The notes under the pieces were generated by a model, which saw only the letters and a program-made list of their open reading frames with translations, did not search any database and was not told the origin of the DNA. 64,000 nt of DNA from Planctomycetota bacterium (GTDB lineage Bacteria > Planctomycetota > B15-G4 > SIAN01). Shown one piece after another: positions 1 to 64,000 of this stretch; positions within the stretch are counted from its first letter, which is position 1; every line of letters starts with the position of its first letter. The DNA is taken from positions 1 to 64,000 of the forward strand of contig JANNXA010000033.1 of assembly GCA_031409275.1 (NCBI GenBank). Direction: 5' to 3'. The translations under genes were made by a program, and so were the position numbers.

Positions 1-130
1 TTGCGAGGCGACGGGATGTCGGCTCTGGACGAGGAGGGGAAGTGCGACTTCGACGATGCGGGTTTGCTGACCCGCTGAGGAAGAAGCGCGCTTTCTCGAC
101 GAAGTACGGAGTCGGCAGACCGAGCCGCAG

Positions 131-158
131 CAGGGGTTTCATGAATAAGACGGGCTAG
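131..158 (+). mobile_element. Possible right end of an insertion sequence (…GGTTTCATGAATAAGACGGGCTAG)
   Basis: AT-richer motif ending in CTAG; reads FMNKTG* in a frame open from the window edge. It resembles the 'MNxxG*'/CTAG ends I recall from some IS elements. No transposase is visible in the window. Confidence 0.25.
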
Positions 159-338
159 CGTTCGCCCGTCGAGTGGAGGTCCCCCCGAGCTACTCCGGAG
201 GATCCGCAACGACAGCGCGCGAAGCGCGTGTGGTTGGTGGAAAACTCCCCGCCACCGAAGGTGAATGCAGCGATCGAGGGGGGCGCGCGGCGCTCGTGAT
301 GGGAGCGGCGGCGGGCGACGGGAGCGTATTCTCGTGCC

Positions 339-1952
339 ATGGTCGAGCCAACACGGCGGGACTTCCTGGGAACGGTCGCGACCGGATCGCTCGCGTGCGG
401 GGCGTTCCTCACGGACGCGATCGGTGCCGCAGCGGCCGCGCTCACTCCCGCGCAACTCGCCGCGCGCCCGACTCACGGCCCGACGGGAGAGCTCGTCGAG
501 CTGGTCCGCTTCGTCCGCGAGACACCGGCCGACGCCATCGTCCTCGCGGCCGTTGCGCGGCTGCGCGCCGGCCTGCCGATCGAGCAGCTTGGCGCGGCGA
601 CGCTGCTGGCCGGCCTCGAAGACGTCCGCCCGCGCCCGGTCGGCTTCCAATTCCACTGCGTCCTGCAATTGCCCGCGGTGTGGACCGTCGCCTGCGCGCT
701 CCCGCCCGCGGAACAACCGCTCCCGTTCCTCTACGCGCTGACCGTCTACAAACGCGCTCAGACCGCGATGGCGACTCGTTCGCCGTGGTCGCTGCCGGCG
801 GCGCCGACCGCGCTGCCGAGCGAGGCGGACGCCGGTTCGCAGCTCTCCCGCGCGCTCGACGAATTCGACCTCGACGCCGCCGACGCCGCGATCACGGCGC
901 TGGTGCGCAACGGCTCGCGCGCGATCCTGATCGCCGCGCTGCTTCCATGGACCATGCGCGACTTCGCCGATGTCGGCCACCATCCGATCTTCGGCACGGC
1001 CGCGTTCCGCCTGCTCGACACGATCGGTTGGAAGTACGCCGAGCCGCTGCTGCGCTCGCTCGTCCACGGATTCGTGCTGGCGGGCGCCACTTCGACGACC
1101 GCTCCGTTCGCCGACAGCCGCGCTCTTGCTCGGCGCCAACTCGCCACGGAACCGGATCGCGCGACGCGCTCCCCTGCGGACCCTGCCGCGCTCGACGCGC
1201 CACGCTTCACGCGCGCGACGATGGGCGAGTCGAGCGGCAGCGCGCTCGGCGCGATCTCAGCCTACGTGGCGGCTCTGCCCACCGCCGAGTCGATCGAGCG
1301 AGGCTTCGCAGCGGTGGAGCGCGTCGGCCTCGAACTGCTGCTCGAGAATCCGGGGCTGCTGGCGGTGCACGCCACGACGTCCGCGCGCGCGCTGCGAGAG
1401 CTTGCCGCGCGCACCCGCGATCGCGAGCTGCAGCTCGTGGCGCTGTTCCAGGCCGCCTCCTGGTGCCCGCTCTGGCGCAAGGCGTTCGGCGGTGCGAAGC
1501 AGGATGGCGACGCCTCGTCGCTGGATGCGATCGAGCGCGAGGCGGCCGCCGCCGCGCCGCCCACGGCCTCCGCTGCGGAGCTGCTCTCCGACCACGGTCG
1601 CATCGATCGTCGCGCGCTCGCCGTGCAACTCGTCGGTGCGCTGAGCGGCGAGCGGGGCACGACGACGACGGCCGCCGACCGCGTTGCCGCGCGCTCGGCG
1701 GCTGCCACGGACTACCGAGCCGCCGCACGCGCCCTCGTCGTCGCCAAGGGCCGCGAGGCGCACGACTACAAGTTCTTCGCGGCGATCGACGAAGCGGCGG
1801 CGCCCCCGCTCCCGGCAACCGCGAGCTCCGGTCCACCTCCGTCGGCTCCCGATCCGTTGCCGCTGGCCACCCTCACCTACTACCTGCGTCCGAGCAGCGA
1901 GCCGGACTTCGCACCGGTCGCGGAGGCGCGCGGAGCGTTGTCGAAGGGGTGA
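339..1952 (+). CDS. Tat-exported conserved hypothetical protein (helical, His-motif rich)
   Basis: Twin-arginine signal TRRDFLG; motifs FQFHCVL, DVGHHPIF, AVHATTS, EAHDYKF; GC3-rich codons. Confidence 0.8.
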   Translation: MVEPTRRDFLGTVATGSLACGAFLTDAIGAAAAALTPAQLAARPTHGPTGELVELVRFVRETPADAIVLAAVARLRAGLPIEQLGAATLLAGLEDVRPRPVGFQFHCVLQLPAVWTVACALPPAEQPLPFLYALTVYKRAQTAMATRSPWSLPAAPTALPSEADAGSQLSRALDEFDLDAADAAITALVRNGSRAILIAALLPWTMRDFADVGHHPIFGTAAFRLLDTIGWKYAEPLLRSLVHGFVLAGATSTTAPFADSRALARRQLATEPDRATRSPADPAALDAPRFTRATMGESSGSALGAISAYVAALPTAESIERGFAAVERVGLELLLENPGLLAVHATTSARALRELAARTRDRELQLVALFQAASWCPLWRKAFGGAKQDGDASSLDAIEREAAAAAPPTASAAELLSDHGRIDRRALAVQLVGALSGERGTTTTAADRVAARSAAATDYRAAARALVVAKGREAHDYKFFAAIDEAAAPPLPATASSGPPPSAPDPLPLATLTYYLRPSSEPDFAPVAEARGALSKG

Positions 1953-1955
1953 GCG

Positions 1956-4511
1956 ATGCGAGTCAACCGTCCGCGGAAGTTCCGTTCGCTGGCGGTTGGA
2001 CTCCTCGCGTTCGTCGCGTGCTCGCCATTCCTTGCCGGCTCTGAGTCGATCGCGCCGGGCGTCGGCGAAGTTCGCGTCGAGGTGGTGGCCGCGGACGGCC
2101 ATCCGGCGAAGCGAGCGACGGTGATCGTGGCGCCGCGCCGCGCCGAATTCGTGCAGCAGCTCCCGCCGCACCAATCGATCGCGCCGGCACGCTCGGCGCC
2201 CAGGAGTTCGCCGTTCGCGGAGATGCGAGCACGCAGTCGCAGCTTTCTGGTCGAAGCCGATGGCGCCGCGACGATCGTCGTGCCCACCGATACGGCCGGG
2301 TTGCTCGCCTTCGATGAGGTGGACGGCGGCGTGGCCGTCCTCTTCCCACCGTGGCCGCTTGGAGACTCGCTTCGGATTCAACTCCATGCACCGGCGACGA
2401 CCCTCGTTCAGGTGCAGGCGGCGCCGCGCGCGCCGGTCGCTGGCGTTGCGATCGACTTCGGGATCGGCTGGACCGAGGTCAGCGATGCAGTGGGTCGCGT
2501 CGAACTGAGTGCGCTCGATCGTCTCGCCCTTCGGATCTGGAATTCGTCGCGAGGTCAAAAGGACGAGGTCGCCGTGGCCGGGTGGTTCGACGAGTCGATC
2601 ACCGCGAAGCTGCCGCCTCTCACCACGGAAGGTGGGGTCGCGGCGGCGGGCGCGCTGCTGCTCGAGCTGCCGCCCGCCGCGACCGTCGACTTCGAAATCG
2701 ACGAGGAAGCGGATCACGCGAGCGAGATGGACGGCGTCGTCAGCATCGTTCAGCTTCGCGACCGCTGGGACGCTGTCGATTTCATCGACTGCCCGGATTT
2801 CGATGAGTGCGTCGTTCCTCTCCGAGCGGGTCGCGGTCGATGGTGGCCCGTGGCACCCGGATGCCGCTTCTCCGCGGTCGTCGCCACCGCGGACGGGGTG
2901 TTCCAGAGCGTCGAATCGCGAGCGCCTGCCGCCGGCGCGACCGCTCGCGTCGCGTTGCGGCGCGTTGCGGACTCGGAGTGGACCGTCGCGACGTTGCGCG
3001 ACGCATCGAATCGGCCGTTGGTCGACACTCCGTTCCTAGCGCGTGTCCGCGACGGCTACTCCGACGCGTTCGAACGAGTCGTCACCGACGATGCAGGCCG
3101 GTTGTTGCTGCGCCTGCGACCGACGCTCGAGCGAGTGGAGCTCTTCGGCGATGGAGCGGACGCGGCAGCGCCGCTTGGCGTGGTGCTCGACCGAAGCGAG
3201 AAGGGGGAGTGGCGGCATGAAGCCGGACCGATCACCGTGGCGTCCGTGCCAGTCGTGCTGGCGGGAAGCGTCCGCGATGAGACGGGCGCCCCGATGGTTG
3301 GCGCCGCGGTGCGCTGCTTTTCAGGAAGCTCGATCACGCGCTCGTCCCGGCTCAGCGACCAGATTCGATTCAGGGACAACGGCGACACCGTCGTCGAAGT
3401 CGCGCCGGCCGCAGCCATCAGCGATGACAGCGGCCGCTTCGTCGTTCGCGGTTTCCTGAGGCCCGGCGAGCCGTTGCGCTGGCGGGTCGATGAGGCGTGT
3501 TTCGGCGGCACGAGTCACGGCGACGCGACGAGCGGGGTGCTTGACCAGACCCTGGTGATCGCGAGTCGCGGGTTGTTGAACGGGCGCTGTCTGCTGGCGG
3601 ATGGGTTCGAGGGCCGCGATCTGTCGGTGCGCTTCGTGCCGGTCGAAGTGACCTGGGACGCGGGTGCTGGATTCTTCAGCGGCGAGGCGACCGTCGAAGA
3701 CGACGGCCGTTTCCACAGCGGACCGCTGGCCCCGGGAACTTGGGACGTCGTGCTGACCCTGAAGGGCACGCTCGAAGCCGGCCCCGCGGCAGGAGCCGCA
3801 GCGCGCGTCGATCGCGTCCTCGTCGAGCGTCGTCGCAAGTGCGCCGACCCCCGCCTTGCGGCCATCGATCTGCGCGACGGTTGGCAGGTGACCACGTTGA
3901 CGGTGGTGGATGACGCCGGCCGCCCGATTCCGGAGGGAACGATCTGGGCGAAAGACGGCGCTGCGACCCACTGGTCGAACGAGTTGCCGGCCGATCCGCT
4001 CGTGGTGCCGTGGCGGCGCGAGGCGCCGTCGGTGACGCTCTTCGCGCCCGCGTGGCGCCGTCAGGAGGTCGTCTTGCGGCCGGGTGCGCAGCGGGTCGAA
4101 CTCGTGCCGGGGCCTGCGCGGTCGATCGTCGTCTCGGAGCGCGGCTTGCCGACGAACGGCTCCTATCGCTTCGAACTCACCGTCGCGCGCAAGTCGGAGG
4201 CGAAGGGCGAAGCCCCGGAGTCCAACAGGCCGCTCCTGTTTTGCGCGGCGAGTTCCGAAGCGCAGGAGGAGGTCGAACTCGTGTCCGGCGAACTCGCGCG
4301 GGTACAGGTCCATCAGGCGATGAAAGTGCAGCTCACCGTGGCGGTGAGCTGGTCCTCGAGCGCGGACGAGGGGCCGACGGACCTCGTCGAGTTCGCTCGG
4401 GTGCTCACCGTGGCCGACGATTCCGTTGCCGAGCGCGATCCGTTCGTCGTCGAGTTCTCCGCCGCGGAACTTGCGGCGATCGCGGCCACCATCGACGATC
4501 TCGACGAGTAG
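1956..4511 (+). CDS. Secreted carboxypeptidase-regulatory-like / beta-sandwich repeat protein
   Basis: N-terminal signal peptide; repeated motifs GSVRDETGAPMVGAAV, TDDAGRL, DDSGRFVVRG, VVDDAGRPI; starts 3 nt after the previous stop. Confidence 0.75.
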   Translation: MRVNRPRKFRSLAVGLLAFVACSPFLAGSESIAPGVGEVRVEVVAADGHPAKRATVIVAPRRAEFVQQLPPHQSIAPARSAPRSSPFAEMRARSRSFLVEADGAATIVVPTDTAGLLAFDEVDGGVAVLFPPWPLGDSLRIQLHAPATTLVQVQAAPRAPVAGVAIDFGIGWTEVSDAVGRVELSALDRLALRIWNSSRGQKDEVAVAGWFDESITAKLPPLTTEGGVAAAGALLLELPPAATVDFEIDEEADHASEMDGVVSIVQLRDRWDAVDFIDCPDFDECVVPLRAGRGRWWPVAPGCRFSAVVATADGVFQSVESRAPAAGATARVALRRVADSEWTVATLRDASNRPLVDTPFLARVRDGYSDAFERVVTDDAGRLLLRLRPTLERVELFGDGADAAAPLGVVLDRSEKGEWRHEAGPITVASVPVVLAGSVRDETGAPMVGAAVRCFSGSSITRSSRLSDQIRFRDNGDTVVEVAPAAAISDDSGRFVVRGFLRPGEPLRWRVDEACFGGTSHGDATSGVLDQTLVIASRGLLNGRCLLADGFEGRDLSVRFVPVEVTWDAGAGFFSGEATVEDDGRFHSGPLAPGTWDVVLTLKGTLEAGPAAGAAARVDRVLVERRRKCADPRLAAIDLRDGWQVTTLTVVDDAGRPIPEGTIWAKDGAATHWSNELPADPLVVPWRREAPSVTLFAPAWRRQEVVLRPGAQRVELVPGPARSIVVSERGLPTNGSYRFELTVARKSEAKGEAPESNRPLLFCAASSEAQEEVELVSGELARVQVHQAMKVQLTVAVSWSSSADEGPTDLVEFARVLTVADDSVAERDPFVVEFSAAELAAIAATIDDLDE

Positions 4512-4524
4512 CGCCGCGGGCGCC

Positions 4525-5925
4525 TCAACCCGTTCGCGAACTTCCGCCGGTCGCCGCCAACAGCAGCGCCAGCCACGTGATCGGCACCACCGGATCGAAG
4601 TGGCCGGGGAACGGGATGTCGCCGATGGCGGAGGCGGCGAGCTGCGCGAACGGCAGCCCCGCGCAGAAGAGCAGCGCGCGGTCACGACGCACCAGGCCGA
4701 TGAGCCCACTCGCGAACAGGGCGATCAAGATCCAGCCGCCGCACCAGGCGCGCGAGAGGCGTGACCAGGCTCGCAGCAAGCGCACGCTGCGACCCTCGTC
4801 GATCGAGCGCGGCGCGTAGGGCGGCAGCAGTTCCAACGCCTTCGCGAAACGCTCCGGGGATGCCGACCAGGTGCTGGCGCTCTTCGCTTCGAAGCGCGCG
4901 AAGGCGTCGAGCGTCCAAGTCGCGCCGATGGTGTACTGCGCGGGATCGCAGCGACCGACGCTGGTGATCATCGAGTCGACGGTGAGGCGGGCGCTGCGCC
5001 AAGGATCGGCCGCGAGCGCTTGCATCGCGACGACGCCGAGCCGTTGGTCGGCCTGCTCGGGCGTCAGCTGTTCGTGCTCCAGCAGCAACTGGTGGAGCCT
5101 CCAGCCGGCCTGGCCGACGAACAGGGACGGCATGCCGGACGCCCGTCCCAGCGCTTCGAGCTGCCGCGCCTCGAGCGTGTCGGGGAGTTCGCGTTCGAGT
5201 CCAGCGACCCGGCAGAAGAGGTGGATGCCACTGCCCTTCACGAGCGCGAAGCTGCCGAAGTCGAGCCGGTTCCTGGTCAGCACCAGGCCGAGCATCAGCG
5301 CCGCGCCGCAAAGGAAACGTCCGAGCAGCGGTGCGTCGCGGCGCGGATGGGTCAGCAGCACCGCCACGCCGATCGCAGCGATGAGCGCCACGCCCGAGCT
5401 GCGTTGCGCGACGGCGCCGATCGCCAGCGCCCCCGCGAGCCACGCCGCCCCGGGTCTCCGCGTCGTCATTGCGCGGACGACCCAATAGCTCGTCAGCGCG
5501 ATGAGGAAGGCGAAGAGGCTGTCGCTCTGCGCGCTCTGCGCGAACAGCGAGAGCGGCGCGTGCAACGCCGTCAGCATCGCCGCGACGAAGCCGATGCGCG
5601 GCCGTTCCAACTGCTCGCCGCAGCGCAGGACGAGCCACGGGATCGAAGCGACCGCGAGCTGCTGAAGGACGACCAGGGTCGCCATGCGCGCGCCACTCGG
5701 CACCGCGAAGCAGAGCGCGTCGAGCAGCAGCGGGTAGGCCGGATTGAACGTCGCGAAACGGAGGTTGAAATGCGCATGCCAGGTGTGGGTCAAGAACGCG
5801 GCGCTGTCGGGGAAGAAGAGCCCGCCGAGCCAGAACAGCTCGAACGAGGCGGCGAGCAGCGCGACGACGACGGGCAGGAAACGCCACGCCGTGGGCAGGC
5901 GTCGATCCGCGTCGCGCTCGCTCAT
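4525..5925 (-). CDS. Polytopic membrane protein, GT-C / ArnT-PMT-like glycosyltransferase
   Basis: Start revised to MSERDAD (ATGA overlap with upstream gene); PDS loop motif after TM1, PAYPLLL, SDSLFAFL; many hydrophobic segments. Confidence 0.65.
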   Translation of the reverse strand: MSERDADRRLPTAWRFLPVVVALLAASFELFWLGGLFFPDSAAFLTHTWHAHFNLRFATFNPAYPLLLDALCFAVPSGARMATLVVLQQLAVASIPWLVLRCGEQLERPRIGFVAAMLTALHAPLSLFAQSAQSDSLFAFLIALTSYWVVRAMTTRRPGAAWLAGALAIGAVAQRSSGVALIAAIGVAVLLTHPRRDAPLLGRFLCGAALMLGLVLTRNRLDFGSFALVKGSGIHLFCRVAGLERELPDTLEARQLEALGRASGMPSLFVGQAGWRLHQLLLEHEQLTPEQADQRLGVVAMQALAADPWRSARLTVDSMITSVGRCDPAQYTIGATWTLDAFARFEAKSASTWSASPERFAKALELLPPYAPRSIDEGRSVRLLRAWSRLSRAWCGGWILIALFASGLIGLVRRDRALLFCAGLPFAQLAASAIGDIPFPGHFDPVVPITWLALLLAATGGSSRTG

Positions 5926-6284
5926 CGCCGTGCGATCAACGCGGCGGCCGCCAGCGCCAGCAGCAGTCCAGCGATGCGCGCGGGCGCCAGTGCCTCGCCG
6001 AAACAGAGTCGTCCCGCCACGACCGACAGCACCAGCGTCAGCAGGCTCGAGACGGGCAGCGCGACCGACATCTCGAGGCGCGAAAGAGCGTGGAACCACA
6101 GCGCCGTGCCCACCACCAGCAGCACCCCACCGGCCCACAGGCGCGCCGATCCGGCCATGCGCAGCAGATCGGAAGCGCGCGGCGCGGCGCCCATCGCGAG
6201 GCCGTCGAGCCCGAGCTTGGCCAACGTCTGCCCCGCGACGCAGAGCAGGCTCGACATGGCGATCCAGCCAAGCGACCCGATCAC
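5922..6284 (-). CDS. Small DMT/EamA (ArnE/ArnF-like) membrane protein
   Basis: GTG start overlapping the upstream stop (GTGA); 120 aa, about 4 TM; motifs AGQTLAKLG, ALSRLEMSVALP, LCFGEAL. Confidence 0.8.
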   Translation of the reverse strand: MIGSLGWIAMSSLLCVAGQTLAKLGLDGLAMGAAPRASDLLRMAGSARLWAGGVLLVVGTALWFHALSRLEMSVALPVSSLLTLVLSVVAGRLCFGEALAPARIAGLLLALAAAALIARR

Positions 6285-7651
6285 AGGGCCGTCTCGCTGC
6301 CGCTCGCCAGGGCGCGGGCGCGCGCAACATTCGACAGCACCAGCGGCACCTTGCCGGTGGGACCGTGCTTCAACCCCGCAGGCGTGACCCGATCGAGCCG
6401 AACCCGCATGGTCGGACCGACCAGCCGCTGCGCCGAGTCGAGGAAGCGGCGCTCCTGCGTCGCATCGAAGGCAGCGGTCGGTACCACGCGCATCAGCAGG
6501 CTCGACTCCTCCTCCTGGAGGAACTGGACGCCGGCGACGCCTTCGACGAGGTCGGGGACGACGAACAGCGCAGTGACGCAGCGGCCATCGGCGGTCACCA
6601 CCGCGTCTTCGGTGCGACCGTGCACGGCCTTCACCAGAGGCAACGTGCGCCCGCACGGGCAGCGCGCGTCGGGCGGCGCGAGCTCGACGAGGTCGCCGAC
6701 GTCGTAGCGCAACAGCGGCATCGAGTGATTGTGAAGCGACGTGCCGACGATCGCGTGCAACGGCTGACCGCTCGGGGTCTTGAACTCGGTGGCCACGAAC
6801 TCGTGCTCGCAGTAGTCGCTGTTGACGTGGTAGCCGCCTTCAAGGCATTCGCTGATCGACGCCACCTGCTCCAGCAATCCGTAGGAGTCGAGTGCGCGGC
6901 AGCCGAAGACGCGTTCCATCACGGCTCGCCGCGCCGGCACCAGGTTCTCGCCCGTCGAGAAGATCGCCTGCAGCTTGAGGTCGCGGATGCCGTGCTCCTC
7001 GAAGAGCAGGGCCAGGTAGTAGAGCGGGCTTGCGAGCCCCTTCAGGAAGCGGACGCGATGGGCACGCATCGCCGCGGCGTACTCGTGCACGTTGGCGCGA
7101 GAGAGCGCGGCGCTGTTCAGCATGAGGCGCGCGAAGTGGGGCTGCCAGCGGGCGACGCGCTCGTCGAGGCCGCGGCGCAGGAAGTGCTGCGCATTCAGTT
7201 GTGCGAAACGTTGACCGAGGCGAAACCCGGCCCAGCTCCAGTGACGCCAGTAGTAGACGAACTCCAGGACGCGCGCGTGGCGATCGACCAGGAAGGCGAC
7301 GGGGTTGCCCGTCGTGCCGCTGGTGTAGGAAGCGCGAGCGTGGTGCTTGGCGGCGTCGCGAGCGTGCAGACGGGAGCCGAGAGCGCGGACCGCTTCCTTG
7401 GTCAGCAACGGCAGGCGCGCGAGGTCGGCGGCGCTGCGGATCTCCTCGGGCCGCACGCCGGCCTGCGCGAAGCGTTCGCGATAGGCGTCGCACTGCGTCG
7501 CGGCGCTCTGCACGACGGCGCGCAGTCGCTGTTCGCGCCACTCCTTCCAGTCGTCGAGGGGACGCCACTGATGACGCATGAACGCGCCGCCGAGTCGCCT
7601 GATGGCGAGCGGGTGAAAGAAGTCGCGCAGCGAGAACTCGATCTCCGGCAT
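6281..7651 (-). CDS. Phenylacetate-CoA ligase / CapK-like adenylate-forming enzyme
   Basis: LPLLTKE, TSGTTGNP P-loop, STGE, SYGLLE, MPLLRYDVGD, HGRTED; start revised to MPEIEF. Confidence 0.9.
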   Translation of the reverse strand: MPEIEFSLRDFFHPLAIRRLGGAFMRHQWRPLDDWKEWREQRLRAVVQSAATQCDAYRERFAQAGVRPEEIRSAADLARLPLLTKEAVRALGSRLHARDAAKHHARASYTSGTTGNPVAFLVDRHARVLEFVYYWRHWSWAGFRLGQRFAQLNAQHFLRRGLDERVARWQPHFARLMLNSAALSRANVHEYAAAMRAHRVRFLKGLASPLYYLALLFEEHGIRDLKLQAIFSTGENLVPARRAVMERVFGCRALDSYGLLEQVASISECLEGGYHVNSDYCEHEFVATEFKTPSGQPLHAIVGTSLHNHSMPLLRYDVGDLVELAPPDARCPCGRTLPLVKAVHGRTEDAVVTADGRCVTALFVVPDLVEGVAGVQFLQEEESSLLMRVVPTAAFDATQERRFLDSAQRLVGPTMRVRLDRVTPAGLKHGPTGKVPLVLSNVARARALASGSETAL

Positions 7652-7727
7652 GGCCTCTGCTTCGGCGAAGAGCGCGCTGCAACCTGTTGCCCACGCCGCC
7701 GACGCGCCGCGATGCGAATCGGCTTCT

Positions 7728-9020
7728 CTACTTCGAGCCGCCCGCGACCGCTGCTCCATGCGCCGGCAGCCACGTGGCCGGATCGAGCCAGTCGTCGAGA
7801 GTGCCGGTGTCGGTGCGGTAGCCGTAGTTGTGGCCGTCGTCGTAACGGCCCGGATAGAGGCCGAAGTGGAGATGCGCGAACTGGCCGCCGTTCTCGTCGG
7901 ACCACGACAACCCGATGGTGCCGAGCAGCTGACCCGCTTTCACGAACTCACCGATGGTGACGTGGACCGAAGCAGCGGCGTGCATGTAGACCGCATTCAC
8001 GAACGATCCGCTTGCAACCTGGTGCTCGATCACGAGCCGCACGCCAGCGTCGCCACCGCCGCTGATCGAGCGGACGATGCCGTCGGCCATGGCGTAGAGG
8101 CCGGCGCCGTCGAGGCAGCCGCCAACGTCTTGCCCGGTGTGCACCACGGCTCCGCCGCGACGTCCCTGGCCAAAGGGCTGCATCACCAGTCGCGGCACCT
8201 CTTCGCGCCCGTAACCGAGCAGCGGCGGCACGAAACGGGTCGCCAACGGGGGCTCGTCGCGCGCGGGATCACGTTGCGCGAAGGCGGTGACGCCAGCCTG
8301 GACGATGGTCGCGTCGAGCGATTCGCGCTGATCGAGGCCGGCCAGCAGCGGCGCGTGCAGGAGCCCGCCCTTCGCGCGCACCTGCAGCTCGGTGCCGAGC
8401 GCGGTCGGTTCGCGATCGCCGATCAAGCGACGCTGAAGCGAGCGCAGCGCCTGCTGCACGTGTGGATCGAGCTCGGAGGCGCTGCAAGTGGTGACTCGCT
8501 TCGCGGCGTCGCTGCGGCGCGCATCGCGATCCGCGACGTCGCTCCACAGCGCCAACGCCGCGAGCGCCGCGCGTTCGCGCAGTCGCGCTTCGCGGTGCTC
8601 GAGCAGCAGGAGGGCGCGCTCGAACGTGGCGCCGTCGTGCAGGCGCTCGAGCCAGAAGAGCGCGCGGTGGGTGACGTGCCAGTCGGGGTGGTCGAGGCAG
8701 GCGCGCGCCAGCGGCAGCAGCTGCGGTTCGCGGAAGCGCTTCCATGCTTCGATCGCGGCGACCGCGCGCGAGCGGGCCAGCTCGACGGCCTTCGTGGCGC
8801 GGGCGTCGGGCCCGAGCTTCAGCAGTGCGTGCAGCTCGCCGCGCACCGAGTCGACCAGCTTCGCGCCATTGCCGCGGCCGATGTCGCCGCCCCACGCGCA
8901 GGGTTCCTGCGAGGGCGCGAACGCGAGCGTCAGCGACGCGACGAGCAGCGCCGGGAGCGTGCGAGCTCGCGCCGCGCGGAGGCGCGACGTCGTCGGGGTC
9001 GGGTGCGGAGCATCGACCAT
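7728..9020 (-). CDS. M23 family metallopeptidase with N-terminal HEAT-like repeats
   Basis: HTGQD (HxxxD), YMH and HLH motifs; HEAT-like segments LDHPDWHV, LEHREARLRERAA; signal-like N-terminus. Confidence 0.85.
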   Translation of the reverse strand: MVDAPHPTPTTSRLRAARARTLPALLVASLTLAFAPSQEPCAWGGDIGRGNGAKLVDSVRGELHALLKLGPDARATKAVELARSRAVAAIEAWKRFREPQLLPLARACLDHPDWHVTHRALFWLERLHDGATFERALLLLEHREARLRERAALAALALWSDVADRDARRSDAAKRVTTCSASELDPHVQQALRSLQRRLIGDREPTALGTELQVRAKGGLLHAPLLAGLDQRESLDATIVQAGVTAFAQRDPARDEPPLATRFVPPLLGYGREEVPRLVMQPFGQGRRGGAVVHTGQDVGGCLDGAGLYAMADGIVRSISGGGDAGVRLVIEHQVASGSFVNAVYMHAAASVHVTIGEFVKAGQLLGTIGLSWSDENGGQFAHLHFGLYPGRYDDGHNYGYRTDTGTLDDWLDPATWLPAHGAAVAGGSK

Positions 9021-9337
9021 GGGCGCGATCGTAACGGTCGCGCGGTCGTGCGGCCGCCCGACCTCTTGACGACCCACCCTTCGTGAACGAACGGTGGCGC
9101 AGACGACGGTCGACGCCCCTCGAATCCAGCGGACGACCGCGCAACGGGCAGCGCGGCGGCGCTACTGCTGCGAACGCGTGACGCAGCGCCCGCTCTACCG
9201 CGTGCTCGGAAAGCTGTTCGGTTGGTTCGCGAAACGGCAGGCGCGCGGATTCACGCAGAAGCTCGGGTCGTTGGCGGTGCGCACCTGACCGAATGCCCGC
9301 GGCGTTCGACCGATCTCGGCGCGACGCGCTCGTTCGT

Positions 9338-10624
9338 TCAGGCGCTCTGGGGCTCCATCAGCGTGACGCCGACGCGGTCGTGCGGGCTGTGGCCGGCGAT
9401 CGCGTTCAAGAAGCAAAGCGTCAGCCCGTCGGCGTCGAGGGTCGTCGACATCGCCGGGACGGCGTCGAACTGGGTGCGCAGATGCGCTCCAAGCCGTTCG
9501 ATCACCGACTCCGCCAACCGCGGCGTCGCGAGACGCAGCTCGACCTCATGGCCGCGCGTGGCGGTCGACAACGTGATCTGCGGAACGGTTCGGTGTGGCA
9601 GGTACTGAGCCAGCGCCGCCAGCGCCTTCGAGACGATCGCGATCGCCTCCGACGGTTCGACCGCGATGCCGAGCTCGTCCGGGATCGCCTCGACCTTCAC
9701 GCCGCCGACCATGCGAGTTTCGTGCAGCGCATTCTGCAACGCGTAGTCGACGACGAGTCGCAGCGAGGTCACCCCGCTGCCCTGCGGGACGATGGCCCGC
9801 TCGAGTGCGCGCAACGCCTTCCCCGCTCGGTCGAGCTCGCGAGTGTTCTCGAGCAGCAGCGCCCGCGCATCTTCCAGCGCGAGTGGAACTTCGACGAGGG
9901 CCGCGGCGTTCCGCGACAGATGGTCGAGGGTGATCTCGCCGCGTGCTGCCGCGGCGAGCAGCGATTGCCCGCCGGCCACGTCGGCCAGCGCGGTCTCGAC
10001 CAGTGCGCTCGCCATCGAAACGCGGCAGAGGATGTTGCGGACCTCGGCGAAGGCCGGTCGCGCTGCGTCGCCCGTTAGTTCACGCGCCTGGCGAGCGTTG
10101 CCGGCGGCGGCGTGCAAGAGCGCGTCGATCTGGCGGGCGTAGCGGAGCAGCGTTGGGACGGTCGTTGCCGTGTTCAGTCTCGGTTGCACGTCGATCACGC
10201 ACAGCGTTCCAACGACCTGACCATCGACGTGGATCGGGACGCCGGAGTAGGCACGAATGCCGTAGAGGTTGACCAGTTCCTTGCGCACCAGATCGCAGTG
10301 CAGCGCGTCTTCGACCTCGAAGGGAGCGCCTCGGGTCACGACGTGCTGGCAGAAGGAGACGCAGCGACCCGTGGAGCGCGAAACCTCGAGATCGGGCGGC
10401 GCGCCGTACAGCGCGACAAAGCGCTGCGAGCGGCGCAACACGATGCTGACCGCGGCGATCGGGAAGCCGGTGGCGAGCGCGGCCTCGGCGGCCAGCGCAT
10501 CGAGCTGCGGATGGAGCGACTCGTAGCGAAACACGGAGCCGGCGGCGATCAGGCGATCGTCGGCGTCGAGGACACGTTTGCGAGCGGCTTCGTCGACGGG
10601 CATCGAATCGATCGGTTCGGCCAT
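9338..10624 (-). CDS. GAF domain protein with degenerate histidine-kinase-like C-terminus
   Basis: GAF motifs SFCQHVV, IRAYSGVPI, GTLCVID; H-box-like FAEVRNIL lacking His; start revised to MAEPID. Confidence 0.8.
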   Translation of the reverse strand: MAEPIDSMPVDEAARKRVLDADDRLIAAGSVFRYESLHPQLDALAAEAALATGFPIAAVSIVLRRSQRFVALYGAPPDLEVSRSTGRCVSFCQHVVTRGAPFEVEDALHCDLVRKELVNLYGIRAYSGVPIHVDGQVVGTLCVIDVQPRLNTATTVPTLLRYARQIDALLHAAAGNARQARELTGDAARPAFAEVRNILCRVSMASALVETALADVAGGQSLLAAAARGEITLDHLSRNAAALVEVPLALEDARALLLENTRELDRAGKALRALERAIVPQGSGVTSLRLVVDYALQNALHETRMVGGVKVEAIPDELGIAVEPSEAIAIVSKALAALAQYLPHRTVPQITLSTATRGHEVELRLATPRLAESVIERLGAHLRTQFDAVPAMSTTLDADGLTLCFLNAIAGHSPHDRVGVTLMEPQSA

Positions 10625-10731
10625 GCGAGGCTCCAGGGGGATGCCTCTCGATCGACCGTCCCGATGGTCGCGCTCGCGGCGAAAACCACGTTCCACGCAC
10701 TTTGGACTACGGGCAATCCCGAATGCGCCTG

Positions 10732-11880
10732 CTACAGCCGCTTGAAGAAGTCCTCGGAGTCGTCGATCTCGGAAAGGAATTTCTTGAACTGGTCCTTGGT
10801 CGCCTCGTCGATCTTCGCGGCATCGCCGCGCGCCGGACCGAGCACCCGATCCACCACGGCGTTGGGGACATAGACCTCGCCGGAGAGCTCCTTGTCGAAC
10901 AGGACCTCTTCCAGCGCGACGAGGCCGTGGCGCACCAGCGGCGACTTGGGACCGAAGAGCTTGCGGCGCCGCACCAGGTCCTCCTCGCCGCGCGACACCA
11001 GCTTGAGCAGATCGGTGGCGTCGATGCACGGCGTGCCTTGGGTCAGCTCCTGGAAGATCAGCGTCACCAGGATGATCAGGTGCTCCGCCTCGAGGCGCAG
11101 TTCGTCGCGCATCTGGATCAGCGGAAAGCGCGCGGCGGCCGGCGTCAGGGCGAGGCGCGCTTCGATGGTGGCGGCCAGGCGCGGGATCTGCCGTTGCAGA
11201 TGGATCAACGAGTCGGGCAGCGCGGCGCTGTCGAGCTCGTCGGTGTAGTCGAACTGGAAGATCTTGGCCGCGCGCTTCTGGTAGAGGCGCGCCAGGCGGC
11301 GCAGGTCAGTCAGATGTTCGAGGTGGCCTTTGTAGGGGCGCTTCGAGGGATCGGGCAGCGCGGTGGCGCCCTCCCGATCGCTGCGCGGCCGCAATGCCCG
11401 CAGCAGGATGCGGAAGGCGCGGTCCGAGAGGCGATAGCGCAGGTCGAGCAGCTCCTGGTCGCCGCTCGCGCCGGCGAGTTCCGGCACCACCACTCCGGCC
11501 GCGAGGAGGCGCGACTCCGCGGTCAGCAGCCGCACCCCTTCGAGGAGCCCGAACGACGTGTCGGAGAGGATGGCCAGGAGTTCACGACCCTTCACCGCCG
11601 GGTCGTCGTTGGTGAGCCGCCGCTTCAGCAGCTCGAGCATCAACAGCACGTGGTCCTTCCCCAACCGATAGCGGCGCAGCAGCAGCTGCAGCGGACCGCT
11701 GCCGCCGAGCTCGCGCAGCAGTGCCGCCAGCTGCACCATCCGCTCCCGCGCGCGGCGCGTGAGTTGGGCGTGCTGGTCGGGTTCGAGGGCAAGCTCGCGC
11801 TGGCTGCGGCGGACGTTGCCGAGCTCGTCGGCGAGGTCGAGCAGTCGCTTCAGCAGCACGCGATCGTGGCGCGGGTTCAT
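10732..11880 (-). CDS. Hypothetical protein with internally duplicated helical/winged-helix-like module
   Basis: Strong host codon usage; two similar halves ending ESRLLAAGVV and KSPLVRHGLV. Confidence 0.75.
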   Translation of the reverse strand: MNPRHDRVLLKRLLDLADELGNVRRSQRELALEPDQHAQLTRRARERMVQLAALLRELGGSGPLQLLLRRYRLGKDHVLLMLELLKRRLTNDDPAVKGRELLAILSDTSFGLLEGVRLLTAESRLLAAGVVVPELAGASGDQELLDLRYRLSDRAFRILLRALRPRSDREGATALPDPSKRPYKGHLEHLTDLRRLARLYQKRAAKIFQFDYTDELDSAALPDSLIHLQRQIPRLAATIEARLALTPAAARFPLIQMRDELRLEAEHLIILVTLIFQELTQGTPCIDATDLLKLVSRGEEDLVRRRKLFGPKSPLVRHGLVALEEVLFDKELSGEVYVPNAVVDRVLGPARGDAAKIDEATKDQFKKFLSEIDDSEDFFKRL

Positions 11881-11957
11881 GCGGGGGACAGCGTAACCGG
11901 GCTACCCTTCTGCAGCGCGTCGGCACCTTGGCGGGCGCTTTCGCAGGAGCGAGCAGG

Positions 11958-12869
11958 ATGGGGATGGTGGTCGCGGGCGCCGATTTCGGCTCCAACAAGA
12001 CCGGCTACATCGTGGCAGAGGCCAAAGGCGGGGAGCTGGTGCAACTCGAGCGCGAGAGCCGCTTCACGCGCCTCGCCCAGGGCATCGCCACCAGCGGCCG
12101 CATCCACGGCGAGGCGATGTTGCGCACGCTGTTGTGGTGCGAAGAGATGCGCAAGCGCTTCAAGAAGCTCGGCGTCGTCCGTTTCCGCGGCGTCGGCACC
12201 GAAGCGCTGCGCCGCGCCAGCAACCAGGTGCAGGTGCTGGGAATGATCGAGGACGTCCTGGGCTGGCCGGTCGAAGTGGTCAGCGGCGAGGAGGAGGGGC
12301 GCATCACCTTCCGCGGCGTGCGCCAGCGCTACTCGAAGGGACCGTTGGCCGTCATCGACATCGGCGGCGGCTCGACCGAGGTGGTCATCGGCGAGGAGCC
12401 GCCGAAGAAGGGCGAGGAGCCGCTCGAGGTGAAGAGCCTGCGGGTGGGCGCCGTGATCCTCACCGAGCGCTGCGGTGAAGACTGGGACGAGCTGGTGAAG
12501 GCGACGCGCACCGAACTGCGCGGCTACGTGCCAGCGGGCGATCCACCCGGAATGCTGACGGTGCTCGGCGGCACCGGAGCGAACCTGTCGATGATGGACC
12601 TCGACGAGCACGATCTCGACGAGGAGCACGTCGAAGGCCATGTCGTCGAGCGCAAGCGGCTGGAGGAGCTGCGCAAGAAGACTCAGGCGATGAGCCCCAA
12701 GCAGCGGATCGAGAAGCTCGGCTTGCTGCCGCAGCGCGCCGATGTGCAGATCGCCGGACTGGCGATCCTGGAGACGGTGCTCGACCATCTGGGCATCAAG
12801 GCGGTCCGAACGACCCGCTATGCGCTGCGCCACGGCGTCCTGCGTTCCATTGCGCCGAAGGAGACTTGA
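11958..12869 (+). CDS. ppx: Ppx/GppA family phosphatase (no HD domain)
   Basis: DFGSNK, TRLAQG, GTEALRRASN, SGEEEG, DIGGGSTE, RADVQIAG, LRHGVL. Confidence 0.9.
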   Translation: MGMVVAGADFGSNKTGYIVAEAKGGELVQLERESRFTRLAQGIATSGRIHGEAMLRTLLWCEEMRKRFKKLGVVRFRGVGTEALRRASNQVQVLGMIEDVLGWPVEVVSGEEEGRITFRGVRQRYSKGPLAVIDIGGGSTEVVIGEEPPKKGEEPLEVKSLRVGAVILTERCGEDWDELVKATRTELRGYVPAGDPPGMLTVLGGTGANLSMMDLDEHDLDEEHVEGHVVERKRLEELRKKTQAMSPKQRIEKLGLLPQRADVQIAGLAILETVLDHLGIKAVRTTRYALRHGVLRSIAPKET

Positions 12870-14074
12870 GCGCCTTGCTGCAACTGAACCCCACCACGCC
12901 GACCTTGCGCCCGCGCAGCCGGGTGCCGTGGCGCGGACTGTTGATGGTGGGTGGGCTGCTGCTCGTCGCGCGCGTCTTCCTCTACGAGTCGTTGCGGGTC
13001 GCCTCCGGGTCGATGGAGCCGTGCCTGCATGGCGATCCGCAGCACGGCGACACCATCGCGATCCTGCGCCACTGGTGGAAGCTGGCGCCGCCCGAGCGCT
13101 TCGACCTGGTGGTCTTCGCGCGATCGCCGGATGAGACGCGCGCCGGCGATGAGATCGTCGTCAAGCGCGTCGCCGCGCTGGGCGGCGAGTCGGTGCGCAT
13201 CGCCGACGGCGAGCTGTGGGTGCGCGAGGCGGGCGGCACCGAGCGGCGGATCGTCAAGCGCTACCACGACTTCCATTCGCTGCTGGTTCCGTTGTGGCGC
13301 GAGCCGTTCGATGGCGCCGTGCTCGAGCGGTTGCTGCCCACCTCGTCGGACCTCGTGACGTCGGCCGGTCGCGCGCTGCGGCTCGACGGTCGCGAAGCGG
13401 GCGCGTCCTGTCGCGTCCGGTTGGCGTCCGGGTTCGCGCGCTACGACGACGGCTGGCTCGCCGCGGACGGCACCCGCGTCGAGGGACGTTCGGAGGTCGC
13501 CGATCTGCTCTTCGCCGTGGAAGTGGCGCTGGAGGATGAGACCGCCGCCGTGGCGCTGCACGTGCGATTGGGCGGCACGGCATGCGCGTTCGTGGCGACG
13601 CCAGTGGGTGGCGAGTACCGGCTGACGTTCGACGCCGATGGCGAGGGACGGCTCCAGGGCAATGCGGGAACGGTCTCGAACGGGCGCACGCAGCGCTTCG
13701 AGTTCTTCCTGATCGACGGTCGCGTTGGTGCCGCGATCGATGGCGACGTCGCCTTCGAGGCCATCTTCGATCGCGGCCGTGACGTCCTGCTGGCCTCCCA
13801 TGCGATCGGCGCGCCGGAACTCGAGCTGCGCAACGGGCGCGGCCGCTTGACGGCGTTCGAGATCTGGCGCGACCTCCACTTCACGCGGCCAGCCGACGCC
13901 CACTACGGGCTGGACGAAGCCTTCGAAGTGCCCGAGGGGGCGCTCTTCGTGCTCGGTGACGCCAGCGACCAGTCGATCGACAGTCGCTACTACGGAGCGA
14001 TCACCCGCAGCCAGCTGCGCGGCCGGCCGCTGGCGACGATCGCTCCGGCGCGGAGGCGGCGCTGGCTCTGGTGA
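12866..14074 (+). CDS. lepB: Signal peptidase I with large insertion
   Basis: SGSMEP (catalytic Ser), VKRV (Lys), LGD…SIDSRYYG; N-terminal TM; TTG start overlapping the ppx stop. Confidence 0.9.
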   Translation: MSALLQLNPTTPTLRPRSRVPWRGLLMVGGLLLVARVFLYESLRVASGSMEPCLHGDPQHGDTIAILRHWWKLAPPERFDLVVFARSPDETRAGDEIVVKRVAALGGESVRIADGELWVREAGGTERRIVKRYHDFHSLLVPLWREPFDGAVLERLLPTSSDLVTSAGRALRLDGREAGASCRVRLASGFARYDDGWLAADGTRVEGRSEVADLLFAVEVALEDETAAVALHVRLGGTACAFVATPVGGEYRLTFDADGEGRLQGNAGTVSNGRTQRFEFFLIDGRVGAAIDGDVAFEAIFDRGRDVLLASHAIGAPELELRNGRGRLTAFEIWRDLHFTRPADAHYGLDEAFEVPEGALFVLGDASDQSIDSRYYGAITRSQLRGRPLATIAPARRRRWLW

Positions 14075-14174
14075 GCCGCGCCGGCGGGTCGCCGGCGGGG
14101 CCCGGTGCCCGCGGGGACGAAACCTCCGGCCGCGGCGTGGGTTCGAACCGTTCATCATGAGGTCGGCGCAGGCG

Positions 14175-14795
14175 ATGCAGGATGCGGTCGAGCAGCCCGG
14201 TTCCGACCCGGGTCAGACGTGGATGCTCGCGTTCCAGCGCGGCGATGAAGCCGCGTTCACCGCGTTGGTCGGCCACTACGGCGCCCAGGTGATCGGCTTC
14301 TTTCGCCGCGGCGGCGCCGATGGCGCGGCCGCTGAAGACCTGGCGCAGGAGGCGTTCCTGCGCGTGGCGCGGGCACGCGACCGCTACGAGCCGACGGCGA
14401 AGTTCACCACCTGGCTCCATCGCATCCTGTTCCGCATCGCGTTGAACGACGCCGCGCGCAACCGCTGGCGCCGCAGCGTCGGCTTCGCGGCGCCACGCGA
14501 GCTCGAGGAGCCGGCGGGCGCGCCCGAGCCGCTCGCCGATGCCACTGCCGCGCCGCTGCCGGTGCTCACGCGCGACGAGCTGCGCGAGCAGGTGCGCGCC
14601 GCGGTGGCGGAGCTGCCCGAGCCGCAACGCACCGCGCTGCTGCTGCATCGCTTCGAGGAGTGTTCGCAGGAAGAGGTGGCGACGACGCTCGGGCTGACGG
14701 TGCCGGCGGTGAAGTCGCTGTTGTTTCGTGCGCGCGACAACGTGAGGAAGCGGCTCGCGCCGCTGTTCGCTGACGAGGTGGACCATGGACTGTGA
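14175..14795 (+). CDS. ECF RNA polymerase sigma factor
   Basis: AEDLAQEAFLRV, KFTTWLHRI, LPEPQRTALLL, VKSLLFRAR; alternative ATG at 14157. Confidence 0.92.
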   Translation: MQDAVEQPGSDPGQTWMLAFQRGDEAAFTALVGHYGAQVIGFFRRGGADGAAAEDLAQEAFLRVARARDRYEPTAKFTTWLHRILFRIALNDAARNRWRRSVGFAAPRELEEPAGAPEPLADATAAPLPVLTRDELREQVRAAVAELPEPQRTALLLHRFEECSQEEVATTLGLTVPAVKSLLFRARDNVRKRLAPLFADEVDHGL

Positions 14796-15330
14796 TCGTT
14801 TCAGGGAAGTGCTGCCGGAACTGCTGGCCAACGAGCTCGGTGCGTCCGACCTCGCGGCCGCCGACGACCATGCGCGGCGCTGCGCCGAGTGTGGGCGCGA
14901 ACTCGCCGACCATCGCAAGGCGTGGCAACTGCTCGGCGTGCTCGACGAGGAGATCGTCGTGGCGCCGGAGCGTTTGCGGCAGATGGCAGCGCAGGCGCTC
15001 GCGCGCGCCGTGGCCGAGCCGACCCTCGAAGCGGGAGCGTCGATCGAGCCGGCCGGCGGCGCTGCGGGCGGCGCCACGGTTCGCGTGGTGACCCACTCCC
15101 GTTGGCGGCTGTGGCGGCAGGTGGCCGCGGCGGCGTTGCTGGTCGCCGGAACGGCGCTCACCACGCGGGTCTGGATCGAGCGGCGTGCGGCGCTGCCCGA
15201 CTTCCTCGACGATGCCGACTTCGTGCAGCACTTCGAGCTGATCCGCGATCTGCCCGAGCTCGACCTCGAGGGCGATCTGCTCGACGTCGATGACGAGCTG
15301 CTGCTGCTGAACGCGATGCGAGGAGCCTGA
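14785..15330 (+). CDS. Zinc-binding (zf-HC2) anti-sigma factor
   Basis: MDC…HARRCAEC (HxxxCxxC), single TM; overlaps the sigma gene. Confidence 0.85.
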   Translation: MDCDRFREVLPELLANELGASDLAAADDHARRCAECGRELADHRKAWQLLGVLDEEIVVAPERLRQMAAQALARAVAEPTLEAGASIEPAGGAAGGATVRVVTHSRWRLWRQVAAAALLVAGTALTTRVWIERRAALPDFLDDADFVQHFELIRDLPELDLEGDLLDVDDELLLLNAMRGA

Positions 15331-15331
15331 G

Positions 15332-16129
15332 ATGACTCCGCTGCTCTGCTCGCTCTGGTTGGCGCTGGTGGCGTGGTTCCCGCAGGAAGTAGCGGCGCCG
15401 CCGCCGGCAACGAGTGCCGAGGCGCGCGCCGCCGTGCGTGCCTCCTGGTCCGCGCTCGCACCGGAAGAACGCGCCGACATCGAGCGCGCATGGGGTCGCT
15501 GGAAGCGGCTCGGCAAGGAGGACCGCGCGGTGATGACGCGCCGCCACGAGCGGCTCGAGCGGGCCCGCGCGCGCGCGCGTGAGCTGCCGGCCGACGAAGC
15601 GCCGCGCGGCCTCTCGCGCCGCGAGGCCAATCGGCGCGCGTTGGCTGACTTGCGCGAGGTGTGGGACGAACTGCCGCGCGACCTCCGTCGCGGGTTCGAC
15701 GGCCCGCCGGGCGACCTGCCGCTCGAGCAGCGTCAGCGGCGCCTCAAGCTCGAGATGGTGGGCTACCTGCAGTTCGCGTTGCTGGAGCAGTTGCGTCCGC
15801 AAGTCGAGCGCGGCGAACTGCGCGAAGACGAGGTGGCCGCGCTGGCGCATCGCATCCAGGAGACGCCGAACGAGCGGACCGCTCTGCTGCGACAGTTCAT
15901 CGTCGACCACCCGCAAGCGTTCCGCGTCGCGCCCGAGGTCATCGAGAAGGTGCGCAACGCCGCCGATCCCGGCTCCGGCTTGCGCCTGCTCGACAAGGCG
16001 CGGCGCCGTCGTGGCGGTGAGCGGCCGCTGCTGCCGCCGTTTCCGCGGCCGCCGCATCCGCCGCGCGGTCCCGGAAACGGCAACCCGGACGAACCACGCG
16101 AGCCGCGTCGCGCGAACGGCTCCGCGTAG
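15332..16129 (+). CDS. Exported helical protein (DUF3106-like), third gene of the ECF operon
   Basis: Signal peptide; WSALAPEER, WKRLGKEDR, WDELPRDLR repeats. Confidence 0.65.
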   Translation: MTPLLCSLWLALVAWFPQEVAAPPPATSAEARAAVRASWSALAPEERADIERAWGRWKRLGKEDRAVMTRRHERLERARARARELPADEAPRGLSRREANRRALADLREVWDELPRDLRRGFDGPPGDLPLEQRQRRLKLEMVGYLQFALLEQLRPQVERGELREDEVAALAHRIQETPNERTALLRQFIVDHPQAFRVAPEVIEKVRNAADPGSGLRLLDKARRRRGGERPLLPPFPRPPHPPRGPGNGNPDEPREPRRANGSA

Positions 16130-16148
16130 GGTCCCCTGACGCGTTGCT

Positions 16149-16889
16149 TCAGTAGCCCATGCACTGGCCGCCATCGACGCGCAGGCAGGTGCCGGTGATG
16201 TAGCGCGCGAGCGGCGACGCGAGGAAGAGGATCGCATCGGCGACTTCAGCGGGTTCGCCGAGGCGTCCGAGCGCCGCGGCCTGGCGCGCCATCTCGGTGG
16301 TGGCGGGGGGGAGCGGCGCGGTCATCGGCGTGCGGATGTAGCCGGGCGCGACGACGTTGACGCGAATCCCGAAGGCGCCCGCCTCCGCTGCTGCGGACTT
16401 CGCCAGCGCGACGACACCCGCCTTGCTGGCCGCATAGCTCGAACTGCCGAATCCGCCGCGCAGCGCGAGGATCGACGCGATCAGGACGATCGCGCCGCCG
16501 CCCTGCGCACGCAGCAGCGGAATCGCGGCGCGCACGACGTGGAACGAGCCGTCGAGGTTGGTGGTCACCACGCGCCGCCAACGCGCGTCGTCGAGCTTCC
16601 AGACGACGTCGTCGTCGGTGACGCCGGCGCAATGGACGACGATGTCGAGCCGCCCATGTTCGGCGCGCGCCGTTTGCAGCGCCGCGGCGACCTCCGCCGG
16701 CTGGGTCACGTCGCCCGCGAGGATGCGCGCGGTGCGGGCCGAGCCGCTGCCGCGGTCGTTCGTGGCCGCGCGGTCGAATCCCGTGACGTCGGCCCCCTCT
16801 TCGAGCAGGCGAGCGACGACGGCCGCTCCGATCCCGGATGCTGCACCGGTGACGAAGGCTGCCTTGCCGTTCAGTTCGAGTCCCGCCAT
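16149..16889 (-). CDS. Classical SDR oxidoreductase (FabG-like)
   Basis: TGAASGIG, YAASK, RVNVVAPG, DGG. Confidence 0.92.
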   Translation of the reverse strand: MAGLELNGKAAFVTGAASGIGAAVVARLLEEGADVTGFDRAATNDRGSGSARTARILAGDVTQPAEVAAALQTARAEHGRLDIVVHCAGVTDDDVVWKLDDARWRRVVTTNLDGSFHVVRAAIPLLRAQGGGAIVLIASILALRGGFGSSSYAASKAGVVALAKSAAAEAGAFGIRVNVVAPGYIRTPMTAPLPPATTEMARQAAALGRLGEPAEVADAILFLASPLARYITGTCLRVDGGQCMGY

Positions 16890-16914
16890 CGATCGCCTCT
16901 CCCGCCGTACTCGT

Positions 16915-17778
16915 TCAGCCGACCAGCATCGCACGATGTTCGGCGAGGAAGGCGGCGACGCTGGTCGGCTCCTTGCCGCCGATCGTCCGCACGTGGTCGT
17001 TCAGCTGCGCGGCGCCGCCGTTGCGCGCCGCCGCCGCCAGCTCGGCGATCGCGGTGGCGAGCCACTCGGGCAGCCCCGCGCGCACCATGCCGGCGGTGTA
17101 CTCCGCGTCGGTCAGGTTCACGTAGCGCACCGGCTTGCCGACCACCTGCGTGAACAGGTCCGCGATCTCCGCGAAGGTCAGCGCTTGCGGGCCGCGCAGC
17201 TCGTAGACCTTGCCGGTGTGCGCTGCGATGGGGGAGGTCAGGATCGCCGCCGCCACCGCGGCGATGTCTCGCACGTCGATGTGGGCCGCGCGCGCCTCGC
17301 CGAGGTTGTTTCGGAAGAGGCCCTCCTTCTTGATCGAGCCGGCCGCCCACAGCAGGTTCTGCTGGAAGAACGTCGGCCGCAGCGTGCAGCACCCCAGACC
17401 GCTCTTCGCGATCGCCTCCTCGGCATGGCCGTGCATGCGGCCGAGCGCATAGGGGCTCTTCGCGTCGGCGCCGTTCGCCGAGAACTTCACGATCTGGCGG
17501 ACGCCCGCCTGCGCCGCCGCCGCCGCGAAGGCGCCCTCCTGCTCGGCGATCTGCTGGCTCACCGCGGAGAGGAGGAAGGCGCGCTCGCAGCCTCGCAACG
17601 CCGCCGCGTAACTCTCCGGTTTCGCGAGGTCGCCGCTCACCACCTCGACGCCCGGGCCGCGCAGCGCTTCGAGCTTCTTCGCGTCGCGCGTCAGCAGCCG
17701 CAGCGCCACGCCGCGCGCCCGCAGCCGCTCCACGAGTGGCCGCCCGTTCGTTCCCGTCGCACCCGTCACGAAGATCAT
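16915..17778 (-). CDS. NmrA/atypical SDR NAD(P)-binding oxidoreductase
   Basis: MIFVTGATGTNG, LRPTFFQQN, IDVRDIA, YELRGP. Confidence 0.9.
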   Translation of the reverse strand: MIFVTGATGTNGRPLVERLRARGVALRLLTRDAKKLEALRGPGVEVVSGDLAKPESYAAALRGCERAFLLSAVSQQIAEQEGAFAAAAAQAGVRQIVKFSANGADAKSPYALGRMHGHAEEAIAKSGLGCCTLRPTFFQQNLLWAAGSIKKEGLFRNNLGEARAAHIDVRDIAAVAAAILTSPIAAHTGKVYELRGPQALTFAEIADLFTQVVGKPVRYVNLTDAEYTAGMVRAGLPEWLATAIAELAAAARNGGAAQLNDHVRTIGGKEPTSVAAFLAEHRAMLVG

Positions 17779-17821
17779 CGTCGCCTCCGACGCGAGCGGC
17801 TCTCCGACTCGCGCCGCGACT

Positions 17822-19759
17822 CTACTGCCGCTTCTGCTGCCCCCGCTCTCGCGTGAGCGCCACCTCGACCGCGACCGTCCCGCCACGCACCAGCTCGATC
17901 GCGATCGGTTCGCTCGGCAGGTAGCCCTCGAGGCCGTCGATCACCAAGGTGGCGGGGCCTTCGCCGTTGACCCGCAGCCGGATCGATGAGTCGGCGCCGT
18001 GGACTTCGGCGCGGGTGATCCCCTCGACGGACTTCCCCTGCAGGTGGACGACTCGGAAGGCGTCGAAGTCCTCCACCGGCACCCGCGCGTCACCGTCGCG
18101 CAAAGTCATGACGAGCTCCGCCAACCCGCGCATCGTCCGCTCGATCGTCGTCGCGCCGCCGCCCACCGTGTGGCGCGTGAAGTCGAGCCAGACGCCGCGC
18201 GGCTCGACGCCCGCCGCCAGCGCGAGCTCGGCGGCCGGCACCACCAGCGTGAATGTCCCGTCGGGAGCCCAAGTCGACTCGCCGCCGACCGGTGCGATCG
18301 TTCCTTCGCGATCGTCGCCAGCGACCCAGTCGTACCAGCACGGAATCAGCAGTTGCGAGTCGTCCGGTCCGACCACACGCACCGTGACGACGGCCGGCGG
18401 CGGGATCCGCAGCTCGACCTCGACGGCGCCGGTGGGCGATGCAGGGACGACGAAACGAGTGGCGTAGCGCCACGGCTCGAACCAGGCGACCGCCTCGCCG
18501 GGAGGCAGCGACTCGAGCGCGAAGTGGAGCGTGTCGGCGCGCGGGCCGGGATCGAGACGATGCGCGCGGCCATGGCCGCCAGCGTCCCTCTCGGCGAACG
18601 GATCGAGCGACTGGATTGCGATCCGGTCGGGCAGCGCCGGCATGTCCGCCGCCAACCACCCTTGTCCCAGTACGACGCGCCCCGTGACCGCGACGCGGGG
18701 CGGCGTCGGTGTTGGCTGCCAAGCGAGGAGCAGCCGTGCGTCATCCCCCGGCGCCAGCTCGACTTCGCTGACGGCGTGGACGAACCGGTCTTGAAACATC
18801 GCGACGCTCCCGATCACGACGATCCAGCCGCCGATCGGAAGGTCGGTGAAGGTCACCCGTCGCTGCGAGTCGATCGGGTCGGCTTGATCGGGTGCGAGTC
18901 GCGCCAGCAGCTCCATCAGCTCGAGCGACACCTCCGACCAGCGTGGCGTCGCCAGCAACCGCGTCGCCGCGTCGAGTTCGCGCTCCATTTGGGCGCTGCG
19001 GCCGGCCGGATGGGCGGCGGCGTTTCGTTCGAGCCGGCGCCGCCCGCGCTCGATGCCCAACGCGACCGATTCGCGCGAGTAGAGGCGGGCGTAGAGGCGC
19101 TCTTCGAGCGGCGCACCAGTCACTTCGACGGTGAGTCGCGTCGCAGGGGAGAGAGCGACGGTCCGCTCGCCGCCGGAGTGCCAGTCGACCTCGAGCGTCT
19201 CGCGCGCGTAGCCCGCCGCCTCCACGATGAGCTTGCGCGCGCGCGGCCACTCGCGATGCGGATGGAGCTGCAGCGGCGACCCGCCAGTGGCGAGCCGCCG
19301 TGCGTCGCGACTCGGGGTCGGGTCGAGATACAGCAGCGCCGGATCGATCTCGCTGCAACGCACCTCGACCTGCGCCAGCGGCGCTCCGCTCGTGCGATCG
19401 ATCACGTGCAGCGTCACCGGAACGACCGGCGCGTCGGTCGGCGGGTCGGGCGCCTGGTGTTCAAGGTCGAAGGGGGCGGCGGGGTGGGTGGCGCCGGCGG
19501 GCGGCGCCACGGTGCGGAGCTCCGCCGTGCGCTCCGCGGTGGGCGGCGGTGCCACCGTGTCGGCTGCCGCGGCGCGCTCCTCACCGCCCGTTGCATCGTG
19601 CGAGCCTCGCTCGTGCGAGCCGACCACGCGTCGCCCATCACCTCCCGCCAGCAGCTGCCACGCCACCGCCGCGATCAGCAGCAGCAGCGCGAGCGGCAGC
19701 AGCCGTGCGGCGAGGGATCGCCGGTGAGAAGGGCCGCTACTTGGCAACGCAGACTCCAT
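17822..19759 (-). CDS. Membrane-anchored beta-sandwich repeat protein (paralog A)
   Basis: N-terminal TM anchor, Pro/Ala linker; shares blocks with 19778-21658. Confidence 0.75.
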   Translation of the reverse strand: MESALPSSGPSHRRSLAARLLPLALLLLIAAVAWQLLAGGDGRRVVGSHERGSHDATGGEERAAAADTVAPPPTAERTAELRTVAPPAGATHPAAPFDLEHQAPDPPTDAPVVPVTLHVIDRTSGAPLAQVEVRCSEIDPALLYLDPTPSRDARRLATGGSPLQLHPHREWPRARKLIVEAAGYARETLEVDWHSGGERTVALSPATRLTVEVTGAPLEERLYARLYSRESVALGIERGRRRLERNAAAHPAGRSAQMERELDAATRLLATPRWSEVSLELMELLARLAPDQADPIDSQRRVTFTDLPIGGWIVVIGSVAMFQDRFVHAVSEVELAPGDDARLLLAWQPTPTPPRVAVTGRVVLGQGWLAADMPALPDRIAIQSLDPFAERDAGGHGRAHRLDPGPRADTLHFALESLPPGEAVAWFEPWRYATRFVVPASPTGAVEVELRIPPPAVVTVRVVGPDDSQLLIPCWYDWVAGDDREGTIAPVGGESTWAPDGTFTLVVPAAELALAAGVEPRGVWLDFTRHTVGGGATTIERTMRGLAELVMTLRDGDARVPVEDFDAFRVVHLQGKSVEGITRAEVHGADSSIRLRVNGEGPATLVIDGLEGYLPSEPIAIELVRGGTVAVEVALTRERGQQKRQ

Positions 19760-19777
19760 CGCGATTCGTTGTGCGTT

Positions 19778-21658
19778 TCATCGCCGCAGCCGCTCGAGCG
19801 CCACGCTCACCTGCACCGTAGCGCCGCGCACCAGCTCGACCTCGATCGGCGCGATGGGCGCGTAGCCCGGCGGCTCGTCGATCGAGAGCAACGCCGGCCC
19901 CTCTCCGTCGATCATGACCGTCGGCACCGATTCGTCCCACGCGCCTTCGATGACCAGAGCTCCCGACGCGACGCCCGGTCCGGTGACTCGGCTGCAGACC
20001 AGCCATTGGAAGTCTGCGGGGACGAGGGTTTTGCCTTCGCGGAACTCGACCTCGAGGCGCGCCGACGGGCAGACCACGAGCTCGATCGATTCGCCGCTGC
20101 GGTCGACCCGCCGGTCGAACCGCTGTTCCCGACCGAAGGCGCCTTGCGGTGCCGCGAAGAAACGCCAGTTGCCGGCCGGCAATCGCACGTCCACGGGCTG
20201 GCTGCCGCTCGCCATCGGCGACCCCGGGAATTGCTCGAGCGCTCGCGGCTCGCTCGCCGCGACCCACCGGAGGTCGGCGGCGATGCAGGTCGCGTCGCCA
20301 GCGTGCGCCACCGCCCGCACGGTCAACGCCGTGGGCGCCGGGATCGCGAGCTCGACGACTGCCGATTCGTCGGCGCCGTCGAGCGGCTCGGCGACGGTGA
20401 AGGCGACGCGATAGGGCCACTCGAGGAAGGTCGCGATGGCGGCGCCGACGGGGAGCGACCCACCTTGGAATCGCCGTTCGTCGTCGTTCTCACCGTCGTC
20501 CAACCGCACCTCGCAGCCGTTGGCGCTCCATTCGGCCGCGCTCGGCATGCACGACTGCAGCCAGACGGAGCCTGGCAACGGATCCATTCCGGGCGCGAGC
20601 CAGCCGCGGTCGAAGCGGACGTGACCACGGACCGCGAGCAGCCGTTGCTCGGCCGCAGCTTGGTAGCGAAGCGTCAATGACGAGCGCTCGCCCGCGACGA
20701 TGTCGAAGCTGCCGACGGCGTGCAGCCTCGCCTGCGCGCCGACCGACCGCGGATTGGAGTAGAGCGCGGCCCGCCAACGACCGGCGGCGAGATCGTCGAT
20801 GCGGCGCACCGAGAACGCGGTGATGACGTCGATTCGTTGCGCCGGAATCGACCGCAGAAGGCTCTCGACTTCGAAGCTCGGCGGCACGGGAAGGAGATCG
20901 GCGATCGTCGAGTCGAGGCTGCGTTGCTTCCGTTCCAACCACGGCGGCACCGGTGACGCGGCTCGATCCTCGGATCGTCGCAGCCGCTCGATCCGCCGCC
21001 GGAGCCACTCCGCCTCCTCCGTGAGCGCGTCGATCGAGAAGAGCCGCACGGTGAACCGGGTGTCTGCGGGCGCGCCTTCCAGATCGAGGTCGAGGCCGCC
21101 CGCTGGGTGCAACTCGATCGTCCGCTCACCGCCTGCCATCCAGTCGATCTCGATCCGCGCCTGCTCGTAGCCGCTGGCGCGGACGAAGAGGGTGTCGCGA
21201 TGGAGCGGCTGCCCGTTCGGTGGCAACAGCCTCAGCGGTGCCGCGCCCTGGACCACGAACACGAGTTCATCGAAGCGGACGAGCTCGTCGGCGGGAGCGC
21301 CGCGTGGTGCGGCTCGGCGGACGGTCACCTCGTGCAGTTGCGCACCGGTGAAGTGGTCGATGACGTGAAGCAGGAGCGATCGCATCCCGTCCGCGTGCTC
21401 GCCAGGCTCGTCCTCGCCAGGCTCGGTCGGCCGATCGTCGGGCGCGGCGATCGAGCGCGTGGCCGGCAGCGAGTCAAGCTCCGCCGCGTTGGGCAGCGGT
21501 GCTGGTGCGTCGCCGCGGAGGTTGGCGCCCTCTGGAGTGGCGAGTCGCGGGCGCGAGTCGCGCAGCGCCAACCACCCGCCGATCGACAGCAGCGCGACCC
21601 ACGCGAGGATCACGATCGCCGCGAGGGCGCGGCGACGGGCAAGAGGTGGCGTGGTCAT
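19778..21658 (-). CDS. Membrane-anchored beta-sandwich repeat protein (paralog B)
   Basis: Start revised to MTTPPLARRR, with GGAG upstream; the rest of the 1553 aa ORF is antisense to the PVC gene. Confidence 0.75.
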   Translation of the reverse strand: MTTPPLARRRALAAIVILAWVALLSIGGWLALRDSRPRLATPEGANLRGDAPAPLPNAAELDSLPATRSIAAPDDRPTEPGEDEPGEHADGMRSLLLHVIDHFTGAQLHEVTVRRAAPRGAPADELVRFDELVFVVQGAAPLRLLPPNGQPLHRDTLFVRASGYEQARIEIDWMAGGERTIELHPAGGLDLDLEGAPADTRFTVRLFSIDALTEEAEWLRRRIERLRRSEDRAASPVPPWLERKQRSLDSTIADLLPVPPSFEVESLLRSIPAQRIDVITAFSVRRIDDLAAGRWRAALYSNPRSVGAQARLHAVGSFDIVAGERSSLTLRYQAAAEQRLLAVRGHVRFDRGWLAPGMDPLPGSVWLQSCMPSAAEWSANGCEVRLDDGENDDERRFQGGSLPVGAAIATFLEWPYRVAFTVAEPLDGADESAVVELAIPAPTALTVRAVAHAGDATCIAADLRWVAASEPRALEQFPGSPMASGSQPVDVRLPAGNWRFFAAPQGAFGREQRFDRRVDRSGESIELVVCPSARLEVEFREGKTLVPADFQWLVCSRVTGPGVASGALVIEGAWDESVPTVMIDGEGPALLSIDEPPGYAPIAPIEVELVRGATVQVSVALERLRR

Positions 21659-21739
21659 CGACTCCTCCGCGGGCAGACGGACGGTCAGGAGCGTACCGGA
21701 CAGCGGTACGCTCCGAGCTCTTCGAGGAGGGGGCAGACG

Positions 21740-24700
21740 ATGGTGGCGATCCGCTTCGGCGCTTTCGTTGCGACATGGGTGGGATGGCTGACGGCGGTCG
21801 CGTCCACGACGACGACGCCGGCAGCAGCAGCTCCCGACGACTCCCCGTTCCTGCTTCCGCCGCCCGCGCCTGGCGCACCACGCCTCGCGGCGACGACCTT
21901 CGCCGAGGCGCCGCAACCCCACAATCCCACCAGCCTCGACGTCGACTGCGAGGGACGGGTGTGGGTGACGGAAGCGGTGAACTACCGCGGCATCCCGGCG
22001 CGCGATCCCAACGCCTTGAGTCGCCCCAACGGCGATCGCGTGGTGATCTTGATCGATCGCGACGGCGATGGCGTGGCCGACGAAACCAAGCTCTTCGTCG
22101 AGGATGCGGAGCTGGTGGCGCCGCTCGGCATCGCGGTGTTGGGTCGGCCGGGCGGGCCGCGCGAGGTCTACGTGAGCTGCTCGCCCAACGTCTTCAAGTA
22201 CGTCGACGTCGATGGCGACGACGTGCCCGATCGGCGCGAGACCTTCCTCACCGGTTTCGGCGGCAAGGATCACGACCACGGTGTCCACGCGCTGGTGCAG
22301 GGGCCCGACGGCGCGCTCTGGTTCAACGCCGGCAACGAGGGGCCGCATCGCGTGCGCGACGCCGCCGGCTTCGAGCTGCGCGCTGGCTCCTTCACCAGCG
22401 GTGCTGCGGGCGGGCCGGGCAGCGACGGGCACGAGTGGATCGGCGGCATCAGCCTGCGCATCGGACGCGACGGCCGCGGCCTCGAGGTCCTGGCCCACAA
22501 TTTCAGGAACAGCTACGAGCTCGCCGTCGATGCCTTCGGCGATGTGTGGCAAAACGACAACGACGACGACGGCAACCAGGGCTGTCGACTCACGTGGGTG
22601 ATGCACGGGTCGAATCAGGGTTACGCGAGCGCCGATGGCAAGCGCAGTTGGCAGGCCGATCGGCGGCCCGGGCAGTCGACATTGACGGCGCATTGGCATC
22701 AGGACGATCCGGGGGTCGCGCCGTTCAGCGCGGCGACGGGCGCGGGTGGGCCGACCGGGATCATCCGCTACGAGGGGAGCGCGCTCGGCGCGGCGCTCGG
22801 GGCTGAGTTCGATGGGGCGCTCTTCTCGTGCGATGCGGGGCGCAGTCTCGTCTACGTGGCGCAGCCGGTCGCGCGCGGTGCCGGTTTCGTGATGGAGCCG
22901 CAGCCGTTCCTGCAGAGCCGACCCGGCGCACCGCAAGCGAGCTGGTTCCGGCCGAGCGACGTCTGCGTCGATGTCGACGGCGGGCTGCTGGTGGCCGACT
23001 GGTTCGATCCGGGCGTCGGCGGCCACGGCATGGGCGATCGGCAGGGCGGCGGCCGCATCGTTCGCATCGCGCCGGAAGGGGCGCGGCGCGATGTCGCGCG
23101 ACCCGACGTGACGACGCTCGGCGGCGCCTTCGTGGCGCTCGACTCGTCGGTCCTGCACGTGCGCGCGGCGGCGTTCGATGCGTTGCGCGAGCTGCTCGCG
23201 GGGCAACACGACGCGCTGCAGGAGCTGGCGCGCGACATCGAGCGGCGCGGCGCGACGCCCGCCGCGGCGCGGCGCCTCTGGCTGCTGGCGCAGACCGGCG
23301 AGGCGGGCGAGCGGCTGGCGTGGCGCTTCGTGGCGCCATCGATGAACGAGGCGCTGACGCTGGTGGCGTTGCGCGCTCTGTGGCCGACGGCGATCGCGCC
23401 GCGTTTGGTCGGCGGCGATGCGGCGATCGTGCAGGTGCTCGGCGAAGTGGCGCAAGTGGCGGGGCCGGCCGTGCGCCGCGAATTGGCGGTGCGGCTGCGC
23501 ACCGCGCCGCTGCCGGCGAAGTTGCAGCTGCTGATCCCGCTGGCGAGCCGCCTCGATCCGGCCGACCGCTTCGAGGTCGAGGCGTTCGGCAGCTTCGCGG
23601 AAGGGCACGAGGCGGAGCTCTGGCCCACGCTGGTCGGGGCGCTCGGCGATACGCCCACCAAGTGGAGCGCGCGCTTCGAAGCGCTCGCGTGGCGCCTCCA
23701 TCCGGTGGCGGCGATCGAAGCGTTCCGCGCACGCGCCTTCGCGGTCGAGCTCGACTTCGCGGCGCGCCGCCGCGCACTCGACGCGCTCGCGTTCGTGCCC
23801 GATGCGCGCGCGAACGAGGTGCTCTTCGAGTTGCTGCGCAGCGATGCGCTCGGCAGCGGCAGCGACGAGTTGCGGCCGCTCGCGGCGGCGTGGCTGCAGC
23901 AGCGCGGCGGTCTGGTGCTCGAGCGCGGCGAGGAGCTCTGGCGGAGCGGACGCTTCGCCGTCGAGCCGGCCGCGGCAGCAGGTGCGCCAGCGACGACGAC
24001 CGTGACTCTGGCGAACGGCGAGAAGCTTGCTGCGAAGGACGTCTCCGTCGACCTCTCGATCGAGGGGGCCGAGCTGCTCTGGCTGGTGGTCGACGACGGA
24101 GGCGACGGCAACTCGCACGACTGGGCCGACTGGATCGAGCCGAAGCTGCACGGCGCTCCGAGCGCCGATGGCACCTGCGAGACGCTTTCGCTGTGCGAGA
24201 TGACCCCGCTGATCGCCAACGTGGGCTGGGGGACGCTGGGTGTCGATCGCAGCGCGGGCGGCGGCCGTTTGACCGTGAACGGCCGCGAGCACGCCACCGG
24301 CTTGGGTGTCCACGCCGCCTCGGAGCTCGCCTTCCTGCTGCCGCGCGGCAAGTACGTGCGCTTCACCGCGAGCGCCGGCCCCGACGACGGTGGCTGGAAG
24401 CAGCCCGGCGCGCGCCCGTCGCTGGAGTTCGTCGTCCACGTCAAGCGCGCGGCCGACGCCAGCGCTGGCGCCGTCGACCCGGCACGCGCGGCGCTGCTCG
24501 CGCGACTCGAACTGCAGCGGGCGCGCCTCGCCGACCGCGCGACGCCTCGTGCCGAGCAGCTCGCCCTCGTGCGCGCGCTGGCCGCGGAGCCCGCCGCCGG
24601 TCTGCTCCTGATCGAGATGGCGGCGCGCGGCGAACTCGACGAGGAGCTGCGGATCGCAGCGGCGCCGTTACTGCTGCGCCATCCCGAGCTCGCGGTGCGA

Positions 24701-25198
24701 GCGCTCGCCAGCGAGTCGTTCCCGCGAGTGAACGACGAGGGCGTCGTGGTGCCGAGCGTCTCGGCGTTGTTGGCGCTGAGCGGCGACGCGGCGCGCGGCA
24801 GAGCGCTCTTCGTCACCGATCGCGTCGGGTGCGCGAAGTGCCATCGCCTCGGCGACGAAGGGGGCGATGTCGGGCCCGCGCTGACGGTGATCGGCACCAA
24901 GTACGACCGCGCGGCGCTGCTCGATGCGCTGCTGCAACCGAGCGCCGCGATCGCGTTCGGCTTCGAGCCGTGGATCGTGCAGACGAAGGGTGGCGATCTG
25001 TGGTCGGGCTTCCTGCTGAGTGACGGCGATCCGCTGATCCTGAAGGAGTCGAGCGGCGCACGTCGCTCGCTCCCGGCGGCCGAAGTGCGCTCGAAGCGGC
25101 GCTCGACTCGCTCGCTGATGCCCGACAACGTCGCCACCGGATTGACCCCGCAAGAGCTCGCCGACCTCGTCGAGCTGCTCGCGCGCGCGGGGAAGTGA
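21740..25198 (+). CDS. PVC-type membrane-bound dehydrogenase-like protein with NPCBM insert and c-type heme (CxxCH)
   Basis: GAGGAGG RBS; propeller motifs GRVWVTE, DRDGDGVAD, FRNSYE, FRPSDV; NPCBM GLGVHAASE; CAKCH and SLMP. Confidence 0.9.
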   Translation: MVAIRFGAFVATWVGWLTAVASTTTTPAAAAPDDSPFLLPPPAPGAPRLAATTFAEAPQPHNPTSLDVDCEGRVWVTEAVNYRGIPARDPNALSRPNGDRVVILIDRDGDGVADETKLFVEDAELVAPLGIAVLGRPGGPREVYVSCSPNVFKYVDVDGDDVPDRRETFLTGFGGKDHDHGVHALVQGPDGALWFNAGNEGPHRVRDAAGFELRAGSFTSGAAGGPGSDGHEWIGGISLRIGRDGRGLEVLAHNFRNSYELAVDAFGDVWQNDNDDDGNQGCRLTWVMHGSNQGYASADGKRSWQADRRPGQSTLTAHWHQDDPGVAPFSAATGAGGPTGIIRYEGSALGAALGAEFDGALFSCDAGRSLVYVAQPVARGAGFVMEPQPFLQSRPGAPQASWFRPSDVCVDVDGGLLVADWFDPGVGGHGMGDRQGGGRIVRIAPEGARRDVARPDVTTLGGAFVALDSSVLHVRAAAFDALRELLAGQHDALQELARDIERRGATPAAARRLWLLAQTGEAGERLAWRFVAPSMNEALTLVALRALWPTAIAPRLVGGDAAIVQVLGEVAQVAGPAVRRELAVRLRTAPLPAKLQLLIPLASRLDPADRFEVEAFGSFAEGHEAELWPTLVGALGDTPTKWSARFEALAWRLHPVAAIEAFRARAFAVELDFAARRRALDALAFVPDARANEVLFELLRSDALGSGSDELRPLAAAWLQQRGGLVLERGEELWRSGRFAVEPAAAAGAPATTTVTLANGEKLAAKDVSVDLSIEGAELLWLVVDDGGDGNSHDWADWIEPKLHGAPSADGTCETLSLCEMTPLIANVGWGTLGVDRSAGGGRLTVNGREHATGLGVHAASELAFLLPRGKYVRFTASAGPDDGGWKQPGARPSLEFVVHVKRAADASAGAVDPARAALLARLELQRARLADRATPRAEQLALVRALAAEPAAGLLLIEMAARGELDEELRIAAAPLLLRHPELAVRALASESFPRVNDEGVVVPSVSALLALSGDAARGRALFVTDRVGCAKCHRLGDEGGDVGPALTVIGTKYDRAALLDALLQPSAAIAFGFEPWIVQTKGGDLWSGFLLSDGDPLILKESSGARRSLPAAEVRSKRRSTRSLMPDNVATGLTPQELADLVELLARAGK

Positions 25199-25247
25199 CG
25201 CGGCGCGCGCGGGCGCGCTGCGCAAAGGGGAGGCGGAGGGAGTCGCC

Positions 25248-28200
25248 ATGACCGAACGCAAACTGGAAAAGGTCGCGACGGGTCGCGACTGCCTCTATCC
25301 GAAGCTCCTGCGCGCGGAGGAGGAGAGGCGGGTCGAGCAGCGACGCGCGGCGGCTTCGCTGCCGCCGTTGTCGGAACAACCGCGCATCGGGGTTGCTGTC
25401 TCGGGCGGCGGCATCCGGAGCGCAACGTTCGCGCTCGGCTTCTTCCAATCATTGGCGCGCCTGAAGCTCGTGCGGCAGATCGACGATCTGTCGACGGTTT
25501 CGGGCGGCGGCTACTTCGGCGCCTTCCTCGGCCGGCTCTTCGGGCGTGACTACGTGGTGCCGGCGAAGGTGAGGGATGGGGACGCACCCCTCGCGGCGGG
25601 AGCCGCGCGCGAGTTGCCGGTCGATCGCGTCGAGCAGGCTCTCGCCGCCGAGCCCGGCGAGTTCACCTTCGATCGCAAGGACGCCACCGCGCGTTTGCCG
25701 CCGCGCCGCACCTCGATCCGCAAGGCCGGTGCGATCGGGCAGCTGCGCGACAACGGCCACTACCTCGCGCCGAAGGGCAATGCCGACCTCGTCGTGTTCG
25801 GCGCGACGCTGCTGCGCAACTTCCTGCTGCTGCAGGGCGTCGTGCTGGCGACGCTGACGGCGCTGCTGCTCTTCCCGCGCCTGGCCGACGCGACGATGGC
25901 GCTCTTCAGCGACACGGCGATGGAGAGCTTCCTGCCGCCGATCTTCGGTTCGCTGGACAGCGACTTCATCGGGCCGGTGCTGACGACGGCGGACGGCAGC
26001 GCACCCACGGCACTCAGCTTCGACTTCAACGACTCGCCCGTCCTGCTCTGGTTGCTGGCGGCGGTGCTGGTGGTCGGCGTCATGCCGTGCCTGTTTGGCT
26101 ACTGGGTGATCGCGTCGCGGCGCGGGCCGCCGGCGGATCGTTCACTGGTGCGGCTCGACGCCTCGATCCCGTGCTTCCTCATGGCGGTGTCGGCGTTGCT
26201 GGTGCCGCTCGCTTGGTTGCGGCCGGGCGAGTTGAACGTGGAATCGCTGCTATTGCGCGCGGCACCCGGCGCGGCGGGGCTGCTGTCGCTGATCGCCGCA
26301 GTGCTTGCCAAGCGCAGGGTCGATCGCACGCCGGATGTGAAGCAGACGGCGGTCTACCGCTGCCGCGCCACGTTGACTCAACGGCTGACGTTGGCGCTCA
26401 TCGTCACCGGCGCGTTGCTGCTGTTGGGAGCGGTCGATCTGTTGGGTGCGTGGCTGCAGCGCGAGGGCGTGATCTCGGGGCTGAAGCACGTCGCCGCGCT
26501 GCTCGGCGGAGGCACGGCGCTGGCCGGCTTCGGCAAGCGACTGGTGGTGATCCTGGGCGGCGATGGTCCATCGGCGCGGCCCGCCTGGTGGTCGACGGCG
26601 GTGGCGTGGGCGACCGCGCTGTTGTGGGCGTTCGTGCTGCTGGTGAGCGCCGATGTCATCGCGCGAGCGCTCGCGGCCGGCGGTGCGCGCGCGGTGGTCG
26701 ATGCGGTTCGGTTCCTGCGACCTGAAGCCGAGTTCCAGCTCGACACGCTGATGCTGGCGGCCTTCACGGGGATCGCGGGGGTCACCGCGCTTGGCGTCAT
26801 GGCGGGTTGGCTGCTCGGACGGCAGCACCGGCTGGTGAACCTGTCGGGTCAGAACTCGATCTACGCCGCACGCCTCACTCGCGCCTACCTCGGCGCCTCG
26901 AACCCGGCGCGGATCTACAAACGGGTCCAGCTCAGCGACTCGATCGATAGCGACGATGCGACCGTCGCGAGCTACTGGCGCCACGACCGCGGTGCGCCGC
27001 TCCACTACATCAACACCACCATCAACGAGACGGTCGACGACTGCTCGGGAGTGCAGTCGCTCGATCGCCAGGGGCTGCCGCTGGTGTTGGGTCCGGCGGG
27101 GCTCTCCGCCGGCAAGAAGCACCACTACCTGACCGATTGGTCGACCCATGGAAGCGAGAGCGACGAGGCCGCAGCTTTCGTCGACCAGTCGCTCGCGCCG
27201 CATCACCCACGTCCGATCGATGCCGACGAAGAGTCGTCGATGGATGGCGTGAAAGCGGGCGACCATCGCCCCTTCGTCGTCTTCGCCGACGGTTTCCGGC
27301 CCGAATGGCTCACCATCGGCAACTGGGTATCGATCTCCGGCGCAGCCTTCTCGACAGGGCTCGGCTCGCAGACGACGCTGGGCATGAGCCTGCTGTGCGG
27401 CCTCGCCAACGTGCGCCTGGGCTGGTGGTACGACACCACGATTCCGTCCGAGCGGCGCGGCGGCTCGCGACTGCTCGCATGGCTCGACCACCACTTCATG
27501 GTGCAGTCCTACCTGACGCGCGAGCTGCTGGCCCGTTTTCACGGGATCAACCGCCGCCACTGGTACCTCACCGACGGCGGCCATTTCGAGAACATGGGCG
27601 GCTACGAGCTGATCCGACGGCGCATCCGCCACATCGTCGTGGTCGATGGCGAGTGCGACCCCGACTACACCTTCGAAGGGATCGGGCAGCTGGTTCGTCT
27701 GGCCCGCGTCGACTTCGAGACGGAGATCCGCTTCTGCAACGAGGTCGAGCTCGACGGATTGGTGTCGCCGGAGCAGCGTCGCTTCTTCGGCTCGCTCGAT
27801 CACCTGCGCCGCGGTCGTTGGGAAGGAGTCGGTGAGCCGGGCGACGTCGAGGCGGGGCGCAAGGGCGCGACGTTGGCCGATGCCGCGGCCGATGGCCGCT
27901 CGTTGGCGCACGCGGCGTTGGCGATCATCCGCTACCCCGACGGCGCGATCGGTCAGCTGGTCTACGTGAAGACGACGTTGCTCGGCGACGAGACGGTCGA
28001 CCTCGCGCACTATCACGCCGCTCACGCCGAGTTCCCGCATGAGACGACGGCCGATCAGTTCTTCGACGAGTCGCAGTGGGAGAGCTACCGCAAGCTCGGC
28101 GAGGTGATCGGCGAGCGGCTCTTCGCGCCGGGTTGGCGTCCGCTCTACGGCAGCGTCGTGCAGAGCTCGCGAGCGGGCGAGTGGTCGCCGGCGGATCTGC

Positions 28201-28292
28201 TGCGGGGACGGCTCGCGGGGGAGGAGCGCGAAGCTCCTGCGGCGGTGGTCGAGCCGATCGAGGGCCCGCGGGCGGCCTCTGCCAACGGGTGA
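25248..28292 (+). CDS. Patatin/cPLA2-like phospholipase with central TM region
   Basis: SGGGIRSA, STVSGG, ISGAA, LTDGGHFEN, FPHETTADQFFDESQWESYR. Confidence 0.88.
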   Translation: MTERKLEKVATGRDCLYPKLLRAEEERRVEQRRAAASLPPLSEQPRIGVAVSGGGIRSATFALGFFQSLARLKLVRQIDDLSTVSGGGYFGAFLGRLFGRDYVVPAKVRDGDAPLAAGAARELPVDRVEQALAAEPGEFTFDRKDATARLPPRRTSIRKAGAIGQLRDNGHYLAPKGNADLVVFGATLLRNFLLLQGVVLATLTALLLFPRLADATMALFSDTAMESFLPPIFGSLDSDFIGPVLTTADGSAPTALSFDFNDSPVLLWLLAAVLVVGVMPCLFGYWVIASRRGPPADRSLVRLDASIPCFLMAVSALLVPLAWLRPGELNVESLLLRAAPGAAGLLSLIAAVLAKRRVDRTPDVKQTAVYRCRATLTQRLTLALIVTGALLLLGAVDLLGAWLQREGVISGLKHVAALLGGGTALAGFGKRLVVILGGDGPSARPAWWSTAVAWATALLWAFVLLVSADVIARALAAGGARAVVDAVRFLRPEAEFQLDTLMLAAFTGIAGVTALGVMAGWLLGRQHRLVNLSGQNSIYAARLTRAYLGASNPARIYKRVQLSDSIDSDDATVASYWRHDRGAPLHYINTTINETVDDCSGVQSLDRQGLPLVLGPAGLSAGKKHHYLTDWSTHGSESDEAAAFVDQSLAPHHPRPIDADEESSMDGVKAGDHRPFVVFADGFRPEWLTIGNWVSISGAAFSTGLGSQTTLGMSLLCGLANVRLGWWYDTTIPSERRGGSRLLAWLDHHFMVQSYLTRELLARFHGINRRHWYLTDGGHFENMGGYELIRRRIRHIVVVDGECDPDYTFEGIGQLVRLARVDFETEIRFCNEVELDGLVSPEQRRFFGSLDHLRRGRWEGVGEPGDVEAGRKGATLADAAADGRSLAHAALAIIRYPDGAIGQLVYVKTTLLGDETVDLAHYHAAHAEFPHETTADQFFDESQWESYRKLGEVIGERLFAPGWRPLYGSVVQSSRAGEWSPADLLRGRLAGEEREAPAAVVEPIEGPRAASANG

Positions 28293-28355
28293 GCGCGCGC
28301 GGCGAAACGGCGTTGGGTCGCGTAGGCTGCCCGCTTCCCTCTCCGTGGAAGCCCC

Positions 28356-29879
28356 ATGAACGTCTCGAGCTCGACCCCGCTCTCGTGGATGCGCGGACTC
28401 TTCTTCGGTGCTGTCCTCGCGTCGCCGGCCGCGGCGCAGGTGCACTACCACGCGGATGGCAATCCGTGGTCGCAGCGCGCCGGTTCGGGCCCCGACGCGG
28501 AGGTGCCCGGCTGGTACTACAACCTCGGGCTGACCGGTCTGCGCGTCGAGATCGTCGAGAGCGCGCCGACGCACCTGGTCGTGCGCCACGTCTTCGCGAC
28601 GTCACCGGCGCAGGGTCGCGTTCGCATCGGCGACCACATCGTCGGTGCCGGCGGCCGGCGCTTCGAGACGCCGCACCGCAACGGCTACGGCATGGCCGTG
28701 TTCGGGCCGAGCGGACCGCTGCTCGACTTCGCGAATGCGTTGGAGGCGTGCCAAAGCGAGGCGGGGGAGGGTCGGCTCGCACTCGACCTGTTGCGCGACG
28801 AGAAGAGCGTCGAGGTCTCGCTCGAGATCGGCCAGCGCTACGGAGCGTTCGCGCCAACCTTTCCGACCGATTGCAAGAAGAGCGATCGCATCCTCGGTGA
28901 GCTGCTCGCGTTCCTGCTGGCGGCTCAACGCAAGGACGGGTCGTTCGGCGATCCGGTTCACGACCTCTTCGCGCCGCTCGCGCTGCTGGCCAGCGGCCAG
29001 ACCGAGCACCTCGCCGCCGTCGAACGCAACGTCCGCTTACACGCGCGCACGACGAGCGCGCAGGACAAGGACTCGCTGATCAACTGGCGCTACATGACGG
29101 CGGCGATCGTGATGAGCGAGTACCAGCTCGCGACGGGAGAGTCGTGGGTGCTGCCGGAACTCGAGCAGGTGCGCGACTTCCTCATCTCGTCGCAGTACGT
29201 GTCGTTGGCGCAGGTGAACCCGAACGCCAAGAAGAGCCACCCCGACAGCTTCCCGACGAATGCGCAGCAGCAGCACGGCGGTTGGGGGCACAACTCGGGG
29301 TTCGAAGGCTACGGGCCGATCGCGATGTTGACCGGCGAGGGGGCGCTCGCCTTCGCGCTGATGCAGCGATGCGGTGTCGTTGTCGACCGTGAGCGCCACG
29401 AGGCCGCCTACGCATTCCTCGAGCGAGGCACCGGCAAGAACGGCTACCTGTGGTATGCGGACTCGGTGGCCGGCGATTCGGACTGGGCCGACATGGGGCG
29501 CACCGGCGCCGCTGGAATCGCCCACGCCCTCTGCCCGTGGCCGGGGGCGTCGCATCGAGCGCGTGCGCTGCAACACGCCGCCGTCATCGGTGCCCATCCC
29601 GAGAGCTTCCCCGACACGCACGGCTCACCGATCCTCGGCATGGGTTACGCGGCGTTGGCGGCCCACGTCGAACCCGCCAGCTTCCGTCGGCTGATGGATG
29701 CCAATCGCTGGTGGTTCGCGCTGTCGCAGTGCGGCGACGGCAGCTTCTACTACCAGCCCAATCGCGACAACGCGGGCTACGGCGCCGACTCGCGTCGGTC
29801 GGCCAGCGCAGTGACGGCGTTCATCCTCTCGATCCCGAAGAGCAACCTCATCGTCACCGGGCGACCCGACAAGCGCTGA
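28356..29879 (+). CDS. DUF6288-type secreted protein with PDZ-like N-terminus
   Basis: Signal peptide; YNLGLTGLR, SPAQGRVRIGDHIVG; GGWGH…GYG; DMGRTG. Confidence 0.75.
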   Translation: MNVSSSTPLSWMRGLFFGAVLASPAAAQVHYHADGNPWSQRAGSGPDAEVPGWYYNLGLTGLRVEIVESAPTHLVVRHVFATSPAQGRVRIGDHIVGAGGRRFETPHRNGYGMAVFGPSGPLLDFANALEACQSEAGEGRLALDLLRDEKSVEVSLEIGQRYGAFAPTFPTDCKKSDRILGELLAFLLAAQRKDGSFGDPVHDLFAPLALLASGQTEHLAAVERNVRLHARTTSAQDKDSLINWRYMTAAIVMSEYQLATGESWVLPELEQVRDFLISSQYVSLAQVNPNAKKSHPDSFPTNAQQQHGGWGHNSGFEGYGPIAMLTGEGALAFALMQRCGVVVDRERHEAAYAFLERGTGKNGYLWYADSVAGDSDWADMGRTGAAGIAHALCPWPGASHRARALQHAAVIGAHPESFPDTHGSPILGMGYAALAAHVEPASFRRLMDANRWWFALSQCGDGSFYYQPNRDNAGYGADSRRSASAVTAFILSIPKSNLIVTGRPDKR

Positions 29880-30074
29880 GACGCCCCCCTCGCGACGAAC
29901 CACGGCGCCGCGAGGGTCGATCGCGGGTTTTCCACCGCGGCACCTTCCGCTGTCGTTTGCCATTCTCTGAAGCGGGCGGTCCAAGCCCGGCTCGACCGCC
30001 ACGTTTTCGTGGCGATGAGAGCGGGAAGTCACCCGTCGGCGCCGTGTCGCGCTGGATCGGAGCAGGAGCAAGCG

Positions 30075-31628
30075 ATGGCGAACCGAAGTCGTGGAGTGTG
30101 GGGGCTGCTGCTGCTGGTGACGGCGCTGGCGCTGATCTGGCCGGCGGCCTGGGCGGCGCGGATGGCGAAGAGCGTCGCGTGCAACCTGCTCTGGGGCCAC
30201 AGCCCGTCGCCGGTCTGCCTGTGGCATGGCGAGCTGGTGAAAGAAGGGCTCGCGGTCGACAACCTCGAGCGGTCGTTCTCGGTCGGCTACGCCGACTTGA
30301 CCGGCTCCGGACCGCTGAAGGCGTTGCTGCAGGTGCGCGATCCGGCCGGCGGCTACCTCGGCAACGGGCTCTACCCCTCCAACCTGAACACTGCGTACTA
30401 CGCGGGGGTGTGGGTGCAGCCGTCGGGCACGGCGTGCTACACCATCGGCACCTACTTCACCGGCAACTCGGCGAACCCCAACAACCTGATCCTGTCGCGA
30501 TGGACGCCCGGCAGCAGCACGCCGTGGTCGACGCCGGTCAACGCGCAGACGGCCACCTTCACTCCCACCGCGCTCGGCTTGGGCGGGAACCGGACTTGGG
30601 GCTGTCGCGTGATCTGGGCGTCGGCGACCGACCTCTTCATCTCCGGCTGCAGCGACGTCGAGCTCTTCGTCGCGCGGGTCGACAAGGCGACGCTCTCCCT
30701 GGTGACGAGCTGGGGCTTCAGCGGCGTGCAGTCCTTCGGCTGCAACACGCCCAACGGCGTCCCGGTCCACGCGATTCCGGGTGCGCTCCTGGCGTTCAAT
30801 TTCTATCCGCAGGCGTTCATCGAGCTGGTGGGCAACAACCTCTTCCTCGGCGGCACGTTGATGAACGACCTGCCGGGCGCACCGATCGATTTCGACTTCG
30901 TGGTGGCCAAGTACAACGCGGCCAATGGCGCGTCGACGCCGTTTGGTGTGCAGTACAGCCGCGTGCTCGGCAACGACTACATGAAGGCGATGGCGGCGAC
31001 CGGTCAGGGGGTCTACACGGTGGGCACGCTCAACCCCTCGGGCAACCCGCAGATGCAGCTGCTGGCGTGGCAGCAGGACGGGACGCTGCGGCCCCCTTTC
31101 TGGACGCTCGGGACGACCCCGAGCCGTGGCAATGACGTCGAAGCGGAGGTGGTCGGCACCACGTGCCACATCTTCGTCGGCGGCTACAACCTCACGACCG
31201 GCGCGACGTGGAGCTTCACCCACGCCACGAACTACAACGCGCCGGTGACGCTGCCGGTGCAGTGGCGTGGCGGCGGCAGCGCGCCCAACCCGAAGCTCTA
31301 TGGACCGGGCGCGACAGTGATCGACGAGGTCTATGACATCGGACTCGGCAGCGGTCTCTTCGCCAACCACCTCTTCGCGGTCGGCGGCGTGCAGTTCGGC
31401 TTCGGCCAGTACGGGCAGCCGCTCCAGTGCATCGCGCCGAGCGGCGCGGTGATGTTCAGCAACAACCCGAGCCCGCTTGCCCCCGCGACCGATCACGCCC
31501 ACGCCGTCGTCTACAGCAGCGCGAGCCTCGGCACCGTCTACACCCACGGCACCGCGTTCGATCCGGGCGGCAGTTTCCTCCTCTGCCCGAACCACTTCGC
31601 CGCGCGGAGCAGTCGCTACAAGCCGTGA
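30075..31628 (+). CDS. Secreted hypothetical beta-rich (propeller-like) protein
   Basis: AGGAG RBS; signal peptide; DFVVAKYN, WGFSG motifs; rich in N/T/G/Y. Confidence 0.75.
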   Translation: MANRSRGVWGLLLLVTALALIWPAAWAARMAKSVACNLLWGHSPSPVCLWHGELVKEGLAVDNLERSFSVGYADLTGSGPLKALLQVRDPAGGYLGNGLYPSNLNTAYYAGVWVQPSGTACYTIGTYFTGNSANPNNLILSRWTPGSSTPWSTPVNAQTATFTPTALGLGGNRTWGCRVIWASATDLFISGCSDVELFVARVDKATLSLVTSWGFSGVQSFGCNTPNGVPVHAIPGALLAFNFYPQAFIELVGNNLFLGGTLMNDLPGAPIDFDFVVAKYNAANGASTPFGVQYSRVLGNDYMKAMAATGQGVYTVGTLNPSGNPQMQLLAWQQDGTLRPPFWTLGTTPSRGNDVEAEVVGTTCHIFVGGYNLTTGATWSFTHATNYNAPVTLPVQWRGGGSAPNPKLYGPGATVIDEVYDIGLGSGLFANHLFAVGGVQFGFGQYGQPLQCIAPSGAVMFSNNPSPLAPATDHAHAVVYSSASLGTVYTHGTAFDPGGSFLLCPNHFAARSSRYKP

Positions 31629-31964
31629 GGCGCGACCGCGGCGAGAGTCGAAGTGAGTTGATCAGGCGCCCGTACGGCTCGTGGGGCGATCCGCTGCCGA
31701 AGCGACCTCGACGTGGGATGCGCGTTCCAGCGGTCGTGGCGATCCGTCAAGTCAGGCCTTGACGCCTCATCGGATCGCGCTACTCCAAGTCGCCGAACCG
31801 ACCGATCGACCGCGCGGGAGGAGGCTCGATTCTCTTCGCTGAGGACGGGAAGGGGCCTCCACCAGGGGTATCCGCGGCGCTTTGAGCGCTGCGCAGGAGG
31901 GCAGGGCGATGCGGGATGAGAAGCGGGTGGGGCGGGCGAGGGGCGCTGTGACAAAGGGCGCGAG

Positions 31965-34900
31965 GTGCGGGTCAGGCGAGCCGCATCGCAGAGAGGGTGC
32001 GGGGGGGGGGCACATGAACTTGCTCCTGCATGCGCTCCAGAGAGTTGCCTGCAATCCGGCGAAGGAGTCGAACGCCGGCGGCTGATTCGCGGGCGGCGGC
32101 TGGCCACCACCGGATGGCTTCTGGGGTGCGTCATCGATGCACGCGGTCAGGTCGTCGAGAGCTATGCGGTGAACGACGGCGTCAACGCGGTCCACGACAA
32201 GGAGTTCGGCGAGTTCGCCGCGGACCTCGGCGGATCGATCGAGTTCTCGCGCTATGCGAATGCCAGTCACGCCTTCGCAAGCCTATGGGACCCGTGGGCG
32301 GCGGCGCACGGCTTGCCGAACTTCGAGCAGATGATGCGTCAAGGGTTGAACGATCTCGCGTGGCTCGATAGCGAACTCACCATGCCGCGCGGCACGCCTC
32401 CGGTCTCTTCGCCGTTTGGCAACTCGATCCTGCCGCTGTTTGGCACCGACGTGATCATCGATCCGCGCGCGGTGGACTCCATGTGCGCCCCGTTGGCACT
32501 TCCCATTGCGGGCGACGCCTGGTGGAACGAGCCTGGTGGCGGGAAGCGCAAGATTCTGTACTGGCCCTACATCATCAACGGTGGGGCGATGATGATCTGC
32601 ATGGGCGCCGACTCGGCGGGCAACCCGATCGCGGATCCTGACCCCGAGACCTCGCTCAGCACGTCGCGATCGTTGATGGTCTTCGCCTACTACAACCACC
32701 CGAGCGATTTCGGGACCAACCCCAACCGCTTCGACGACAACGACATCCGCCGGGAGTTCTCGAAGAGCTTCGATCTCGGCGCGCCCTTCCCCGAGGCGTG
32801 GTGCGCCTTCCCATCGAGTGGCGGCCAGTGGTTGGGTCCAAGCGAGCAGGCGATCGAGGCGGGCGACATCGTCCTCATTGTTCGCGAGAACTACGGGATG
32901 CAGATCGCGGCGTCGATCGCGCGAACGCACGAGGCGGTGCTCTTCACGAAGAACTACTGGGCGAACGGCCACATTCCGGGTCGAGACGGGCTCTCCTTCA
33001 CCCTCGACGGCGCCTACCCGCATGGTCGCTCGTTCGGGCAGGCGATGGCGATGTTCCTCTGCCTGGCGCAGCCGCAGCTCTACAAGGGCGCGGTCGATTG
33101 GATCACCAGCGACCTCGGGTTCGAACTCGGCGACTTCACGGAGCTTCAAGGCGATTTCAGCGCCGGACTCGATCGCTACGCGTTCAAGACCTCGACCAGC
33201 AACTTCTTCCCCGATATCTACGCGCTGGTCGATCAGCTCGGCTGTCGCTTCGACGAGCCGCTGCCCGGCGTGCAGCCATGGGACCTCGCGGCGTTTTCCA
33301 TGAACCGTCGGCCGGGAAGCATCTCGATGCCGATGGATGGGCACGCCGGTGAGCACGAGTTCCAATATCCAGGCTCCTGGAGCAAGGCCGACGCGACGCT
33401 CAACTCGAACATGGTGATGACCCCCATGCGCAACCGTGCGCATGAAGAGGCGCTTGGCGTCATCCCAGGGTTCAATGAGTATTCGATCTTCACCGGCCAC
33501 GAGTGGTACGACATCAAGCGGTCGGGCGCGACGGCCGGCACGCGCACGCCTGTGGTGCCGACGGCGACCGCGCCTGCGAAGCCTTATCCCGATCCCTACT
33601 CGCACACCCTGCGCCATGTCGATCCGCCGGGCGGGCCGATCTTCGGCTCGACGACAGCGATCAAGCAGCTGCTGACGAAGATCGACCTGCGCAATGGAAT
33701 GGACCAGCCAGGCGTCAATGGTGACTTCCTCGGCTCGGGCTACCGCAAACAGGCGAACACGGCAGGGTTGATGGCCATCGGCCAGGGCACCTGGCCGGGG
33801 TATCGCGACCAGATGCGGGTCGGCGATCTCGACAACGATGGAAGGATCGAGGTGGTGTTCGGGAACCTCGAAGGGTACGTGCATGTGCTCGAGTTCGCGG
33901 GCGATCGCAACCCGGCCGACCCCTATCGCCTGATCGACGAATGGCAGAGTCCTCGTCTTGGTCGCGCGGTCTTCGCGTGCGACGCTTTCTTCAATGCCAG
34001 TCTGGCGCAAATGTTCTTCGCGGATGGCCGCGGCCAGATCTGGCGAATCAACGCGACCGGCGCAGATACCTACGCCGTCCAGGGCGGTGCACCTCTTGCA
34101 TCCCCCGATCCGCCCGGCGCGGGCGGAAAGTGGCTCTACGACGGGTCGACGCCGCTCCTGCTGGTTGGCGACTTCGACGGCGCGAATGGTGCAACGCGCG
34201 AGATCTTGGTGCAGAACAAGTACTGGGATTGGTCATTGTTCTCGCTGAACGGGACACGCATTGGGACAACAGGTGCCAATTCAGGACGACTGGCGCGATC
34301 GACGCGGACCGCGGGGCCGACCGATGCGTTCCTCTACGAGGCCGATGGAGTTGACGCGTTTCGTGAAGTCTTGTTGTCGAGCACGAATGGGCTCGTCTGG
34401 AATTTGGATCGCAAGAACTTTGGCGGCAGTTGGTCCTGGGACAAACCAGTTTCGCGAGTCCTCCCCTTCCACAAGTGCACCTATTCCAAGGTCGTCCCCT
34501 GCAACTTCAGCGGGACCGCGAGCCCGCCGACTTATCTGCTGGCATTCACCAGCGATGCAGATCGCACGCTGGCGAGTGCCGGAGCGAGCGCTCACGTCAT
34601 CGAACTCTGGGACGTCACGATTCCGATCAGCCCGACCCTCGTCGCGCACACCGATTCGGCCGTCGAGTTTGACGAAAGCCTCTCCTTCGCCTGGATCCGC
34701 AAGCCAGGCACCAGCAGTTCGTTCTTCCGCTTCGCCATCGCCAATCGCACCCGCATCGAGACTCACTGGGTGACCCTTGGCACGCCGGGAGGCTCGACCA
34801 CCTCCTTCACGCCGTCCGGCTCCAAGTGGAAGGACATCGTGCCAGGACCCGACCCGTTGCTTGGTCCGATGCAGAGCCATCCGTGCATCACGGCGCTCGA

Positions 34901-36461
34901 CTATGCACTTCTGCAAACCGGTGCTGGAACGGGCGTCGGCGGGGCGCTGATCTACGCCGATTGCAGAGGGCGCATCTACGTTTGCAGCGCGGACAACGTC
35001 GATGCGCAAGACGGCCAGCTCGTCTCGCTGCGCAAGTCGGATGAGGAGCTCGCGGACTCGTTCGGGAATCTCCCAACGCCGCCGGGAACCGAGCCTCCGT
35101 ACGAAGCGGTGCCATGGCCATCGAATCGGACGCTGGCACAAGTTCCTGCGTGTGACTTCGTGCAAGGCGGGAACGGCCAAGGCGACCTCTATTTCGCGGA
35201 GTTCGCGCTGCCTGCCCTGAAGAACCCCGGCAATCGCTACCGGCTTGGCAAGATCGGCATCGGCAGTGGCGGCGTGAACGCCTGGACCCCCTACTTGCAG
35301 CGGGTCGAGAGCGGCTTGGAATGGGATGCGCTCAACCCTGGTTGGACACGGACGTTGCAGGTGGAGGATGTCGACGGCGATTCAGTTCTCGAGATCAGAG
35401 CCTTCACTGAAACCGGCGTCGCCTACTACGACGCAGATCACGTTGCCGTACGGGAGTTCCAGACCGCCTCCTTCGCGCCGAACTGGATGGCGGGAGGGGC
35501 GAAGCTGAGCGGCTTCACGCTGTTCAACAGCCTCAGGACTTTCGATGAGGTTTCGGTCTCCTTGACGCAGGGAGGTCGCGTTTTCGAGCGCGAGGCTGGG
35601 CGTCGCGCCGGCGACTACTGGTACCTCGGCACCTTCCAGCCCCCCGTCGACTCGAGTTGGCCGTTCGGGAACTTCAGCGCTGGCTCTGGGGCTTGGTGGT
35701 ACCCGCGGGTCGGCACCGTGATGGACGGGCAGATCGCCAGCAACCTGCAGTCGGCCCATTCACTGAGCCTCGGTACGTCGATGAAGGTGGCGCAGATCCG
35801 TCTGGAGTCGGGCAACAACGTGCCGCTCAAACCTCACCTGGTGGTCGGCACGACGGGTGGCTACGTCCACGTGATCCAGGCGACTGGCGCACCGCCGTTG
35901 CAGGGGGATACAGCCGGGCAGCGGGCGGCGACTCTGCGCTGCTTGTCGCCGTACATGGGCACCTACATCGTGGGCCTCGATGTCGGCAACCTCGATAGCG
36001 ACCCCGATGAAGAGATCGTGTGTGGCAACTGGATCGACCAGGGAACCTACGTCGACTGGGCTGCCGGGAACAGCGCCAAGAACCGTGCGAGCATTTCCAT
36101 CCTCGATCCGGTTCCAGGAGGTAGCGCCGCGATCATGAGCCGGACGATCTTGAATGGCGATGACCTGCTTGGCGCCGGCTTCGGCATCGGCTCGGGCGTC
36201 ACCGGAGTCAAAATCGATGACGTCAACGGCGATGGGACCAAGGAAATCTGGTGCAGCGACGCGGCGGGCTACCTCTACCTGTTCCAGAAAGACGCCTTCG
36301 GATGGCACTGCGTTTACCGTTCAGAAAGTTTCGGCAGCTATCCGGGCTTCTACAACAACCTGCATCCGATCAAGGGTCCCGCTGGCACGACGACGAAGCT
36401 GATCGTCCAGTCGCCGGGATACGCACTGCTCTTCTCGGTGCTGACTGGGAGTGTGCCATGA
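31965..36461 (+). CDS. Large secreted protein: alpha/beta-hydrolase-like module plus FG-GAP repeats (start uncertain)
   Basis: GRSFG elbow; GDLDNDGRIE, GDFDG, EDVDGD, GNLDSDPDEE, DDVNGDGTKE repeats; no clear start codon. Confidence 0.75.
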   Translation: MRVRRAASQRGCGGGAHELAPACAPESCLQSGEGVERRRLIRGRRLATTGWLLGCVIDARGQVVESYAVNDGVNAVHDKEFGEFAADLGGSIEFSRYANASHAFASLWDPWAAAHGLPNFEQMMRQGLNDLAWLDSELTMPRGTPPVSSPFGNSILPLFGTDVIIDPRAVDSMCAPLALPIAGDAWWNEPGGGKRKILYWPYIINGGAMMICMGADSAGNPIADPDPETSLSTSRSLMVFAYYNHPSDFGTNPNRFDDNDIRREFSKSFDLGAPFPEAWCAFPSSGGQWLGPSEQAIEAGDIVLIVRENYGMQIAASIARTHEAVLFTKNYWANGHIPGRDGLSFTLDGAYPHGRSFGQAMAMFLCLAQPQLYKGAVDWITSDLGFELGDFTELQGDFSAGLDRYAFKTSTSNFFPDIYALVDQLGCRFDEPLPGVQPWDLAAFSMNRRPGSISMPMDGHAGEHEFQYPGSWSKADATLNSNMVMTPMRNRAHEEALGVIPGFNEYSIFTGHEWYDIKRSGATAGTRTPVVPTATAPAKPYPDPYSHTLRHVDPPGGPIFGSTTAIKQLLTKIDLRNGMDQPGVNGDFLGSGYRKQANTAGLMAIGQGTWPGYRDQMRVGDLDNDGRIEVVFGNLEGYVHVLEFAGDRNPADPYRLIDEWQSPRLGRAVFACDAFFNASLAQMFFADGRGQIWRINATGADTYAVQGGAPLASPDPPGAGGKWLYDGSTPLLLVGDFDGANGATREILVQNKYWDWSLFSLNGTRIGTTGANSGRLARSTRTAGPTDAFLYEADGVDAFREVLLSSTNGLVWNLDRKNFGGSWSWDKPVSRVLPFHKCTYSKVVPCNFSGTASPPTYLLAFTSDADRTLASAGASAHVIELWDVTIPISPTLVAHTDSAVEFDESLSFAWIRKPGTSSSFFRFAIANRTRIETHWVTLGTPGGSTTSFTPSGSKWKDIVPGPDPLLGPMQSHPCITALDYALLQTGAGTGVGGALIYADCRGRIYVCSADNVDAQDGQLVSLRKSDEELADSFGNLPTPPGTEPPYEAVPWPSNRTLAQVPACDFVQGGNGQGDLYFAEFALPALKNPGNRYRLGKIGIGSGGVNAWTPYLQRVESGLEWDALNPGWTRTLQVEDVDGDSVLEIRAFTETGVAYYDADHVAVREFQTASFAPNWMAGGAKLSGFTLFNSLRTFDEVSVSLTQGGRVFEREAGRRAGDYWYLGTFQPPVDSSWPFGNFSAGSGAWWYPRVGTVMDGQIASNLQSAHSLSLGTSMKVAQIRLESGNNVPLKPHLVVGTTGGYVHVIQATGAPPLQGDTAGQRAATLRCLSPYMGTYIVGLDVGNLDSDPDEEIVCGNWIDQGTYVDWAAGNSAKNRASISILDPVPGGSAAIMSRTILNGDDLLGAGFGIGSGVTGVKIDDVNGDGTKEIWCSDAAGYLYLFQKDAFGWHCVYRSESFGSYPGFYNNLHPIKGPAGTTTKLIVQSPGYALLFSVLTGSVP
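32001..32010 (+). repeat. G10 homopolymer
   Basis: Ten consecutive G, followed by CAC ATG. Confidence 0.9.
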
Positions 36462-38047
36462 CGCGTCGACTTCTCGTTGCTCCGGCCAGGTTGCTGTGGC
36501 GCCATTGGCTCGAGGCGATTGCGCTTTCAATCGCAATGGCGATGAGCGCGCCATTGGCAGGCGCTCAGCAGACGCTCTGGTACGCCGATTCCGATGTTTC
36601 GATGGAGTTGTTTGGTTTCACAGACGTCGGGCCCGACATCGATGGAGATGGCGCGCCGGAGCTGCTTGTCACGAATCAAATCGAGAGCTGCGTCGGACCG
36701 GCTGACGGTGCGGTTCATCTGTTCTCGACGACTGGTGGCGAGCTGCAGAAGTGGTGCGGTGAAAGCGGCTGGGGGGCGCAAGCGATGTGGGTCGATGACA
36801 TCGACGGCCTTGGTGTCCAAGACTTCGTGGTGACATCGCCTGGTTGGTACGAGCCGACGAAGTGGGGTTGGGAAACTGGCCGTATCCAGCTGATGTCCTT
36901 CGAGACCGGTGCCGTCATTCGCGAGTGGCAAGGCACACAAACCCGCGGATCCTTCGGACAGATCGACATCCTGGAAGATGTCGATGGCGATGGGTTCCGT
37001 GATCTAATGGTTACGGCCTACGGATATGGAGCCAACGGCGAAGGGCAGATCTGGATTTACTCGCTCACCACCGGCTCCGAGATTCGCACTCATGTTGGGC
37101 CATTGCAGTATGCGAATCTTGGTGCTTGGTTCTCAGCGCTCCCTGACGTCGACGGCGACGGCGTTGGTGACTACGCCGCAAGCTGGAACACGATCGCAGC
37201 CCCCGGCTTGAAGGCGCGGGTCTTCTCTGGTGCCACCGGGAATGCGGTGGCGACCTTCGTCGGTACGGCACCCGAGCGACTCGGCCGCTCGTTTTCGACT
37301 TGCAGCGATGTTGACGGTGACGGTCTCCCCGAAGTGATGATGGGTGGCTGGACTGGCATCTCCCTGAAACCGGGCTTTGTCGAGGCGTGGTCGCCAAGGA
37401 GCGGCAACTTCCTCTGGCGCATCGACGGCACCACCGATGGGGAGACGTTTGGCTGGAGCGTGCTGGGTTTGCCCGACATCAACGGCGACGGATACGAGGA
37501 TCTCTTGATCAGCGCGATCGACGATCCACAGCGCGGGAAGCTGGCCGGTCGCGTCGATCTGATCTCCGGCCGCACGCGGCGCGCCTTGTTCCGCTTCTAT
37601 CCGCCGATCAAGGGAGTGGCGGAGTATGGCACCGTGTCCACACCCGGCGCCGACTTCAACGGTGACGGCTTCGTGGACCTCGTGATCGGCACACTCAACG
37701 GGGGGCGCAAGGAGTCGAAAGGAGGCCACGTCGCGATCTACGCCGGCAACGACCTCTGGCTGCAAGCCGAGTCGCCCGACCCTGCCGTTGGCGACACCGT
37801 CGTCGTCGACCTGCGCGGTGGCGAGCCGGGGCTGTTGGGTCTGGTCGCGTTGATCGACCTCGACGGCACGCCGCTCTTCGAGCCGCTCTTGCTCGCCCCG
37901 TTCGACGTCAACGGTGAACTGCAGCTCTGCGCCGACGTCGACTCCAGCGTCAGCGGCATGGAGTTCACGCTGATGGCCTACGCCCAGAACCGTGCCGGCC
38001 GTGGTCCGCTGATGGACGCCACGCCGTTCGTGGTGGTGGTGCAATGA
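36458..38047 (+). CDS. FG-GAP / integrin-alpha-like beta-propeller protein with shared C-terminal domain
   Basis: ATGA overlap; signal peptide; seven D-x-D/N-G-x-G repeats (DIDGDG, DIDGLG, DVDGDG x3, DINGDG, DFNGDG). Confidence 0.9.
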   Translation: MTRRLLVAPARLLWRHWLEAIALSIAMAMSAPLAGAQQTLWYADSDVSMELFGFTDVGPDIDGDGAPELLVTNQIESCVGPADGAVHLFSTTGGELQKWCGESGWGAQAMWVDDIDGLGVQDFVVTSPGWYEPTKWGWETGRIQLMSFETGAVIREWQGTQTRGSFGQIDILEDVDGDGFRDLMVTAYGYGANGEGQIWIYSLTTGSEIRTHVGPLQYANLGAWFSALPDVDGDGVGDYAASWNTIAAPGLKARVFSGATGNAVATFVGTAPERLGRSFSTCSDVDGDGLPEVMMGGWTGISLKPGFVEAWSPRSGNFLWRIDGTTDGETFGWSVLGLPDINGDGYEDLLISAIDDPQRGKLAGRVDLISGRTRRALFRFYPPIKGVAEYGTVSTPGADFNGDGFVDLVIGTLNGGRKESKGGHVAIYAGNDLWLQAESPDPAVGDTVVVDLRGGEPGLLGLVALIDLDGTPLFEPLLLAPFDVNGELQLCADVDSSVSGMEFTLMAYAQNRAGRGPLMDATPFVVVVQ

Positions 38048-38118
38048 CGGCGTTCCGTGCCGAGTTCCACGGCTCGATTCGAGATCGACATCAACCCACG
38101 GATTTCTTGGAGCTCTCC

Positions 38119-38601
38119 ATGACCACGACTCTGGCCATTTCTCGCGACGCTGCGCCCCGCGGCCGCGCCCTCCACGCCGCCATGCTCACCGCCTTCGACT
38201 TCACCCCGGTGCTCGACACTGCCGTCCAGCACTATGGCCTCGCTCGCGCCGACGCCGCGTCCCTCTTCGATGGCCTGCTGCAGTGGCTCTCGGCCATCCC
38301 GTTCGCGCGCCCAGGTCAGCCGATCCAGATGGTCGAATCGATCGACAAGCTCTGGCACGCGTTCGTGCTCAACACGAAGCTCTACCGCCGCTTCTGCGAT
38401 CGCTTCTTCGGCCGCTACATCGACCACGACCCGCTCGACCGCCACTTCGCCGAGCTGTCGAAGAAGCAGTACGCCCGTTTCACGCTCGCCACGTTGAGCG
38501 AGGAGTTCGGCGAGTCGCTCCATCCCGCCTTCCGCGACCTGACCCAGCGCGTCGGCTGCTGTTTCGGGCAGTGTGACGACGGGGGCGATGGGATGCGGTG
38601 A
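38119..38601 (+). CDS. Glycine-rich-domain (GRDP)-like small protein
   Basis: IDKLWHAFVLNTKLYRRFC…GRYIDHDP motif; GGAG upstream of the ATG. Confidence 0.75.
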   Translation: MTTTLAISRDAAPRGRALHAAMLTAFDFTPVLDTAVQHYGLARADAASLFDGLLQWLSAIPFARPGQPIQMVESIDKLWHAFVLNTKLYRRFCDRFFGRYIDHDPLDRHFAELSKKQYARFTLATLSEEFGESLHPAFRDLTQRVGCCFGQCDDGGDGMR

Positions 38602-38608
38602 ACTCGCA

Positions 38609-39838
38609 TCACTTCCCCTCGCGGAGATCCGGCAGCCGCAGCGTCGCGGGGTCGTCGAACACGCTCCAGCGCTCGCGCGGCAGATCGGCGAAGGCTGCGG
38701 CGTAGCGCGCCGCCTCCTGCTCGGCAGCGGCCTCCTGCTCGGCGGCGCCGTCGGCGTCGGGCGCGGCCGTGCCCCGCGGAGTTCGCCGGATCCAGATCGC
38801 AGCGATCTGCGCTGGATGGGCGCGCGCCAGCTCACCGTAGACCTCGGGGTCGAGCTGGCCGTTGTCGCCGATCAGCACGAAGTGGCGCTGTGGCCAGCGT
38901 GCCAGCAGCGGCTCCAGCACGGCGAGCTTCTTCTCGCGCGAGTCGCCGACGAGGTCGGCGAAGTCGCCGTCCTGCAGGCGCAGGTGCTGCAGCTCGAGCG
39001 CACCGGGCGGGAAGTGCTGCTGCTCGAGGAACTCCTGCAGCGGCTGCGCGAGCTGCCACGGGCTGAGCGAGACGTAGTGGAACGCCGCGCCGCGCTCGAC
39101 GAGCTGTTGGCACAGCTTCGCCATGCCCGGCACGGGCTCGTACTCGTCGACGAACGTGCGTCGCAACACGCGCCGCCGATCGCCGACTTCCGTGATCTTC
39201 AGCGTGTCGTCGAGATCGCTGACGACGGAGAGTCCGCGCGGCGAGAGGAGTGCGACGCGAGTCGAAGCGTGGCCCGGCTCACCGACGTGGCCGATCGTGA
39301 CTTCGAGCCAGGCGGGTGCGCCCGCGGGGCTCGTGACCGGCAGCGGAGCAACCTTCACGGGGAGCTGCACGATCGCCTCGCCGTGGCCGTTCGCCGCGGT
39401 CGGGCCGATGCGAAACGACTGCTCCGCGACCGTCACGACCCGCTCCTCGCGCCGCTCGTGGTCGACCAGGAAGAGGCGTGCGCGCGCAAGGAATCGCTCG
39501 GCATCGGGTGTGCCGGGCGCGAGTCCAAGCTCGTGTCGCAGCGGTGCCAGCAGCGCGGCACGCATGACGCTTTCTTGCTCCAACTCGTAGATCACGAAGT
39601 GAATTGGAACCGACCAGTGGAGGCCATCGGCGTCGAGCGTTGCCGCTGTCGGGAAGAGGTGCGCGAGCTCGTCTTCGCGGTTCAGCTGTGAGAAGGCGAC
39701 ACCGGCGGCGTAGCAGTGCTGCAGCGATGCTGCTGCCAGCCACAGCGCGATCCCGAGCAGCAGGCAACGCGGGTGATCGAGCGCGATGCGCCGTAGCGCC
39801 CACGGTCTGCGGCCTGGGTTCGGTTCCTTCGATGGCAT
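38609..39838 (-). CDS. App1 family phosphatidate phosphatase (DUF2183-type)
   Basis: VSDLDDTLK, FHYVSLSPWQL, FPPG, LIGDNGQLDPEVY. Confidence 0.88.
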   Translation of the reverse strand: MPSKEPNPGRRPWALRRIALDHPRCLLLGIALWLAAASLQHCYAAGVAFSQLNREDELAHLFPTAATLDADGLHWSVPIHFVIYELEQESVMRAALLAPLRHELGLAPGTPDAERFLARARLFLVDHERREERVVTVAEQSFRIGPTAANGHGEAIVQLPVKVAPLPVTSPAGAPAWLEVTIGHVGEPGHASTRVALLSPRGLSVVSDLDDTLKITEVGDRRRVLRRTFVDEYEPVPGMAKLCQQLVERGAAFHYVSLSPWQLAQPLQEFLEQQHFPPGALELQHLRLQDGDFADLVGDSREKKLAVLEPLLARWPQRHFVLIGDNGQLDPEVYGELARAHPAQIAAIWIRRTPRGTAAPDADGAAEQEAAAEQEAARYAAAFADLPRERWSVFDDPATLRLPDLREGK

Positions 39839-40453
39839 GAGGCGCAACGACTCCGCTCGGGCGAGCCGTTCTATCGAGGGGGCAGGAGGTGCCGACGCGG
39901 CAGCGACTCCGACTGGTTCGGTCCTCCGGGCCGGCGGCGCACAGCGCACACCGGCCGCGGAGCATTTCCGCCGGGTTTCCCTCAGCGGTGGGACACGGGC
40001 CTCGGGGGCGGTGTCCAGGACTTCATCTCGGTCTTCAATCGAACTCCAATTTCGTTTGCCGCTCCGGGCGCTTGAAGCACTCCGGAGGCGTTGTCGATCT
40101 GGCCGTTCTGGCGCTCCGCCCATTGCGGTGCGCCAAGTCGTCCATGTTCTAGATCGACTCGTGGTCGACCGCCCCGGGGGCAGAGCCCATCCAGAGGCGA
40201 ATCAAACCGTTCATCGACCCTTTCACCTGCAAGATCGAAGCCATTCACGATCAACACGCCGTGAACGTTGGATGAAGATCGCCGGCCGCGGCGGTTCCGC
40301 GCGCATCGAGCGTCGCGCAAAAGAGCCCCTCGACCGGTGTGGGGCCGATCGAGGGGCCGAGGGAACGGGCGCGCGGAGCGGGAGCGGCCGTCGGGTCAAC
40401 GTCGCCATTGCCTCGCGCACCAGGCGCAGAAGCGACGTCGGCCGGTGCGAGGA

Positions 40454-41515
40454 TCAGCGCGGCAGCGAGGTCCAACGCGTGGCGTCGAAGCGGCCGACGC
40501 CGAGGTTCAACGCCACCGCCACCTGGTGGCCATCGCGAGCGCGGCGCACGACGGTTCGGCCGACCTCGGCGATCGTCTGGCCGCGCGTGATCTCGGGGAG
40601 TCGCGCGTCGGTTGCCAGCGCTTCGGCGCGCGCGGCCGCTTCGGCGGGATCGCGCGCACCGACCACGCTGACCTGCACCAGCAACGCCGGCGCTGGCCGC
40701 CACGCCTTCTCCAGCAGCGCGCGGAGCAACTCTTGCAGGAGCGCGGTGGCGCCGACGCGCAACGTCTCGAAACCGATCGAGCCCGCTTCGATGCGCGTCG
40801 ATTGCGCCAGGCCATTGGCGAGCGCCAATACGCCGTCGGCCGCGCGCGGCACCGCGAGCCCCGCGACGGTCGACAACGCCTGCTGCGCCGACTCGCGCCA
40901 CAGCGATTCGAGCGTGGCGCGATCGAGGCGCGCGTCGGTCAGCATGGTGATGCGCAACGGCGAGCGCGCGCCAGGCTGCAACGCTCCGCTCGCCAGTCCG
41001 AGCAGGCTCACGAGCTCGCCATCGACGATGCCGCGCGTCGACGCGAGCGCGGCGGGCGCGAGCGGATCGATCGCAGCAGCCAGGCGCTCGAAGCCGGCGA
41101 CCTCGCTGTTGGCGATCAACGCGGCGAGCTCGCCATCCGTCCGCGCGTCACCCTCGATCGCTGCCGCATCGTCGGCGCCGCGCAGCGACACCCACGCGAC
41201 CGGAACTTCGGAGGTTGCACCGCGGGTCGCCGTCGCGATCCACGAAGCGCCGAGCGAGCCGGCCGCGAACAGGACGCCGCGCGTTTCGGCGCCGCTGCGT
41301 GCCAGCTCCCGTTGCGTGAAGAGGTTTGCGACGTCGGCGATTCCCGGCAGCGGGGCGAGCAGCGCGGTCGTCGCGCCGCGCTGATCGTTGGCGCACCGCT
41401 CGACGGCCACGAAGCCGAGCCAGCGAGCGACGCGGTTCGCGGTCGCATGCGGCGCGACCGCGGCCGCGAAGCCCAGCGGACGATGAGCGGCGCTGCGATC
41501 GACGAGGAAGGCCAT
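40454..41515 (-). CDS. Degenerate ArgJ (ornithine acetyltransferase)-like protein
   Basis: PLGF, NLFTQ, TDARLD…LWRES, LALANG in ArgJ order; KG…ATML and DGDTSTND motifs not conserved. Confidence 0.6.
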   Translation of the reverse strand: MAFLVDRSAAHRPLGFAAAVAPHATANRVARWLGFVAVERCANDQRGATTALLAPLPGIADVANLFTQRELARSGAETRGVLFAAGSLGASWIATATRGATSEVPVAWVSLRGADDAAAIEGDARTDGELAALIANSEVAGFERLAAAIDPLAPAALASTRGIVDGELVSLLGLASGALQPGARSPLRITMLTDARLDRATLESLWRESAQQALSTVAGLAVPRAADGVLALANGLAQSTRIEAGSIGFETLRVGATALLQELLRALLEKAWRPAPALLVQVSVVGARDPAEAAARAEALATDARLPEITRGQTIAEVGRTVVRRARDGHQVAVALNLGVGRFDATRWTSLPR

Positions 41516-41597
41516 GGCGACGGACAGTAGCGCGCGCGCCGCGGCTACAGTGCCCGCCTCGCAGCGGCCCGATCGCCGCGCGACAGGAGATCGATGG

Positions 41598-42446
41598 ATG
41601 ACGCCGCCGGCCGACAAGAGCGCACAGCAGCTCGCCAACAGCTTCGTCCTCGCCGAGCGTGACCTCGCCTTCCTGGCGCGTCCGGAGCTCCGGCCGATTC
41701 GCCTCCAGCTCGAGCTCCTGAAGCCTGACCTGATCATGCGCGAGCATGGCGTCGTCTCGACGGTGGTCGTCTTCGGCAGCGCGCGCGTGCCGGCGCCCGA
41801 AGATGTGACGACGCACGTCATGAAGGCGCAGGCCGCCGCGATCGAGCATCCCGACGACGTGGGTCGCCTGCGCCAGCTGCGCGCGGCGAAGTCGCTGGTG
41901 AAGTACGCCAAGTGGTACGCCGAGGCGCAGAAGCTCGGCGCGTTGATCTCTTCGTCATGCCAGGTCGGCCAGGAGTGCAAATACGTGATCATCACCGGCG
42001 GCGGGCCGGGGATCATGGAGGCGGCCAATCGCGGCGCGGCCGATGTCGACGCCAAGTCGATCGGCCTCAACATCGTGCTCCCCTTCGAACAGCGGCCGAA
42101 CCCCTACATCCATCCCGGTCTCTGCTTCAACTTCCACTACTTCGCGATGCGCAAGATGCACTTCTTGATGCGCGCGAAGGCGCTGGCCTTCTTCCCTGGC
42201 GGATTCGGGACGCTCGACGAGATGTTCGAGGCGCTCACGCTGATCCAGACCGGCAAGATCGCGCGCATGCCCTGCGTCCTTTTCGGCCGCGAGTTCTGGG
42301 ACAAGCTGATCGACTTCGAGTTCCTCGCCGATGAAGGGCTGATCTCGCCGGACGACCTCAACCTGATCGAGTTCGTCGAGACGGCGGAAGAGGGGTGGGA
42401 GCGGATCCAGGCGTTCTACGGCAATGGCAAGCAGGCGAAGCACTGA
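41598..42446 (+). CDS. LOG family (TIGR00730-type) nucleotide phosphoribohydrolase
   Basis: FGSAR, TGGGPGIMEAANRGA, RKMHF, PGGFGTLDE. Confidence 0.93.
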   Translation: MTPPADKSAQQLANSFVLAERDLAFLARPELRPIRLQLELLKPDLIMREHGVVSTVVVFGSARVPAPEDVTTHVMKAQAAAIEHPDDVGRLRQLRAAKSLVKYAKWYAEAQKLGALISSSCQVGQECKYVIITGGGPGIMEAANRGAADVDAKSIGLNIVLPFEQRPNPYIHPGLCFNFHYFAMRKMHFLMRAKALAFFPGGFGTLDEMFEALTLIQTGKIARMPCVLFGREFWDKLIDFEFLADEGLISPDDLNLIEFVETAEEGWERIQAFYGNGKQAKH

Positions 42447-42456
42447 GGAGCATGGC

Positions 42457-43500
42457 GTGGCGACGACGAAGACGCTCGGCATCGGGATCATCGGCACCGG
42501 CTGGGTCGCTGGCGCGCACGTCGACCATTGGAAGAAGGTCGCGGGCTGCGAAGTCGTCGCGGTCTGTTCGCGCGAGGAGGAGACGGCGCGCCGCTTCATC
42601 GCCGAGAAGGCGCTGCCGCACGCGGCGGCCTATGCCGATCGCGCGCGCTTCCTGAAGCACAGCGGCCTCGACGTGGTGGTGCTGGCGACGCCGCACCCCA
42701 ACCACCCGGCCGAGACGATCGCCGCCGCGAAGGCGGGCAAGCACATCGTGATCGAGAAGCCGGCGGCGCTCGATGCCGCCAGCTTGAAGAAGATGGTGGC
42801 GGCGGTGAACGCGGCCGGAGTGAAGACGAGCGTCTGCTTCGAACTGCGCTGGATTGGCCTGTTCAAGAACATCAAGGCCTACCTGCAGCAGGGGCTGCTC
42901 GGCGATGTGTTCCACGGCGAGGTGGCCTACAACCACGGTTGCGGCCCCTGGTACAAGCAGTGGGCCTGGAACATCAAGAAGGAGATCAGCGTTTCTGCCG
43001 AGCTGACCGCCGGCTGCCACGCGATCGACGCGCTGGTCTGGTTCATGGGGCGACGCGTGACCGAAGTCGCGGCGATGAAGTGCTTCTCGCCGAAGAACCC
43101 GCTGCAGTACGAGTACGCCCCCAACTCGACGGCGCTGTTCCGCTTCGAGGATGGCGCGACCGGCTCGGTCCACACGTCGATCGAGTGCCGCAACCCCTAC
43201 CACTTCCCGATCGTGCTGCAAGGCGACCGCGGCACCATCAACTACGACAAGCTCTACACGCTCGAATGGCCCGGACAGTCGACTTGGGCCACGATCCCCG
43301 CCGACCTCCCCGACTCCGGCAAGGTCGAGCACCATCCCTACCAGGGCCAGTTCGACCACTTCGCCGACTGCATCCGTCGCGACGTGCGCCCCGACAACGA
43401 CCTGAACGCGTGCGCCCACGTGCATGAGATCTGCTTCGCCATCGAGGAAGCGGCGGCCAGTGGCAGGACCGTCAAAGTGAAGCGCACCGCGGGGACGTGA
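42457..43500 (+). CDS. Gfo/Idh/MocA family oxidoreductase
   Basis: GIIGTGWVA, ATPH, GKHIVIEKP, HAID; GAGGAG RBS before the GTG. Confidence 0.92.
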   Translation: MATTKTLGIGIIGTGWVAGAHVDHWKKVAGCEVVAVCSREEETARRFIAEKALPHAAAYADRARFLKHSGLDVVVLATPHPNHPAETIAAAKAGKHIVIEKPAALDAASLKKMVAAVNAAGVKTSVCFELRWIGLFKNIKAYLQQGLLGDVFHGEVAYNHGCGPWYKQWAWNIKKEISVSAELTAGCHAIDALVWFMGRRVTEVAAMKCFSPKNPLQYEYAPNSTALFRFEDGATGSVHTSIECRNPYHFPIVLQGDRGTINYDKLYTLEWPGQSTWATIPADLPDSGKVEHHPYQGQFDHFADCIRRDVRPDNDLNACAHVHEICFAIEEAAASGRTVKVKRTAGT

Positions 43501-43527
43501 GCGCGGCGGAGCGTCCCGTTGCGTCGC

Positions 43528-44895
43528 TCAGCGCGGCCCGCCCTCGGGGCAGCACCGCTCGAGCGCGCTCTCGCGCTGCATCTGCAGGTGGCGCAGGCGC
43601 TCGGCTGGCGAGGGCGGCGCGAAGGTGACCGGATGCGACAACGGTGGCGCCCGCTCGCGAAGCTCGCCGTAGATCGCGTCGAGCGCGGCCGCGTGGTCGG
43701 CGAAGGTGGGGGGCGGCGGCGGGCGCGCGGCGGCGAGCTGCGTTCGCAAGCGCGATTCGTCGAGGCAGCGGAGCAGGTCGCGCTCCAGCGCCGCGATGTC
43801 GCCGGCGCGATGGACGAGCGCACCGCCGCCGGCCCGCCGCGCCGGCGCACCGCTGTCGGAGAGCAGCGCCGGGATCCCGAGCTCGAAGCACTCATCGAGC
43901 ACGTAGCCGTGCGTCTCGAGGCAGGTCGAGGGGAAGACGCCGTAGTCGGGCGCGAGCGAGGCCAGCTGCGCGAAGATGAAGGGGCCGTGGAAGGAGATCG
44001 GTGCCGCGCCGGCCAGACCGCGCAACCGCGCTTCGAGCGCGTCGTCGGCGAACGCGCCCAGCAGGTGGAGCTCCGCGGCGACGCCCGGCCGCGCCGCGAG
44101 CGCGCGCGGGAACGCGGCGACCAGCTCGACGACTCCCTTGTGGGCTGCGAGGCGTCCCCAATAGGCGAAGCGGAGCGGGCGATCGAGCGCCGTCGTCGGC
44201 CGCCGCAAGCCATGCGGCGCATAGGGGAGCGGGAGCGCCGTGATCCGATCGCGCGGGAACGCGAGGCCCGCTGCGACCTGCTCGGCGACGAAGTCGGAAA
44301 TCGCCAGCACGGCGCCGGCGCGGTCGAGCTCGGCCAGGAACTGGCGACGATGGAGCTCGATGCCGATCGCGATCTCCTCCGGACGCTCATGGCCAAATCG
44401 GGGCACGCATGCGGCGCAGTTCTCCGTGGAGAGAGCGCGCGTGCACGGAGCGCCGTCGCGATCGACGCGGAAGCAGCGCGGGCACGAGGCGAGGAAGTCG
44501 TGCAGCGAGACGACGGTCGCGATGCCGCGTGCGGCGGCGCGCTCGACCAGGTCGGTCGTCAGGCGCATCCAGTGCTGCACGTGGACGACATCGGGTCGCT
44601 CGCGCTCGAGCAACTCGTCGAAGAGGCGGCCCGCTTCGGGATGCCAGAGCTTCGCGTGGTGGTCGAAGTAGAGGTCGTCGCGCACCAGACGGTGCACGCG
44701 CACGCCCTCGCGCTCCGCCGTCTCGAGGCGCGTCGTCGCGGCGCGCCGCCCGCTGCCGGCGAGGACCACCACGTCGTGGCCGCGCACGCGCTGCGCTGCG
44801 ACGAGAGCGCCGGCGTACGTCTCGACGCCGCCTGGCCCGTCGGGGGCGAAGGCGTTGACGCAGTGGAGGATCTTCAGCGCGGCGCTCGGTGCCAT
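43528..44895 (-). CDS. GT4 family glycosyltransferase
   Basis: GGVE, PDVVHVQH, LHDF…CP, GRLAAHKG, PSTCLETHGYVLDE. Confidence 0.9.
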   Translation of the reverse strand: MAPSAALKILHCVNAFAPDGPGGVETYAGALVAAQRVRGHDVVVLAGSGRRAATTRLETAEREGVRVHRLVRDDLYFDHHAKLWHPEAGRLFDELLERERPDVVHVQHWMRLTTDLVERAAARGIATVVSLHDFLASCPRCFRVDRDGAPCTRALSTENCAACVPRFGHERPEEIAIGIELHRRQFLAELDRAGAVLAISDFVAEQVAAGLAFPRDRITALPLPYAPHGLRRPTTALDRPLRFAYWGRLAAHKGVVELVAAFPRALAARPGVAAELHLLGAFADDALEARLRGLAGAAPISFHGPFIFAQLASLAPDYGVFPSTCLETHGYVLDECFELGIPALLSDSGAPARRAGGGALVHRAGDIAALERDLLRCLDESRLRTQLAAARPPPPPTFADHAAALDAIYGELRERAPPLSHPVTFAPPSPAERLRHLQMQRESALERCCPEGGPR

Positions 44896-44943
44896 GCGCG
44901 CTAGATAGCGCCCCTCCGCCCCCCGCTACCATCCGCCACCACG

Positions 44944-46059
44944 ATGGGCATCCCGACCAAGGACTATGGTCGCCAGCATCGCGCGCTGTGGAGCGAGCTC
45001 GCGGGCGAGATCGAGCGCTGCCTCTTCGGCGACGATCCGGTCCTCGGCGCGGCGGTCGAGGCGTTCGAGCGGGAGCTCGCCGACTACCACGGCGTCGCTC
45101 ATGCCGTCGGAGTGAACTGCGGCACCGACGCGATCGTGATGGCGCTGCGCGGCCTCGGCGTCCGCGACGGCGACGAGGTCGTCACCAGCGCACACACCTT
45201 CAGCGGTGTCGTCAGCGCGATCGTCCAGGCGGGCGGCGTGCCGCGCCTCGTCGAGCCCGAGCGCGAGACCATGGTGGTCGCGCGCGAGGCGCTGCAGGCG
45301 GCCTGCACGCCGCGCACGCGCGCCCTGCTGCCGGTCCACCTCTATGGCCAGCCGATCGACCTGGTCGGGTTGCGCGACTGGTGCACGGCGCGGGGCCTCG
45401 TGCTGATCGAGGATTGCGCTCAGGCGCACGGCGCGCGGCGCCGCGGCCGCAGCCTCGGGTCGTTCGGCCACGCGGCGGCGACCAGCTTCCACCCGAGCAA
45501 GAACCTCGGCGCGTTCGGCGACGGCGGGGCGGTCCTGACCGATGACGCGAACCTCGCGGCCGCGTTGCGCATCCGGCGCCATCTCGGCAAGGCCGGCAAG
45601 TACGAGATGGTGGCGATCGGTCCGAACAGCAAGCTCGACACGTTGCAGGCAGTGCTGCTGCGGGTGAAGCTGCGCCATCTCGACGAATGGGTCGAGCGGC
45701 GCGCCGCGTTGGCCGAGCGCTACCGCCGCGGCCTCGAGGGCGTCGGCGACCTGGTGCTGCCGCTGCCCGTTCGCGAGGCGGGGGCGCGCCACGCGTGGCA
45801 CCTCTACGTGGTCCGCTCGGCGCGGCGCGACGCCCTGCGCGAGTTCCTCGCGGAGCGCGGCATCAAGACGGGCATGCACTATCCGATTGCGGCGCACGAG
45901 CAGCCGGCGCTGCGCGACCGCTGCCTCGGCGGCCCGTTCCCGCTGGCGGCGGAGCTTGCCCGCACGGTCGTCTCGTTGCCGCTTTCACAGGAGCTGACCG
46001 AGGCGGAGATCGACGTCGTGATCGACGCGACTCGGCGCTTCTTCGCGACGGCCCCATGA
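44944..46059 (+). CDS. DegT/DnrJ/EryC1/StrS PLP-dependent aminotransferase
   Basis: PVHLYG, EDCAQAHG, SFHPSKNLGAFGDGG, NSKLD. Confidence 0.95.
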   Translation: MGIPTKDYGRQHRALWSELAGEIERCLFGDDPVLGAAVEAFERELADYHGVAHAVGVNCGTDAIVMALRGLGVRDGDEVVTSAHTFSGVVSAIVQAGGVPRLVEPERETMVVAREALQAACTPRTRALLPVHLYGQPIDLVGLRDWCTARGLVLIEDCAQAHGARRRGRSLGSFGHAAATSFHPSKNLGAFGDGGAVLTDDANLAAALRIRRHLGKAGKYEMVAIGPNSKLDTLQAVLLRVKLRHLDEWVERRAALAERYRRGLEGVGDLVLPLPVREAGARHAWHLYVVRSARRDALREFLAERGIKTGMHYPIAAHEQPALRDRCLGGPFPLAAELARTVVSLPLSQELTEAEIDVVIDATRRFFATAP

Positions 46060-47303
46060 GCGAGCGCGTCGTCTTCGTCGGCGGCGGCGTCTTCGCGGTG
46101 CGCTGGTTCGAGGCGCTCGCGGCCACGGCCGCTCCCGATGAGCTTGACCTGCGGTTGGTGGGACGCGACAAGTCGCGCCTCCATACGGTCGTCGCGCAGG
46201 CGCGCGCGCAGCTCGCGACGTCGCGGCCGAACTGGCGACTGGCGGCGGCGACCGATTTCGCAGCCGGCGTGCGTGGCGCGACGGTCGTCGTGCTGATGGC
46301 GCGGATCGGCGGACTCGAGGCGCGCGCCGCCGACGAAGCGCTCGCGCTGCGCCACGGGATGGCCGGCGACGAAGGGCTCGGAATCGGCGGGACCGCGAAC
46401 GGCTGGCGCACGTTGCCGGTCGTGCGCGCCTGGGCGGCGACGCTGCGGCGCGAGGCGCCCGACGCGTGGGTGGCCAACCTGATGGCGCCGCTCGGCATGA
46501 CGACGCGCGCGTTGCAGGAGGCGGGCGTCGCGGCGACCGGACTCTGCGAGCTGCCGCTGCTGACGCTGCAGGGTTGGCTCGCGAGCGTTCACGAGGAGCT
46601 CGGTGCAGCGCACGGCACCGACGACCTCGACTACGCCGGGCTCAACCATCTCGGCTTCTTCTGGCCGCGCAGCGAGCGCGGCGCCAAATGGCTCGCGGCG
46701 CTGGCGCGCGCCGGCGCCATCGACCCGCAGCTGCTCGCCACACTCGGCGGCGCACCGCTCCACTATTACGAGGCGCTGATCGAGCCGGCCGTCGGCGCGC
46801 GACGCGGCCGCTCGCGGCCGAACGGTCGCGCGCTCGCGTTGATTGAGCTGCGCGAGCGCGCGCTGGCGCGGATGCGCGCCGCACCGGGCGAGCCGGTGAC
46901 GGCGCTCGCCGAGCGGTCGACGCCATGGATCGATCGGCTGCTGGCTCCGACGGTCGCCGCGCTGCTCGCGGGTGAGCGGCTCGACGGCTTTTTCGACCTC
47001 CGCAACGGCGGCCTGCTGCCGAGCGTCTCCGCCGACGCGATCGTCGAGCTGCGGGCGACGCTCGATCGGGGCGGGGCGGCGGCCCGCGCGCCGCTCGCCA
47101 TGCCGGCGCCGATCGGCAAGTTCATCGCCGCCGCGGCAGAGTGGGAGGAGCGGAGCTATCGAGCTGCGCGGGATCGCGATCGAGCCGCGCTTCGCGAGGC
47201 GCTGCTCGCGTGGCCCGGTCCGTGGGAGCGGCGCCTCGGCGCACCGCTCGACGCGCTCGTCGACACCATCGCGACCGTCGAGCCGCCGGAGGACCCGAAG
47301 TGA
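46056..47303 (+). CDS. Family 4 glycoside hydrolase-like NAD/Mn-dependent protein (divergent)
   Basis: VGGG, RIGG…R..DE…G.EG.G.GG…RT.P, GLC, GLNH; ATGA overlap. Confidence 0.85.
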   Translation: MSERVVFVGGGVFAVRWFEALAATAAPDELDLRLVGRDKSRLHTVVAQARAQLATSRPNWRLAAATDFAAGVRGATVVVLMARIGGLEARAADEALALRHGMAGDEGLGIGGTANGWRTLPVVRAWAATLRREAPDAWVANLMAPLGMTTRALQEAGVAATGLCELPLLTLQGWLASVHEELGAAHGTDDLDYAGLNHLGFFWPRSERGAKWLAALARAGAIDPQLLATLGGAPLHYYEALIEPAVGARRGRSRPNGRALALIELRERALARMRAAPGEPVTALAERSTPWIDRLLAPTVAALLAGERLDGFFDLRNGGLLPSVSADAIVELRATLDRGGAAARAPLAMPAPIGKFIAAAAEWEERSYRAARDRDRAALREALLAWPGPWERRLGAPLDALVDTIATVEPPEDPK

Positions 47304-48262
47304 AACTGGGAGTTTGCGCACAGGCGCTACCGCGCACCTCGCTGGTCGCGGCGCTCGACGCGGCGCGCGACCTCGGGTTCGAGGCGATCGAGCTGCCGGT
47401 CGACGCCGCGAGCCCCTGGATCGACCTCGATGCCGCGCTGGCCGGCGGATGGCGGGTGATCGCCGCGGCGCTGCGTGAGCGAGGGCTCTCGCTGAGCGCG
47501 CTCTCGAACCATCAGGAGGGGCAGCTGCTGCTCGGGCCGCACGGCGAGGAGACGGCGGCGATCCATCGCGGCACTCCCGACGAGCAGGTCGCCTACGCGC
47601 TCCATCGTCTCCGCCAGACCGCCGAGCTGGCGCGCCGGCTCGAGGTCGACGTCGTCTGCGGCTTCACCGGCTGCTCGAACTGGACGCGCTTCTTTCCGTG
47701 GCCGCTGCGCGACGGCTGGGAGCAGATGGAGGCGCCGTTCCGCGAGCGGATGCGGCCGCTGCTCGACGACTTCGAGCGCCTCGGCGTCCGCTTCGCCCAC
47801 GAGTGCCACCCGCTGCAGTTCGCCTACAACACCGAGACGGCGGCGCGCGCGGTCGAGCTGCTCGACGGCCACCCAGCGTTCTGCTTCAACCTCGATCCCG
47901 CCAATCTGCTCCTGGTCGGGGTCGATCCAGTCCTGTTCGCGGTGGAGCACGGCGCGCGCGTCGTCCACGTGCACGGCAAGGACGGCGAGCTGGTCGCCCA
48001 TCACGCCGCGCGCTCCGGCCTGCTGGCGCACGGTCCCTGGCATCGATCGGGACGCGGCTTCCGCTTCCGCGTGCCGGGTTGGGGCGACGTGCCTTGGAGG
48101 CGCCTGATCAGCGAGCTGCAGCTCGCTGGCTTCCACGGCGTCATCGCGGTGGAGCACGAGGATCCGACCATGTCGGAACGAGAGGGGCTGCTGCAGGCGA
48201 TTCGCTTCCTGCAGCCGCTGCTGTTGCGTGATCCGCCGCCGGGGGAGCGCCGCTGGTGGTGA
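47300..48262 (+). CDS. Sugar phosphate isomerase/epimerase (xylose-isomerase-like TIM barrel)
   Basis: HECHP, NLDPAN, HVHGKD, PGWGDVPW, VEHED; GTGA overlap. Confidence 0.9.
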   Translation: MKLGVCAQALPRTSLVAALDAARDLGFEAIELPVDAASPWIDLDAALAGGWRVIAAALRERGLSLSALSNHQEGQLLLGPHGEETAAIHRGTPDEQVAYALHRLRQTAELARRLEVDVVCGFTGCSNWTRFFPWPLRDGWEQMEAPFRERMRPLLDDFERLGVRFAHECHPLQFAYNTETAARAVELLDGHPAFCFNLDPANLLLVGVDPVLFAVEHGARVVHVHGKDGELVAHHAARSGLLAHGPWHRSGRGFRFRVPGWGDVPWRRLISELQLAGFHGVIAVEHEDPTMSEREGLLQAIRFLQPLLLRDPPPGERRWW

Positions 48263-50166
48263 GCGACTCGTCCTCGGGCCGGAAGCCGCCGCGCGACGAG
48301 TTGCGCGACCAACCGAGCGACGAACCGCTCGATGTGGTGGCGCGCCTCGCCGACCACCAGCAGAACCTGTGGCCCGCGCCGCCGACACCGTCGCGGGTCG
48401 CTTTGCTGGCGTTGCCCTTGCCGCGAATCGTCGACGCACTGCTTGGCGCGGAGCGGGACACGGCGCGCTCCAACTGGCTCGCCGATCGCGCCGCGGAACT
48501 CGGAGGCGGCGACGGCCCGCTGCCGATCGTCGATCTTGGTGGTGAGTTCGCGCGGCTCGGCACGGCGAGCGCGACGTGTTCCCGGTTCGACGCGCGCCTT
48601 GACGCGCTCGGCGCGAGCGGCGTTCGTCGACTGATCGTGGTCGGCGGGCAGGAGAACCGTGGCTTCGCGCGAGCCGTCGCGGCGCGCTGGTCGGGCGAGC
48701 TGCAGCCGCTGCAGTGGCCGCTCGATGCTTGGCTGGCGAACGTGCCGGCGCTGCGCGACGACGAGCGGCCGCCGCCGGACGGTCGGCAGGCCGTACGCGC
48801 ATCCGATCCGGCTCGCCGTCTCGGTCCGTGGTGGGGTTTTGTGCCACCGCGCGCGCTTCTCGGGACGCGCGAAGGCGCGGAGCTGCGTGCCGCATGGCAG
48901 GCCTACTGGTGCGCGCGCGGCCGGCCCGACGCGGTGCGCTGCGCCGTCCTCGGGCTCGACTCCGACCTCGAGGCCGCGCTGCAAGTCGCGTCGTGCTCCT
49001 CCGATTCGCCGCCGCCGTCCGACCGTGCGGGCGCGCTCGCGCGCCACGTCGCCATCACCGGCCTCGACGGCGCCGGCAAGTCGACCCACGCCGCTCGCCT
49101 CGCCGCCGCGCAGGCGGCGCGCGGACGGCAGGTTGCCGTGGTGAAGATCTATCGGCAGGGCGCGTTCCTCGAGCTCGCCGGCGAGCTCGGCGCGCGAACG
49201 CGCCGCGGGGCTCCGCTCGCCGCCTTCCGCGTCTCCCGGCTCGTCAAGCTGATCGACAGCGCGCGCGTGCTCCGCGATCGCCTCGCGCCGATCGCCGGCA
49301 GCTGCGACCTGCTGCTGCTCGATCGCTGGCTCGAGACGCATGTCGCCGCGGCACGCAGCCAGCTCGGCTGGGATCTCTCCGGCCATCCGCTGCTCGCCGC
49401 GTTCCCGCACGTCGATCGGCGCTACTGGCTCGAGCTCGATCCCGCGCAGGCGATCGCGCGGCTCGATGCGCGGCCGGAACGTCGGAGTGCCGACGAGCAC
49501 GCGACTGGCTTGCGCGGCTACGCCCGCGAATTCAACCGCCTCGCCGTGGGGACGGGCGAGCGGCGCCTCGCCGCCAGCGCGCCGATCGAGGAGAACGCGG
49601 CGCGGCTCCTCGCCGAGGTCGACACGCTGCTCGGTCCGCCGCGCGCCGGCGGAGCCGTCGTGGCGATCGAGAATGCGGCGCCGCCGCGACTGCCTTTCGA
49701 TCCCGCGCGCGAGCGCTGCGCGGTCCACCTCGGCGCGGCGACCGACGGGAGCGAGCTCGGTCGCGACCTCTTCGCGCTGCGCGCCGATCTGCGTCAGCGG
49801 TCAGGCGCGGTGCTCGACGGGCTGCCGGAGGCGACATGGATCGAGGCGTATGCGGCGGAGCTGCTGTTGGCGCTCGCGACGACGCGGCCGCGCCGCGCCG
49901 CCGTCGCGCTGTGGCCCGCGGCGTTGGCGCTGATGGAGGAGCTCGGCGACCTGCCGATGCTCGACGAGCTCGCGCGGATGGTCGAGGCCGAGACGATCGT
50001 CGGGTCGTGGGGCGATCGCGTTGAGGTCGAGCGTGCCGCGGCGGAGGCGTTCCGCGCGTTTGGCTTCGCGCCGCGTGGCGCCGAACGGTTCGCCGCGAGC
50101 TACGGCGACTCGTTGCGCGCGCTGTCGCGAGCGTGGAGTGCCGCGCCGATCGCGCCCGCCTCGTAG
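48259..50166 (+). CDS. Multidomain protein with central thymidylate-kinase-like P-loop domain
   Basis: TGLDGAGKST, LLDRW, LDPAQAIARL..R; flanking regions unrecognised; GTGA overlap. Confidence 0.75.
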   Translation: MSDSSSGRKPPRDELRDQPSDEPLDVVARLADHQQNLWPAPPTPSRVALLALPLPRIVDALLGAERDTARSNWLADRAAELGGGDGPLPIVDLGGEFARLGTASATCSRFDARLDALGASGVRRLIVVGGQENRGFARAVAARWSGELQPLQWPLDAWLANVPALRDDERPPPDGRQAVRASDPARRLGPWWGFVPPRALLGTREGAELRAAWQAYWCARGRPDAVRCAVLGLDSDLEAALQVASCSSDSPPPSDRAGALARHVAITGLDGAGKSTHAARLAAAQAARGRQVAVVKIYRQGAFLELAGELGARTRRGAPLAAFRVSRLVKLIDSARVLRDRLAPIAGSCDLLLLDRWLETHVAAARSQLGWDLSGHPLLAAFPHVDRRYWLELDPAQAIARLDARPERRSADEHATGLRGYAREFNRLAVGTGERRLAASAPIEENAARLLAEVDTLLGPPRAGGAVVAIENAAPPRLPFDPARERCAVHLGAATDGSELGRDLFALRADLRQRSGAVLDGLPEATWIEAYAAELLLALATTRPRRAAVALWPAALALMEELGDLPMLDELARMVEAETIVGSWGDRVEVERAAAEAFRAFGFAPRGAERFAASYGDSLRALSRAWSAAPIAPAS

Positions 50167-51020
50167 CCGCTGCGCGCCCGCTCCACGCGCGTCGCCGTGC
50201 CGATCTCCGCCATCGCGTCGCGTTGCATCGCCGCTTCCACGGCGGAAACGAAGCCGGAGTCGAGCTCGACGACGCCGCCGCCGAGCACCAGGAGCGGCAG
50301 CGCCAGCAGGTTGGTCGCGCTCGCCAGCGCGCCGCCGAGCGCAGCCGCCGCCGTCGCGAGGGCCGCGGCGACGCGCGGGGCGTCCGCTACGGCGGCGTCC
50401 GCGAGTCCGCCCTTCGCCAGTCCGAGCTGGCGCTCGATCGCGCCACCCGACGCGATGGCGCCGATGCAGCCGCGCCGTCCGCACGCGCACTCGGGGCCGT
50501 TGCGATCGACGGAGAGGTGGCCGATTTCGCCGGCGAGACCGCCCTGCCCCGGCCAGAGTTCGCCGCGCAACACCAGGGCGCCGCCGATGCCCGTGCCGAC
50601 CGCGAGGAAGAGGAAGTCGCGATCGGCGCCCTCGCGGACGGCGAGCTCGGCGCGCGCCGCTTGATGGACGTCGTTGTCGAGGCAGACCGGCAGCGCGAGC
50701 CGCTCGGCCAGCTGCGCCGCAAGCGGCACCTCGCGCCACTCGCGCAGGATCACCGAGCTGCGCGCGACGCCGCGCGCCGAATCGACAAGGCCGGGGAATC
50801 CGATGCCCGCTGCGCGCGCCCGGTGAGTGGGCGCCAGCGCCGCGAGCTGCTCCGCCAGCGCCGCCATCGCCTCGACCACGCGAGCCGGCGAGCCGGCGGG
50901 GGTCGCGACGCGCTGCTGGGCGACGATGCGGCCGGCCGCGTCGACCAGCGCGGCGAGGAGCTTCGTCCCGCCGAGGTCGAATCCGAAGGTCGCGAGCCCG
51001 CCGCCGTGCTCAGCCGGCAT
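50100..51020 (-). CDS. ROK family kinase
   Basis: DLGGTK, GFPG, DND, GTGIGGA, AGEIGH, CACGRRGC. Confidence 0.92.
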   Translation of the reverse strand: MPAEHGGGLATFGFDLGGTKLLAALVDAAGRIVAQQRVATPAGSPARVVEAMAALAEQLAALAPTHRARAAGIGFPGLVDSARGVARSSVILREWREVPLAAQLAERLALPVCLDNDVHQAARAELAVREGADRDFLFLAVGTGIGGALVLRGELWPGQGGLAGEIGHLSVDRNGPECACGRRGCIGAIASGGAIERQLGLAKGGLADAAVADAPRVAAALATAAAALGGALASATNLLALPLLVLGGGVVELDSGFVSAVEAAMQRDAMAEIGTATRVERARSGYEAGAIGAALHARDSARNESP

Positions 51021-52161
51021 GCGCAACCCGAGCGCGGGGGCGAGGCTCCGTCCGCGCCATCGCGGCCGAGACGGCAGCGGCGAGCTCCGCGCCGTCCACT
51101 TCGTCGATCGTCACCGACGTGGCGGAGGTCGGCAGGACGTAGTGGAGCCGGTTGCCGCGCACCAGGCGGATCGCCGCAAGCCGGTCGAGCGCTGCGCACA
51201 GCCGCTCCGGCGCGACGGGCGGCGGAAGCTCGAAGCGGGCGAGCAGTGCGACGATGCGGTCGCGGTCGATTTCCGTGCAAAGGCCGCGGGCGCGGGCGAG
51301 CTCGAGGGCGACGATCAGCCCCCACGCGACCGCTTCGCCGTGCAGGATCCCCTCGTAGCCGAGCTCGGTCTCGAGCGCGTGGCCGAAGGTGTGGCCGAGG
51401 TTCAGCGGGCGGCGCAGGTCGCGCTCGTACGGGTCGCCGGCCAGCAGCTCGATCTTCTTCGCCGCCGAGCGGGCGACGACTTTCGTCAGCGCCGCGGGGT
51501 CGCCCGCGAGCAGGCGACGCGCGTCGCTCTCGAGCGTCTCGAGGAGGGGCAGGTCGCCGATCATCGCGACCTTCACCGACTCGGCGAGACCGGCGGCGAG
51601 CTGACGTCGATCGAGCGTGTGCAGCGTCTCCGGGTCGATCCAGACGTGCTGCGGATGGTGGAACGCTCCGAGGAAGTTCTTCGCCCACGGCGCGTTGACG
51701 GCGACCTTTCCGCCGATGGAGGCGTCGTGCTGCGCGAGCAGCGTGGTCGGCACGTTGGCGTACGCGATGCCGCGCATGTAGGTCGCGGCGACCATGCCGC
51801 CGAGGTCGCAGACGACGCCGCCGCCGACGTTGACGATCACGCCGCGCCGATCGAGGCCGGCGGCTTGCAACTCGCCGACGAGCCGCTGCCACTGCTCGAC
51901 GCTCTTCGACGCCTCGCCCGCCGGCACGACGTGGAGCGTGGCGATCCGCCCGTTCGCATGCAGGGCGGAGCGAAGCGGTTGCGCGTAGAGCGGCGCGACG
52001 CCGTCGTCGCTCAGCAGCGCGAGGCGAGCGCCCGGGAAGCGCTCGTCCAGCAGCGCCGGCAGCTCGCCGAGAAGGCCGCGCCGGATCTCGACCGTGTAGC
52101 GACGGTGGGCATCGGCCGATACCTCGAGCTTGGAACGCGGCTCCATCGGCTCAGCCTCCAT
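51010..52161 (-). CDS. Sugar-phosphate cyclase of the DHQS superfamily (possibly a sedoheptulose-7-P cyclase)
   Basis: GEASK, GGGVVCD, RG, PTTLLAQHDASIGGK, KN, E..K, LNLGHTFGH, HGEAV; lacks the C-terminal DKK; alternative start 52146. Confidence 0.88.
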   Translation of the reverse strand: MEAEPMEPRSKLEVSADAHRRYTVEIRRGLLGELPALLDERFPGARLALLSDDGVAPLYAQPLRSALHANGRIATLHVVPAGEASKSVEQWQRLVGELQAAGLDRRGVIVNVGGGVVCDLGGMVAATYMRGIAYANVPTTLLAQHDASIGGKVAVNAPWAKNFLGAFHHPQHVWIDPETLHTLDRRQLAAGLAESVKVAMIGDLPLLETLESDARRLLAGDPAALTKVVARSAAKKIELLAGDPYERDLRRPLNLGHTFGHALETELGYEGILHGEAVAWGLIVALELARARGLCTEIDRDRIVALLARFELPPPVAPERLCAALDRLAAIRLVRGNRLHYVLPTSATSVTIDEVDGAELAAAVSAAMARTEPRPRARVAHAG

Positions 52162-53227
52162 CGGCGACGGCGGCATAGTCGCAGCCGCGGCAGAGGAACC
52201 CGGCCTCGAACTCCTGGCGCAGGTGGCGCGCGCGGATCGCCCGGTAGCGATCGCCGCTCCAGACGTCGGCGATGCCGATCCCGGCCGCGGGATCGATGCG
52301 GCCGACCACCGCGGCGCGATTCCAGTCCACGTTGCAGAGCACGCAGGTTCCATCCCAGAGGACGTAGAGCTTGACGAAGGGACGCTGGCAAAGCGGCGGC
52401 GCCTTGGCGGTGGGCGCGACGGCGCTGCTGGCGAGCCCGGGATCGACGCCCGCGACGGTGCGCTCATTCGAGAAAGCCTTGAGCAGCACGTGGTCGCGGT
52501 ATAGCGGATCGGCCGAGGGGAGTGTCGCGGCGAGCTCGGGCAGGTCGCCCATGACGACCTTGAGGCGCATCGCGCCGAGGCGACCGTTGGGCGCGCGGCC
52601 GAACAGCTCGCGCAACCGGCGGTCGACGGCGGAGAACGAGAGCCCCTCCATCACCTCCTCGTAGCGCGTCGCTTCGAAGCCGTGCACGCTGACGCAAAGC
52701 TCGTCGAGCCCCGCCGCCGCGAGCCGCTCGGCCAGGTCGAGGCGCAGCAGCGCTCCGTTGCTGAACAGGTTGAGCGTCGTGCCGGGAAGCGCGCGCCGCG
52801 CCGCGGCGATCCACTCGACCATGCGCGAGTCGAGCAACGGCTCGTTCATCAGGAACAGCGAGAGGCGCTCGACCGGATGGAGCGTCAACTCGGCGAGGAG
52901 CGCGTCGTAGAGCGCGCGGCTCATCTCGCCGTGCTCGAAGCCGGGGGCGCGCGTGACGAGTGGGTGGGGACACATGCGGCAGGCGGCGTTGCAGCGAGTG
53001 GTGGTCTGCAGCTGCACCTTGAGTGGGAACGGCGGCAGGAGGGCGGCGATGTCCGCCTCCGTCGCGCCGCCGGTGCGGAACGCGGTGGCGGTGCGCAGTA
53101 GCGCGCTCTCGCGTTCGCTGATCGTCGCTCGATCGAAGGGCCGCATCCGGTTCCTCGCGGGGCGGGTGCCACGAGGCGCGCCCGACGGCCCATCGATAGC
53201 ACGGAAACGCACGGGCGCGCCCATCAT
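52151..53227 (-). CDS. Radical SAM enzyme with SPASM/Twitch domain
   Basis: CNAACRMC; MNEPLL; C-terminal CQRP…DG.CVLC…CRGC; start 53227 (ATGA overlap) or 53146. Confidence 0.92.
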   Translation of the reverse strand: MMGAPVRFRAIDGPSGAPRGTRPARNRMRPFDRATISERESALLRTATAFRTGGATEADIAALLPPFPLKVQLQTTTRCNAACRMCPHPLVTRAPGFEHGEMSRALYDALLAELTLHPVERLSLFLMNEPLLDSRMVEWIAAARRALPGTTLNLFSNGALLRLDLAERLAAAGLDELCVSVHGFEATRYEEVMEGLSFSAVDRRLRELFGRAPNGRLGAMRLKVVMGDLPELAATLPSADPLYRDHVLLKAFSNERTVAGVDPGLASSAVAPTAKAPPLCQRPFVKLYVLWDGTCVLCNVDWNRAAVVGRIDPAAGIGIADVWSGDRYRAIRARHLRQEFEAGFLCRGCDYAAVADGG

Positions 53228-54399
53228 CCGGGTCGTGACGCGGATGGGCGCGCCCCGTTCGTGGCGCGACCGCGCGTCGCCGCCTGCTCGAGCGCGAGGC
53301 TGCGGACGACGACTCCGTTCAACGGCTCGAGGCAGGCGATCGCATCGCGCCCGACCCAGCGGAAGTTCGACAGATCGGCGCGCAGCCGCGTCGGGTCGAC
53401 GTCGAGCGCGAAGACGTGGTGGCGAACGATGCGCCGCCGGGCAACGTCGACGTCGTCGAAGTTCCCGATCGCGATGGGCGCCGCATCGGCGAGGCCGAGC
53501 TCCTCGTCGAGCTCGCGCGCCATCGCGGCGGTCGGGGTCTCGCCGGGCTCGAGCTTGCCGCCCGGCGTGTCCCAGAGCCCCGGATGGCTTGCGGCATCAG
53601 CCGTGCGTTGCTCCAGCAGGAGCGCGTCGCCGTGGCGCAGCAGCGCGCCGCAGACCGTCAGCGCCGGCGCGTCGGTGAGGCGTTCGAAGGCGTCGACGTG
53701 GCGGGCGAGCAGCGCCTCGGCGCGCTCGAGGTCGCGCGCGTCGTTCACGTCGATCCAGGGCGCGGCGTGCAGGTGGGCGTGGATCCGCTCGCCGCGCGCG
53801 CGCAGCGCCTCGAAGAGCGCGGGGAGCGGGCAGGGGCGATCGCGTGGGATCGCGGCCAGAGCCAGAGGGCCGAGCACCGAGAGGGCGCTGCAGATCAGGG
53901 CGTCGTGCGTCGGTTTCTCGCGGTAACCGGTGACGTCGTCGCCGTCGATCTCCAGCACGCCCCACGGGATCGTGAACGGCTCGCGATGGACGGCGAGGGT
54001 CAATGCGGCGCCCGAGTCGGAGTGTTCGCGGAGCAGCGCTGCGAGATCGACGGCGGTGAGGTTGTCGGCGTTGACCACCAGCAACGCCTCGGCTCGGCCG
54101 GCCCACTCCGCCGCGGCCCCGATCGTGCCGCTCGGCGTCATCTCGACCTGCACCTCGAGCGCAGCGCCGAGCGCCTCGGCGAGCGGCCGCACGCGCTGCT
54201 CGACGAAGGCGCGCAGCTCCGGGCGCGCGGCCGGAACGACGACGGCGAGGTCGCGCAGCCCGGCGCGCAGCAGCGCCAGCACGTTCCGCTCCAGCAGCGG
54301 GACCCCGCGCACGGCGACCAGTGGCTTGATCGTCGCCGCGCCGCTCTCGCGCATGCGGCTGCCCATCCCGCCCGCCTGCACCAGCGCGACCGTCCTCAT
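53224..54399 (-). CDS. Nucleotidyltransferase fused to NUDIX hydrolase
   Basis: AGGMGSRM…KPLV, GTIGA, NAD, EKP, WIDV; Nudix box GGKLEPGETPTAAMARELDEELG. Confidence 0.9.
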   Translation of the reverse strand: MRTVALVQAGGMGSRMRESGAATIKPLVAVRGVPLLERNVLALLRAGLRDLAVVVPAARPELRAFVEQRVRPLAEALGAALEVQVEMTPSGTIGAAAEWAGRAEALLVVNADNLTAVDLAALLREHSDSGAALTLAVHREPFTIPWGVLEIDGDDVTGYREKPTHDALICSALSVLGPLALAAIPRDRPCPLPALFEALRARGERIHAHLHAAPWIDVNDARDLERAEALLARHVDAFERLTDAPALTVCGALLRHGDALLLEQRTADAASHPGLWDTPGGKLEPGETPTAAMARELDEELGLADAAPIAIGNFDDVDVARRRIVRHHVFALDVDPTRLRADLSNFRWVGRDAIACLEPLNGVVVRSLALEQAATRGRATNGARPSASRPG

Positions 54400-54764
54400 C
54401 GCGGGAGCGTCGCCTCGAAGACGAAGAGGCGCAGCGGGTCGGCGCCGTCGTTGACCAATCCGTGCGTGCCACCCGGTCGATTGCGGATGAGGTCGCCGGC
54501 GACGACGCGGAAGCTCTCCCCGTCGCGCTCCATGCGGCCGCTGCCGGACAGCACCAGATAGAACTCCTCCTCGTCGTCGGCGTGCTGGTGGCGGCCGATC
54601 GAGGCCCCGGGCGGCAACTCGGCGAGGTCGATGAAGTTCAGTGCGCCGGAGAGCTGCTGCCGCTCGGCGACGCGGCAGAAGGCGATCGTGCCGTCGCCGT
54701 GATGCGCCTGGACGCGTTCGAGTGGGAGCTTCCCGAGGTTGCAGCGATCGAACGGGCGACGCAT
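54396..54764 (-). CDS. Cupin domain protein
   Basis: IGRHQHADDEEEFYLVLSGSG and GTHGLVN metal-binding motifs. Confidence 0.9.
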   Translation of the reverse strand: MRRPFDRCNLGKLPLERVQAHHGDGTIAFCRVAERQQLSGALNFIDLAELPPGASIGRHQHADDEEEFYLVLSGSGRMERDGESFRVVAGDLIRNRPGGTHGLVNDGADPLRLFVFEATLPR

Positions 54765-55062
54765 GGGCAGCGCTCCGCGCGTGGCCTGTCGTGCGGGTCG
54801 ACGCGGATCCTACATGCGATCCACTCCTTCCCTTCCGTCTCGCATGGCGCAACCCAGACTTACATCCGCGATGTCTGCCCGACCGCGCGCACCGTCGACG
54901 AATGCGCGCACGGCGGCGCGGCTCACGCCCTGGCGCGCCCCTCTCGCTCGGGCCGTTCTTCCGCCCGTGTAACGCCTCCGCCCGGAACCGGGTGTTACGG
55001 GCGGTGCCGCAGCGGCGGCGCTCGCGATGCGCTTCTCTTCTTCCGGCAACCGGAGCGACCCG

Positions 55063-56625
55063 ATGCACGCCACCCATTCGATCCCCGCCACGAGGAAGCT
55101 CGCGATCGCGGCGTACGCGGTCGGGATCCTTGGCCTTTCGAGCCGCTCCGCCGCTGGCCAAGCGACCGAGCAGCAGTCGATCGCACCCGCGATCGCCAGC
55201 TGGTCGCAGTACTTCGGCAAGGCACTGGCGGTGAGCAACGACTACCTGGTCGTCGGCGCGCCGCTGCGCGCATCGCCGATCCCGTTCGTCGTCCCCGGCG
55301 GCGCCGACGTCTTGCGCCGCGATCCGGTCACCGGCCTCTGGCACGCGGAGGCGAGCCTGTCCGGCAGCACTGCGGGCAACGGCGCGGCGTTCGGCGCGGC
55401 CGTCGCGGTCGATGGCGACGTCGTCGTGGTCGGCGCGACCGGCCAGGCGTCGTCGACGGCCGCTCGTGCCGGTGTCGTCTACGTGTTTCGCCGCGACGCG
55501 GCCACCGGATCGTGGATCGAGGAGCAGGAACTCGAGGGGAGTGCGTCGGGCCTGGACGGCCTGTTCGGCGCGTCGGTGGCCATCGACGGCGACGTGATCG
55601 TCGTCGGGATGCCTGGCTATGCGAGCAGCACCGGCGCGGCCTTCGTGTTCCGTTATCAGCCGGCGTCGAGCGTGTGGGTCGAGGAGGCCTTGCTGCTCGA
55701 TCCCAACGGTTTCGCCGGTGATCGAGCCGGCCTGGATGTTGCGATCGATGGCTCGACGATCGCCGTCGGTTCGCCGATGCAGGGCACGCTGCCTTACCCG
55801 ACGGGAACGGTCGGCGTCTGGACCGCCAGCGGAACGAGCTGGACGCAGGCGCAGGAGCTGACGCCGAGCAGCGCGACCACGACACCGCTGCGGCTCGGCA
55901 CGTCGCTGGAGCTGCGCGGCAATCAGCTGCTCGTCGGCGCGCCGGGCGAGTCGAACGCCACGACGCAGTACATCGGCGCCGCCTACCTCTTCGAGCGCGA
56001 CGGCTCGACGTTCAGCCAGACCGCGCACTTCGAGCCACCGGCGACGTACTACAACCTCAACTTTGGCCTTGATGTCGCCGTGAATGGCAACACGGTCGTG
56101 ATCGGCCAGCCGATCGACTGGGTGAATCCGGCGATCTCCGGCTCGGCGTGGGTCTTCCGCCGTCGAACCGCCAGCAAGCCGTGGGTCGCGGATCAGATGC
56201 TGATCCACGCCGGCGGCGGCCCCGACGACCAGTTGGGTGCCACGGTCGCGATGAGCGATCACCACATCGTGCTCGGCGCGCGCTACTCGAACAAGTACGG
56301 CCAGGACGAGGGCCTCGTCGCGAGCTACGACAAGGAGGAACTCTCGCTGTCGATCTCGCCGCGCTACCCGGCGCCGGACGCGACGATCGACCTCGAGGCG
56401 CACCGCGGGAATCCGGGCGAACTGATCCTGATCGCCGTCGAAGAGATCAGCGGCGCGCAGCTCTTCATTCCGCTGCTCACCGACGTCTTCCAGGCGAACT
56501 ACGCCTACGCGGTGCAGGACAGCGCGCCCAACCCGGCGCTCGGCCTCTCCGTCGGCGTGCGCGCCTACAAGCTCAGCGCGACCGGCAAGCTGGTGGCGTC
56601 GAGCCTCGAGTACGTCGATCTGTGA
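55063..56625 (+). CDS. FG-GAP (VAxDGD..VVGA type) beta-propeller protein with shared C-terminal domain
   Basis: Signal peptide; repeats FGAAVAVDGDVVVVGA, FGASVAIDGD, G.AYVF; alternative start 55027. Confidence 0.9.
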   Translation: MHATHSIPATRKLAIAAYAVGILGLSSRSAAGQATEQQSIAPAIASWSQYFGKALAVSNDYLVVGAPLRASPIPFVVPGGADVLRRDPVTGLWHAEASLSGSTAGNGAAFGAAVAVDGDVVVVGATGQASSTAARAGVVYVFRRDAATGSWIEEQELEGSASGLDGLFGASVAIDGDVIVVGMPGYASSTGAAFVFRYQPASSVWVEEALLLDPNGFAGDRAGLDVAIDGSTIAVGSPMQGTLPYPTGTVGVWTASGTSWTQAQELTPSSATTTPLRLGTSLELRGNQLLVGAPGESNATTQYIGAAYLFERDGSTFSQTAHFEPPATYYNLNFGLDVAVNGNTVVIGQPIDWVNPAISGSAWVFRRRTASKPWVADQMLIHAGGGPDDQLGATVAMSDHHIVLGARYSNKYGQDEGLVASYDKEELSLSISPRYPAPDATIDLEAHRGNPGELILIAVEEISGAQLFIPLLTDVFQANYAYAVQDSAPNPALGLSVGVRAYKLSATGKLVASSLEYVDL

Positions 56626-56649
56626 GCGGTCGCGGGAGCGGTCGCTCGC
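56622..56649. terminator. Hairpin between convergent genes
   Basis: GTGAGCGGTCGC-GGGA-GCGGTCGCTCGC, a 12-bp stem with G-U pairs and a GNRA loop; no U tract. Confidence 0.35.
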
Positions 56650-57957
56650 TCACGCCAGCAGCGGTTGGATCGCCTTGCCGTTCGGGTCGATCAGCGTGAT
56701 GGGGCGCTTGCCGGCGTGGAAGAGCCTGGTGCTGTCGAGTCGCAGGGCGGCGCCGAGCGTGGCGAAGAGGTCGGCGACTTGCGTCGGCTTGTCCGCGATC
56801 TCGGTGCCGTGCTGGTTGGTGGCGCCGTACGCCTGGCCGCCTCGAATGCCACCACCGGCGAGCGCGACGCACCAGTTGTTGGGCCAGTGGTTGCGGCCGC
56901 CGCTGCCCGTGACTTCGGGCGTGCGACCGAATTCGCCCATGCAGACCACCAGCGTGTCGGCCAGCATTCCGCGCTTGTCGAGGTCGTCGAGCAGCGTCGC
57001 GAACGCCGGGTCGAGCTGCTGGTTCAACGCCTGCACGCGGTTGCGATTGTCGTCGTGGGTGTCCCAGCCGCTCAGCACGACCTGCACCGCCTGCACGCCG
57101 TTCTCCAGAAGGCGTCGCGCCAGGAGCACGCCCTGCCCGAACGGGTTGCGGCCGTAGCTGTCGCGCAGCGCCTCCTTCTCCTGCTCGAGGTCGAACGCGG
57201 TGAGCAGTTTGGTGTCCATCAGTCGGCGGGCGCGCGCTCGCTGCGACTGGTTGGCGGCGACGGCCGGCTCGCCGCCGCGGCGCGCAAACGCGTCGTCGAG
57301 CACTTCGACCATGTCGCCGCGATGGTCGAGGCGGTTCTTGTCGACGCCCCCGGCGTAGGAGAGGTTCTCGATCTTTCCTTCGGGGCGATCGAGCACGAAG
57401 GGCGACGCGCCGACGCCGAGATAGCCGGCGGAGAGCGGCGCGCCGTTGATCTGCACGAAGGCGGGCAGGTCGTGCGCGAGGTCGCCGAGTTCATGCGCGA
57501 CGATCGAGCCGAGCGATGGAAACGTGACCGTCGGATTGGGCACGTAACCGCATTGCACCAGTGCGCGCGCTCGCGAGTGGTTGCCTTCCCGCGACGTCAT
57601 GCTGCGGATCACGGCGAGGCGCTTCGCCCGTTTGGCCAGCAATGGCAGCGAATCGGCGAAGGTCCAGCCCGCGACGTCGGTCGCGATCGCGCTCACGCCA
57701 CCGGCGGTGGGGGCGCCCGGCTTCGGATCGAAGGTGTCGAGCTGCGACGGCCCGCCTTCCAGCCACAGCACGATCAGCCGGCGCTTGCCGCTGCCGCGCG
57801 TGGCACCGCCCTGCTGTCCGAGCGCGTCCTGCGCGAGCAGCGACACCAGCGAGGGCGCGACGGCGAGCGTGCCGGCGCCTTGGGCCAGGAGCGCCAGCAA
57901 CTCGCGGCGGCTGAAGGTGCGCGTGCCGGGCGGCAGCGATCGAGGAGTGGAGTGCAT
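56650..57957 (-). CDS. DUF1501 domain protein (Tat)
   Basis: FSRRELL; WLEGGPSQLDTFDPK, GWDTH, GEFGRTP, GRNHW. Confidence 0.93.
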   Translation of the reverse strand: MHSTPRSLPPGTRTFSRRELLALLAQGAGTLAVAPSLVSLLAQDALGQQGGATRGSGKRRLIVLWLEGGPSQLDTFDPKPGAPTAGGVSAIATDVAGWTFADSLPLLAKRAKRLAVIRSMTSREGNHSRARALVQCGYVPNPTVTFPSLGSIVAHELGDLAHDLPAFVQINGAPLSAGYLGVGASPFVLDRPEGKIENLSYAGGVDKNRLDHRGDMVEVLDDAFARRGGEPAVAANQSQRARARRLMDTKLLTAFDLEQEKEALRDSYGRNPFGQGVLLARRLLENGVQAVQVVLSGWDTHDDNRNRVQALNQQLDPAFATLLDDLDKRGMLADTLVVCMGEFGRTPEVTGSGGRNHWPNNWCVALAGGGIRGGQAYGATNQHGTEIADKPTQVADLFATLGAALRLDSTRLFHAGKRPITLIDPNGKAIQPLLA

Positions 57958-57992
57958 CGTGATCTCCCTGCGGCCATTCCGCGTCGGCGGTC

Positions 57993-59732
57993 TCAGTGGT
58001 TGGTGAGGAACTCGGTCGAGTTGAGCAGCGCCCAGAAGAGGTCCTCGATGCCGCGCTTGTTGCCGCCGGCCGAGCCCTTCACGAGGCGCCCGAGTCGCTC
58101 CGCTTCGCGCTGCGTCGGCAGGCGGCCGAGCGTGGCCAGGAAGACCTGGCGCTGTCGCTCGCGATCGGCGCGCGCCTCGTCGAGGATGTCGTCGAGCATC
58201 TTGCTCTTGCGCAGCTTCGTCTCGTCGTTGGTGAGGTTGCCGTTCATCAAGAAGAGCGCCTGCGGGATGCTGGCCGCGAAGCGATCCTCCGACCCGCCCT
58301 CGTCGTCGTTGAAGACGTAGCGGAACTTCTCCAGCACCTTGCGGCGCGCGGCCTCGAACTCCTCGCCCTTCGCGCGCACGAGCTTCTCGTCTTCGAGCGC
58401 GGTCGCGCGCTGCAGCGAGTGGAGCACCTGCTCCGCGGTGAAGGGGCGCAACGGATGGGCCGCGAACCAGCGCTCGGCGTGGGTGCGGCGATCGGCGTCG
58501 TCGTCGAGCGAATTGCCCAGCGCGTAGACACGCGTGCGAACCATCGCCTCCATCAGGTAGCGCAAGTCGAAGTTCGACTGGATGAACTTCTGCGCCAGCA
58601 GATCGAGCAACGGGGGCAGCACCTGATCCTGGCTGCCGGTCAGGTCGTCGACCGGATCGAGCAGCCCCTTGCCGAAGAAGTGGCCCCACAGGCGATTGAC
58701 GGTCGCCTTGGCGAACCACGGGTTCTCGGCCGCGACCATCCACTCCGCGAGCGCCTGGCGCCGCGTGCGGTCGTCCGTCTCGACGTACGCGGCGCCGTCG
58801 AGGAAGCGCGCCTCGCCGAAGGTCTTCTGGCGCTCGATCCCCTTCTCGAGGCGCTGGCGCTGCGTGCCGGGCAACGTCTCGAGGAACGCCGTGAGCTGCT
58901 CGTCGGTCAGCTCGTGGTCGCCCTCGCCGCGCTTCAGGCGTCGTCGCAGATCGGCGGCATCGGCGTCGCCACCCATCGCTGCCGCGCGCAGCGCGTCGCG
59001 CAGGCGACGCAGCTGGCCGATCCGCAGCTCGCCCGGGGTCGCATCGACGAGGCGCCGCGTCGGCGGCATCTCGCCGATCTTCTGGTCGCGCACGCCGAGG
59101 AAGAAGCCGGTGAATCCGTTGAAGTCCTCCTGCTTCCAGCGATCGGTCGGATGGTCGTGGCATTGCGCACACTGGATCTGCACGCCGAGGAAGGTGCGCG
59201 AGGTCACCGCCGAGAGCGCCTCGATCTCGTCGGTGTAGCTCAGCACGAAGCTGGTGGCGCCGTTCTCGTCGTTGCGGCCGCTGCTGGCGAGGAGCTCGCG
59301 CACGATCTGCGCGAACGAGACGTTCTGCGCCAGCTGCTCTTCGAGCCACGGTCGCAGTCGCGCTCCTTCGGGGCCGCCCTGCTTCTGCGCCGCGGAGAGC
59401 AGCGCATTGCTCCATTGGTAGGAGAAGTTCTGCGCGCAGTTGCGATCGGCGAGGTACTCGTTGATCTTGCGCAGCCGTTTGTCGCCGCGCTCGTCGTCGA
59501 GGAAGACGGCCGCCTCTTCGCGCAGCGGGATCGTGCCGCACAGATCGAGCGAGAGGCGCCGCAGCCAGGCGGCGTCGTCGGCGGGAGCGACGGGCGTGAT
59601 CTTCTGCTGTTGCCACTGCTCCAGGAGCGCGCGGTCGATCAGCTCGGCGAGGGCGGCCGGTGACGGGCGCTCGCCGTCGGTGGCGAGGAACGGCGTTGCC
59701 AGCGCGAAGGCGATCGAGGTCAGTGAGAGCAC
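57993..59732 (-). CDS. DUF1549/DUF1553 domain protein
   Basis: LRRLSLDLCG, IQCAQCHDHP, VNRLWGHFFG.GL, QALFLMN, WALLNSTEF. Confidence 0.93.
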   Translation of the reverse strand: MLSLTSIAFALATPFLATDGERPSPAALAELIDRALLEQWQQQKITPVAPADDAAWLRRLSLDLCGTIPLREEAAVFLDDERGDKRLRKINEYLADRNCAQNFSYQWSNALLSAAQKQGGPEGARLRPWLEEQLAQNVSFAQIVRELLASSGRNDENGATSFVLSYTDEIEALSAVTSRTFLGVQIQCAQCHDHPTDRWKQEDFNGFTGFFLGVRDQKIGEMPPTRRLVDATPGELRIGQLRRLRDALRAAAMGGDADAADLRRRLKRGEGDHELTDEQLTAFLETLPGTQRQRLEKGIERQKTFGEARFLDGAAYVETDDRTRRQALAEWMVAAENPWFAKATVNRLWGHFFGKGLLDPVDDLTGSQDQVLPPLLDLLAQKFIQSNFDLRYLMEAMVRTRVYALGNSLDDDADRRTHAERWFAAHPLRPFTAEQVLHSLQRATALEDEKLVRAKGEEFEAARRKVLEKFRYVFNDDEGGSEDRFAASIPQALFLMNGNLTNDETKLRKSKMLDDILDEARADRERQRQVFLATLGRLPTQREAERLGRLVKGSAGGNKRGIEDLFWALLNSTEFLTNH

Positions 59733-59837
59733 GGCGTCCTCCGTTTCGGGCGCGCCGCGGAGCGCGTCGACCCGACTTGAACCCCGAGAGTCATCGACGG
59801 TTGCGCGCCATCGTCATGCGGCGCGCTGCGCGACCGG

Positions 59838-60833
59838 TCATCGATGGAGGGGATAGCGCTCGATGCGCGCCTGGTTCCGCAACTCCTCCCGCAGATGGAA
59901 GACCTCGCTCGCGGAGGGAGCGCGGGCGGCCCAGATGGCGGCGAGCTCGGCGGCAGCACTCTCGAACGGAACCGCTTCGCGCACCACCACTTCCACCACG
60001 TAGAGGCCGCCGGGGGTCGAGATCGGACCGACGAGGTCGCCGCTCTTCGAGCTGGCCAGTGCCGGCAGCACCGCACCGCCGAAGTAGTCGGCGTGCAGCC
60101 GCTCGACTTCGCCGCCGCGCGGCCGCAGGTCGACCTGTTGGGTGTCGAAGCGGGGCACCGTGAAGAGGTCGCAATCGGTCGCGACGAGTGGGGCGAAGCG
60201 GGTGCGATCGGCGGTGACCGCGGCGAGGAAGCGATCGGCGCGCACCCTCGCTTCGGCCTCGAGCTTCGCGCTCTGCTCCTGATCGACGCGCTGGCCCGGC
60301 AGCACCGAACGCAGCTTGCTGAAGAAGGCGACGCGCACGTGCCACCGCTCGCCCGATTTGCCGAACTCGCGCTCCCACAGTTCGTGCTGCTGCGCTTCGG
60401 TCAGCGGACGCGTCGTCAGGATCCGCTTGGCGACGACTTCGATCTCGAGCGTGCCGGCGCGGCGATCGCGGTATCCGGCGCGATCGAGCCCCGCCTTCTT
60501 CAGCTCCTCCTGCCAGCTCGATTCGGCGCCACCGTGGCGGAGCAGGATCTGGTCCTGCCAATCCTGCTCGAAAGCGGCGTCCAGCTCGGCAGGCGTCGGC
60601 AGTGGCAGGCCGATCCGGGTCGACTCCTGACGCAGCAGCGCGAGGTCGACGTAGTCGTCGAGGTGGCGCCAGCCGTGGGTCGCGACCACCCAATCGCGGA
60701 AGTCCTCGAGTGGAAGGTCGATGCCGTTCACCCGCGCGACGACGCCTTCGGGGGTGGCGGGCGCCGGAGCGGGGGAGTTGCCCTGCGCGCAGAAAAGAAG
60801 GAGAGAGAGCGCTGTTGCGCTGAAACCGATCAT
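59838..60833 (-). CDS. Exported PpiC/SurA-like foldase (divergent)
   Basis: Signal peptide, VVARVNG, GDLVGPISTPGGLYVVEV. Confidence 0.6.
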   Translation of the reverse strand: MIGFSATALSLLLFCAQGNSPAPAPATPEGVVARVNGIDLPLEDFRDWVVATHGWRHLDDYVDLALLRQESTRIGLPLPTPAELDAAFEQDWQDQILLRHGGAESSWQEELKKAGLDRAGYRDRRAGTLEIEVVAKRILTTRPLTEAQQHELWEREFGKSGERWHVRVAFFSKLRSVLPGQRVDQEQSAKLEAEARVRADRFLAAVTADRTRFAPLVATDCDLFTVPRFDTQQVDLRPRGGEVERLHADYFGGAVLPALASSKSGDLVGPISTPGGLYVVEVVVREAVPFESAAAELAAIWAARAPSASEVFHLREELRNQARIERYPLHR

Positions 60834-61091
60834 CTAAGTCTCCGGCGGTGAGATCGAGGCCGGAAGATACTGAAGTCCCCGGTGGCGCCGCGCTTGCGCG
60901 ACGACTTGATCGGAATCCGATCCGAACCTGGCGCGAGGCGCCACCGTCAAAGGGCGTTCGGGCGAATCGTGCGGACTTGCCCCTTTTCGAGATTGGGCTA
61001 AGACCCGCGACCCGCGGAAGTGCGCGACTTGCAACAAGAGGGCGAGGTTCTGGCCGCCTCGCGAGGGGATCAGGGACAGGGAGAAGGCGTG

Positions 61092-63416
61092 ATGGCAGCG
61101 TTCGGTTTCATCGGTTCGTTGCGCCGCGGACTCCCGCTGGCGTTGGTGTTCGGTTGGGCGTCGAGCGTCGCTCGCGGACAGGACGAGGTGCCAGTCGTCG
61201 ATGACGGCCCGGCGCAGTTCAGCCAGCCCGAGATCACCGACTTCACGCGCGGCATCGCCTATGGCCTTGCCGAGTCGTCGTGGATCCACCAGCCGCAGAT
61301 CGAAGAGATCGTGCAGACGCCGACGCCCAAGGTGATCCCGATCATCAAGCTGCCGATCGATCCCGCGGATCGCGCTCGCTTCCGTCCGGCGCCGCGCAAG
61401 TTCGCGAGCTTCGACGGCATCGCCAACACCGGCTGGGTGCCACCCGACCCGTGCGTCGCCGTGGGCCCGAACCACGTCGTGCAGACGGTGAACATGAAGC
61501 TCGCCTGGTACGACAAGGCGGGCACGCTGCAGTTCAGCAACGATCTCGGCGATGCCGGCAACCCCGGCTTCTTCGAGGGGCTTGGCGCGGGCGGCTTCAC
61601 CTTCGACCCGAAATGCTTCTACGACGAGATCGCTGGACGCTTCGTCGTCGTGGCGCTCGAGGTCTACGGCACCACGGAATCGTGGATCGACATCGCCGTC
61701 TCCGACGACAACGACCCCAACGGCACCTGGTACAAGTACCGCATCGATGCGGTCACCGACGTCAGCGGCATCACCTACTGGGTCGACTACCCTGGCTGTG
61801 GCTACGACGACAAGGTGTATGTCGTGACGGGCAACCTGTTCGGGCTGAGCGCCGGCGGCTGGGCGGGCGTGAAGTATCGGGTGTTCGACAAGACTCCGAT
61901 GCTCTCCGGCAATCCAGTGACGTTCTGGGACCTGCGCGACGGCAATGCCGCTTCCGTGCAGGTGGCCGAATGCCACACCACGCCGACCGCGATCTTCCTC
62001 GCCAGCACCGATACCAGCACCTCGATCAAGCTGCAGGCGATCAAGAACGAGAACACCAGCCCGTCGCTGGTGACGAAGTCGGTCACGGTGGCGTCGTACA
62101 GCGCGCCGCCGCAGCCACCCGAGCTTGGCGGCGGGCTGCTCGACGCGCTCGATGGCCGCATCATCAACGCCGAGTTCGGGAACGGGAAGATCGTCTGTGG
62201 TCATGGCGTGAACACCGGCGATGGCCGCAGCCTCGCGCGTTGGTACATGTTCAATGCCAACAATTGGCCGACGGTCGGCAATCCGACGTTGAACCAGAGC
62301 GGCAACGTCGACCTCGGTCCGGGGGTGCACACCTTCTATCCCGGCGTCGCGCGGCAGACCGGCGGCGAGGTGGGCATCATCTGCGCCTACTCGTCGGCGA
62401 ATGAGTACGCGGGCATCGCGACCGCCGTCCATCGCACGACCGACGCCGCTGGCGTGGTCGGCCTGATCGAGCGCGCCAAGTACGGCACTTCGAGCGCGAG
62501 CGGTCGCTGGGGCGACTACTTCGACGCCTGCATCGATCCGTCCGATCCCACCAAGTTCTGGGGCGTTGGCGAGTATCCGAACTGGGGCACTTACATCGCC
62601 GAGTTCGACGGCGTGCCGACGACGCCGACCACCGGCATCCTCTATTCCGTCCGCGGCAAGAGGCTGATCAACGGCCTGTGGCTCGAGGCCGGCGACATCG
62701 CGCATCTCGATCCGATCACCGGCGCCCACTCGATGTACTTCGACCTGAGTGACATCGTCACTTCTGGAACGCCCAACCTCGACGCGTTCGCCCGCCTCTC
62801 CGATGGTTCGCTGCTGTTGTCGTTCGGCGGCACGGTCACGGTCCCCGGCTTGACCGGCGGTCCGGCGGGTACCACTGTCGAGGATGAAGACATCATCCAG
62901 TTCGTCCCGACCTCGCTCGGCGACGTGACGACCGGCACCACCTCGTTCTATTTCGATGGCAGCGACGTCGGCCTGACCACCAGCGTCGAGGACATCGACG
63001 CGCTGGCAGTCGACGCCTCGGGCAACCTCTGGATGTCGATCGAGGGCACCTTCGCGGTGCCGGGCATCAACGGCCTCGACGAAGACGTGCTCCAGTTCAC
63101 CCCGACCACCCTCGGCGCCACCACTGCGGGGACCTGGTCGTGGATCCTCTACGGGCTCGACCCGGACGTGAAGCTCGGGCAGACCGGCGAGAACGTCGAC
63201 GCGCTCGACTACGACATCGCCAGCGGCACGTTGACGCTGTCGACCACTGGCGACTTCCAGGTGCCGACATTGGTTACCGGCCAGAACCGCGACTTGCTGC
63301 AGTTCACGCCGACGGCGCTGGGCTTCAACCCGGCCGGAACGTGGCTGGTCACGCTCGACGGCGACCTCTACGGCCTGACGCTGGCCGACCTCGACGGTCT
63401 CGAGATCCTGCCGTAG
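61092..63416 (+). CDS. Secreted two-propeller protein
   Basis: Signal peptide; PPDP..AVGPNHVVQ.VN, FDP..YD, DYP, RWGDY; C-terminal repeats EDEDI, DGSDVGL…DIDAL. Confidence 0.8.
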   Translation: MAAFGFIGSLRRGLPLALVFGWASSVARGQDEVPVVDDGPAQFSQPEITDFTRGIAYGLAESSWIHQPQIEEIVQTPTPKVIPIIKLPIDPADRARFRPAPRKFASFDGIANTGWVPPDPCVAVGPNHVVQTVNMKLAWYDKAGTLQFSNDLGDAGNPGFFEGLGAGGFTFDPKCFYDEIAGRFVVVALEVYGTTESWIDIAVSDDNDPNGTWYKYRIDAVTDVSGITYWVDYPGCGYDDKVYVVTGNLFGLSAGGWAGVKYRVFDKTPMLSGNPVTFWDLRDGNAASVQVAECHTTPTAIFLASTDTSTSIKLQAIKNENTSPSLVTKSVTVASYSAPPQPPELGGGLLDALDGRIINAEFGNGKIVCGHGVNTGDGRSLARWYMFNANNWPTVGNPTLNQSGNVDLGPGVHTFYPGVARQTGGEVGIICAYSSANEYAGIATAVHRTTDAAGVVGLIERAKYGTSSASGRWGDYFDACIDPSDPTKFWGVGEYPNWGTYIAEFDGVPTTPTTGILYSVRGKRLINGLWLEAGDIAHLDPITGAHSMYFDLSDIVTSGTPNLDAFARLSDGSLLLSFGGTVTVPGLTGGPAGTTVEDEDIIQFVPTSLGDVTTGTTSFYFDGSDVGLTTSVEDIDALAVDASGNLWMSIEGTFAVPGINGLDEDVLQFTPTTLGATTAGTWSWILYGLDPDVKLGQTGENVDALDYDIASGTLTLSTTGDFQVPTLVTGQNRDLLQFTPTALGFNPAGTWLVTLDGDLYGLTLADLDGLEILP

Positions 63417-63505
63417 CACCGCGATGAAATGAGTGGATCGTCTGGCGCGCCGGCGGGGCGACATCCAAGCCCGCGCCCCAACGGCATGTCGGAGAGGGAG
63501 TCGCG

Positions 63506-63868
63506 ATGCCACGCAAGGTCGAAGTCGACTGGTACTACCACCGCGCCGGCTGAACGGGCTGCGTCAAGGCCCAGGAGTTCCTGGGCGACTACGAACTGGT
63601 GGTGCGGGAGAAGGTCGACGCGCGCAAGACGCGACTCGGTCCGAGCGACCTGGGCAAGGTGCTGGAAGGCGTACGCACGGTCGTCGCGTCGAACGGCCGC
63701 ACGCTGCGCCGCTTCGACCTTGGCGCCAAGGAGTGCGATCGGACCGAGCTCCTCTCGCGCATGATCGGGCCGAGCGGCAACCTGCGCGCGCCCACCGTGC
63801 GTCGCGGGCGGTTGCTGATCGTCGGCTACCACGCCGACTCGATGAAGGAACTCGTCGGAGGCGGGTGA
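63506..63868 (+). CDS. ArsC-like thioredoxin-fold selenoprotein (U16xxC19)
   Basis: GGGAG RBS; ATG at 63506; MPRKVEVDWYYHRAG-TGA-TGC continues in frame into the track ORF 63599-63868 (GNLRAPT…LIVGY). Confidence 0.88.
63563..63589 (+). promoter_or_regulatory. Candidate bacterial SECIS hairpin
   Basis: GTC-aag-GCCCAGG-AGTT-CCTGGGC-GAC directly downstream of the TGA at 63551-63553. Confidence 0.65.
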
Positions 63869-63899
63869 CGCCGCGCTCCCGCGAACGAAGGGGGATCGC

Positions 63900-64000
63900 G
63901 TGACTGCTTCGTCGCCGACCGCTGCGCAGGGCGAGCTCTACCTGAAGCCGTTGCTGCTCGGTGTGATGCAGAACTACGTCTACCTGCTGGGCTCGCGCAC
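63900..64000 (+). CDS. Partial CDS, probably an MBL-fold metallo-hydrolase N-terminus
   Basis: GTG start; …LYLKPLLLGVMQNYVYLLG, typical of glyoxalase-II-like N-termini; truncated by the window edge. Confidence 0.55.
   Translation, partial: MTASSPTAAQGELYLKPLLLGVMQNYVYLLGSR

Follow-up and report, generated by a model that had tools for sequence, protein, structure and literature searches.

A putative surface-tethering beta-sandwich domain, mostly C-terminal, on diverse predicted exported proteins of a Planctomycetota lineage

Among the described systems compared here, the C-terminal domain (CTD) of T9SS cargo in Bacteroidota (TIGR04183 / PF18962) has a solved structure, reported as a seven-stranded Ig-like sandwich that follows a disordered linker of 9 residues and is removed by PorU (PMC4804311). 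The tail domain described here resembles it in the seven-stranded Ig-like sandwich predicted for subtype A, in being present dozens of times in a genome on cargo that has signal peptides and belongs to the same families, and in occupying the same slot on an FG-GAP_2 propeller, but differs from it in that the planctomycete superfamily includes N-terminal copies and subtype A lacks a flexible linker. PEP-CTERM, MYXO-CTERM and GlyGly-CTERM are likewise cargo-independent C-terminal tags, but they consist of a short motif, a membrane helix and a basic tail and are processed by a membrane protease, whereas the present tail is predicted to fold as a beta domain and to have no membrane helix. The dockerin tails (PF00404) of other Planctomycetota are also small terminal modules in tens of copies per genome, with a distribution complementary to that of the tail; the dockerin fold, however, is a calcium-binding helical module unlike the tail, and PF00404 has 0 matches in the genome studied here. 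Integrin alpha shares an FG-GAP propeller with an Ig-like domain (thigh) directly after it, while the tail is cargo-independent and terminal. Judged from these comparisons, the tail may work like known terminal anchoring or sorting domains, yet it appears to be a member of no tested family. No description of the tail domain was found in the titles and abstract beginnings that the literature searches returned, and no occurrence of 'secret' was found in passages of the Saltatorellota preprint (10.1101/817700). The tail domain is real and, as far as searched, undescribed in the literature and in curated families.

The window, that is, the whole stretch of 64,000 nucleotides analysed (assembly GCA_031409275.1, contig JANNXA010000033.1, positions 1 to 64,000; the genome is G000 hereafter), contains two genes with this tail, both on the + strand. 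Both open reading frames translate as the first-pass annotation had claimed, and their separation, given there as about 17 kb, was measured as 17.0 kb. Gene 1 (P0001, 36458..38047, 529 aa) encodes a signal peptide, a 7-bladed integrin-alpha-type FG-GAP propeller and a subtype A tail of 99 aa (37748..38047), which was delimited by profile and model and is predicted to form a seven-stranded Ig-like sandwich. Gene 2 (P0002, 55063..56625, 520 aa) encodes a signal peptide, an FG-GAP_2 propeller with seven Pfam stretches and a subtype A tail of 96 aa (56335..56625), delimited by BLASTP, profile and alignment. The signal peptides that had been noticed on both proteins look cleaved (SPI) and end before Gln, by heuristic and by eye; they are predicted to span 36 aa in gene 1 (36458..36565, cleavage before QQ) and 32 aa in gene 2 (55063..55158, cleavage before Q).

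The earlier hand count of 22 identities over the first 78 tail residues, aligned without gaps from 37748 and 56335, is exact, and 0 of 20,000 shuffles reached 22 identities (mean 11.5, maximum 21) when the best of 11 offsets was scored per shuffle. The two proteins are not full-length paralogues, in agreement with the original claim, as BLASTP of the whole proteins returned a single significant segment that covers the last blade strand and the tail (residues 407-515 versus 401-509, 29 of 109 identical, E 1e-7). The propellers had also been described as built of different repeats; they do match separate Pfam families (PF01839/PF13517 versus PF14312), but both consist of FG-GAP repeats and are thus distant relatives, not unrelated folds. 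Neither tail has any Pfam or NCBIfam match, and for the window proteins no PF00404 (dockerin) match was present in the Pfam scan and no membrane helix was called. The closest homologue of gene 2 in a named genome comes from a Planctomycetota MAG and is 79% identical, and other named homologues also place the organism among the planctomycetes. Directly upstream of gene 1 lies a 1,430-aa ORF (32169-36461, +, start uncertain) that gave a weak FG-GAP_3 match only and bears no tail; its stop codon and the start codon of gene 1 share bases (ATGA), and the two genes are probably co-transcribed. Other features of the window include an exported 510-aa beta-rich protein with neither Pfam match nor tail (30096-31628, +) and a cluster of glycosyltransferase, dehydroquinate-synthase-like, radical SAM/SPASM, nucleotidyltransferase and NUDIX genes (43528-54764), which is possibly a pathway for a cyclitol or sugar-derived metabolite.

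Modelled alone, the subtype A tail of gene 1 is all-beta with seven strands (pLDDT 96.3), and the statement that both tails end on a beta-strand holds for this one, from its model. The structure search that had been proposed returned Ig-like matches, the best of which reached Z 11.2 (rmsd 2.5, 89 residues aligned); the matches listed are all generic Ig folds, with no T9SS CTD among them. The PDB sequence search gave WD40-repeat artefacts only, with 0 passing stretches, and the homodimer prediction for subtype A scored 0.02, which counts neither for nor against. In the subtype A alignment (A1), strand C shows six consecutive, mostly hydrophobic columns followed by a conserved I-D-G-x-P-L-F hairpin turn, and the long C-C' hairpin of the gene 1 tail (37835..37903, +) is, from the model and the column statistics, a candidate binding face. 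The hydrophobic hairpin tip is present in subtypes A and B, and the tail is more hydrophobic than its own cargo in nearly every protein compared (26/28 for A, 45/46 for B and 7/7 for C). In the model of the mature two-domain product of gene 1 (pLDDT 91.6, pTM 0.90), the tail begins about 3 residues past the last blade strand, without a linker, and the propeller aligns with that of integrin alpha-V (Z 37.0, rmsd 2.7, 368 residues aligned).

The first-pass annotation had anticipated that an HMM of the two tails would find many matches, nearly always terminal and on diverse signal-peptide proteins, and such was the outcome. When the HMM was iterated to convergence over all six-frame ORFs of this genome, subtype A ended 33/33 matching frames, a total that takes in three contig-end fragments and three degenerate or truncated copies. 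The domain scan of the cargo covered 30 frames, three short fragments being left out, and FG-GAP repeats were detected in 28 of them (26 with FG-GAP-type repeats only, one with an added S8 protease domain and one with ASPIC), with LamG and DUF6923 in the two others. A library search with subtype A returned 1,375 clusters with E values of 0.001 or lower; among the best 150 of these, 143 are full-length and end at most 5 residues from the C-terminus, and the remaining seven comprise four spurious repeat proteins and three with 13-53 extra residues. Cargoes elsewhere in the library include PD40 and SBBP propellers, clostripain and two unknowns, and the clear copies of subtype A are all C-terminal. 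The Atlas neighbours are unnamed Planctomycetota clusters only (0.85-0.89 for A, 0.97 for B), and the plasmid collection gave no match. The tree of subtype A tails groups largely by cargo class, so gene duplication explains much of the copy number. Two tandem arrays of subtype A genes, one of five double-propeller genes with a deletion remnant (G000:C5:9520-29902) and one of five FG-GAP_2 genes (G000:C9:133047-140823), show recent duplication. The 29 ASPIC/UnbV (CRTAC1-like) C-termini of this genome cluster separately and lack the tail, and several of these proteins have lipoprotein-like signals; one ASPIC protein has subtype A appended.

When 4,089 filtered ORFs were clustered by their last 110 residues, subtype A joined a larger group. 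Profile comparison gave probabilities of 87-95% for A-B and 81% for A-C, with reversed controls below 1%; the small subgroup B3 reached only 1% in one comparison, further comparisons giving 91%. The A-B link is remote, as it rests on profile probability and not on strong sequence identity. With merged profiles, the superfamily was found on 109 of the 4,123 predicted genes of this genome (~2.6%), a count made at a cut-off of E 0.01 that includes weak matches and fragments. The cargo of subtypes B and C comprises five S8 proteases, M14 and M28 peptidases, a GDSL lipase, an MtrC-like multiheme cytochrome, two CCP/MauG proteins, and PD40, Kelch, LVIVD, BNR and CHRD proteins, with no Pfam match for 22/69. 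The cytochrome (G000:C12:56552-59041, -), which is MtrC/MtrF-like, ends in subtype B and apparently is not a lipoprotein, is a possible surface electron-transfer protein. Different subtypes are found on similar cargo. A PD40 cargo about 50% identical over >400 aa and a Kelch-type cargo 49% identical over 468 aa end in subtype A elsewhere and in B here, and S8 proteases within one genome have an A, B or C tail.

These cargoes bear directly on the idea that the tail serves FG-GAP propellers structurally, as a cap or stalk comparable to the integrin thigh or to a ring-closing strand, and was spread by whole-gene duplication. Such a role would suit the position of the tail directly after the last blade in a confidently predicted arrangement, the match of the propeller to integrin alpha, the prevalence of FG-GAP cargo in subtype A and a tree that follows cargo class. 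Yet the tail folds alone in the model and also occurs on LamG, clostripain, M14, M28 and cytochrome proteins without propellers, its subtypes are swapped on the same cargo, 48 genes with FG-GAP-like motifs in this genome have no tail, and the structural alignments with integrin alpha cover about 370 residues, which is the size of the propeller alone. The non-propeller cargo largely refutes this explanation, and we regard it as very unlikely.

The position of the domain was less uniform across the superfamily than in subtype A. Each of the 109 genes has one copy, which is C-terminal in 100 (~92%), N-terminal in 9 and internal in 0, and the nine N-terminal copies stand directly behind the signal peptide. 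In the distant genome G156, 28 superfamily matches were found in 1.94 Mb (about three quarters of that genome); 22 lie at or near the C-terminus, one of them being a stand-alone domain behind a signal peptide, and six are not C-terminal (four N-terminal, one starting its frame and one apparently internal). The first-pass annotation had named internal positions as a finding that would refute its idea, and this objection applies in part, since homologous subtypes sit N-terminally here and away from the C-terminus in G156, in one case apparently internally. A Kelch pair with the domain at the N-terminus is homologous between the two genomes. Four tandem genes at G000:C9:26035-31192, and one more elsewhere, have the domain N-terminally, followed by an unannotated 200-aa domain with a TQ-x-x-WG motif; a similar domain is, we presume, known from T9SS cargo of Bacteroidota. 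The gene at G000:C47:17394-18206 (-) encodes a signal peptide, the domain and an Asp/Ser-rich low-complexity tail resembling SD repeats, and a G156 protein (L131:3623-7003) has a signal peptide, the N-terminal domain and about 640 residues without Pfam match, by eye a candidate scaffold or lipid-binding protein.

Known anchoring slots were found to be occupied by the tail. Three of the 48 proteins scanned that end in subtype B scored above the cut-off of a choice-of-anchor family, one for choice-of-anchor B (145.5 bits against 100) and two for choice-of-anchor V (129 and 132 against 42); we take these families to be named for carrying varied sorting signals. NF041894, a MYXO-CTERM-anchored family, matches two subtype B cargoes as a homologue below its cut-off. 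In a Rhodothermales homologue of gene 2 the place of subtype A is taken, by eye, by a T9SS-type tail, and its genome encodes SprA together with 82 T9SS-tail matches. These slots weigh against the explanation that the domain is a ligand-binding module, carbohydrate-binding or adhesion-like, through which secreted enzymes are fixed to a substrate outside the cell, and that it plays no part in sorting. Ig-like sandwiches commonly bind ligands, the modelled hairpin is hydrophobic and exposed, either terminus is tolerated and no dedicated machine was found among the profiled candidates, all of which would fit such a module. Binding modules are often internal or repeated, however, whereas the 109 genes here have one copy each and none internal, and the cytochromes, peroxidases, proteases and propellers that carry the domain have no common substrate. 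We consider a purely ligand-binding role unlikely.

By a crude signal-peptide heuristic, the 94 genes with the tail divide into 77 SPI, 1 lipoprotein-like and 16 without a signal, the last being by eye mostly start mis-calls or fragments, compared with 1073 SPI, 194 lipoprotein-like and 1495 none among 2762 other genes. By this crude measure, the cargo has no anchor apart from the tail. One lipoprotein bears a weak copy of the tail. The twin-arginine motif is not enriched (7/102 tail genes versus 271/2743; 0/102 for the strict motif). A small-x-small-Gln motif near the N-terminus was observed in 63/94 tail genes and in 625/2762 others, a background that includes non-exported genes; the motif is reminiscent of the 'Q-rule' of Bacteroidota.

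The restriction of the domain to a lineage, which had been suspected, was supported by profile counts across Planctomycetota and another phylum. Subtype A occurs in 24 of 41 relatives' genomes, with 11-64 matches in the seven other genomes of the same family, and in 5/151 sampled Planctomycetota genomes when at most 33 candidates per genome were scored. Subtype B was found in 41/41 genomes of the order, often with at least 109 matches, and its superfamily profile in 34 of the 151 Planctomycetota genomes, 32 of these 34 with 6 or more matches, so the spread over the phylum is near all-or-none; in the phylum of G183 subtype B was found in 0/61 genomes. Copy numbers are low in family f5 (5-9) and family f48 (0-1). 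The tail-positive genomes may form one clade, in which case the phylogenetic profile would be uninformative. More than two dockerin matches occurred in 0/34 tail-positive genomes, and 11 or more in 13 of the 117 others, a complementarity that is weak because relatives are not independent and kinship confounds it.

The genomes were searched for known export machinery. TIGR04183 (Por_Secre_tail) gave 0 matches in G000, G004 and G156 and 82 in the control G183. SprA (PF14349) was not found in G000 (93% complete), G004, G035 and G155 but was found in the control G183, the additional search via TIGR04189 having no control that rang; PorV (PF19572) was not found in G000, and its control, Bacteroides thetaiotaomicron, rang. 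Remote homology to the T9SS CTD, which had been suggested by eye, was rejected, as a profile of 20 T9SS tails reached a probability of 0.56%, with a score within the range of column-shuffled controls. As judged from gene content, the tail system is not T9SS, since SprA and PorV were not found and the profile likeness is absent.

The dedicated transporter or sortase that was expected to co-occur with the tail was not found among the three candidate genes profiled for co-distribution. Strong matches to the C25 protease occur in 7/34 tail-positive and three tail-negative genomes, with homologues patchy in the phylum. The stand-alone short C25 peptidase of this genome (G000:C30:42223-43635, +) is broken by a stop and a frameshift, and C25 was rejected as the cognate sortase because it is patchy, not co-distributed and broken here. 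A secretin cluster, and a pseudopilin operon that includes a pseudopilin of 1,685 residues, are common to this genome and G156. The T2SS-type cluster at C52:22865-31114 encodes a secretin (Pfam match on the G156 homologue) next to an ATPase, a platform protein and pseudopilins as read from the sequence, and two genes of the pseudopilin operon are present in 34/34 tail-positive and in 33 and 61 of the 117 tail-negative genomes. T2SS is thus available wherever the tail is, but has no specific tie to it; to our knowledge, no common substrate signal has been established for T2SS. The operon of the 1,685-aa pseudopilin-like protein (G000:C51:222390-227447, -) also contains pilin-like genes and an unknown gene of 502 aa; the unknown gene and the giant pseudopilin were rejected as a dedicated machine because they are unspecific (67/151 and 95/151 genomes). 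A beta-barrel heuristic combined with the comparison to the 1.94 Mb of G156 gave DUF5916, DUF481, porins and several unknowns as candidates.

These results allow us to weigh whether a dedicated, undescribed outer-membrane translocon, a T9SS analogue with signal types A, B and C, recognises the tail as a strictly C-terminal export signal that is cleaved off. The share of C-terminal copies, the near all-or-none distribution, and the predicted fold class and propeller slot held in common with the T9SS tail are consistent with it, and a Gln and an Asp that hardly vary on strand F in subtype B (42/43 and 41/43) could be a recognition motif. It is opposed by the N-terminal copies right behind the signal peptide in two distant genomes, including the homologous Kelch pair, and by subtype A having no linker to cut, which together argue against a strict cleavable C-terminal signal. 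The small share of tail-positive genomes with C25 and its broken state here, the lack of SprA or PorV, and the G156 comparison, from which no demonstrably specific outer-membrane candidate emerged with three candidates profiled, point the same way. This explanation seems rather unlikely to us. Retention of the domain is favoured instead by the missing linker, the pTM of 0.90 of the two-domain model, and the N-terminal and stand-alone copies.

The reading that we prefer, with a probability of roughly one half, is that the tail is a retained, position-flexible and cargo-independent module that delivers exported proteins to the cell surface and tethers them there. A superfamily found on about 100 predicted exported proteins and swapped between unrelated cargoes is likely to be a surface tag. 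The lineage-specific export or surface-attachment domain envisaged by the first-pass annotation is in keeping with the terminal position, the diverse cargo, the lineage restriction and the anchor slots, but the N-terminal copies and the lack of a dedicated machine among the candidates do not fit it fully. According to the tethering model, the cargo would cross the inner membrane on its signal peptide, presumably by the Sec route, and the domain, which is observed at the C-terminus and less often at the N-terminus of the mature protein, is predicted to fold there independently. The hydrophobic face of the C-C' hairpin may bind an envelope partner, either an outer-membrane component or the export machine, and the cargo might then pass the outer membrane, for which the T2SS-type apparatus encoded in every tail-positive genome sampled is the most plausible route. 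The uncleaved domain would finally serve as a non-covalent tether that keeps adhesin-like propellers, proteases and cytochromes at the surface. A bolder proposal, which we put forward tentatively, is that the superfamily is the address label of an undescribed export and surface-display system in several Planctomycetota lineages with few or no cultured members, a parallel to T9SS but independent of it, that serves 100+ cargoes per genome with interchangeable labels at either end.

New here are the subtype structure within one genome, the swapping and the N-terminal copies, as well as the finding that T9SS and the C25 protease are excluded. Should the domain prove to be a surface tag, a single profile would be enough to list the surface proteome of a wide range of little-studied planctomycetes (~2.6% of predicted genes here and at least 109 matches in many relatives), with their proteases and adhesin-like propellers and an MtrC-like cytochrome. 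Such a tag would also offer a handle on how folded proteins are moved past the outer membrane without T9SS, and the domain would then be either a portable recognition domain for T2SS or the mark of a new machine.

Follow-up and report, generated by a model that had tools for sequence, protein, structure and literature searches.

An eleven-gene planctomycete cluster with an EVS-type cyclase, a candidate pathway to an amino-carbasugar of surface glycans

Gene content and arrangement of the locus

The source bacterium, an uncultured freshwater planctomycete, carries a cluster of eleven linked genes within the window, that is, the whole 64,000-nucleotide stretch of contig JANNXA010000033.1 that was analysed. 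Pfam and NCBIfam profile searches confirm that the eleven ORFs described in the first-pass annotation are real, with the coordinates, families and arrangement that it gave. The forward strand codes for a DegT/DnrJ/EryC1/StrS PLP aminotransferase (44944..46059, 371 aa; Pfam 2e-97), a GH4-fold NAD/metal-dependent enzyme (46056..47303, 415 aa; PF02056 and PF11975), a xylose-isomerase-like TIM barrel (AP_endonuc_2; 47300..48262, 320 aa; Pfam and PDB matches) and a three-part fusion with a dTMP-kinase fold (48259..50166, about 635 aa). The reverse strand codes for a ROK-family kinase (50100..51020, 306 aa; Pfam 1e-54), a DHQS-fold sugar-phosphate cyclase with EVS-type motifs (51010..52146, 378 aa; Pfam DHQ_synthase, motifs and trees), a radical SAM protein with a short, twitch-type SPASM domain (52151..53146, 331 aa; Pfam Radical_SAM and SPASM), a GMPP/MurU-like nucleotidyltransferase fused to a NUDIX hydrolase (53224..54399, 391 aa; Pfam NTP_transferase and NUDIX, NCBIfam), a cupin (54396..54764, 122 aa; Pfam Cupin_2 and a match to an acarbose-type cupin) and, beyond the aminotransferase gene, a GT4 glycosyltransferase of the GT-B type (43528..44895, 455 aa; Pfam, paralogues and tree).

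The gap between the GT4 and DegT genes is the 48 bp noted earlier. The proposed translational coupling of the operons holds for the overlapping or tight junctions, with 4-bp overlaps at DegT/GH4, GH4/TIM, TIM/fusion and cupin/nucleotidyltransferase, an 11-bp overlap between cyclase and ROK kinase and a 4-bp spacing between radical SAM and cyclase, but it probably does not extend to the nucleotidyltransferase and radical SAM genes, where a 78-bp gap is probable because the homologues start at 53146. As previously stated, aroK, aroE, aroA and an exporter are absent from the cluster flanks within the window (Pfam). The GC content of the individual genes (0.70-0.77, against 0.694 for the genome) and their GC3 (0.87-0.93, similar to neighbouring genes) thus give no sign of recent foreign origin.

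Identity of the cyclase and predicted roles of its partners

The concern that the cyclase could be the only aroB of the genome is dispelled by a separate canonical aroB on contig C51, which carries both the DE[RK]E and DKK motifs found in 19/19 canonical sequences of the alignment. The window cyclase has neither, so that a housekeeping AroB is rejected, and two DHQS-family genes occur in all four cluster-bearing relatives tested. At the DE[RK]E site it carries DP[YF]E.DLRR.LN, in common with Amir_2000 of Actinosynnema mirum and Staur_3140 of Stigmatella aurantiaca, which we take to be the assayed EVS enzymes; DP[YFH]E recurs in 14 of the 15 other cluster cyclases from loci, the exception being DPCE in G009. 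At the DKK site the cluster cyclases have a C-terminal R[LQ][VI]R, as do both reference enzymes, and the window form, RLVR, is that of Staur_3140. Conversely, the EL.PNL.E ... D[FY]GHTF / A[FY]GHTW block of EEVS/DDGS enzymes (ValA, AcbC type), present in the reference sequences of this type and in L141, is missing, and the EEVS/DDGS-type structures 4p53 and 5tpr are weak matches; DOIS (2d2x) is the weakest of 16 PDB matches. In its motifs the cyclase is thus like the 2-epi-valiolone synthases (EVS) and unlike EEVS, DOIS or AroB. The Amir_2000 and Staur_3140 sequences come from the source data of PMC4426668, where an entry labelled EVS matches, by eye, P0058 of Solirubrobacter soli, a protein that groups with the cluster cyclases at about 45% identity.

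The phylogeny agrees with the EVS type, short of being decisive: in two quick trees, built without Amir_2000 and Staur_3140, an EVS-like group that includes the cluster cyclases has SH-aLRT support of 91 and 90, while an AU test does not reject their grouping with canonical AroB (p-AU 0.206). In both trees a separate subclade is made up of the cluster cyclases (support 95 and 84), and therefore the product may differ from 2-epi-valiolone. An enzyme of a new type, acting on another substrate such as a hexose 6-phosphate or a different heptulose phosphate and yielding another cyclitol skeleton, would account for this subclade, for the indecisive AU test and for the His that replaces, in window-type cyclases and not in the two reference enzymes, the Val that normally precedes the NAD-binding Asp. 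It also has a precedent in EboD, for which a sedoheptulose 7-phosphate substrate was predicted (PMC5133447) and cyclisation of mannose 6-phosphate was later shown (PMC12904256). Still, both EVS-like motif blocks are present, an EEVS cluster contains a homologous cupin and DOIS is the most distant structure, making a new cyclase type improbable.

The cupin is 53% identical over 102 aa (E 7e-32) to one that plasmid NZ_CP107895.1 encodes in an acarbose-type cluster, directly behind a sedoheptulose 7-phosphate cyclase (EEVS), and is predicted to be a cyclitol epimerase or ketol isomerase; likewise, the ROK kinase, 38% identical to the ROK protein of such a cluster, is a predicted cyclitol 7-kinase. 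The radical SAM protein, whose closest solved relative is BtrN (9e-12), keeps CxxxCxxC and four C-terminal Cys in 11 copies and is predicted to be a BtrN-like alcohol dehydrogenase. The DegT enzyme, matching 2oga (2e-87) and QdtB 3frk (2e-76) far better than the DOI aminotransferases (4e-30 and 9e-26), likely aminates a keto-cyclitol. The TIM barrel, the most conserved gene of the cluster (55-94% identity among carriers), matches 2zds (3e-35) and the 2-hydroxy-3-keto-glucal hydratase 8ro4 (3e-22), suggesting a predicted beta-hydroxyketone dehydratase or hydratase.

The GH4 protein has 6-phospho-beta-glucosidases as nearest PDB structures and retains the features of the family in alignment to 1s6y and 5c3m: the NAD-binding start and the Cys/His, Tyr and Arg residues, presumably metal-binding, catalytic and phosphate-binding, respectively. 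GLCELP, GxNH, PLxY and two Arg are conserved across 15 cluster copies; in the window copy, Ala replaces the second Asn of the NP motif. The gene context suggests a role other than 6-phospho-glycoside hydrolysis, and a redox or elimination step on a 7-phospho-cyclitol is predicted. These same GH4 and TIM-barrel relationships could instead mark a catabolic locus that degrades unusual glycosides by oxidation, elimination and hydration beside a redundant dehydroquinate synthase, to which the ROK kinase, the adjoining Gfo/Idh/MocA gene and the cyclase score of 297.8 against the TIGR01357 (aroB) cut-off of 305 would also be suited. However, transporter and regulator are absent, the Gfo gene lies 5.7 kb off in G004 and is missing from the other six loci, a canonical aroB exists elsewhere in the genome, and cyclase, nucleotidyltransferase, aminotransferase, radical SAM and GT4 are biosynthetic, so that catabolism is very improbable.

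The gene annotated as a TMK-like kinase does contain the kinase fold, but it is not a single-domain kinase: an alpha/beta N-domain of unknown type and a C-domain, here called Y and a separate gene in some relatives, flank a P-loop kinase domain (residues 259-463) with a confirmed NMP-kinase fold, P-loop and DR motif. Its Thymidylate_kin match is 23.4 bits (cut-off 27) in the window and 42-46 bits in relatives. The nearest relatives of the domain are dTMP kinases, whose aromatic/Arg pair, presumably the base-binding site, it retains; both features suit a nucleotide as substrate better than the hydroxyl group of a cyclitol. The nucleotidyltransferase-NUDIX protein conserves catalytic-type motifs in 10 copies, and the two parts are separate genes in five relatives; the nucleotidyltransferase is only about 28% identical to the acarbose-type one. 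Moreover, fusions chain the late enzymes together (GH4-TMK in P0180, TMK-Y-NUDIX in G025, Y-NUDIX in G018 and G416, nucleotidyltransferase-NUDIX in the window and G004), and such fusions of neighbouring genes are weak evidence for step order.

Distribution of the cluster and destination of the product

The cluster is present in 6 of the 42 genomes of the class, in two further members of the phylum genome sample and in metagenomes from soil and water; such patchiness fits what an accessory surface trait would show. Co-conservation of the gene set is clear, since ten genes recur in all seven other carrier genomes and the nucleotidyltransferase in six of them (7/8 genomes overall). A literature search returned no paper describing the cluster and no characterised cluster with its gene content.

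The cluster GT4 belongs to a Cys-motif subfamily that also occurs in the Wzm/Wzt surface-glycan locus of the genome, where the paralogues (G000:C49) adjoin ABC2_membrane and Wzt_C genes; Wzm/Wzt-type GT4s are found in relatives without the cluster as well. A GT4 flanks all eight genomic cluster copies, and these enzymes do not form one clade in the tree, as if they had been recruited repeatedly. On the forward strand at 54786..54908, just beyond the end at 54764 that had been assigned to the cluster, lies the decayed relic of a second GT4, with its start codon lost and most of the gene deleted; it is 71% identical over 31 codons to the second GT4 of G004, and a further in-frame short piece follows. 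The second GT4 is intact in G004 and L122, within a five-member cluster-linked clade, and the source genome has lost its GT4 of the main cluster-linked clade. Of the two destinations offered earlier, a surface glycoconjugate is better supported than a secreted metabolite, though not decisively.

The same early chemistry could lead to a soluble small molecule, either an aminocyclitol or a pseudo-disaccharide (of the validoxylamine, kirkamide or aminoglycoside kind), with the aminocyclitol as GT4 acceptor or with coupling by the GH4-fold enzyme, and with the dTMP-kinase and NUDIX folds recycling or sanitising nucleotides. (Amino)cyclitol-glycosylating GT4 enzymes exist, namely BtrM and MshA, and the validoxylamine A route of Actinosynnema mirum presumably starts from its EVS. 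This species has a validoxylamine A route of its own (PMC12904256). A soluble product would also suit the affinity of the kinase to dTMP kinases, the genome G416 (90% complete, 2 contigs), which keeps its GT4 while no nucleotidyltransferase was found with the G073 query, and three metagenome loci (L127, L132, L137), which extend at least 3 kb past the outer gene with no GT4 there. Against it stand the surface-glycan subfamily of the GT4s, which are not GT20/VldE-like, the retention of the nucleotidyltransferase in nearly all carrier genomes, and the flanks examined, where no conserved exporter, regulator or resistance gene was seen; a soluble product is therefore rather unlikely.

Proposed pathway and comparison with known systems

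The reading put forward here, tentatively and at somewhat less than an even chance, is that the cluster makes from sedoheptulose 7-phosphate an aminated C7 carbasugar, likely GDP-activated and probably added by the GT4 to a cell-surface glycan. By analogy with acarbose AcbC, M, O, L, N, U, J, R and S, the cyclase would convert sedoheptulose 7-phosphate to 2-epi-valiolone, the cupin would carry out C1/C2 epimerisation or ketol isomerisation, the ROK kinase would place a phosphate on C7 and the TIM barrel would eliminate the C5 hydroxyl to give an enone. The radical SAM enzyme may then oxidise one of the hydroxyls of the ring, with the DegT enzyme aminating the resulting ketone, while the GH4-fold enzyme could perform NAD-dependent redox or substitution on the 7-phosphate, the dTMP-kinase fold add a second phosphate and NUDIX remove the unwanted one; lastly, the nucleotidyltransferase would form the GDP donor and the GT4 transfer the carbasugar onto the cell-surface glycan. 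Neither step order nor amine position is fixed by the model. The GH4, dTMP-kinase and NUDIX folds would occupy the AcbN/AcbU/AcbJ slots, and these are its weakest assignments. The acarbose route (PMC9200736, PMC7081202) calls for a HAD-type phosphatase and a sugar 1-kinase; since the cluster has neither gene, both slots are vacant. Several observations count against this reading: the indecisive AU test and separate subclade of the cyclases, the G416 genome with its GT4 but no nucleotidyltransferase found, the three metagenome loci with no GT4, the Wzm/Wzt-type GT4s of cluster-free relatives, the loss of the main-clade GT4 in this genome, the dTMP-kinase-like features of the kinase domain, and the amine acceptor that known pseudoglycosyl transfer mostly requires (PMC9200736).

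A bolder version, doubtful at present, holds that this is a widespread GDP-amino-carbasugar pathway whose enzymes are almost entirely unlike those of acarbose (a GH4-fold enzyme for redox chemistry or coupling, a cyclitol kinase with the dTMP-kinase fold, NUDIX as phosphatase and a dehydratase with the enone-hydratase fold), and that the Wzm/Wzt-exported surface polysaccharide bears a hydrolase-proof or glycosidase-inhibiting mimic. A drug against diabetes and a fungicide used on crops are among the C7-cyclitols, and, to our knowledge, end products are known for few EVS-type cyclases. The cluster is compact and looks complete, is kept in different families of an uncultured class of planctomycetes as well as in bacteria from soil, and is suited to gene-by-gene rebuilding in vitro. 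If the model is true, the GH4, dTMP-kinase and NUDIX folds would gain new roles, and carbasugar-bearing surface glycans would resist cutting by the usual mechanism of phage or predator glycosidases. The finding is less surprising than a wholly new system because its logic is that of known pathways, while several of the enzyme families have no prior demonstration for these steps.

Among known systems, the ebo cluster (EboD, UbiA prenyltransferase, EboA-F) is rejected, with no UbiA gene at the locus by Pfam and NCBIfam. Oxidation-elimination-hydration catabolism (8ro4, GH4 phospho-glucosidases) has homologous TIM-barrel and GH4 enzymes, whereas here they belong to a biosynthetic set with no transporters and a non-conserved adjacent dehydrogenase. 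The kirkamide K-cluster of Burkholderia leaf symbionts presumably also has a GH4-type enzyme and a cupin. It is likewise compact, with a C7-cyclitol cyclase, ROK protein and aminotransferase, but, unlike the present cluster, it has an EEVS cyclase and a HAD hydrolase, and radical SAM, TMK fold and NUDIX are unnamed in the available text (bioRxiv 10.1101/2022.09.27.509721). The 2-deoxystreptamine logic (BtrC, BtrR, BtrN) stands in part: a distantly BtrN-like radical SAM enzyme accompanies a DegT aminotransferase, but that aminotransferase resembles sugar C3-aminotransferases more closely than BtrR and the cyclase is only remotely similar to DOIS, excluding a 2-deoxystreptamine aminoglycoside cluster. 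With Amir_2000 and Staur_3140 the cyclase shares the DHQS fold and the two motif blocks, and it differs in subclade and neighbours. The C7-cyclitol logic of acarbose (acb) and validamycin (val/vld), the other half of the original proposal, gains support from the EVS motifs as well as from the match of the cupin and extends to a ROK-type kinase, nucleotidyltransferase, aminotransferase and GT-B enzyme. In contrast, EEVS, HAD phosphatase, dTDP-deoxysugar genes, the GT20/GT5 pseudoglycosyltransferase and the ABC exporter are absent here (EEVS, HAD phosphatase, GT5/GT20 and exporter being neither among the eleven genes nor conserved in relatives), and radical SAM, GH4, TIM barrel, dTMP-kinase fold and NUDIX are added. 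By this analogy, the cluster would work like the acarbose and validamycin pathways, of which it is not a member.

A conserved cluster in two operons

The eleven linked genes at positions 43528-54764 of the window constitute a real, conserved and uncharacterised C7-cyclitol cluster, with a cyclase presumably of the 2-epi-valiolone synthase (EVS) type, and the protein family that the first-pass annotation had given to each gene was confirmed by Pfam and NCBIfam profile scans. Contig C33 of genome G000 (5.6 Mb; 93% complete) opens with the window, which covers its first 64 kb; the closest homologues with a name carry a Planctomycetes label (P0002, 81%; P0121, 69%), which suggests that phylum for G000. 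The plus-strand operon encodes a DegT aminotransferase (44944-46059), a GH4 protein (46056-47303), a TIM-barrel protein (47300-48262) and a kinase fusion (48259-50166), and the minus-strand operon a cupin (54396-54764), a nucleotidyltransferase-NUDIX fusion (53224-54399), a radical SAM enzyme (52151-53146), the cyclase (51010-52146) and a ROK kinase (50100-51020), while a minus-strand GT4 gene (43528-44895) diverges from the aminotransferase gene with 48 bp between them. The proposed coupling within the operons holds at most junctions, where genes overlap or nearly touch, and probably fails between the nucleotidyltransferase and radical SAM genes, which seem to be separated by a 78-bp gap. The codon-position GC of the cluster genes agrees with that of neighbouring genes, and a promoter scan gave no signal beyond chance.

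As a marker of the cluster, the TIM barrel serves best: it occurs in 6 of the 42 genomes of the class (G000 included; five families), and in a phylum sample it occurs in 6/401 genomes, of which two fall outside the class. Co-conservation of the gene set, on which the proposal of a cluster depended, was found when the loci of all seven other carrier genomes were examined: the cyclase, cupin, ROK, DegT, GH4, radical SAM, TIM, kinase, NUDIX and flanking GT4 genes occur in 7/7 and the nucleotidyltransferase in six, the exception being G416, in which it was found neither in the locus nor genome-wide with the G073 protein as query. A single-operon order is common to five carriers (cyclase, cupin, nucleotidyltransferase where present, ROK, DegT, GH4, radical SAM, TIM, X, kinase, Y, NUDIX); in G009 these genes are divided in two, and G004 has the layout of the window. 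When metagenomes were searched with the alignment of the kinase fusion, 17 mostly short loci came up, with at least one further cluster gene in 15 and the window's layout in most; they include the TIM (12), ROK (10), cyclase (9), GH4 (9) and DegT (5) genes and, more rarely, those for radical SAM (3), nucleotidyltransferase (3), cupin (2) and GT4 (1). One such locus, L132, has two extra NAD-dependent epimerase/dehydratases, one of them fused to the cyclase. A sequencing-run search listed no RNA run and four DNA runs, all from one freshwater-sediment study; two of the four may be the source. Named homologues of the kinase fusion include Kofleriaceae and Myxococcales proteins.

The cluster was not found in plasmid searches: cyclitol genes are missing around the GH4 genes of matches H6 and H11, and match H33 is a different EVS-like cluster. 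A GH4 match in genome G057 (4.7e-24) was left out of the carrier count because it is the sole cluster gene on its 7.5-kb contig. On a Streptomyces plasmid, an EVS-like cyclase belongs to a cluster of another kind (L139; NZ_CP109456.1, ~203,900-214,800), together with a ThDP enzyme, adenylation and condensation domains, an NDP-sugar synthase, a BadF kinase, an inositol monophosphatase and a NUDIX protein. No description of the cluster was found in searches of the open-access literature.

The kinase fusion has a confident predicted fold, in which residues 259-463 match dTMP kinases best. Profile comparison did not favour reading either terminal domain as a second copy of this kinase (probability <1%); the C-domain profile had no match in the PDB, and the N-domain model (pLDDT 70) none in Foldseek at E<=0.001 or in the Atlas. 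At its start the window protein seems to have the final helix of X, and at its end it has Y; X and Y are separate genes in the single-operon form (L105:6102-7106 and L105:3968-4519, both minus strand; also L107, L108 and L116) and have no Pfam match in the relatives.

A probable EVS-type cyclase and a separate aroB

The housekeeping aroB is a gene other than the cyclase, as the first-pass proposal required: G000 has two DHQS-family genes, of which the copy on contig C51 (~38,420-39,560; L003:8423-9562) has the canonical motifs. As read from the sequence, this aroB lies without other shikimate genes among apparent folC, Ser/Thr kinase and dprA genes. Two DHQS-family genes apiece are also present in the four cluster-bearing relatives tested (G004, G018, G073, G416), and none was found in G001, a genome without the cluster. 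Amir_2000 of Actinosynnema mirum and Staur_3140 of Stigmatella aurantiaca are assayed EVS enzymes. Their sequences, as given in PMC4426668 (source data, supplement file 1), have the motifs DP[YF]E.DLRR.LN and R[QL][IV]R, both of which the window cyclase shares; DE[RK]E and DKK occur in 19/19 canonical rows of the alignment, and the EEVS row shows a third pattern.

The cyclases of the cluster came out as one subclade in quick trees (support 95, then 84). It is nested in an EVS-like group (support 91, then 90), to which P0058 of Solirubrobacter soli also belongs and which stands apart from AroB (94). A scan of the genome collection with the cyclase as query returned at least 600 distant DHQS genes, mostly from Acidobacteriota; 14 of 80 matches were aligned, proved to be canonical AroB and served as outgroup only. 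The alternative that the cluster cyclases join AroB was not rejected by the AU test (p=0.206), and Amir_2000 and Staur_3140 were left out of the tree; for these reasons, the EVS type is the best call for the window cyclase and is not proven. As PMC5133447 cautions, function is not safely readable from such trees.

Surrounding genes and the destination of the product

Next to GT4, and convergent with it, a LOG/SLOG-family gene and a Gfo/Idh/MocA oxidoreductase gene (41514-43500, plus strand; the latter 42457-43500) were rejected as cluster parts on comparison with the relatives' loci. In G004, a carboxypeptidase-regulatory-domain protein, a PMT_2 membrane glycosyltransferase and one other gene lie between GT4 and the Gfo gene (L104:16195-20000, L121:58-1752), and all three are absent from the matching place in the window. 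Further out are two proteins of 1498 and 598 aa with FG-GAP-like repeats (31965-38047, plus strand), in a low-GC stretch (0.62-0.64) possibly acquired separately, an APP1-type phosphatidate phosphatase domain protein (38609-40123, minus strand) and a diverged ArgJ-like gene (~40454-41400, minus strand), both by Pfam, and, on the other side (55027-59732), an FG-GAP repeat protein followed by a gene pair presumably of the planctomycete DUF1553/DUF1501 type, judging by motifs. In agreement with the first pass, which saw no exporter, none is conserved in the cluster flanks examined.

Paralogues of GT4 lie in a Wzm/Wzt surface-polysaccharide locus of G000 (L143; contig C49, ~93,100-111,300), which has GT2s besides four GT4s with the Cys motif, one of them flanked by two PIG-L deacetylases. 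These GT4s are kept across the family, and the locus is also found in members without the cluster. The conserved cysteines suggest a GT4 subfamily with a metal site. The GT4s that flank the cluster do not form a single clade in a tree of 35 GT4s of this kind: five fall into one group (99), that of the window groups with two close relatives, that of G009 lies among orthologues from the Wzm/Wzt locus, and two stand alone. This scatter is read as repeated recruitment out of the surface-glycan set, consistent with a surface glycan as the destination of the product. Against this reading, G416 keeps GT4 but no nucleotidyltransferase was found in it, GT4 is missing from the visible cluster end in metagenome loci L127, L132 and L137, and a second GT4 was deleted in G000, leaving a relic at 54786-54908.

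Candidate enzymes and proposed pathway

The cupin provides the strongest outside tie to C7-cyclitol chemistry: it is 53% identical to the one encoded directly 3' of a sedoheptulose 7-phosphate cyclase gene in an acarbose-type cluster of a Streptomyces plasmid (NZ_CP107895.1). In that cluster (L141; ~144,200-162,300), the cupin gene sits between the cyclase and aminotransferase genes. The sole solved relatives of the TIM barrel are 2zds and 2-hydroxy-3-keto-glucal hydratase, a kinship that fits water loss beside a ketone. The closest relatives of GH4 are 6-phospho-beta-glucosidases, and the residues that we take to be the metal, base and phosphate ligands are retained in it; since GH4 chemistry (oxidise, eliminate, add, reduce) needs no ring oxygen, the enzyme could act on a carbocycle. 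The nucleotidyltransferase scores highest, under the cut-off, against mannose-1-phosphate guanylyltransferase and MurU models. The suggested 2-deoxystreptamine logic survives in part: BtrN is the closest relative of the radical SAM enzyme, in which four C-terminal cysteines are conserved, but the aminotransferase resembles 2oga and QdtB most and is remote from DOI aminotransferases.

In acarbose biosynthesis, AcbC, AcbM, AcbO, AcbL and AcbN yield valienol 7-phosphate, in the part of the route taken from PMC7081202; AcbU then attaches the 1-phosphate, AcbJ takes off the 7-phosphate, AcbR produces GDP-valienol and AcbS joins it to an amine, in the steps taken from PMC9200736. By analogy, we infer every slot assignment: the cyclase, ROK, cupin and TIM proteins would be candidates for the early slots, and GH4, the kinase fold, NUDIX, the nucleotidyltransferase and GT4 for the later ones, while the radical SAM and DegT enzymes would supply the amine; a nucleotide may, alternatively, be the substrate of the kinase. 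Fusions chain GH4, kinase, NUDIX and nucleotidyltransferase together: GH4-kinase (P0180), kinase-Y-NUDIX (G025), Y-NUDIX (G018, G416) and nucleotidyltransferase-NUDIX (window, G004). Compared with the acarbose and validamycin pathways, the cluster works like them but is not a member.
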